From positions 1 through 32,351 of the forward strand of contig JWZX01003326.1 in NCBI GenBank assembly GCA_001275005.1: a stretch of DNA of 32,351 bases. The letters are read 5' to 3'. Below the pieces are notes generated by a model. That model saw only the letters and a program-made list of their open reading frames with translations. It made no database searches and was not told where the DNA came from. The stretch comes from Chrysochromulina tobinii (lineage: Eukaryota). Shown piece by piece: positions 1 to 32,351 of the stretch. The position numbers were made by a program, and so were the translations under genes. The number at the start of each line of letters is the position of its first letter. The first letter of the stretch is position 1.

Positions 1-553
1 CCTCTTCTGACTTCTGAAACGACGGGTGCCTCGGCCGATCGCTACGTTGCGGGCCCAAGCCCCCCAAACACAGGCTCCACGATACAGTTATTGTGCGTCC
101 GCGTGTCCCGTGTGTCCCGTGTGTGTCCCGGCTCCCCCCGGTGTCTTTTTACCGGTAGGAAATTCCTAGTTGGAATCCTAGACGCGCTAAGACGCGCGGA
201 GTCCCCGAAGCATGCCGAAGTGTGAAGTGAAAAGGGAGTCCATGGGTCCCCGAGCTAGTGGTAACCGCATCCGTATGTACGCCGGCCCGGTGTCTTGGGT
301 GTCGAATTATGACCACTGTGGCTGTGAAGTCCAAATAGTCAACTTACAGTCTGAAAGTCTGTAGTCAAGGGTTCAAAAACTACGTTTCATGTCGGCATCA
401 AGGTATAAGCATGCTAGCAAGGTCAAGTCGAGCGACGTGTCGCCTCTTTGAATACCCTCCGCCCTCTCCATCGATTCCCGAAGAGAGCACGAGACGCGAG
501 AGCGCAAGAGTGAGTGTCGCACTGTCGCATTCAGCCTGTGGAGGCACCTGACT

Positions 554-680
554 TCAAGTCCAGTCAAGTAAAGTCAAGACTCAAGTCGAGGCTTCCTTTT
601 ACAGTACCGTTTACGGGTTTTCGGTCTTTTGTTTATGTACAATGTACGTGAAACTTGACTTGACTTGATACCTGACTTAA
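554..680. repeat. Degenerate (TCAAG)n array (554-588) and oppositely oriented (CTTGA)n array (654-680)
   Basis: TCAAGTCCAGTCAAGTAAAGTCAAGACTCAAGTCG and CTTGACTTGACTTGATACCTGACTTAA are read directly. Confidence 0.7.
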
Positions 681-823
681 CCTGTCCGGCCTGTCCTATG
701 TCTTTTAACCCCACCGATACAGCTGTGATGCACGTAGCTACTCACTCTTAGGAGTAGGGCTTTACCGCATGCAACTACAACTCCGCCGTCCGCCATCGAG
801 TCATCGCTGTGTATCCGCATTAA

Positions 824-2518
824 TCAAGTGCAATCATCGGGTGATCGCTGTATCCGCTGGTAGAGGCCGATGCCGATGACGCACAGCCCGAGCCCGGCGG
901 CCTTGAGCGTTGTGATCGTGTCGCTAAAGAGGATGACAGACGCCCCCACCGTGAGCACCTCCTTGAGAACCCCAAGCACCGAGAGCGTGAGTCCGGATGC
1001 GAGTTGCACCACGCGCAACTCGCACAGTAGCATGAGGAACGCGAGCATGCCCCCGCCTACCAGCAGCGCCAGCAGCGCCCCGAAGGCCATCTGAGGCTGA
1101 ACGGTGGACTCGTCGACGACGGCAGCGTCCATCTCGACCGACGACAAGCCTGCGGCGGCTGCACGACGTCCGAAGGTCTCCATTTCATCGTACTCGAGCA
1201 CGAGTGCGAGTGGCAAGAGCAGCGCCACGCCAAAAGGAGCGGTGCGCAAAGTCACCAGCAGCGGCGAGAGCGGCTCTAGTTGCTCCCTCGGTCCTCGCTG
1301 CGCGTCGACTGGCGCTTGCAGGAGCAGCTGCAGGGTGGCCCAGCGCAACCCGCTGCACAGCGCCGCAATGAGCACCATCACGACGCCCACCATGTGCTCT
1401 TGACGCTGCACAGCCTCCGCCGCGTGCTCGCCCGCCAACACCGCGCCACTGACCGCGCCACGTGACTCCATACCCAATCTTCGACCATCTCCGACCAGAG
1501 GGACCGGGACCTGGACCGGTGGCAAGTCGCCCCGCCAGGCCGCGGCGATCGCCCCGATCGCCAAGTCACCCGTGGCGGCGCCCGTGGCCACGCTCACCAC
1601 AACGCTCACCAAGCCGGCGGCGCCTCCGGCGGCGGGGGCGGTCTCGGCGGCGGCGGTCTCGACGGCGGCGGGCGCCTCGACTGAAGGGGGCGGCGAGTCG
1701 TAAGGCGCAGCGGCATCGACTGCGCCGCTCGTTACGGCTCTCGCTAAGCCCGGTTCATGCTTCGTCAACGGCTTCTGTGTCACATCGGCTGATGTGTGGG
1801 TGTGGGTGCTCGGCGGCAGCAGCTGCAATCCGCTAGTCCAGCCGACGGCTTCGCCACCCAGGCCAAGAGATGCCCACACACCGCGCTCGATCTCGATCTC
1901 GGCCCAGTCGGGCATGGCCCTCAGCTCTGGCCATTGCACCGCCGCGCTGATGAACCATCTGTCAAGCGGCAACGCGCCCAGGCAGATGCCCGACACGAGG
2001 AGCGCCACCACCGCGAGCAAGCTCGGTCGCCAGCTCACGAGGCCGAGGCATAAGCTGAAGCACAGTATCCATGCCGGCACCGAGCTCTTGACGATGATGT
2101 AGGTCGTCACCGTGACGTACATGAAGGACGCATTCGACAGCGCAATGTCCGTCGCCGTGGCACAACCCGCACACGCAAAGGCCACCCATGTTGTGTGCGT
2201 GTGCTTGATGGTGGGCAGCGAGCCCAGCTGAAGGCACAGCGTGAGCGCAGCGAGCACCGTCTTCATTGCAAGATGCGCCGCAGTCACCATGAGCGGAAAG
2301 CGGATGCGCGCCACGCCAAACGCCCACTTGTTGATGAAGATCAGCGCAGTGCTCGCCGTGTACCAGAGGAGCACGAAGGTGACGATGCTGCCGCGCTGCT
2401 GCGGCGGGGGGCGGCCTGGCGTGTCATGCTTTGCGCCGCGTCCGAGCAGCGTGTGCCCTTCGTCCTCCTCGTCCTCGTCCTCCTCGACCTCATCGATTTC
2501 CATTCTGTGTGTGCCCAT
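824..2518 (-). CDS. Nucleotide-sugar/triose-phosphate transporter family protein (SLC35C2/YMD8-like, DMT superfamily), 564 aa
   Basis: ATG at 2518 and an acidic N-terminus. About 10 hydrophobic helices with family motifs: WY..S..LIFINKW, FPLMVT..HL, ATATDIALSNASFMYVTVTTYIIVKSS, CSGLRWATLQLLLQ, LTLSVLGVLKEVLTV. A long low-complexity loop lies in the middle. Confidence 0.85.
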   Translation of the reverse strand: MGTHRMEIDEVEEDEDEEDEGHTLLGRGAKHDTPGRPPPQQRGSIVTFVLLWYTASTALIFINKWAFGVARIRFPLMVTAAHLAMKTVLAALTLCLQLGSLPTIKHTHTTWVAFACAGCATATDIALSNASFMYVTVTTYIIVKSSVPAWILCFSLCLGLVSWRPSLLAVVALLVSGICLGALPLDRWFISAAVQWPELRAMPDWAEIEIERGVWASLGLGGEAVGWTSGLQLLPPSTHTHTSADVTQKPLTKHEPGLARAVTSGAVDAAAPYDSPPPSVEAPAAVETAAAETAPAAGGAAGLVSVVVSVATGAATGDLAIGAIAAAWRGDLPPVQVPVPLVGDGRRLGMESRGAVSGAVLAGEHAAEAVQRQEHMVGVVMVLIAALCSGLRWATLQLLLQAPVDAQRGPREQLEPLSPLLVTLRTAPFGVALLLPLALVLEYDEMETFGRRAAAAGLSSVEMDAAVVDESTVQPQMAFGALLALLVGGGMLAFLMLLCELRVVQLASGLTLSVLGVLKEVLTVGASVILFSDTITTLKAAGLGLCVIGIGLYQRIQRSPDDCT

Positions 2519-2890
2519 CGATCGATCGACGCTATCTAGCCAGCGCTACGCTGTTGATCTGGCGGGCGGACACCAAACGGACAGTGCAAGGGGGCCCGGG
2601 ATGAGACAGGGCTTGCGATGTGCACGAAAACTTGCGACAACGAGTTGTCAGAAAGACAGACACAAACACCCCTCCAATGGGAATGTATGTAACAAAATTG
2701 CATGCATTCACCAATATGATTCATCGCACCGGCCGGGGTCGAAGGCCCTTACGCTGCACGAAGTGCTCACAAAAAAGACGTTGCACGAACTTCTCTTGCG
2801 AATGAGTACAAGCTAACGCGCGAGGAAATAAGGAGGAAACGAAGCTCGAAGGAAACGTCCGAGGTCGGGCGGCGGGGTTACATTGGACTT

Positions 2891-2959
2891 GTCTGTCGAG
2901 GTCTGTCGAGGTCTGTCAAGTTTCTCTCGAGGTCTGACGTCTGTCGAGGTCTGTCGAGG
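2891..2959. repeat. (GTCTGTCGAG)n 10-nt tandem array in the divergent intergenic region
   Basis: About 6-7 partly degenerate copies, ending ~115 nt upstream of the ATG at 3074. Confidence 0.8.
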
Positions 2960-3073
2960 CCACAGGGCTCAAGCAAACCAAGGGGCTGGGAGCCCCTTGA
3001 GCAAACCTTTCCTCTCTTCACGAGGCTTTTTGAGTGATCGCTTTTTTCGTTTCAAAAGTCGACTCAACGCCCA

Positions 3074-6000
3074 ATGCGCAAGGCCGAGACGTCCTCGTCC
3101 ATCGAGGTGCACTCGCTCGTGCGCGACCTGAAGAATGCGCCGCAAGAGCATAAAGCGCGAGCTGCCAAGCGGCTGTGTGTGCTGGTGAGCAACCAAGAGG
3201 ATGATGCCAGCGCCGTCGCCCTCGGCGTGGGCGTGCTGCCTGTGCTGATCGGGATGCTGAGCTCCGGCACCGACGGTGGCCAGCTGTACGCGTCCAGCTG
3301 CCTGGCGAGCCTCGCGGCGGCGGGTCACTCGGCCGTCATCGTAAAGGGCGGCGCAATCGGCCCGCTGGTGCAGGTGCTCAAGGTCGGCTCCATGGGAGCT
3401 GTGGCCGCCGCAGCGAGTGCACTGCTCGGGCTCTCGGAGGAGCACGCGCCCGAGCTGATCAAGACGAACGTGACTGCACCCTTCGTGCGCCTGCTCAAGC
3501 AGGGCAACACGGATGCCAGGGAGCACATCGCCTCCATGATCGCCAACTTGTCGCGCGCAAGCTTCGATGCGGAGGCGGCCTTCGTTGGCGCGGGTGCCGT
3601 CGAGGAATTGCTTCGAATGCTCTCGAGCGCCAAGACGTGCAACACCGCCGCGTGGGCGATCGCGAGCCTTTGCAGCTGCTCAGAGCACGTCGAAGCCATC
3701 AGTGCCGCTGGCGGTATCGCCAAGCTGCTCGAGCTGCTGAACACGTCGATCAATACGACGTCGCAGGTGGCGGCGGCCGCGGCCGTATCGAATCTCGCGC
3801 GTGACCACCCGCCGACGCAAACGGCGATCGCCAAGGCGGGTGGCATCGGGCCGCTCCTCGCACTGCTCGCGAGCCGCAGCCCACAGGCGCAGGCGCAGGC
3901 GGCCGAGGCCGTCGGACGGCTCTGCGCGCATCACCGCGACAATCAGGACGCGGTCGGAAGAATGGGAGGGGTCCCCTCACTTGCGGGGCTGCTGGCGTCG
4001 GGCACGCTGCCGGTGCAGGCGATGGCGGCCTTCGCCGTGTGCGAGGCGTGCCGAGGGCACGCCGACAACCAAACGGCCTTCACTGAGCTCGGAGGCATCT
4101 CGAATCTCGTCATGCTCCTGCGCCAGGCCACCTCGCATGTGGCGAGCGGAGTAGCCAGCACCACTACGTCGGACGGCTTCGTCGGACTGCGGCTGAACGC
4201 GGCGTCCGCGGCCGAAGACTTCGAGGCCGCCCGCACCGCGCACTACGAGGCGATCCGTGTCGAGACGGCCGGTGCCCTTTGGATCCTGTCGGAGGCGAGC
4301 GAGGCGAACCGCGTGTCGATCGCCGCCTCGGGCGCCCTTGCGCCGCTTGCGGCGCTGCTCGCGAGCGGCGGCGCGCGCGGCCGGGTGCATGCAACGCATG
4401 CACTCGCGCATCTGGCCATCGAGAATGCGGCGAATCAGCATGGGGTGACCACACTACTCGTGGGGCTGCTCGCTCCGTCCTCAGCGGTCGAGGCGCGAAA
4501 GGCCGCCGCGGAGCTGCTGTGGCGGCTCGTACGAGAGAACGATGCAAGCGTTGAGATCATCGCGGCGGCCAGCAGCGCGAGTGAGCTGGTCGAGTTGCTC
4601 AAGACGAGTGACGCCGACGCACGCGCCTTTGCGCTGTGGGCGCTTTCGCTCGCGATCGACGGCACGAAGCAGGCCACGGTTCTTGAGGTCGGAGGCGTGG
4701 CGCCACTGCTCGCCGTGCTTCGTACGAGTGGCTCGCTGCAACGCGAGCAGGCGGCGGCCGCGCTGGCACGGCTCGCGAACGGCTCGGCGGCCGCGCAGGC
4801 GGCGATCGCGGCCGAGGGAGGTATCTCGCCGCTCCTGAACATTGTCGAGGGCGTCAACTGCCGCGATGGCAAGGAGACGGCTGCGGCGCGTGTGCACGCA
4901 GCGAGCGCAATCGCCTCTCTCGCTCGCCTCGCAGCCAACCGCGACACCATCGTCGAGTCGGGCGGCATCACGCCGCTCGTCGCGCTGCTCAACGATGGTG
5001 AGGACGCGGCCAAGACTGGCGCGGCCGCGGCCCTCGCATGTATCGCTGTGGCCAACGCGAGCACCCCTGGTGCCATCGCGCAATCTGGGGGCCATCTCGC
5101 CCCTCGTGTCGCTGCTCACGGGCGAGCACGGCGCGGCGGCGCAGGAGGCCGCGGCGGGGGCTCTGCATGCGCTCGCGCACGACGCAGACAACCGGATCGC
5201 CATCGCCGAGGCGGGCGCGATAGGTCACCTCGTGCTCTTGCTCGGCTCCGCCAACCCATTGACGAGCGAGTTCGCCGAGGGCGCGCTCGTCCGCCTCTCG
5301 ATTGAGAATAGCAACCGAGAGCTGATCATTCACAAGCTCGTGGGCATGCTGTATGACAAGGGCAGCGAGGCGGGTGGAGAGGAGCAAGCGGCTGCCGCCC
5401 TCGCCAACCTCGCATCCGATTCGGACGCCAACCGCGATTCGATCGTCGAAGCGGGCGGCATCGCACCTTTGCTGTCCCTCCTCGAGACTTCGTCGTCTAC
5501 GAAGGCCAAAGAGAGGGCGATCGGGGCCATCTCGCAGCTCGCCTCGCGCCGCACGATCCAGAAGGAGATCGCCAAGGCAGGCGGCATCCCGCTGCTGGCG
5601 AGCGTGATCATTGCGTCCCAGTCGAATGGCAAGCAGGAGAAGGGGGCCGACATTGGGATCGCATCGAAGCTCTACGCACTCGCCGCCTTTGCCGCGTCGC
5701 AACTCGCCAAGGGCAACCGGCTCAACCAGACTGCGCTCGCCGACGCGGGCGCCATCCAACCGCTCGTCGCGATGCTCGGCTCGCCGAATTCTGACATGCA
5801 GGCCAACGCGGCGTGCGCGCTCGGCACCCTGGCCGAGGCGCACGCTGACAACCAGGCGGCGATTGCGCGGACGGGTGCCATCGCGCCGCTCACGTCCCTC
5901 GTGCGCGAGGGCGCGCCGCTCGTCAAGGAGATGTGCGCCGGCGCGCTCTGGGCGGTGTGTGATGACCATGCGCCCAATAAGTCCACCGTGACGAAACTTG

Positions 6001-9000
6001 GCGGCGTCGAGCCGCTCGTCGGTCTGCTGGTGAGCGGCGGCACCGAAGCGTCGCTGATCGCGTCCGTTGGCGCGCTCGTGTCGCTCGCGACCAAGCACCC
6101 GGAGAACCGCGAGGCGATCGCAAAGCTGCTGGTGGCCCGGCTGTCGAGCCGAGTGGCAATGGCGGGCGCGGGCGCCGTGCGTATGCTCCGGGCCGTCGGC
6201 ATGGTGTGCGATGAGGGCGCGTACCCCGCGAATCAGCTCGCCCTCGCCAAGGCGGGCGGCTTGCCGTCCCTCATAGCGTGGCTGTCGGGCAGCGCCGATG
6301 CGCGCTGGCTCGGGGGCAATCCGGATGCACAGCGCGAGGCGGCGCACGCCGTGCTCTCGATCGTGGCGAACAACGCCACACTGCAGGCAGCCATCGTGCA
6401 GCTCGATGCCATCCCTCCTCTGATTGAGCTCATCATCAAGGCCGAGCAGCAGGCGCAAGCCTACGCCGCACGCACGCTCTTCCATCTGGCCGCCACGCTC
6501 GAAGGCGTCGAGGCGATCGAGGCGGCGGGTGGCGTGGCGCCGCTTGTGCACCTGCTCTCGTCAGAGCATCCCCACCTCGTCGACGTGGGCGCCGTCGTCA
6601 TCTCACGCCTGACGACGTTCTCGGCGCATGCGGTGGCGGTCGCGGGCGGCATCGCACCACTCACGAAGCTGATCTCGATGGGCAGCCACGCCGCGCAGCA
6701 GCACGCGGCGTCGGCGCTGGCCGACATTGGCTCAGTGCCCGCGCATCGCGACGCCATCGCCTTTGGCGCGGAGGGCTCGATCCAGGCGCTCGTGCATCTG
6801 CTCGGTAGCCACGTGGCCGGTACGCCTGAGGTGGCGGCGCGTGCGCTGTCGCAGCTGGCGCGTGACGAAGCCGAGTGCGCCAACGACGGCGGCGTCAAGG
6901 CCATGGAGGCATCCGTGGAGGCGGCGAGCGGCGCGAAGCCTGGCGCGGCTCGTCGGCAGCTCATCCTCGCGTGCGGGGGCATCGACCGGCTGATCGCGAT
7001 GCTCTGGGCCATCCCAAATAAGGGTCTCGCACGGCGTATGTGGGACCTGATCTCGTCCATTGTCGGCTCCAAAGACAGCATCGAGGTGTTGAACGGCGAG
7101 ACCAACTCGATTTTGGATATGCAGAGCGTGGCGATCGCCGCCATGGTCAAGGCACGTGCCACTGAGAAGGCCGCGCTCGCCCAGAAGGTCGAGAAGCAGC
7201 AGCAGCATCGTGCCCAACACGCCGTGCCCGACAAGGAGCGCGTATCGGACAAGGGGAGTCCGTCGCAGAAGCGCTGGCAGGCCATTGCCAACGCTGCGAG
7301 TCCCTCGCGTACCGACGCGGCGCAGCAGCAAGCGCAGCAGCGTGAGGTCGTGGAGGCGCGCGAGGAAGCCGCTCTGGCGCTCGCCGATCTGGCGTACGGT
7401 GACAGCGCGATGCAGAGCGCCATTCTCGCCGCGGGCGGCGTGCCGCCTCTGCTGCGCCTGATCCGCGAGGGCTCGGCCGCCTCGCAAGAGGCGGCCTCCC
7501 GTGCCATCTGGCATCTGTGCGCATCGCTCGAGAGCCAAGGTGTGCTCGTGGCGTGCGGTGCGGTCGAGGAGCTCGTCGCGCTCAGCAGGAATGGCTCACC
7601 CGCCGCGCAGGACACGGCGGCGGCAGTCATCTCAGACCTCGCAAAGGGCGCCATCCTCGAACGTGAACGGCGAGCACGCGACTCGGGCATCGGGCTCGAG
7701 TCGATGCTGGCGGATGAGACGACAGATCCTGAGGAGAGCCTACCACCACCAGCCTCGCCCCTGCCACCAGTGCCGATCCCGCCGCTGGCGCTCCAGCCCT
7801 CAATGAAATCCGTCTTCCACGGCGAGGCACCGCTCCTGCCTTCGCCCATCGCGCAGGCCCCGAGCGAGGTTTTGTTGGGCTCGGCGCAGAGCACTGCCAG
7901 CACTGATTGGAAGCCGCCTCCCGGCGACAGGCTGAACGCAATCGCAGCGGCGGGCGGCATCGTGCCGCTGGTGAGCCTGGTGCAGTCGGGCAGCCAAGCC
8001 GGTAAGGAGCGCGCCGCCTCGGCGCTGTGGCACCTGGCCAACGACCCATCCAGCCAAGTGGCGATCGCCAAGGCGGGCGGCATCGCGCCTCTGGTTCAGC
8101 TCCTTGACGACGGCACGTTGCAAGGCACCATCTTTGCGGCGGATGCACTCACCCACCTCGCACGCGGCCATGCTGACAACCAGGCGGCCATCGCGAAGAA
8201 GCTCGTCGGGCTCCTCGAGGTCGACCGACCCGACGGAACGCTGCGGCGCGCGGCGCGCGCGCTCTGGAAGCTCGCCGACGAGAACGAGGGCGCCCCCGTC
8301 CGCGTGGTCAATGCGGGTGCCATCTCGCCACTCGTCGCACTTCTAGGCTCAGGCTCGATGGAGGCCAAGAGTGAGGCCGTCGGCGCGCTCACCTGCCTGG
8401 CCACCAACGACCCGAAGAGCCAACTCGCGATCGCGACTGGGCTGGTCGCGCTGCTTGGCTCTGGAACGGCCGAGTCGCAGGAGCATGTCACGTGCATGCT
8501 CCTCGGCCTGTCCGAGCAGCCGGACAACCTGCGCGCGATTGCCCACGCGGGCGCGGTGCAACGGCTGATCGTGCAGCTGCGCGGCGGCGGCGCCCTTGAG
8601 GCCGCTTCGGCACGTACCAGCCTGCGTGCGCAGGAGCTCGGCGCTCAAGTGCTCCTGCGCCTGTCCCGGGACGACGAGGCCAACGCCCACGCCATCGTGG
8701 CGCACGGCGGCCTTCGCTACCTCGTGGCACTGCTGAGCGCGGAGAGCGAGGAGGCGCAGGTGAACGCCGCGGACGTCCTGTGCGACGTGGCGCGCCGCTC
8801 GACCGAGATCCAATCTCGAGTGGCAGCCGAGGGAGCGGTCGAGATCCTTGTGAAACTCTTGAGCGCCACTGGACCCCTCCGGGCACGGACCGCCGCGGCG
8901 GGTGCACTCTGGAGCCTCTCGGTCGGTCATGCGGCCATCCAAGCGGCCGTCACCGCCGCTGGAGCGATCCCCGAGCTCGTGCAGCTGCTGTGCACCGACG

Positions 9001-12000
9001 ACGCAGGCGCGCAGCGCCAGGCGGCCGTTGCCCTCGCTGCGCTGGCTGTCGGAGGACACTCGATCCAGGGCAGTATCACGCGCGCGGGGGGCATAGAGCC
9101 CCTCGTCCGTCTGCTCGATGCGGCGGCGGCCCGCACCCAAGGCAGCACCGCGGCCCAAGCCGCGACCGCGCTGGCGGCGCTCGTGGCGAACCATCCCGCA
9201 AACCAGGCGGCCGTCGCCGCCGCGGGCGGCATCGAGCCGCTCGTGGCCATCATTCGCGACGCGGGCGCAGAGGACGCCAAGGAGGAGGCAGCGACAGCCC
9301 TGTGGGCGCTCACGGCCAGCCATCCGCCCAATCAGACCGCCTCGGCCGAGGCGGGCGCGATCGTGCCGCTCATCGCCATGCTTGGAGCGGGAGGCACGCG
9401 TGCGCAGGCGCAGGCTGCGAGCGCACTCGCCTCGATGGCCCTCGGGCACAGCACCAACCAAAGCGAGATCGCGAGCATGCTCGTGCAGCTGCTCAATGCG
9501 GAAGGAGAGGTGGACGAGAGCAAGGGCACGAAGGCCGCCCGCGCTATTTCCCGGCTTGCGCGCGCGCACGAGGCCAACCAAGCGGCCCTCGCGGCTCACG
9601 GCGCCCTCGTGTCGCTCGTGCGCCTGCTACGATGCACATGCCTCGACTACCTGCCCGACGGCGTCACAGCCGCGCTAGGCTCACTCCGCGCGTGCCGCGA
9701 AGTGATGATTGTTGGGGGCACGCCCATCGCCACGCCGCTGCACACACCGCTGCACACGCCGCTGCACACGCCGCTGCACACGCCGCGCTCCCTCAGCAGC
9801 AATCTCCTGCGGCGCGAGATCGCATGCGCACTCTGGAGCATGGCGGATGGCTCGTCCGCCAACCAGGAGGCTATCGCCGCTGAGGGCGGCGTGCCGCTGC
9901 TCATACGCGCTGCTCAGCAAGGACTTTGAGGCGGCAGTGCAACGGGAGGCCGCCGGAGCCCTATGGTCCTTGGCCTCGCAGCTGCCCGCCATCCAGCGGC
10001 GCATTGCGGACTCGGGCGGACTGGCGCCTCTCGTGGGTCTGCTGTCGAGCAGCCACGTGCCCACTCAAGAGACCGCCGCGGGTGCACTTTATAGCCTCGC
10101 ATCCCTCGCGACGAACCGGACCATCATCGCTGAGGTCAAGGGCGTTGCGGCGCTCGTGGGAGTTGTCGAGCGTGGCTCCGCCCAAGGACGGGAGCAGGCC
10201 GCTGGAGCGCTGCTCACTCTTGTGCAGGCCAACTCCGCCAACCAAAGCGCCGTGTCGAGCGAGCTGGTTGCCAAATTGGGCGAGGGCTCGAAGGCGACGG
10301 CCGAGGCGCAGGGCGAGATGACGAATCTGGTGCACCGACTCTCGCTCGACTCGAACAATCGCGCCGCACTCGCAAAGGCCGGCGCTATCCCTGCGCTGGC
10401 CCTTCAGATGCAGAAGGCTGCCAAGGCGGGCGCGCCCGGCGCGCCGCGCACCATGGTCGCCGCCGCGGCGGCCCTCGCGCAGATTGCGCTCAGGTCGCCG
10501 CAGGTGCGGATTCAGGTGACGGCGCAGCTCATCTCACTGCTCGGCGCGCCCGAGCCCGAGGTTCGTCAATGCGCCTCGTCCACCCTGCGCGAGATGGCCG
10601 CCGAGGGCAGCGCCGAGTCGCAGGTGACGGTGGCCACGATGCCCGGCGGTATCGAGCGCATCGTCGCGCTGCTGCGCGAGGGCTCTGTCGAGGCGCAAGA
10701 GTACACGCTCTGGATGCTCGCGGTGATGACGGACGCGGCCTCCAAGAGCTCGATCGCGCACTCCCCATGCACGCGCGCCGTCGTCGAAGTCTTCCGCAAA
10801 AGCTCCGCTGCAGCGGCGAGCGCCGCCGCGGGCAAGGAGCTCCTACCCGAGGGCGCCGTGCTGAGCGCCCTCGCGCAAGAGCACGCGGCGGCGGTGCTCG
10901 CGCTCCTCGCCTCCGACATCCCGGGCGTCGATGAGGAGGTTCGGTCGCGCAACTCGCTCGAAATCTCCGCGTCAGGCGGCATTCGGCCGATGGTGAGGCT
11001 GCTGCGTGACGGGACCGACGGCGCCAAGAGGCACAGCGCCACGGCGCTCACGCAGCTCGCGTGCGGCCCGATGGGGCGCTCGAGCAGCATGCAGATCGAG
11101 ATGGCACGCGCGGGCGCAACGGCCGCCTTCGGCGCGTGGCTTCGCGAGCCGTCGCTCGGCCCTCCAGAGCTCGCAGCGCAGGCGCTCGCCTGCATCGCCA
11201 ACCGCAATGCAGACACGCAGACTCTCATTGCGGAGGAGGGCGCCATCCCGCCGCTCGTGGCGATGCTGCAGGCAGCGGAGCCCTCTGACGAGGCGCAGCG
11301 CTGGGCGGCGAGCGCACTCGCGGCGCTCGCGCAGGACCATCCGGTCAACCAGATCACCATCGCGGAGGAAGGAGCCATCGGTGCGCTCGTTGATCTTCTC
11401 AAGTGCCCCACGTCGGGCGCCGCGCACGAGAATGCGACGCGCGTACTCTGGCACCTGGCAGCCGACACCGACAACCAGTTGAGCGTCGCACGCGCGGGCG
11501 GGCTGGCGCCGCTGGTCGCGATGCTCTCGGCCGAGGCGCCCAAGACACAGGAATGGGCTGCGGCGGCCCTCTCCGCCCTCTCGCTCGACTGCGCCGAAAA
11601 TCAAGTGGCCATCGCACGAGCTGGCGCGATCCCAAGACTCGTGTCGCTCATCGGCTCGCCCAGTGACGAAACCCAGCTCTACGCGCAGGCGGCGCTCGTG
11701 CTCATGGCCAGCTCGTGCCCGCAGACGCGCTGCGCCGTGGTTCAGCCCCTCGTTGAGCTGCTCGATGAGTACCGGCTCGCGACGGCGCAGATGAAGGCTG
11801 CGGAGACGCTCTCGATGCTCGCAGCACGCTCGACCGCCAACCGCACGGCGATTGCCCAGGCGGGCGCCATCGCGCCGCTCGTGCGGCTGCTCGGCGACGG
11901 CACGAACGCGAACAAATCCCAGATCTCCGCCGCGGCCACCTTGGCCGACCTAGCACGCGCGGCCTCGGACCGCGCGGCGATCGCAAGTGCGGGTGGCGTC

Positions 12001-13449
12001 GGTCCACTTGTCGAGATGCTGCGTGCGTCCAACATGGAGGCGCAGGCCAAGGCGGCGGGCGCGCTCTTGCACCTCTCGTCGCTCGCAAGTGCGCAGACGA
12101 GCATCGTCGAGCGCAACGGCATCGCTCTCCTCGTGGCCCTTCTCGACTCCGAGCGTCTGTGTGCGGCCAACCACGCCGCGGGAGCGCTCTGGCAGGTGGC
12201 CTCGACTGCAGCGGCCAAGGGCGCCATCATCAAGGCGGGTGGGCTGACGAAACTCGTGGCGCTGCTGCTGCGCACGGATTCGGCGGAGGCCAAGGAGCCC
12301 ATAGCGGCGCTTCTCGCGGACCTCGCACGCACCGGCCACAAGGGTGACGCAACCAAGGGGACTCTCGTGGCCGCGGGCGGCATCGCGCCGCTCGTCGCGC
12401 TGCTCGAGGCGTCATCTGTCGACGCCCAGAAGCACGCGGCATGCGCACTGTGGGGACTCACAGACGGCGTGTCGGCACATCAAGCGGCCGCGACCGCCGC
12501 CGGAGCGGTGCCGCGGCTCGTCAGCCTTCTCGGGAACGAGAGTGAGGCGCAGGGCTTCGCCGCCGCGGCGCTGTGCAACCTGGCCGAGGATGCGCACGCG
12601 CGCCAGCAGCTCGTCGACGCCGGAGCTGTGAAATCTCTCCAAGAGATCTCCAAGGGGCCTCAGACGTGGCTGCGCACGCAGGCCGTCAACTTGCTCAACC
12701 AGCTCGACGTGTTCGCACCCCCCTCAGATGCGGAGGTCGGTCGGAAGATCCATCTCCAGAAGACAGACCTCCACAAGAGCCAAAAGGTGTCGCTGCAGGC
12801 GGCCGTGGTCGCCGCGAACGCCGCCGCCAAGCTGAATGCGCCTCTCAAGAATGGCGCCATTCTCTTCGATAAGGGCGTGCCGGCGGCAGCGACGGAGACC
12901 TCGAAGGAGGCGGCCCCGCCTCCCAGGGCAGCGGGAGAGGAAGCGCTCGCCGCGGCGCTCGCCAAGGCTGCTGCCGCGTACGAAGCTGCCAAGGCAGTGG
13001 CGGAGGTGGACGAGAATCTTGATGACCATTGCAAGACGCCGAAGGCGAAGCGCACGAGCAAACGGCCTCCCAAGAGTGGCGCCAAGGACAAGGAGCCCCC
13101 GACAACGACGCCAGTGGCGGCCAGAGATACTTCAAGCGCTCCGAACAGCAGCCGCGAGACGGGCGCCGCATCGCGTGACAACTCGCGGCCATCCTCACGA
13201 TCCTCTTCGAGGGTCAACTCACGCAACGTCTCGCCGCGCAACGGCTCGCCGCGCAACGTCTCGCCGCGCAGCGGCTCGCCGCTCAACAGCGCGCGCGCTG
13301 GCTCGCCCAGTGTCTCGGCAGAGCGTGCGCCTACAGGGAACGCTGGAGGGGCGTCGAGAGCTAAGCCACAGCGTAAGCGCACGCCCAGCCCGAACGCGAG
13401 GCGTTCGAGCCCTTCATCGCGAACGGGCGAGAGCGTGAGAATCGCTTGA
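3074..13449 (+). CDS. Giant armadillo/beta-catenin-repeat protein (Vac8-like repeats), ~3,457 aa once two single-base insertions (~5087-5091 and ~9905-9906) are removed
   Basis: Three overlapping ORFs (3074-5305, 4842-9929, 9709-13449) carry dozens of ARM repeats (IA.AGGI.PLV.LL ... AA.ALW.LA ... NQ). The ARM consensus passes from one frame to the next at the overlaps: AIAQSG|AISPLVSLL and GGVPLLI|ALLSKDFEAAVQREAAGALW. The C-terminal tail is S/R/P-rich and disordered. Confidence 0.85.
9731..9786 (+). repeat. 12-nt coding tandem repeat, (TPLH)x4
   Basis: ACGCCGCTGCAC units in a linker between ARM repeats. Confidence 0.85.
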
Positions 13450-13589
13450 GGCAGCTGAGGGTGGTTTCAGTAGGGAGTAGAGTAGTGCGCTTTCTTTTCC
13501 GGCACTTTCTTCTTCCCATAGCCTAGCTCTGCGATGGAGCCCAAGGTCCAATAAAAAACATGAAAACCCCGCACCCCGCCTCACGGCCG

Positions 13590-13682
13590 TCTGTACCGTG
13601 TACGCTGTACCGTGTACGCTGCCTCGCCGCACGCCGGCCCGTGACCAAGCCCGTGACCAAGCCCGTGACCAAGCCCGTGACC
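13590..13682. repeat. Short tandem repeats in the convergent 3' intergenic region
   Basis: CTGTACCGTGTACG x2, then GCCCGTGACCAA x~4. Confidence 0.8.
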
Positions 13683-13872
13683 TCTCCAGTCGCGGGTACC
13701 GGTTGAAACCGCCTGCGCCTCGGCCCCTCCCCGCAGCTCGAGCTGCTCGGCTCTGCACCGTCCCGGGGTCACTCTAGCGAACTTACAGCCGGGCCGGTTC
13801 TTCACCACCTCACGATTCTGTCGCGATGGTCCCGCGTAGCCGTAGGATCGGCTGCTTTTCGAACCTGACTTT

Positions 13873-16800
13873 TCAGATTCGCTTTGCTGTGAGGGCGCCG
13901 TTACAGAGGGTGAAGCTGCGGCCCAGGGTGGGAAATTGTACCTTCTTGCCTTGCTTTGCGATGCCGAAGAGTGGGCAGTCATGGCTGTGAAGGCTGCCTT
14001 TGAAAGTTACCTGGTTGTAAGGTTTTACACCAGATGACTCAGCCACTCGGCGTGCCGTCACTGTTGCTGTTGCGTTGCATTCATTGCAGGTGACCTGTAG
14101 GTCAAATGCTGCGTTGCTCTCAATAGCACGGGCCACTGAGCAAAAAGCAGGCGATGGTGTGCGAATGGGTGTTAGAGGAGAGAACAGGAGAGAATCTATC
14201 ACAGGAATCAGTGCAAGACTTACCTCCTCCCTTGGCTTGAGCAGTCGTGTCCGCCTTGAAGGCCTCGGCGAGGCGCGGCATGAGCGTGGAGAGGCGGGCG
14301 AGCTCGTCGTGGGAGGCGTGGCACGTGCGCCCCCACAACGGCGAATTCGCCACCGGGATCTCCGCGAGCCCGCTCAGCACGCGGAGGATGTTGATCACGC
14401 CCATCGTGGTCTGGACAGCGGCCGCAGGTTCTGCGTTTGGGCCCTTGAGCTTGGGCGAGGATACCACGATGCCGACGAGCTTGCACGTGTTGTCCGGCAT
14501 CTGCACCAGCTTGAGGCCGAAGAGGTGCTTGGCCTGGCCCGGGGTCATCTCGCACTCGGCCACGCTCTTGCCGAAGAGCTTGTAGACGGCGGGGCCGGCG
14601 TGCAAGACAGCGGCGACGGAGCCATCCTCTACAAGTTGATGCAGAGCCTGCAGCTGGCTATCGCCCTGGGCGAGCGCGCCGGGCTTTTCTGGGCTGCAGA
14701 GCGTGGGCAGCACCGAGGCGCTGGCGCAGGCGCGGGCGATTTCGTCCGTCTTCGGCGGCTCCTTGTACGTCGATGGTCTCGAGCCCTTGCCCGCCTGCAC
14801 GTTCTCGTCAAACACGGTCGCGAAGGAGACGTCATTGAGGTGGACCGCCGTGAAGGGGGGGTCTGGCGGATTCGGCGAGAGAAGGGCGGCCTCCAGCATG
14901 GCGGTCTGGAACGTTGGCACTGTGGAGCCGTCCTGGTGGCACACATATGGGCCCTTCTGGGCCGGAAATCGGCTCATGCCCACGTCAGCTAGGTTACGAG
15001 TTGTCTCCAACTGTTGGGCCAAGGGCCAGGACGTGAGCAGACTCCAGATCGCGGCGTTGGGCAACGCAGAGGACCCCATTGGGTTGGTCTCAACTCGAAA
15101 GCCTTTGAGGCAGAGTTCACGGGCCTTGGCCACCCCGGCTTGCACGGCCGCCACATCCGGGCCTGCCACGTGGCTGCTGCGGGCGAGCTCCAGGCAGGCT
15201 TGCAGCCCTGCCAGCAGCGTCGTGAAATTTGGCGAGCCCATCGGCCGGCAATTTGGCACAGCAGCAGCATCAGCAGCAAATGCTGCTACAAGGGCCCCAG
15301 CCTCAACATGGCTGCTGGGAACACCGCCACTGCCGCCGCTGTCGCCACAGCTGCTGGGAACGCCACTGCCGCTGCCGCTGCCACCGCTGCTGCCGCCATT
15401 GGGAACGCCACTGGGAACGCTGTGCTGTGCGGCCCAATGCTCGGGAACGCCGTGGGCAGCCCAATGCTCTGGTGGGATCTCGTACACTTCCACCTCCTCA
15501 TCACTGTCCATGAGCGAAAGGCGAAGGGCCTTCTGCAGCTGTGCTGCATCCCCATCCTCGTCACTGTCAACGACTGGCACTAAGTCACGTCCAAGGGATG
15601 TCGAGTTGACTCGTTTCTTGCCTTCCTTGCGGGCCACCAGAGAGGTCCGAGTTGCTTGGCCTTCCATGGACAGAGCTATTGCTTGCACGAGCCGGGCCTC
15701 CTCAGTCTCAGCCGTATCCAGTGTGCTGACACCAACTGCCCCGCCCGCGCATGCTCCGCCCATCTCTGAACAGAAGCCACCACCGGCCTTGTCACTGTAG
15801 CCGCTGCCGCAGAAATTACTGCCGCCACCTAAGCCATCCGAGAGCATATGTTCGGGCTGGGCGTGGTGCAGCTGCACGGCCAAGGCGGACATTGGCCGCG
15901 AGCTTTGGGTGCTGCCACCGCTTCGACCACCGAAGCTGTCGCCGCTATGGCGCATGGCAGCGGCGGCGGCGCACGCGCCTTCAAGATCGAACGCATAGAG
16001 ATCCGGGTCCGAAACATCAGTGGAGACAGTGGTGAGAGTGGTCTGGAAGCTGCCGAAATTGCCGCCAGTGCTGATGCCATCCGAGAGCAAATGTCTGGGC
16101 TGGGCACGCTGCAGCGGCACGTCCAAGGCTGACATTGGCCTCGAGCCCTGGACGCTGCCGAAGCCACTGCTGCTGAAGCCACTGAGGCCGCCGTAAATGC
16201 CTCCTGGGTGCCGGTTGAAGCCGCTGCCGCCAGCAGCTGCCTTATCTGGCGGTGGCAGTCCTTCCGGCAACTCCACTCCCACCATCATCTCTCCAGGAAC
16301 ATCCCCCGGAGGTCCTGATGGTAGGTCTGGTGGAAGTTCCTCTACAGTCTGGAGCCGATCCGGCCTCTGCAGCCATCTTGGCACCTGATGAAGGAGGTCA
16401 TCAGGTGCATCAGCCGCAGACGGTTGGAGTTCATCAGGCGCAATCAGGCACTCAGGAGGGGCACTCATTAGGTGCAATCAGGCACACTTCACTCACCGGC
16501 TGTGGTCCGCTCTCACACCGGCTGACCTCCGCAATCTTGTCCTCGTGGGCGCCGTGGATCGGAGGCGCCAAACGGTTCTTGAGCGCAGGCATGGTGCTGA
16601 ACAGTGGTGCAGCGTACTTGTGGAGCGGGATGGTCATCGCATTCCACATCTTGAGCACGAGCTGCAGCGGAGTCAGCTGCACGTGCGACCGCTCTGCCGC
16701 AGCGGTTTGCTCGTACGACGGTGGCGCCAGCTTGGGCGGCAGCGCGGGAGCGGCAGGCCGTGGCGGGCCGAGCGCGGCAGACGCACGCGTGGAGCGTGCA

Positions 16801-19800
16801 GCGCGCGCCAAGCGCACTGCGACCACCTCGACTTCTGCCCGCTCGGCAGCCTCTTCGGCAGCCTCGGCCGCCTCGTTCGCCTGCCGCTGCTGCTCGTGCG
16901 CCGTGGCCGCCTGGTCTACTTGGCAGCTAAGCGCCGCGGAGAGGGCGATTCGATGCCCCTGGCCACCTCGAGGGCACGAGGACTCCTCGTCCCGCTCCAT
17001 CGCTACCCGATCGACCATGGCCGGCTCTTGCGCCTTCTCGTCGACCTCCTCGTCCTGCTGCTGCGCCATCAGCTCACCATCCGCCGCCTCGAGCGCCGCG
17101 AGCTTCGACCGCAGGTGCTCCTGCAGTCGCTCGGCGAGCACGGCCTCGCGCCCGCCCTTGGTGTCGAGACCTGCGCGGGTGAGCTCCGCACGCAGCTCAG
17201 CGAGCTTGAGCGGGTGGATGCGCTCGAGCAGATCCTCGAGCGCCTGCTTGCTGTCCTCAAGCTCGTCAGCCTCCGCAGCTCCCTCCACCGCGCCATGCGC
17301 CGGTGCCTCCTCAGCGGCGGGTGTATCGTCGATGGCGTGCTCGTCCGCGGTGTCGAGCGGCGGCTCAGTCTCATCCATTGGCGCGCCCATGTCCTCTGCG
17401 GGCAGCGGCTGCGTGTCGTGCTCGGACGACGGTGGCGCCGGCTTGGAAGGGGGTGACAGTGGCGCCGGCTTGGAAGGGGGCGGGGACGCCTTCTTCTCGC
17501 GCTCGGCCACTGTGAGCTGCTCCTGCGCGGTGACGTGGTCTTCGGTCTCGGATACGTCCGAGAGCGCCGACTGCGACACGTTGAACGAGGAGGGCGGCGG
17601 CGTGCGCCCGAGGCCCACCGCGAGGCGCACCGCGAGCGTGAGGGAGGTCGTGCTCATCTTGCGCCCAAGGCTGGTTTTGGTGGCAGAGGGGGCCGCGTCG
17701 CCACTTACTGCCAGCTTGCTCAGTCGCGGCATGGCCGCCGCGCCGATCCAGCCACTGCCGCCCTTGGCGCCACCACTGCGGACTGCGGCCAGCTTCAAGA
17801 CACTCCACTTGGCGCCTGAGCCGCTGCCGTCGGCGCCACTGCCTACTCCGGCTGCAAGCCCCTTGGTTGCGCTCACCTTGCTCGCGCCGGCATCGGTGGC
17901 CGGCGCTGGCGTGCGAGGCGCGCTGCCAACGGTGCTCGGAGGCTCGAAGTCGCGCTGCATCCGCGGCGCAGGGCTCTTGACACCCGCGCCGGCGAGCAGC
18001 ACTGCGCCCGCGCCAATGCTGGCACCGCCGCCCTTGCCCGAGCTGCCCGCGCTGCCACTTGAGCGAGCTGGCGCGCCGCTGCCGACGGGGAGAGAGACAG
18101 AGGAGACCGACTGCTTGCGGGCCGCACGCTCAAGCACCTTGGCGGGTGCGCGCTGCTCGTCGAGGAGCCGCAGCAGCACCGGACGCCAGCTCTCGGGCAG
18201 CGCGGGGAAGATTCGATCTGCGATCGTCTCCACCTCGGCCGCGTCCACGCAGAAGGCGATCGAGAGGTCCTTGGGCACAGGCTCCAGTGGGATCGCAACG
18301 GGCGTGGCGAAGAAGCGCACCCAGTAGTAGCGCCCCGCCTCGCGCGCGCCACTCACGACCGGCGAGAGGCCCGCGCGCAGCTCAAGCTCGCCGTCGTCAG
18401 GTTCGACGACCACGCCAGACTCGAGCTCCGTGTCGAGGAAGAGCTCGCGACGGCACGTCTGCTGGTTGCCCAGGTCGTAGTTCATGTCGATGGTGGAGAG
18501 GTTGAAGTCGAACCAGCCAAGGTGGTCGCGGCGCGAGCCCCACGCGCACTGCTCGCCGAAGTTCGTCTGCGCGAGCGGCCGAAGCGACAGCACGCGCGAG
18601 CTCACGTCGCCCACGTTGAGCGCCGCGAGCAGCTTGCGCGCCGACTGGCTCTTGACTCCCAGGCTCTTGGACTCGCCCGACAAGCGCGCCACGTACGAGG
18701 CATGCTCGTCGATCTCGAGGGGCGCGTAGCGCGCTTGGAGCACGCTCAGCTTGTCGGTGCACGCGGCCGAGTGCTTGGCGAAGACCTGCAGCGTCGAGAT
18801 CAGCAGCTCCTGCAGCTTGAACAGGCCCGCCGAGAGGAGCAGCTGGTCGAGCATGCTCGCGAAGCCGGAGCAGAGCGACTCCGGGAGCGTGTGGAACTGG
18901 ACGCGGTCGAACTTGCAAAGGATGGAGGCCGCCTGGAGACGCACGTCGGCGTGAAAAGGGGTCGGCTCGGCGCACGTGACCACGCGGTACGCCGAGTGTT
19001 GCAGCGCCGTGCACGCGACGCGAGAGTCGTCCACGAGCTTGGCGTCCTCCTCGATGGTCTGGTCGGTGTTGCCGAGCATGCACATGATCATCGTGCTCAG
19101 GTGGTACATGAGGTTCTGCGAGAGCGCAACGCGCGGAGATACGGTGCAGGCTCGGTCAGACGTGCGCGCGCGCAGCGCACGGTGCGAGCGCGCGGCCGAT
19201 GGGTGAGCGGTCGGGCGGGCGCTCGATCGAGTGGATGGGCACTGACTCACTGCGGGCGGCGCGCGCGAGTGGACGCACCTGATCGTCACATGGGTAGTGA
19301 CCGGACATGCGCGCGAGACGCAGCACGTCGTACAGCTTGCACACCGCGTTCATGAACGCCGGGGTGAGGAACTTGGCAAGCCACGCCTTGGTGCCTGTGC
19401 AGCCCTTTTTGCCATGTACGAGACGGCAGACCTGCGAGTGGGGCGGATGGGAGAAGCGGTGAGCGCGTTGAACTTGGAGCGATGGGAGCCAGGCGTGCTT
19501 GTGATGGGCGCGCGCGGCACCGGCCGAGCGGCTCGCAACATCTTGCGCGGTGCGGCGCGCGAGGTGCATGCGCAAGCAGTGCACGCGCGCATGCACGCCA
19601 GGGAACCTGCAGTGTCCAGAGTGCGCGATGGACGCAGGACGAGACGCGCTCCCTGCGCGCTGCAGCCCCATGCGCAGGCGATTCGGTAGCGATGGCGTGA
19701 GGCTCGCGCGCGCGCTCACCAGATCGAAGAAGTCTTGCAGGTGCATCGGGCAGTCATCCGGCATCTCCTTGGCCGTCTCGATCGTGCGGAGGATCTCGAA

Positions 19801-19851
19801 GAGAAGCGGCTCGGCCGTCGGTGGAGAGACGTCGTCGGACTCGTCGGACAT
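13873..19851 (-). CDS. Multi-exon gene, ~1,775 aa: SYCP2/Red1-like N-terminus + SAP domain + 2 UIMs + unknown globular domain + WRKY/GCM1-like Zn finger. Predicted exons 19851-19720, 19431-19279, 19115-16497, 16384-14224, 14135-13873
   Basis: ATG at 19851. GT-AG introns at 19719-19432, 19278-19116, 16496-16385 and 14223-14136 join the 249-, 945-, 785- and 109-aa ORFs in frame (exon total 5,328 nt). Domain motifs are detailed under findings. The 16496-16385 join that makes this a single gene is inferred. Confidence 0.65.
14136..14223 (-). other. Spliceosomal intron (88 nt, phase 1)
   Basis: GTAAGT donor, CTAAC branch-like motif, TTTTTGCTCAG acceptor. It joins KGG|VARAIES in frame. Confidence 0.8.
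15506..15703 (-). other. Two ubiquitin-interacting motifs (UIM)
   Basis: EEARLVQAIALSME (15703-15662) and DGDAAQLQKALRLSLMD (15556-15506) match the acidic-xx-L-xx-A-L-x-L-S UIM consensus. Confidence 0.75.
16385..16496 (-). other. Spliceosomal intron (112 nt, phase 0) with degenerate CCTGATTGC/CCTGATGA motifs
   Basis: GTGAGT donor and CTTCATCAG acceptor. It joins the 945-aa and 785-aa ORFs in frame (GPQP|VPRW). Confidence 0.7.
17112..17219 (-). other. SAP DNA-binding domain
   Basis: IHPLKLAELRAELTRAGLDTKGGREAVLAERLQEHL fits the SAP consensus LxxxELKxxLxxxGLxxxGxKxxLxxRL. Confidence 0.85.
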
Positions 19852-20155
19852 GATCCCGGCGGGTCTGTGTGGGCGCGAAGGGGACGATGCGCGCTCGCGG
19901 TGCAAGGTGCGTGGCGACTGCGCTAGGGAGTGATCACTCGCCCCTCGGGCGGTCGTGCCGGTACCGCGCGCGCGCGCTCGAGCGAGCGAAGCTCAAAAGG
20001 GCGCTCTATCAGATTCATGTCGAATCGCAGCGCATGCATTTCAATCACTTGCAGTTACTGAAATTCGCAAGTTTCAAGTCGTTGAGGAACGCGTTGAGTC
20101 TCCAGAGGACAGAGGACGTCGGAGCGCGCCCTCGAGCTGAGGCGAGAGGACAGGG
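19852..20155. promoter_or_regulatory. Probable compact bidirectional promoter
   Basis: Only 304 nt separate two head-to-head ATGs, with a visibly AT-richer core at ~19990-20100. No specific element was identified. Confidence 0.45.
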
Positions 20156-23100
20156 ATGGGAGACTCTCAACAGGTGAACAACCTGCTGCAGCAGCTCGCC
20201 CGGCAAACCGCGTCGCTCGCGCAAGTTCAGGCGGAGTGGGAGCGCCGGCAGTCGGCGACTCCCAGGTCGCTCCGGGTGCGCCTCGGCGATGCAAACTATG
20301 AGGTGCGGCTCGAAGCACTTGAGGAGCTGGCCGAAGCCTTGGGCAACGAGGATCTCTCGCTTGGCGATACAACCATCATTGCGCGGCGCCTGCGCGAGGA
20401 GGGTTCGCTCGCACGGCTCGCCCTGCTTGTGCAGGATGACTCAAATGAGGTGCTCACAAGGGCCCTCTACTGCCTTGGTAACTTGTGCTCCGACTCCTTC
20501 GACACGGCGAGCCGCGAGACGAAGAAACTGCTCTTCGAGCGGGACGGCAGCGGTGCGCGAGCGCGGCGGGGCGTGACGAGCGCTGACCGCTAGCCCACCA
20601 TCGCGAGCCTACCCGCGACCTCCCCCACACCTCCCCTACACCCGTCTGAGCACACGCGAATTATCCCCCACCTTTCGACTCCCGCCCCGCCCGCCCCGCC
20701 CGTCCCGCCCGTGATCTCAGGCATCAGCGGCGCGCTCCTGCGCTGCCTGGCCTCGCCCGACCTCGAGGTGGTCACGTACGCGGCGGGGCTGTGCCTCAAC
20801 CTCTCCAATGAGCACATGTGGTGCCAGTTACTCCTCGAACAGGGTGGCGCGGACCGCTTCGAGGCGATGGTGGCCCATGACGACTCGCTCATCGCGCGCT
20901 ACGCGGCCAGCACGCTGGTGAACATGTCGGCGCGAATCCCGGGGCTCGAGCTCATCCCAACCGTCGAGCGCGACATCAGAAAGTACGGGGACCTCGTCAA
21001 AGCCGTCGAACTCGGGCTAGTGCCTTCGGGCTCGATTGAGAATTGGAGGCCGGCCGCCAATGTCGTGGCGGCGATCGCCGCGCGCGCCTCGCCTCGTGGG
21101 AAGAAGGAGATGCAGGCGGCGGCAGCCCTCTCGCGGGTGCGTAAAGAGGCGGAGATGGCGGCCTTCAAGGCGGAGCAGGAGCGGCAGGTGGCCGAGAGGC
21201 GACGGGCCGAAGAGGAGGAGGCGGCGTATCTTCTGAGGCTCGAGGCTGAGGCGAAGCGCGAGGCGCAGCTGGCGGAACGCGAGCGCCTGAGGCTCGTGGC
21301 CGAGGCGAAGAAGAAAGCAGAGGATGAGGCGGCGGCAGCGACCAAGGTGCAAGCCATCACGCGCGGCCGGTCGGATCGCGAACTGACAAAGGGCCTGAAG
21401 GCGAAGAGAGCGGCAGAGCAAGCGGAGGTGGAGCGCAAGCAGCTTGAGGCGGAGGCGAAGAAACGCGCCGCGGACGAGGCGAAACGACGCGCCGCGCTGG
21501 ATGCGGAAGAGCGCAAGCAGCTTGAGGCGGCGGAGAAGGAGGCGCAATTGGCACGCGAGAGGGAGGAGGCAGAGGCGAAGGCGGCGGCCGAGTTGAAGGC
21601 GGCGGCTGATAAGGCGGCGGCCGAGGCGAAAGCGGCAGCCGACGCAAAGGCGGCGGCCGAGGCGAAGGCAGCGGCCGAGGCGATGGCCGCACGGATGGCA
21701 GCGGAGAACCATGCGGCTACGAGTATCCAAGCCACATTTCGTGGCCGGAGAGATCGCGGGCGCGTGGCGGTCATCCGTCGACAGAACGTCGTCGAGGCCG
21801 ACGCGGCCACCACCATTCAGGCGCACGCACGCGGCCATGCGGACCGTTGCATGGTGGCGAAGCAGCGCGCTCAGATCCTCGCGCGGAGTCGGCTGCACAA
21901 GGGGATCTCTACAGTGAAGCTCACCACGGACATGGAGGCACAAGCCAAGCAGACGGAGCTCGAACGTCGTGCAACGACCAAGATTCAGGCGCGCGTCCGC
22001 GGGCGCTCGGCACGCAAGAAGGTCAAGGCACTCCGTGCCCAAAATGAGGTTGAGCGCCAGGCGGCGACGACGCTGCAGGCGTTCGCGCGCGGGATGCAGG
22101 ACCGCGCGTACGTGTCGGCCATCCGAGCGCAGATTCACAAGGAGCTGCGCGCCGCCATTCGGATGCAGAAGCATGCACGTGCCATGGTCGCGCGGCGGCG
22201 TGTGGCGGCCATGCGGGGGCAGCGTGCCGCCGAGGCTGCCACGCTGCTCGTGGTGGAGGCGGCGCATGCGGCCAAGGAGGCGGCGACGCATGCGGCTGAG
22301 GGGGAGGCGGCGGCGGCGACAGCGGCAGGCACGGCGATGGCTGCCATGACGCAGGCCACGGCCGCAGAGGCTGAGGCGCTCAAGGCCAATGAGAGTGCGC
22401 TCCGCGCCCAAAAGGAGAAGCAAGTCGATGAGTGTACGGCGGCCTCGAGCAAGGCAGTTGAAAGCGTCGCGGTGGCCGCGGCGGCAGTGGAGGCCACGGA
22501 ATCGGTCGTGAGCGCCGCGACCACAAGCGCAACCGCGGCGGCCGAGGCCTCTACGACCGCCCAAACCGCGCTTGCAAAGGCCAAGGAGTGCTTCGCCCAG
22601 GCGACGCACGACCCGCTGCCCTTGGGCACACTGGAGGCGCCGGCTCGCGCCACTCGCGCGGCGGCGATGGAGAGGCTGGAGGCGGCTGCGGAGTCGGCGG
22701 CCGCGGCGGCGCAGTCGGCGCGTGCGGCGGCGGCGTCCCTGGCCAAAGTAGAGATGGCCGTGGCGCGTGCCGGCCAGGCTCATGCCGCCGCCAAGGAGGC
22801 GGCAGTAGCCGCGAGCGCCGCGAGCGCCGCCACGCGCGCGACGGCTGCCAAGGAGCGCCTCAAGAAGCATGCGAGGGCGCAGGTCCTCGCGGCGGGGCTC
22901 CGACTCAAAGCCGAGGAGCTTTCGCGCCAGCGTGCAGAGGCGGCGCGCCGGGCGGCGGCTGCGCGCGCGGGGCTCCGAAAGGCGGGAAGGACGACCGCGT
23001 TCCAGGCGGGTCTCAATCTCAGGGCACAGGAAATGGAGAGGGAGCGTGCACAGGCGGCGGCCGAGGCGGCGGCCGTGGTGGCCGAGGCGGCCGAGGTTGC

Positions 23101-26100
23101 GCTTGCAGCCAGCGAGAGGGCGATGACGGCGGCGGCGGAGGTGGTCTCCGGGGCGGCGGCAGCTGCACAGTCGGCCGCGGAGGCGGCGGACGCTGCAGCA
23201 GAGGCGATGCGTGCGCAAGCGAATGCGGCGGCTGCGGCGGCGACTAAGGACGTTGACGGCTGCATGCAGGCCGCCAAGGCGGCGGGGGCGGCCGCTGCCA
23301 AGGCTGCGACGTCGGCCGCGGCCGCCCAGAGCAAGGTGGCGCCGGCCGTAGAGGGATCGGGCGTGAGCACGGCCGCCGAGCGCGAGGTTGGGGCAGCGCT
23401 GGTGAAGGCCGCCGAGCACGTGGCGAAGGCGTCGCGCGACCCGATGCCCGATGGGCCTGCGGGCGTCGTCGCACTCGAGACGCAGACCGCGGCAAAGAGC
23501 TTCGAAGCGGATGTCAAGATGGCAGCAGTGTCGGTGACCGAGGCGGCGAGGGCGGCGAGCACTGGGATGGTGGAGGCGAAGCAGGCTGCCCACGCGGCCA
23601 CTGACTCCGCGGCCAAGGCCACGGCGGCCGCGGAGGAAGCTGCCGCGATTGTGGCCAAGGCGCGTAAGGAGCAGGCCAAGCGACGCATGCTCAAAGCCGG
23701 CCGGACAGGTGTGATGACGGCCCACCTCCAGAAGCGTGCCGAAGAGATCGAGGCTGAGCGGCAGGCCGAAGCGGCACGCCATCGATGGAAAAAGGGGGGG
23801 CGCGCCGCACTCATGACGGCAAGCCTACAGGCGAGGGCAGAGGAGCTCGAGAGAGATCGCGCCAAGTTTGCGGCCGAGGCTGCCGACGAGGCAGCGCAGG
23901 CGGCGGCCGCGGCGCAGGATGCCGCGCGCAAGGCGCGAGCGGCTGCGGCGGCAGCTGCCACAGCCGCCACCGCCGCGGCAGAGTCGATGGCGTTGGCATC
24001 CGCTTGTGCCATGGATGGCGACAAGGCACGGGAGGCGGTCGACAAAGCGGCTACCACCAACGATCTGGGCCGGGCGATGGTGATGGCCCGCACCGCGTGC
24101 GCGGCGGAGGCGACGGCGAGCGCGGCGGCAGAGCGGGCCAGGGGCGAGGTGGAGCCTGCACGGCAGGGTGCAGAGGCAGCCAAGATGGCGGACGAGGAGG
24201 CGACCGAGGCCCTCAGCAAGGCAGCCGAGGGTGCCGAGAAGGCGTTGCGCGACCCGATGCCCGATGGGCCTGCGGGCGTCGTCGCACTTGAGACGCAGAC
24301 CGCGGCCGAGACGAGCTCCGAAGAGGCCACCAAGGCGTCGGTGGCGGCGTCGAGCGCCTCGGTGGCGGCGGAGACTTGCCTAGGTGAGACGAAGGCCTGT
24401 GCGGCAGCCGCGGCGGAGTCAGCGACCCATGCGCATGCCTCGGCTCAGCGGGCTGCCGAGCGAGCCCAGCTGATCCTCGAGGCTGTGGTGGCTGAGAGGG
24501 CAAGGGCTGTGGGCGAGGCGATGGCCGAGGCCAGGCAGGAGGGCGAGGCGGCCAAGGCGGCGGCACAGAAGGCGGCAGAGGCCGCATCCACCGTTCAGAT
24601 GGCCTCTGACGCTTCCCAAAAGGCGGAGGCGGAGTCCCAAAGTGCCCGCGAGAGCGCCCTCAAGGCAGCCGAGGCACTGCAACTCGAGACGCTCCTTACA
24701 CACGCAGCGGCGAGCTATGAAGCGGCGGGCCGAGCGGCGGCGGCGGCGGCGGCGGCGGCGGGCGGCTTCGAACCGGTGGCCAAGAGCGCGGAGGAGGCAG
24801 AGGCGGCGCGCGCAAACGCTGCGACCGCGCACGCGGCCGCCGACGCGGCACGCGGGAGCGCCGTGACGAGCGCCGAGGGGCCGACCTCCGCTGACAGCGC
24901 CGTGACGAGCACCGTGTCGAGCGCCGTGACGAGCGCCGAGGGGCCGACCTCCGCTGACAGCGCCGTGACGAGCGCCGAGACGAGCGCCGAGACGAGCGCC
25001 GAGGGGCCGACCTCCGCTGCTGGCGGCGAGGGCACCGCGCCCGCCGCCGAGGACGGTGGCGAAAGCAACACGGCTGCCGCCGTTGACGTTCCGAATCCGA
25101 GCGCTTCGGAGCCTTACCAAGCCGCCCGCACGGCCGTCGCCACGCGCCTCGCCGACGCGCTCACAGGCTTGAGCGTCTTAGGGGCGCTGAGTTGGCTCGA
25201 CCCTGGAGTGGTTACGTTTGCCCAGTTGACGTCGCCGTTGCTGATTTGCAAGGGCGAGGCGAAGGCGAACGCCAAGGATGCTGCGGCTGCGGCGGGCGCG
25301 GCCGAGGCGGCCGCGGCCGCGGCGGCCGCCTCGAGCGTCTCAGCGCAGTCTGCCATCGGTGCAGCCGCGTTGTCATGCACGGCCGCCAAAATGGCGGCCG
25401 AGGTAGCGACCGGTAAGGCGCAGGAAGTGCTCGAGACACTCGTGGCCGAGGCGGCCGTGAGTGTGAGCACGGCGGCGCGCGCGACGCAGCAATCAGATGC
25501 GAAGGTGGCGACCTTCGCGGCCCAAACACTCAAGGCGCTCGAGGCCGTGCAGTCGACGGCACTCGAGACGGCGGCCGCCGAGGCAGACACCCTCGCGGCG
25601 CTCGACACGGCGCTCGTGGAGGCGGCCGAGTCGACACGCGTGCGCGAAAAGTGCCTCGGGCCGGGCGAGGCGTATCATGCGGACTCGAGCCTCGCCAAAG
25701 CCAAGGAGGCGGAGGCAGCCGCGAAGCGCGCCGTCGCGGGCGCCGCGGCCACGGAGCATAAGCTCAAGGCAGTCGAAGCGTCCGAGAAGCTCACTTGCGA
25801 GGCCGACGAGGACGCGCAGGCGGCGCTCGCTTTAGGCAATGGGAGCTTGCAATTGGTGCTCGAGCGCGCCGCGCTGGCGACTGGCGCGCGGATGCCGTGG
25901 CTGGCCCCTCAGGAGGCTGGGAAGCCTGTGAGCGCCGCGGCGGGCGCGAGCGTCGACGAGGCCGTTCGGATGGCCCTGGAGGCTGTGAAGCCCGTGAGCG
26001 CCGCGGCGGGCGCGAGCGTCGACGAGGCCGTTCGAATGGCCCTGGAGGCTGTGAAGCCTGTGAGCGCCGCGGCGGGCGCGAGCGTCGACGAGGCCGTTCG

Positions 26101-29100
26101 GATGGCCCTGGAGGCCGCCATAGCCGCAGAGAGATCTGCGAGCACCAGGGCGGCTGCCGCGGATGCGCTCGCGCAAGCGAGGCAGATGACTCAGGCGGCC
26201 GTCGAGCAGGTGACTGATGACCCTTGAGGACCCTTGAGGACCCTTGATGACCCTTGATGACCCTTGATGACCCTTGATTGCCACTGATGATCACTGCTCG
26301 GCTCCGTCGAGCAGGCGACCTTGGCAAAGTGCAGCGCCGTGACCGCGGCCACGCAGGCGCAGGAGGCCCTCGAGGCGGCCATAAAGCGTAAGTTGGGCGA
26401 CGTGGCCCTCGGAGCGATCTTGGCGATGAGCCGCGCCATTCGAGCGTACCGCAAGCGCAAGCGACGCACGCTCGAGATTAACAAGTACGCTGCCGAGAGC
26501 TGGGGGAGCCTCCAAAGCCCTGCATGCACGTGCTCACCACGGCGCCCTTTCGTCACGAGCGCTGGGGGAGCCTCCAAAGCCCTGCATGCATGTGCTCACC
26601 ACGGCGCCCTTTCGTCACGAGCGCTGGGGGAGCCTCAAGAGCTCTGCATGCACGTGCTCACCACGGCGCCCTTTCGTCACGAGCGCTGGGGGAGCCTCCA
26701 AAGCCCTGCATGCATGTGCTCACCACGGCGCCCTCTCGTCACTGACGCGCCGAGCTGCCTGCATGCATATGCTCACTACGGCGCCTCGTCCCCCTCCCCA
26801 CAGGTACGCAGCCGAGCTCTGGGGGGGCCTCTCGGGCGGCGCGCTCGCCGTGGTCGAGGCGACGCGTACCGCCTTCGATGCGTGCTGGGTGCATGCAATG
26901 CGCCGGTTGCATGCGGCCGTTCGGATCCAGGCGCTCTTCAGGTGGAAGGTAGCACACCGCCGGGTAGTGGCCGAGCAGGCAGCGCGCTACGCGGCAGCGT
27001 GCCGGAAGCAGTCGGCATGGCGCGGCTGGCTCGGGAGGCGGATACGCATGCGGCTCGAGGCCCAGATCCGTGCGCACGTCCAACGGATTCAGACGTTTCA
27101 GCGCATGCTCGTGGTGCGTCGCTACTACCGAGTGCGCCTACCAGTGATTCGGACGGATCAGATGCGCATGCGCCTCGCGCGCGCGTGCACGATCAGCGCC
27201 ATCAGCAACGTGCAGGCGGCGCTCAAGGTCGAGTACCAGCGCGCGTATTCGCTCTCGATGGCCAAGCGGGCGGCCGAGGTGCTCGCCCAAGCTGCCGAGG
27301 ATGTCGTCGCCACTGAGGCCGATGCGCACGCTGCCGCGCTCGCCGGTGCCGAGGCAAGTGCGGCGGCGATCGAGGCGGCCAACGGCGCGCTCGCCGCCGA
27401 GCGCGAGGCCCTCGACGCCAAGCAGAGGGCCCTCGAGCAGGTGAGTCTCGTCAATTGCCTCTGATTGCCTCTGATTGCCTCTGATGGCCACTGATGGCCA
27501 CTGATGGAGCCCCCATGCCCCTCGAGCATGTGAGTCTCGTTAATGGCCTCTGATTGCCTCTGATTGCCTCTGACTGCCACTGACGGAGCCCCCATGCCCC
27601 TCGAGCAGCTCTTGGTGCCCTTTGACGCGAGCTTGGGATACGTGACGGCGTCCAAAGGGCTCGACCAGGTCGATCTATGCGCCGTCAAGGCTTCTCTCGC
27701 CGAGGCGGCGGCGAACGAGGTCGTCGGGCACGCCCAGCAGGCGGTCGATTGGGCGGTGCTCGCCAGCCGCCATGCGAGCGCGGCGCGTACGGCCAACGAG
27801 GCCGCCGAGGCGGCCGTGCTGCAGGTGAGTCTCGTCAATTGCCTCTGATGGCCTCTGAGGGCCTCTGAGGGCCTCTGAGGGCCTCTGATGGCCTCTGATT
27901 TGCCGAGGCGGCCGTGCTGCAGGTGCGCTTCGCGCGCAAGCTCATCGTCGTGCTACTCGGCCAGAGCACGGGCAAGACCTTCCAGGCCATCTTTCAGCCA
28001 AACGACGCGATTGGCCAGCAAGCGCTGCAAGTCTTCAAGGCGGCGCAGGCGGACGCGGCGCGCGCCGAGAGGGCGGCCGCGGCCGTCGGCGCGAATGCTG
28101 GCAACTCGACGCGCAACGCGCACCGCGCCGAAACGGCGGCCGCGCGCGCGCAGAAGGCGCTCAGCACGGCGCGCGACGCGGCGGACCTGGCGGCGCAGCA
28201 GGCTGTGAACGCAGTCGTGCTGTCTGTGAAGCGCGCGCAACGCATCCGATCCTCGCTCTTCCACAACGACTTGGACGCCACCGCCGTTTTCGGCGAGCCT
28301 TCGCCGCCGCTCATCTCACCACGCACCAAGAACAGCTCGCCACAACGCTCCAGCTCGCCGCCCCGCTCAGCGACGCGCTCGTCGATGCGCAGCGCGCACG
28401 CCGGCGGTGGTTCCACGCTCGGCGGTGGCAGCTTCGCGCCGCCGCAATTCGAGCCGCCGCCGGCGCCGCTCTTCCGCGAGGGCTCGTTGGCGGCGGAACT
28501 GGCGGCGAAACATGCGCCGCCGCCGCCCACGCCGCCCCTCCCCTCATCCCCCCGCTCGCCCTCCCCCTCATTGGATCCTTACCCATCATACCCATCGGAC
28601 TCGGACACAGAGTTGGGGCACCGTCCCTCACCCAGCGGCCGCTCCAACCAGCCCCCCGCCCACGACGGCGCGCCCTCGCCCAGCGGCCGCTCCAACCAGC
28701 CCCCCGCCCACGACGGCGCGCCCTCGCCCAACGGCCGCTCCAACCAGCCCCCCGCCCACGACGGCGCGCCCTCGCCCAACGGCCGCTCCAACCAGCCCCC
28801 CGCCCACGACGGCGCGCCGACGCCCCGCCCGCCACGGCGCGCGCGCGCTCCCGCGGTGGTGGGCGCCGATTTCGTCAGGCTCGAGGACGGGAGCATTGCG
28901 CTCGTCGATCTGGTACGCGACGATCGAGGGCCCGTCTTGGCGCCGCTCAAGCCGAAGCCGTACACGGGCGGCCTGTCTAGGCAAGGCTCCAGAGGTGCGC
29001 TGACGTATGCTGGTACACATGGCGATCATGCATGCACGTGCTCACCACGGCGCCTCGTCCCCCTCCCCACAGGTACACATGGCGATCGGAGTGCTGGCAC

Positions 29101-30685
29101 GGCGGCGGGAACTCCCATATTAGGAAGTCCAGACAAGCCGTTGCCCCCTGTGCGCCATCCTTCCCAAAGCCTTGGCGCGACGCCCCGGCAACAGGCATCC
29201 CATATTAGGCAACAGGCATCCCATATTAGGCAACAGGCATCCCACGCCACCGCGCGCCCTGCCACGAGCTGGGTGCCTACGCCAGCGCCTCTGGCGGGAT
29301 TGCACGCCACCGCGCGCCCCGCCACGAGCTGGGTGCCTAAGCCCGCGTCCCTCGCGTCCCTCCCGCCTCGCGACGCGACGGCCTCCGCGGCGACAGGGCC
29401 GTCCCATCCGGCGTCCCATCCGACGTCCCATCAAGGAGCACCCATGGGGCGGTATGCGTGGGAGAACCAGGGACTACGTGCGCTCCCCTCGAGTATGTAC
29501 GAGCGGGTGGTGACGGCCAGCCGCGAGGGAATGGCGACTCCGCAAGCGCGCTCGGCGGCGTCCACTCCATACCATGCCAAGCCATACGAGCTCGATCGAT
29601 CTCGATACGATCTCGAGGCGGGCCTCGAGGTCGAGTGGCCAACGACGTCCATGCCGTCCGTACCCTCTGCCCAGCCTCACTCGGCCAACAGGGCTGCGAC
29701 GGGCCGCTCGGTGCGTCCCACCGCCACGTCGAGCGCCGTGTCGAGCGCGGGGCTACAGCTCGACCCGGAGATTTTCGCGAGCTACACGGGGCCACAGCAC
29801 GAGACGCGCCCGCCCACGACGGCGGACGGCAAGCCGCTGGGCACGCCGCAGCCCCAGCTCGCCGCGCCGCGTTGGGCGCGCGCTTCGGTCGCGCAGAGGA
29901 TGGAGAAGGCGAGCGCCGACGGGCGGCTCCCCGCGCTGCTCTCGCCGGCAGACCACCGCACGTGGAGCTTCGAGCAAGGAGACTTCGAGAAGGCCGAGCG
30001 CCGTTTCGAGCGCCAGGATCGGCGCGAGCGGCGCCTGCAGCGCCGGGCGGCGCGCCAGGCAGCGGCCGAGCGCCGTGACGGGCGCACCGCGGAGGGGCGG
30101 CACTCAAATCCTCAGCCGACCCACCTACATGGAGACGCGGAGATGTGGACTGGGGCTGGCCAGATGCAGCCAGATGCAGATGCAGCCAGATGCAGCCAGA
30201 TGCAGCCACCGCCCTCGCCCTCGTATCGACCCCGGACGACGCCGATCGACGAAGAGCCCGAAGGGTCCAGGTACTTTGACGGCGACGACGAGGGCGACGA
30301 GGGAGGCGACCGGACGACCGACGAAGAGGCGATCGACGAGGAGGAGCGCTTCCTAATTAGGGATGAGCGCTTCCTAATTAGGGAGGAGCGCTTCCTCGTC
30401 GACCAATACGGCCCCCGGATGCACCCAGTGCCGCTCTCGTCGGTGTCGCCACGGCCGCCAGGGCACGGCCACTCGCCGCCCAACACGGCGCCCATGCATG
30501 CACACAGCCCACGCAGGCGGCGCAACGCAGGGCGCGCAGCTGCACCGCCGGCGGGAGGGATGCTGTCCCAGCAGGCACAAGGACAAGCACAGCCGCGCGG
30601 CCGAACGCCTGCAAGCTTCGCGTCGTATGATGAGGCTGCCATGTGGCTCGGCGCCCGGCCGCGCGTGCTCACAGCGCCGGCGTGA
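20156..30685 (+). CDS. Giant protein, ~3,203 aa: N-terminal ARM repeats, charged coiled coil, ~9 IQ calmodulin-binding motifs, long Ala-rich helical repeats, Pro/Ser-rich disordered tail. Predicted exons 20156-20552, 20721-26209, 26315-26484, 26804-27440, 27609-27824, 27923-29012, 29073-30685
   Basis: GT-AG introns join the 145-, 1838-, 331-, 292-, 94- and 923-aa ORFs in frame (exon total 9,612 nt). IQ motifs include VQAITRGRSDR, IQATFRGRRDR, IQAHARGHADR, IQARVRGRSAR, LQAFARGMQDR, MQKHARAMVAR, IQALFRWKVAH and KQSAWRGWLGR. The ARM-like segment is LARLALLVQDDSNEVLTRALYCLGNL. Confidence 0.75.
20553..20720 (+). other. Spliceosomal intron (168 nt, phase 1)
   Basis: GTGCGC donor and a C-rich tract ending TCTCAG. 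Removal joins ...RDGS|GISGALLRCL in frame and skips the stop at 20591-20593. Confidence 0.75.
24857..25020 (+). repeat. Coding repeat SAVTSAEGPTSAD / SAET
   Basis: Three copies of ACGAGCGCCGAGGGGCCGACCTCCGCTG interleaved with 12-nt units. Confidence 0.85.
25922..26115 (+). repeat. 66-nt coding tandem repeat x3 (KPVSAAAGASVDEAVRMALEAV)
   Basis: Units start at 25922, 25988 and 26054 and are nearly identical. Confidence 0.9.
26210..26314 (+). mobile_element. Introner-like intron (105 nt), 10-nt repeat type
   Basis: GT...AG. The body is (CCCTTGATGA/CCCTTGAGGA)x6. CCGTCGAGCAG occurs at 26199-26209 (exon end) and again at 26304-26314 (intron end). Removal restores the frame (VEQ|ATLAK). Confidence 0.7.
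26485..26803 (+). mobile_element. Introner-like intron (319 nt), acceptor-carrying type, with four internal 62-nt tandem units
   Basis: It starts GTACGCTGCCGAGAGCTGGGGGAGCCTC, a degenerate copy of the downstream exon start GTACGCAGCCGAGCTCTGGGGGGGCCTC. Units begin at 26499, 26561, 26623 and 26685. It ends ...CCTCGTCCCCCTCCCCACAG. Removal gives INK|YAAELW in frame. Confidence 0.7.
27441..27608 (+). mobile_element. Introner-like intron (168 nt), a tandem dimer of the GTGAGTCTCGT 10-nt repeat element
   Basis: GTGAGTCTCGTCAATTGCCTCTGAT head, then CTGATTGCCT/CTGATGGCCA repeats. CCCTCGAGCAG occurs at 27430-27440 and 27598-27608. A second element copy starts at 27530 after CCCTCGAGCAT. Confidence 0.75.
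27825..27922 (+). mobile_element. Introner-like intron (98 nt), GTGAGTCTCGT 10-nt repeat type
   Basis: The first 25 nt are identical to the 27441 intron. The body is (GCCTCTGAKK)x6. A perfect 21-nt copy of the upstream exon end (27804-27824 = 27902-27922) supplies the AG. Confidence 0.8.
28625..28816 (+). repeat. 48-nt coding tandem repeat x4 (PSPSGRSNQPPAHDGA)
   Basis: Nearly identical units with period 48 from 28625. Confidence 0.9.
29013..29072 (+). mobile_element. Introner-like intron (60 nt, in frame), acceptor-carrying type
   Basis: A 44-nt insert (29028-29071) lies between perfect 16-nt direct repeats GGTACACATGGCGATC (29012-29027 and 29072-29087). Positions 29030-29072 match 26761-26803 at 40 of 43 nt. 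Confidence 0.75.
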
Positions 30686-30740
30686 GCGTTCACAGCGCCC
30701 GGACGCGCGTGCTCACAGCGCCGGCGTGAGCGTTCACAGC
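30653..30740 (+). repeat. 44-nt tandem duplication spanning the stop codon
   Basis: 30653-30696 and 30697-30740 differ at one base, and each contains GCGTGA. Confidence 0.85.
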
Positions 30741-31164
30741 GAACAGGTGTCCTGGGCAGCGTGATGATCGCAGTGAGACGACGGCAGAGGGAGATTAAGG
30801 GAGATGCGATTTTTCATCATGTGCGACGATCTGACGTGAGCCGCTCTGCCGTTTGTGTCCCGACCAGCTTGATTGACCGGACGCGACGCTGAAGGTCAAG
30901 TCTCATCTTGTGTCACCCATTTCGTATTTCGCAATCTACGAAACGTTTCACACCCCGACAGTTACTCCTCTCTCCGTCCGCTCTCCGGACTCGACGCTCT
31001 CCGCTCCCGCGGTCCCCAGCGCTATGTTGCCCCAGCGCGCGCAAACGGTGGTCGGTGCTGTTCGTACATGTGGTGCGTGCTCCTCGCCGTGGTTCACCAA
31101 CGAGCGGCCGCGAGCGGGTTATCAGTGCTCTCTCACGTCGACACCATGTGCCACTCTCCATTCA

Positions 31165-31941
31165 TCAACGACGACGGCCACCCACGCGGCCGCCGACGCG
31201 GCCGCCGATACGGCGCCCACGCCCGTCACCCGAACTGCCGTCTGCGCGGCGACCGCCGTGGCCGGTGTACGGGGAGCCGCCATAGCCACGCAGCTTATCG
31301 TGGCCATAGCCATAGCCGTGGCCATAACCATAGCCGTGGCCATGGCGCGGGAAGCCGTACATCATCCACATGGCCGCATTCATCCAGCTGTGGAGGCGGC
31401 GTTGCTGCATGTAGCGTTCCAGCTCGGTCTGTCCATGGGACGTGGCCGTCGTGTTGACTCTGGTGGCAGCCGCCGCCGATGGCACGCTTACAAAAGGCAT
31501 CGGCGCGACGAGCACATTCTCACCGACGCGCAGCTTGAGCATCCTCATGTCCGCAACCGTCAGCCGCACGCCCGCGTCCAGCTTTGGGTCGGCCACCGCC
31601 TCACCGATGGCCTGGTCGGGCTCCGAAGACCACAGTGCCGCCGGCTTCATTTTGCGCACGCGCACGCGGCTGCCGGGCTGCAGGCCGAGTCGTTCGAACT
31701 CTGAGGACGGCAGCGTGATGAGTGTGCCGCCCTCGGTCGGGTTGACGACCTTGAGCTGCAGCACCTCCGTGCGAGCGCTTTTTCCATCGAGGCGGGGTTC
31801 GGCGGCGAGCATCGAGGGACCGGGCATTGTAGCGACGTTGCCACCTCGCATGCGCAGCAGCTGCGACTGGCCAATCCGTGATGGGGCCGCGCCGGCGGCG
31901 ACTGCCGAGGCAAGGCACGCGACCAGCAGGCTCACCCGCAT
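31165..31941 (-). CDS. Signal-peptide protein with a stand-alone CDC48/p97 N-terminal-like (double-psi beta-barrel) domain and a Gly/His/Tyr/Arg-rich tail, 258 aa
   Basis: Hydrophobic leader MRVSLLVACLASAVAAGA, then LLRMRGG. The stretch LKVV...ITLPSSEFERLGLQPGSRVRV...VRLTVADMRMLKLRVGENVLVAP follows the two-fold pattern of the CDC48_N domain. No Walker motifs. Confidence 0.7.
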   Translation of the reverse strand: MRVSLLVACLASAVAAGAAPSRIGQSQLLRMRGGNVATMPGPSMLAAEPRLDGKSARTEVLQLKVVNPTEGGTLITLPSSEFERLGLQPGSRVRVRKMKPAALWSSEPDQAIGEAVADPKLDAGVRLTVADMRMLKLRVGENVLVAPMPFVSVPSAAAATRVNTTATSHGQTELERYMQQRRLHSWMNAAMWMMYGFPRHGHGYGYGHGYGYGHDKLRGYGGSPYTGHGGRRADGSSGDGRGRRIGGRVGGRVGGRRR

Positions 31942-32021
31942 CGCGTTAGACTCGGCGGTCGGTTGCCGGCTGTGGCCGCCGTGTTTTGAGGATCACAGTT
32001 TCCTTTCCGAGAAAGTGTCGT

Positions 32022-32064
32022 GTCAAGTCAAGAAAAGTCAAGTCAAGTCAAGTCAAGTCAAGTC
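32022..32064. repeat. (AAGTC)n pentanucleotide array
   Basis: GTCAAGTCAAGAAAAGTCAAGTCAAGTCAAGTCAAGTCAAGTC, ~80 nt upstream of the ATG at 31941. Confidence 0.85.
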
Positions 32065-32351
32065 GAAGTGCGTTCCCCATTCGTGACACGAAAACCCCGT
32101 CTTCACGTTCACGTTAAATGTTTAGAGTGCTACCGCCGGCTTCCCCACCCCCGTTTGTCGTTTCTCGTTTCGGTGGTGAGGTTGTCTTACTTTAGTCACT
32201 TTAGTTCTCTAGTCTCAGTCATGTACAGGACATGTACATGTACGGAAACATACACTGTCTCCGCTTACCATGTGACGATGGTCCGGTCCACCTGCCGTGC
32301 TCGGCCCGGGGCCGGGCGGAACTCCGAGCCGGGGCTGCAGTCGTTGCAATC

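What the first reader, a model, noticed from the sequence alone, without database searches (positions are those of the whole stretch)
18084..19851. SYCP2/Red1-like meiotic chromosome axis protein in an apparent microalga
Seen, in order: SMLDQLLLSAGLFKLQELLISTL, SARKLLAALNVGDVSSRVLSLRP and LGWFDFNL (WFDFN at 18515-18501). From my recollection of vertebrate SYCP2, these parallel ...ILDAGDYDLQV.I.EAL, ...CRIFLNLVNGMLGDKRRVFTFP and ...FWIDFNL, which span the ARM-like to Spt16M/PH-like domain junction. Established: SYCP2, Red1/Rec10 and ASY3 are fast-evolving meiotic axis core proteins that are hard to detect across lineages. Inference: a divergent axis-core homologue, relevant to cryptic sex and to the ancestry of the meiotic axis.
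Basis: partly seen in the sequence, partly recalled or inferred. Interest (0 to 1): 0.8.

Follow-up and report, generated by a model that had tools for sequence, protein, structure and literature searches.

The report
Haptophyte SYCP2 gene behind a misassembly
This stretch encodes the start of a protein predicted to fold like the meiotic chromosome-axis protein SYCP2, likely the axis-core gene that a 2021 survey could not find in haptophyte algae, but the contig is probably stitched from two gene copies: a full-length one and a truncated, transcribed duplicate.

Summary
The motifs are present as described. The window matches a Chrysochromulina tobinii (haptophyte) record. The spliced N-terminal 422 residues fold in AlphaFold (pLDDT 73) as ARM repeats plus a PH-like domain. 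Mouse SYCP2 (5IWZ) is the only Foldseek hit at E<=0.001 and leads a 48,161-chain comparison at Z 19.5, next 12.6. Sequence support alone is weak (profile E 0.058, no Pfam hit). Tromer et al. 2021 reported HOP1 but no SYCP2-3 in Haptophyta. Other assemblies hold two loci: A (2,300 aa, with SAP domain and a likely C-terminal coiled coil) and B (1,780 aa, spliced in RNA, lacking that tail). The window carries B alleles at 68 of 68 positions up to 18416 and A alleles at 104 of 104 from 18544; 0 of 21 loci share its join. Meiotic function is inferred, not shown. The scan noted SYCP2-type genes before in two other genomes.

The parts
19720..19851 (-). Exon 1 (aa 1-44), locus-A alleles
   Evidence: ATG 19851, GT at 19719; RNA joint; A-type at all diagnostic positions
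19279..19431 (-). Exon 2 (aa 45-95), locus-A alleles
   Evidence: GT-AG introns on both sides; RNA joints; same as NCBI model
16497..19115 (-). Exon 3 as assembled (aa 96-968): A-type down to 18544, B-type from 18416
18609..19851 (-). Predicted ARM-like helical repeat domain (about aa 13-264, spans two introns)
   Evidence: AlphaFold secondary structure; aligned to 5IWZ
18174..18593 (-). Predicted PH/Spt16M-like beta domain (about aa 270-409), holding WFDFN
   Evidence: strands E270-E386, block pLDDT 54-90; 5IWZ alignment runs to residue 409
18417..18543 (.). 127-bp stretch identical in loci A and B; probable assembly switch point
   Evidence: no diagnostic position inside, B alleles below, A alleles above; contig L008 ends at 18421
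18090..18119 (-). Candidate HORMA closure motif (R-K-x-S, Ser/Thr-rich) directly after the folded domain, aa 428; a second copy at aa 580 (17663-17634)
   Evidence: recurs at the same place in locus A, P0048, P0010, P0007/P0029; position matches Red1 and SYCP2 closure motifs; binding untested
17109..17210 (-). SAP domain (aa 731-764)
   Evidence: Pfam PF02037 E 0.0014, below cut-off here; above cut-off in P0048 (30.3 bits) and P0010 (41.4 bits)
16660..19884 (-). Segment shared by loci A and B (B lacks two internal pieces of A and ends in an 87-bp internal duplication)
   Evidence: L015 versus L002 blocks at 86-97% identity; RNA contig joints on L002
14224..16384 (-). Exon 4 of copy B (aa 969-1688): sequence unrelated to locus A, with two weak UIM-like motifs (15656-15706, 15503-15544) and an unidentified C-terminal region
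   Evidence: RNA joints 16496-16385 and 14223-14136; UIM E 0.041 and 0.24, below cut-off; no family found
13873..14135 (-). Exon 5 of copy B to the stop codon (aa 1689-1775)

Best explanation
The marked DNA encodes a predicted ARM-plus-PH domain that begins a likely SYCP2/Red1-type meiotic axis-core gene of the haptophyte Chrysochromulina tobinii, and the window is probably an assembly join of that full-length gene (locus A) with a truncated, transcribed duplicate (locus B). Locus A gives 2,300 aa: ARM-PH head, candidate closure motifs, a long low-complexity linker with a SAP domain, and a helix-favouring C-terminal tail. By analogy with Red1, SYCP2 and ecRED1 (inferred, not shown), the tail would form coiled-coil tetramers and filaments along meiotic chromosomes, the motifs after the head would recruit the Hop1-like HORMA protein, and the SAP domain would tether the axis to DNA. 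Locus B keeps the head, two motifs and SAP but has swapped the tail for unrelated sequence, so it would not build an axis filament.
For: Fold: Foldseek gives 1 match at E<=0.001 among 350,542 chains, 5IWZ (E 4.3e-5). VIA-align over 48,161 chains: 5IWZ Z 19.5, rmsd 4.7, 310 aligned, model 2-409 on chain 1-394; the next row is Z 12.6 and covers the helical part only. The model was made without templates from an alignment holding no SYCP2. Atlas leads: SYCP2, Rec10/Red1 and a euglenozoan PH-like cluster at 0.89-0.81. Architecture: 4 of 21 loci hold the full-length gene, 2,300 aa without stops; distant relative P0010 has the same head-SAP-helical tail order. Chimera: 68 of 68 and 104 of 104 diagnostic positions; window 18417-29109 is 100% identical to L002 and 6913-18543 is 99.97% identical to L015; 4 loci link A-up to A-down, 9 link B-up to B-down, 0 of 21 link A-up to B-down; three assemblies hold both loci (L003/L012, L004/L015, L005/L018). 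Context: Haptophyta have HOP1 (PMC8131943); a C. tobin 'horma domain-containing protein' has FPKM 0-0.53 in a culture time course (PMC4580454 supplement).
Against: No Pfam SYCP2_ARLD, SYCP2_SLD, Red1 or Cor1 hit in the window ORFs, in 12 of 12 homologues or in 9 of 9 further proteins. Profile E 0.058 misses the E<0.01 criterion of Tromer et al.. Foldseek TM-scores are 0.38/0.42 with rmsd 13.5 and 12% identity; the PH part of the model is less confident. Atlas recognition was 1770, under its 2300 mark, and the named hits are under 0.9. The tails of locus A and P0010 are not detectably similar (341 of 2,000 shuffles score as high). The motif pattern was written after seeing the sequences, so its shuffle counts are not a fair test, and the first motif lacks the hydrophobic middle residue of 'KIS'. 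KKT17/18 show that this fold can serve outside meiosis. Several short-read assemblies mix A and B alleles inside the shared segment, and many loci may come from the same cultures, so they are not independent.
Confidence: 0.8

Rival explanations
1. The homology holds, but the join is real: the reference strain carries a recombinant made by crossing over between loci A and B in the 127-bp identical stretch.
For: A single clean switch point is also what a crossover leaves; the join keeps the frame open; I could not see the reads behind this contig (no genome held).
Against: Near-identical material (100% over 10,693 bp and 99.97% over 11,631 bp) shows both parental loci intact, and 0 of 21 loci have the join; another contig ends at the start of the identical stretch (L008); the reference was merged from two assemblers with Phrap (PMC4580454).
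Confidence: 0.08
2. The family descends from SYCP2 but in haptophytes works outside meiosis, as a mitotic chromatin or kinetochore scaffold, as KKT17/18 do in kinetoplastids.
For: Copy B is spliced in RNA contigs from cultures; the SAP domain is not part of the described axis-core layout; diploidy has never been observed in C. tobin (PMC4580454).
Against: Locus A keeps the full described layout with motifs at the closure-motif position; haptophytes keep HOP1 and C. tobin is reported to have a full meiotic gene set.
Confidence: 0.08
3. Convergent ARM plus beta-sandwich protein unrelated to SYCP2.
For: 12% identity, no Pfam hit, profile E 0.058; helical repeats reach Z 10-13 with many unrelated chains.
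Against: Z 19.5 covering both domains stands 7 units above all other rows; three conserved motifs fall in register; the overall domain order also matches.
Confidence: 0.04

Closest known systems
Mouse SYCP2 N-terminal domain (PDB 5IWZ; Pfam PF18581 and PF18584)
   Same: ARM-like repeats followed by a PH/Spt16M-like domain over about 400 residues, three junction motifs in register; closure-motif position directly after the domain (PMC6349405 passages).
   Different: 12% identity; no Pfam hit; locus A is 2,300 aa and carries a SAP domain; no SYCP3-like partner was looked for.
SYCP2-3 gene family of Tromer et al. 2021 (SYCP2, Red1, Rec10, ASY3, KKT17/18; PMC8131943)
   Same: SYCP2-type topology ARM-PH-linker-helical tail in locus A and in P0010.
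   Different: The paper lists Haptophyta as having HOP1 but no SYCP2-3. The deposited C. tobinii protein KOO21877.1 lacks the tail their inclusion rule asks for; whether that record was in their dataset I could not see.
Ectocarpus ecRED1 (PMC12678776)
   Same: Algal ARM-PH-coiled-coil axis protein with several candidate closure motifs.
   Different: ecRED1 has tested HORMA binding and sporophyte-specific expression; neither is tested here. 'SAP domain' does not occur in that paper's main text.
Kinetoplastid KKT17/KKT18
   Same: Precedent for duplicated SYCP2-type genes expressed in mitotic cells, which is the closest parallel for copy B.
   Different: KKT17/18 keep the coiled coil; copy B has lost the tail and gained unrelated sequence.

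Membership tests
SYCP2-type axis core (SYCP2/Red1/Rec10/KKT17-18) | N-terminal ARM-like helical repeats | tested here: met
   Helices aa 13-264, mostly pLDDT 70-98 from aa 61; aligned to 5IWZ
SYCP2-type axis core (SYCP2/Red1/Rec10/KKT17-18) | PH/Spt16M-like domain directly after the ARM repeats | tested here: met
   Strands aa 270-386; 5IWZ is aligned through both domains, 310 residues, Z 19.5, rmsd 4.7. Predicted model only.
SYCP2-type axis core (SYCP2/Red1/Rec10/KKT17-18) | Significant profile similarity (E<0.01) across the ARM end and PH domain | tested here: inconclusive
   5IWZ top hit at E 0.058 with a 12-sequence profile; no Pfam hit; the family's own HMMs were not available
SYCP2-type axis core (SYCP2/Red1/Rec10/KKT17-18) | HORMAD-binding closure motif after the N-terminal domain | tested here: inconclusive
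   R-K-x-S motif at aa 428-430 and repeats, shared with P0010 and P0007/P0029; resembles 'KIS' of Hop1/Red1 (PMC5758881); pattern chosen after the fact, binding untested
SYCP2-type axis core (SYCP2/Red1/Rec10/KKT17-18) | Long disordered linker | tested here: met
   Hydrophobic fraction 0.11-0.21 in sampled blocks of aa 401-2100 of locus A against 0.32-0.39 in the head; composition only
SYCP2-type axis core (SYCP2/Red1/Rec10/KKT17-18) | C-terminal coiled coil, locus A | tested here: inconclusive
   Last 170 aa: 6% Pro+Gly, 63% E/K/R/Q/L/A, heptad amplitude 0.17-0.18, highest outside the head but without a control; no Cor1 or PDB match
SYCP2-type axis core (SYCP2/Red1/Rec10/KKT17-18) | C-terminal coiled coil, copy B and the window's assembled ORF | tested here: not met
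   The tail of locus A is absent from the window and from L009-L018; last 170 aa have 13% Pro+Gly, amplitude 0.09. Copy B is a derivative, not a full member.
SYCP2-type axis core (SYCP2/Red1/Rec10/KKT17-18) | Tetramer and filament assembly | not testable with these tools
   Needs purified protein (SEC-MALS, electron microscopy)
SYCP2-type axis core (SYCP2/Red1/Rec10/KKT17-18) | Meiotic expression and axis localisation | not testable with these tools
   No sexual stage is known for this species (PMC4580454)
SYCP2-type axis core (SYCP2/Red1/Rec10/KKT17-18) | Co-occurring meiotic HORMAD in the genome | tested here: inconclusive
   Ctob_001630 is labelled 'horma domain-containing protein' in the genome paper's supplement; its identity as Hop1 was not tested; no genome was held

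The most novel reading that the evidence does not exclude
Haptophytes have a SAP-bearing axis core that binds DNA directly, and Chrysochromulina has repurposed a duplicate of it: copy B is a vegetatively expressed ARM-PH-SAP protein whose filament tail was replaced by ubiquitin-binding motifs and a new domain, acting as a mitotic chromatin adaptor or HORMAD decoy, an independent and very young parallel to KKT17/18.
Probability: 0.15. Interest if true: 0.82.

Novelty: new variant of a known kind. Interest (0 to 1): 0.56.

Why it matters
It fills a gap named in print: Haptophyta were one of six lineages with HOP1 but no detected SYCP2-3 gene (PMC8131943). A full-length copy makes a canonical axis, and hence cryptic meiosis, directly testable in an alga whose diploid stage has never been seen, and supports the view that such absences reflect detection limits. 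It also shows one likely cause of such misses: the public protein is probably a chimera without the coiled coil. The SAP domain, shared with a relative at 29% identity, is a layout I did not find described for axis cores. The family itself is known and expected to date to the last eukaryotic common ancestor, which limits the surprise.

Tried and rejected
Single-sequence fold of the exon-3 part: pLDDT 39, unusable. Single-sequence PDB search: 1 hit at E 0.75, unrelated. Word-indexed homologue searches reached only close relatives and no named SYCP2. Four-copy complex prediction of the locus-A tail: no verdict, score 0.00, alignment not used; this is neither for nor against assembly. RNA cover of locus A: in 3 of 3 culture RNA runs laid on L002 the assembled contigs carried B alleles and B joints, and the A-specific 3' half had no long contig; contigs show presence, not absence, so this is not counted as evidence of meiosis-specific expression. 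I first read the RNA loose end at 19863 as a distant upstream exon; it is not in the window and proved to be the genomic flank of locus B. The C-terminal region of copy B found no family in Pfam, PHROGs, PDB sequences or the Atlas (best 0.76), which does not show novelty. Selection test on up to 410 codons: A versus B pN/pS 0.57 (25 and 14 changes), A versus two outside A alleles 0.51 (8 and 5), changes private to B 19 non-synonymous and 9 synonymous; too few to separate constraint from relaxation. The genome paper's expression table is cut in storage; Ctob_005455 and the locus-A tail were not in the part held. Supplements of Tromer et al. could not be read.

Full report
Observation. The three peptides are in the window in one minus-strand frame, with WFDFN at 18515-18501 as stated. 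RNA contigs of three runs skip four GT-AG introns (19719-19432, 19278-19116, 16496-16385, 14223-14136), which gives a 1,775-aa reading frame from 19851 to 13873. The 16 RNA runs that hold the stretch are all 2019 mixed-culture runs and may be one campaign. A cluster look-up returned KOO21877.1 (Ctob_005455, Chrysochromulina tobinii, on a 32,351-base contig), identical to my model for 968 aa, so the organism is a haptophyte. No genome was held for the window.

Family evidence from sequence. A search of 1.84 billion representatives gave 18 hits at E<=0.001. I aligned the N-terminal 422 aa with trimmed stretches from 11 divergent clusters and left out 7 near-identical or chimeric hits. These relatives are unnamed metagenomic proteins; that they are other haptophytes is inferred (an Atlas cluster at 0.91 is mostly Haptophyta among 7 members with a phylum). 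Pfam gives no SYCP2 or Red1 hit for the window ORFs, 12 homologues or 9 further proteins. Atlas rows for SYCP2 and Rec10/Red1 score 0.83-0.89 with low recognition and are leads only.

Family evidence from structure. AlphaFold2 with the 12-sequence alignment gave pLDDT 73 and pTM 0.78: helical repeats to residue 264, strands from 270 to 386. Foldseek found one match at E<=0.001, 5IWZ (E 4.3e-5, TM 0.38/0.42, rmsd 13.5). VIA-align against 48,161 chains ranked 5IWZ first (Z 19.5, rmsd 4.7, 310 aligned, residues 2-409 on 1-394); the next row, WAPL, has Z 12.6 and covers only the helical part. The re-alignment of Foldseek's own hits agrees but is not independent. The folded sequence is A-type to about residue 286 and B-type after 328; A and B agree at 398 of 437 columns there, so the fold applies to both.

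Two loci and a chimeric contig. A cluster member, P0048 (2,157 aa), shares the head but continues for about 1,040 residues that the window lacks. A metagenome scan gave 21 loci: 4 with the whole gene (locus A), 10 matching only residues 1-970 (locus B), 7 partial or short; three assemblies hold both. With the two unmixed assemblies of each type (L002+L004, L015+L017; the B haplotype equals the RNA contigs), the window is B at 68 of 68 differing positions up to 18416 and A at 104 of 104 from 18544, with no differing position in the 127 bases between. Using all 5 A and 6 B loci the counts are 39 B and 85 A, with 18178-19105 uninformative because several short-read assemblies mix alleles there. 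The window is 100% identical to L002 over 18417-29109 and 99.97% to L015 over 6913-18543; 4 loci join A-up to A-down, 9 join B-up to B-down, none of 21 joins A-up to B-down. More divergent contigs also show both types: L001 follows A at 98.4% and L019 follows B and its flank at 97.6%, so the duplication is older than this strain. The simplest reading is a misassembly; a strain-specific crossover is not excluded.

Anatomy and likely working. Locus A is 2,300 aa with no stop (its introns are inferred from copy B and the NCBI model). After the head come R-K-x-S motifs at 430, 509 and 588, recurring in P0010 and P0007/P0029. Red1 and SYCP2 carry their closure motif directly after the folded domain (PMC12871700, PMC6349405 passages) around a 'KIS' core in yeast (PMC5758881 passages); my pattern was written after seeing the sequences, so this is a candidate only. 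A SAP domain passes the Pfam cut-off in P0048 and P0010. The last 170 aa favour helix but match no known coil and are not detectably similar to the tail of P0010. The axis role (filament, HORMAD recruitment, DNA tether) is inferred from Red1, SYCP2 and ecRED1. Copy B has two internal deletions, an 87-bp duplication and then about 860 unrelated residues with weak UIM-like motifs; it is spliced and has an open frame of 1,780 codons. Whether it makes a useful protein is open; the codon test is uninformative.

Comparison with print. Tromer et al. (PMC8131943; I saw passages and section 2.3, no supplements) state that Haptophyta have HOP1 but no SYCP2-3, and they required a C-terminal coiled coil for inclusion. 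Searches for haptophyt + SYCP2, haptophyt + synaptonemal + axial element, haptophyt + meiosis + HOP1 + Red1 from 2021 and Haptista + meiotic + chromosome axis returned that paper, the Ectocarpus paper (PMC12678776; passages and part 1 of the ecRED1 section; haptophytes appear only for HOP1) and one Pelagomonas preprint (listing only). SAP domain + axis core protein + SYCP2 returned 0 papers. The library lacks most subscription journals, and unseen supplements could hold a haptophyte entry. The genome paper (PMC4580454; passages and part of supplement 1) calls C. tobin haploid with a full set of meiosis genes and no observed diploid, and lists a HORMA protein at FPKM 0-0.53. A preprint (10.1101/2022.05.08.491100; passages) lists SPO11-1 for haptophytes. 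Feng et al. 2017 was seen only as cited. Two earlier scan notes describe SYCP2-type genes in other genomes; I did not test them.

Verdict. The full-length locus A is a likely SYCP2-type axis core, with membership met on fold and layout and inconclusive on profile score, closure motif and coiled coil. The ORF as assembled here is probably an artefact, and copy B fails the coiled-coil test. New variant of a known kind; interest 0.56.

Noticed in passing
window 3038-13449 (+): Very long armadillo-repeat coding region in three overlapping ORFs with 7, 18 and 10 Arm hits; lies downstream of copy B in other assemblies.
   Followed up: no
window 20141-30685 (+): Large gene with an Arm-like start, four IQ motifs and a long Ala-rich helical region; it is the upstream neighbour of locus A.
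   Followed up: partly
L015:2414-8657 (+), L013:1-5997: Upstream of copy B, a spliced ORF of at least 1,998 aa with a degenerate Hsp70 fragment (E 1.7e-10) and no other family; the RNA contig runs on into copy B, which does not by itself show one transcript.
   Followed up: partly
L020:8361-8644 and 9989-10207 (also L021): Three short degenerate fragments of the SYCP2 exon-3 start, two of them inverted, at 47-67% protein identity; further scattered fragments appear as P0012, P0014, P0015, P0056, P0057. Suggests repeated capture of pieces of this gene.
   Followed up: partly
window 13873-16660 (-): The 3' part of copy B has lower GC3 (0.58-0.71 in much of it against 0.8-0.95 in the head) and a roughly 110-bp internal repeat at 15806-15916 and 16049-16159; its origin is unexplained.
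   Followed up: partly
proteins P0005 and P0017: Pieces nearly identical to this gene joined to unrelated sequence (FeoB hit in P0017); probably chimeric metagenome contigs.
   Followed up: no
window 824-2545 (-) and 31165-31992 (-): A triose-phosphate-transporter-family gene and a small ORF with Gly-Tyr-His repeats and a weak TOBE-like hit.
   Followed up: no

Follow-up and report, generated by a model that had tools for sequence, protein, structure and literature searches.

Introns bearing copies of their flanking exons in Chrysochromulina tobinii may descend from one another by template-switch repair

Five consecutive introns in a single gene of Chrysochromulina tobinii each carry a copy of the adjoining exon. 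The original prediction, made from the DNA letters, had claimed this and was borne out, with boundaries at 26210, 26485, 27441, 27825 and 29013. Their relatives populate many other genes. We rate the chances as evenly balanced that such introns arose by template-switch repair which copied existing introns, a proposal read from the sequences of bodies and junctions. The evidence favours this route over a transposon with fixed ends or an excised-intron RNA, because the junctions possess microhomology and some copies extend beyond the splice sites of their parents.

The five introns and their host gene

The window, i.e., the whole stretch of 32,351 nucleotides analysed, contains on its forward strand a gene for an Ala-rich IQ-motif protein (20816..30685). 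Counted from the earliest ATG in the long exon, the protein has 3,039 aa; the real start probably lies upstream of 20816. All five introns are on the same strand. Taking them out leaves a single frame of 3,039 aa from 20816, in agreement with the predicted restoration of the protein. Retention of intron 1, 2, 3 or 4 truncates the frame at 1,803, 2,131, 2,074 or 2,146 aa, respectively. Intron 5, if retained, is in frame and has no stop.

Intron 1 (26210..26314) brings its own GT and an array of 10-mers with a branch-point-like CTGAY. The final 11 nt of the upstream exon (26199-26209) recur exactly at 26304-26314 and supply its acceptor. Intron 3 (27441..27608) is also donor-carrying; it closes with an exact 11-nt repeat of the sequence that ends the upstream exon, and this repeat supplies the AG. 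The unit of intron 3 is doubled, the second unit starting at 27530, and the internal acceptor reads CAT in place of CAG. This change (27527-27530) abolishes a zero-length exon. Intron 4 (27825..27922) has the donor head of intron 3. Its last 21 nt are an exact copy of the upstream exon, and with 3 nt on the donor side the duplication comprises 24 nt (27804-27827 and 27902-27925) across AG|GTG. Since the duplicate spans AG|GT, the target of intron 4 already contained AG|GT.

Introns 2 and 5 are the mirror image, they carry the acceptor. Intron 2 (26485..26803) consists of four 62-nt units with a core in each, followed by a core, a pyrimidine tract and AG. Its donor stems from the segment 26485-26512, which matches the beginning of the following exon (26804-26831) in 24 of 28 positions. 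In intron 5 (29013..29072) the first 15 nt reproduce the beginning of the following exon exactly (plus 1 nt) and supply the GT; a 25-nt core with the presumed branch point follows (29030-29054), and its tract is, among all loci, common only to intron 2. Thus, the claim that one splice site comes from the copy and the other from foreign sequence stands for introns 1, 2, 3 and 5, whereas intron 4 could take both from its target. The bodies were also described as tandem repeats, which does not apply to intron 5.

The copies are far beyond chance. None of 10,001 random GT..AG pairs from two coding regions of the window reached 11 nt and only 3 reached 8 nt. The best match between the ends of the five introns in inverted orientation is 3-5 of 10 nt, i.e., terminal inverted repeats are lacking. 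Long and variable duplications in the absence of inverted repeats were foreseen correctly.

The host gene also contains coding tandem repeats (24856-26115, 28625-28825, 29187-29244) with units of 63, 66, 48 and 21 nt, some of which vary in copy number among wild RNA contigs. They represent the same tendency to duplicate with the insert absent. Neither longer homologues of the middle exon of the host gene nor homologous viral loci were found. The host can be assigned to the C. parva/tobinii group because a single-exon transporter in the window is identical to a Chrysochromulina parva protein in 549 of 554 positions. A sixth related intron is predicted outside the five on the reverse strand (16385..16496); it has a 10-mer-type body and a repeat-type acceptor, and a long duplication is not visible. 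A long armadillo-repeat gene (3074-13449) is split into three overlapping frames (3074-5305, 4866-9929, 9847-13449); its two frame breaks, with no obvious intron, may be due to assembly slips or gene decay.

Splicing

Mapping of RNA had been suggested to confirm the junctions. In RNA contigs from freshwater runs, intron 1 is skipped at GT..AG in run X16, intron 2 in runs X14 and X16, and introns 3 and 5 in run X15. These joints are from contigs of wild relatives, not from this strain, and an intronless allele in the relatives may formally be an alternative source. No joint for intron 4 is among those listed from two mappings of RNA runs; its splicing is predicted from the reading frame. Against such an allele, introns 2 and 3 also occur unspliced in other RNA runs. 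The second read mapping did not find an orthologous DNA contig from runs X19 and X21.

A genome-wide population

Dispersed copies of the core were predicted, and indeed they abound. When the core of introns 2 and 5 was searched for, at least 131 stretches matched (about 790 estimated), and they were kept as 127 metagenome loci, in which the core resides in introns of many unrelated genes. All population counts rest on these 0.70 Mb of partly redundant loci. They contain 153 distinct core elements, 141 of them scorable. A copy of the next exon start scoring at least 10 is present in 85 of the 141, compared to 0.6% with shuffled partners. The 85 duplications are 11 to 46 nt long with a smooth length distribution; those of donor-type introns measure 10 to 35 nt (n=28). 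In 71 of the 85 duplicated core introns the base preceding the donor is G. The single-core introns are 55-96 nt long, apart from one of 118. Most of them consist only of duplicate, filler, core and tract, and a remnant of an older intron is absent. Duplication length and filler length are inversely related (rho -0.67, n=86), a trade-off which fits a length filter. The duplication is perfect in 34 of 85 cases. This suggests a range of ages or later homogenisation.

A motif search in the 127 loci and the window yielded 345 distinct inserts with flanks (169 10-mer arrays, 167 cores, 9 with both). A long flanking duplication, with a score of at least 12, accompanies 191 of the 345 (55%), against 1.8% for shuffled flanks, and the expectation of duplications beyond chance is met at this scale, too. 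At random places the figure is 11%; coding repeats and the inserts themselves are frequent, which raises it above the shuffled one. A GT..AG in register is possible in 116 of the 191 duplicated inserts as opposed to 13 for the reverse-strand control CT..AC. Among the repeat bodies there are 18 cases in which the duplicate holds both splice sites. The orientation of 325 inserts is 177 sense and 8 antisense, with 140 unassignable. At a distance of 5-10 kb from the searched hit 34 inserts were counted in 162,806 bases. The genome, as given in the available text of PMC4580454, has 59 Mb and 16,777 genes with about one intron per gene. Scaled to the whole genome, this density would correspond to an order of ten thousand such inserts, an estimate biased upward because the contigs were selected by a hit.

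Several further observations concern the inserts. In four loci (L034, L052, L093, L010) the duplicates in register with the acceptor begin with GA or AT, not GT; non-canonical or mutated donors are possible. In the 345 inserts the sense strand contains the telomere-like hexamer CCCTAA 21 times and its complement never; perhaps the hexamer is no more than a portion of a CTAAT branch motif. In L028, L038, L047 and L005 inserts lie back to back with a very short exon or none in between, which suggests that existing introns were hit repeatedly. The core pattern had no hit in viral contigs and the donor head none in prokaryote genomes. The single matched contig of a viral collection (L001, 21-38) has at its end the donor head which introns 3 and 4 have in common; this is host DNA or a virus-borne copy. 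A match of one repeat to Rfam SNORD66 was sub-threshold and was dropped.

One parent sequence behind both mirror forms

Two mirror-image types had been proposed. Both forms exist, but they are not separate elements, for both bodies occur in both forms. The 10-mer body is found with its own donor and also with its own acceptor (16 cases listed, two rows from the window being false pairings). Conversely, the core is also located inside the donor-carrying introns of L055, L066 and L047. In these three loci the donor is followed without interruption by at least one 10-mer and the core; L082 also links the parent sequence. Because of this contiguity the two mirror forms are, on the strength of their sequences, the 5' and 3' parts of a single intron lineage. 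CTGAY or CTCAC, present in both bodies, are predicted branch-point-like motifs. Each copy shares part of the parent intron, and the remainder is target copy and filler; similarity from end to end is not seen.

Junctions and parent-daughter pairs

At the points where the duplicate abuts parent sequence, the two overlap by at least 2 nt in 13 of 18 junctions and by at least 3 nt in 8 of 18 (null 19% and 6%). This strict count supersedes a looser one of 19/24. At least 3 nt are shared with the next exon start in 16 of 28 donor-type introns, a few nested cases included (null 1.6%). On the exon side, pairs of introns with similar bodies are no more alike than the rest (2.07 vs 1.95 shared nt).

Individual pairs are most instructive. 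L029 holds the intron end of L024 together with 7 nt of L024's exon, and there are 6-nt matches at both joins. L057 holds the end of the upstream exon of L056, again with a 6-nt match. L017 contains the 5' part of the intron of L048/L063, along with the duplicate which that intron itself possesses. In L111 and L115 the filler resembles the duplicate of L089. Because copies run past the splice sites of the parent into its exons, the template evidently had the exon joined to the intron, i.e., it was DNA or unspliced pre-mRNA. A 13-mer hit elsewhere was found for 48 of 90 fillers, mostly by chance; only hits adjoining a core, among the matches listed, were used. The pairs L037/L055, L048/L063 and L064/L069 were left aside, they are paralogues or partial matches.

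Do the inserts always produce a proper intron? In L003 repeats of 23 nt flank a core which is preceded by a stop codon and lacks an acceptor. A 43-nt duplication and a doubled repeat-type insert distinguish L016 from L005, which is 96% identical and has a single copy; the insert of L016 adjoins an existing donor and lengthens that intron. Because of these cases it is likely that the intron-making process needs no perfect splice geometry and that selection supplies it. The strain-specific insert in L016 (about 300-465) comprises 162 nt in frame with no stop, tolerable spliced or unspliced.

Sharing between neighbouring introns is clear in single cases: introns 2/5 and 3/4 of the window, L026, and four introns of L066 with a rare variant. 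Over all loci it is weak. In permutations the linker gave 35/5,000 and the tract 482/5,000; sharing of core haplotypes within the same locus was negative (3,886/5,000).

Age

A comparison of orthologues was proposed as a check for ancient intron positions. A sister lineage with 87% protein identity over the middle exon possesses, at introns 2 and 3, the same positions and the same intron families, the head of intron 3 included. Therefore, these two introns are older than that split and not strain-recent. No empty allele was detected among 142 junctions; one 75% paralogous repeat lacks the intron. The only filled/empty pair, L016/L005, is situated at an existing donor, and an empty allele of a whole intron was not encountered. 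Unit numbers vary between alleles.

Origin of the introns

In the mechanism which we propose, a broken or stalled DNA end would switch template at a few matching bases and would copy 40-80 nt of an existing intron locus. The copied end would rejoin upstream of its departure point, by which the target would be duplicated over 10-46 nt. An AG|GT or G|GT in the target may provide one of the two microhomologies. Selection would retain sense copies only, those which bring a branch point, have a splice site in the duplicate and are about 60-95 nt long. Each new intron could then serve as a template for the next, and later recombination between duplicates could multiply the units. Polymerase theta would be a candidate enzyme. 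The original prediction had offered target-primed reverse transcription or templated repair. Templated repair fits best, whereas a simple target-primed copying of an excised intron fits poorly as copies include exon of the parent. Several observations count against template switching: introns 2 and 3 are shared with a sister lineage, no empty allele turned up among the 142 junctions, introns with similar bodies lack extra exon-side similarity, and sharing between neighbouring introns is patchy. In addition, the left edge of the core is strongly preferred, being confined to one or two bases in 101 of 178 cases, and looks like the end of an element.

This preferred edge would suit a non-autonomous copy-and-paste element mobilised by an HUH transposase, Replitron- or Helitron-like, with one end fixed at a dinucleotide, the other fuzzy with parent flank, and a variable duplication. 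The captured parent flanks and the position of donor-type inserts after AG agree with such an element as well. Replitron-1 of Chlamydomonas reinhardtii has RG targets, fuzzy parent-flank ends and variable duplications, and C. tobinii, too, is reported to have one Replitron protein (both in PMC10288648). The footprint described there for Replitron-1/N1 shares with our introns the variable duplication, the extra parent-derived sequence at one end and the dinucleotide at the other. Yet Replitrons are 0.9-3.6 kb long, have short terminal direct repeats and a known transposase, and intron formation is not part of that description; none of these features were found here. Furthermore, both ends vary, and the apparently fixed end can be either end of the intron. 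About a third of the non-exact cores (34/110) are cut inside the conserved part. The core hairpin is no better than shuffles (z 0.14), and no longer element common to the loci was found. An insert usually terminates at a splice site; L029 overruns it and L003 stops short. We consider an HUH element unlikely.

The strong sense bias would be expected from selection, and also from an RNA template. A retroelement enzyme of the LINE, RTE or Penelope-like kind might prime at a staggered nick, copy unspliced pre-mRNA and jump at short matches. Target-primed reverse transcription typically leaves long duplications of variable length and one ragged end, and microhomology is known at retroelement junctions, too. 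The partial likeness of neighbouring introns in one gene, named above for the window, L026 and L066, is compatible with such a template, and introners derived from non-LTR elements do exist, according to the portion of PMC12130899 at hand. However, neither a poly(A) nor a fixed tail was seen among the copies listed, and both ends vary. The copies cross both splice sites, so the excised intron was not the template. In many pairs parent and daughter are on separate contigs, and there copying from RNA would be expected to produce inserts in both orientations. On balance, a retroelement appears quite unlikely.

Finally, the introns might be old, with ends rewritten later by local duplication and exchange among introns. 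The positions shared with the sister lineage, the location of the sole filled/empty pair at an existing donor and the differing unit numbers point in this direction. Against it stand the plain composition of most single-core introns with no older remnant, the 34 perfect duplications out of 85, and four other introns in the window without these bodies. We regard this possibility as very improbable. A conventional cut-and-paste introner (MITE) is hardly credible despite a splice-site logic as in known introners, given that inverted repeats are missing, neither the duplication length nor the ends are fixed, and the length distribution contradicts it.

Returning to template-switch repair, we place somewhat below an even chance the wider proposition of a self-feeding intron population that operates with no transposon. 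Host repair would be templated by introns, proto-splice sites would be the priming match, thousands of introns would be descended from each other, perhaps a large share of the introns of the genome, and parentage would be readable in captured flanks.

Comparison with known systems

Introners were reported in at least 21 marine Chrysochromulina MAGs, and the example figured has a 4-bp duplication (PMC9860276 Fig. 2C). Among 62 of the 214 mentions in its supplement the duplication is not given in most rows. Some of these introners may be of the same kind as ours, compared by description rather than by sequence. In the sections available of a 2025 introner survey, C. tobinii has 0 families and one Emiliania family has 10-bp terminal direct repeats (PMC12130899). 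Introner classes of Polarella and Symbiodinium are described in the preprint text at hand with fixed 3-8 nt duplications (bioRxiv 10.1101/2020.10.14.339549). Like published introners, the present population comprises many related introns, nearly all genic and in sense orientation; one splice site is carried, the other is from the duplicate, and the message is exactly restored. In contrast to those introners with their fixed 3-8 nt duplications and defined ends, ours have duplications of 10-46 nt, ragged ends and flanks captured from the parent, and a single parent sequence underlies both mirror forms.

New introns of Daphnia pulex were ascribed to the repair of staggered breaks with 4-12 bp repeats, as far as the excerpted PMC4202315 goes. 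As here, the exon end is repeated at the far end of the intron, and internal repeats come from repeated events. The Daphnia inserts, however, are AT-rich and mostly of unknown source in that text, while in our case the source is introns of the same genome and the copies form families.

Intron gain by tandem duplication of an exon segment with AG|GT is a known route. It resembles intron 4 and the 18 repeat-body cases in that both sites are in the duplicate; it differs in that here a foreign, family-related insert brings the branch point. Nothing closer was found in the parts of PMC11282704 and PMC8469720 that were available, and a search of the literature outside subscription papers found no description of this intron population. 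In a broad sense it acts as an introner, lacks hallmarks of the TIR and retro-type introners and bears repair-like scars.

Significance

This analysis contributes the mirror form, a parent sequence common to both forms, the microhomology at junctions and the sharing with a sister lineage. On the scale of a genome, the population combines scars of a repair-like kind with a filling of copied introns. Half of each intron being unique, such a class may escape introner screens which depend on similarity. The alga has been cultured and sequenced, and the mechanism can thus be tested. If true, the proposal would explain why proto-splice sites attract introns, and it would provide pairs of parent and daughter introns whose descent can be traced.
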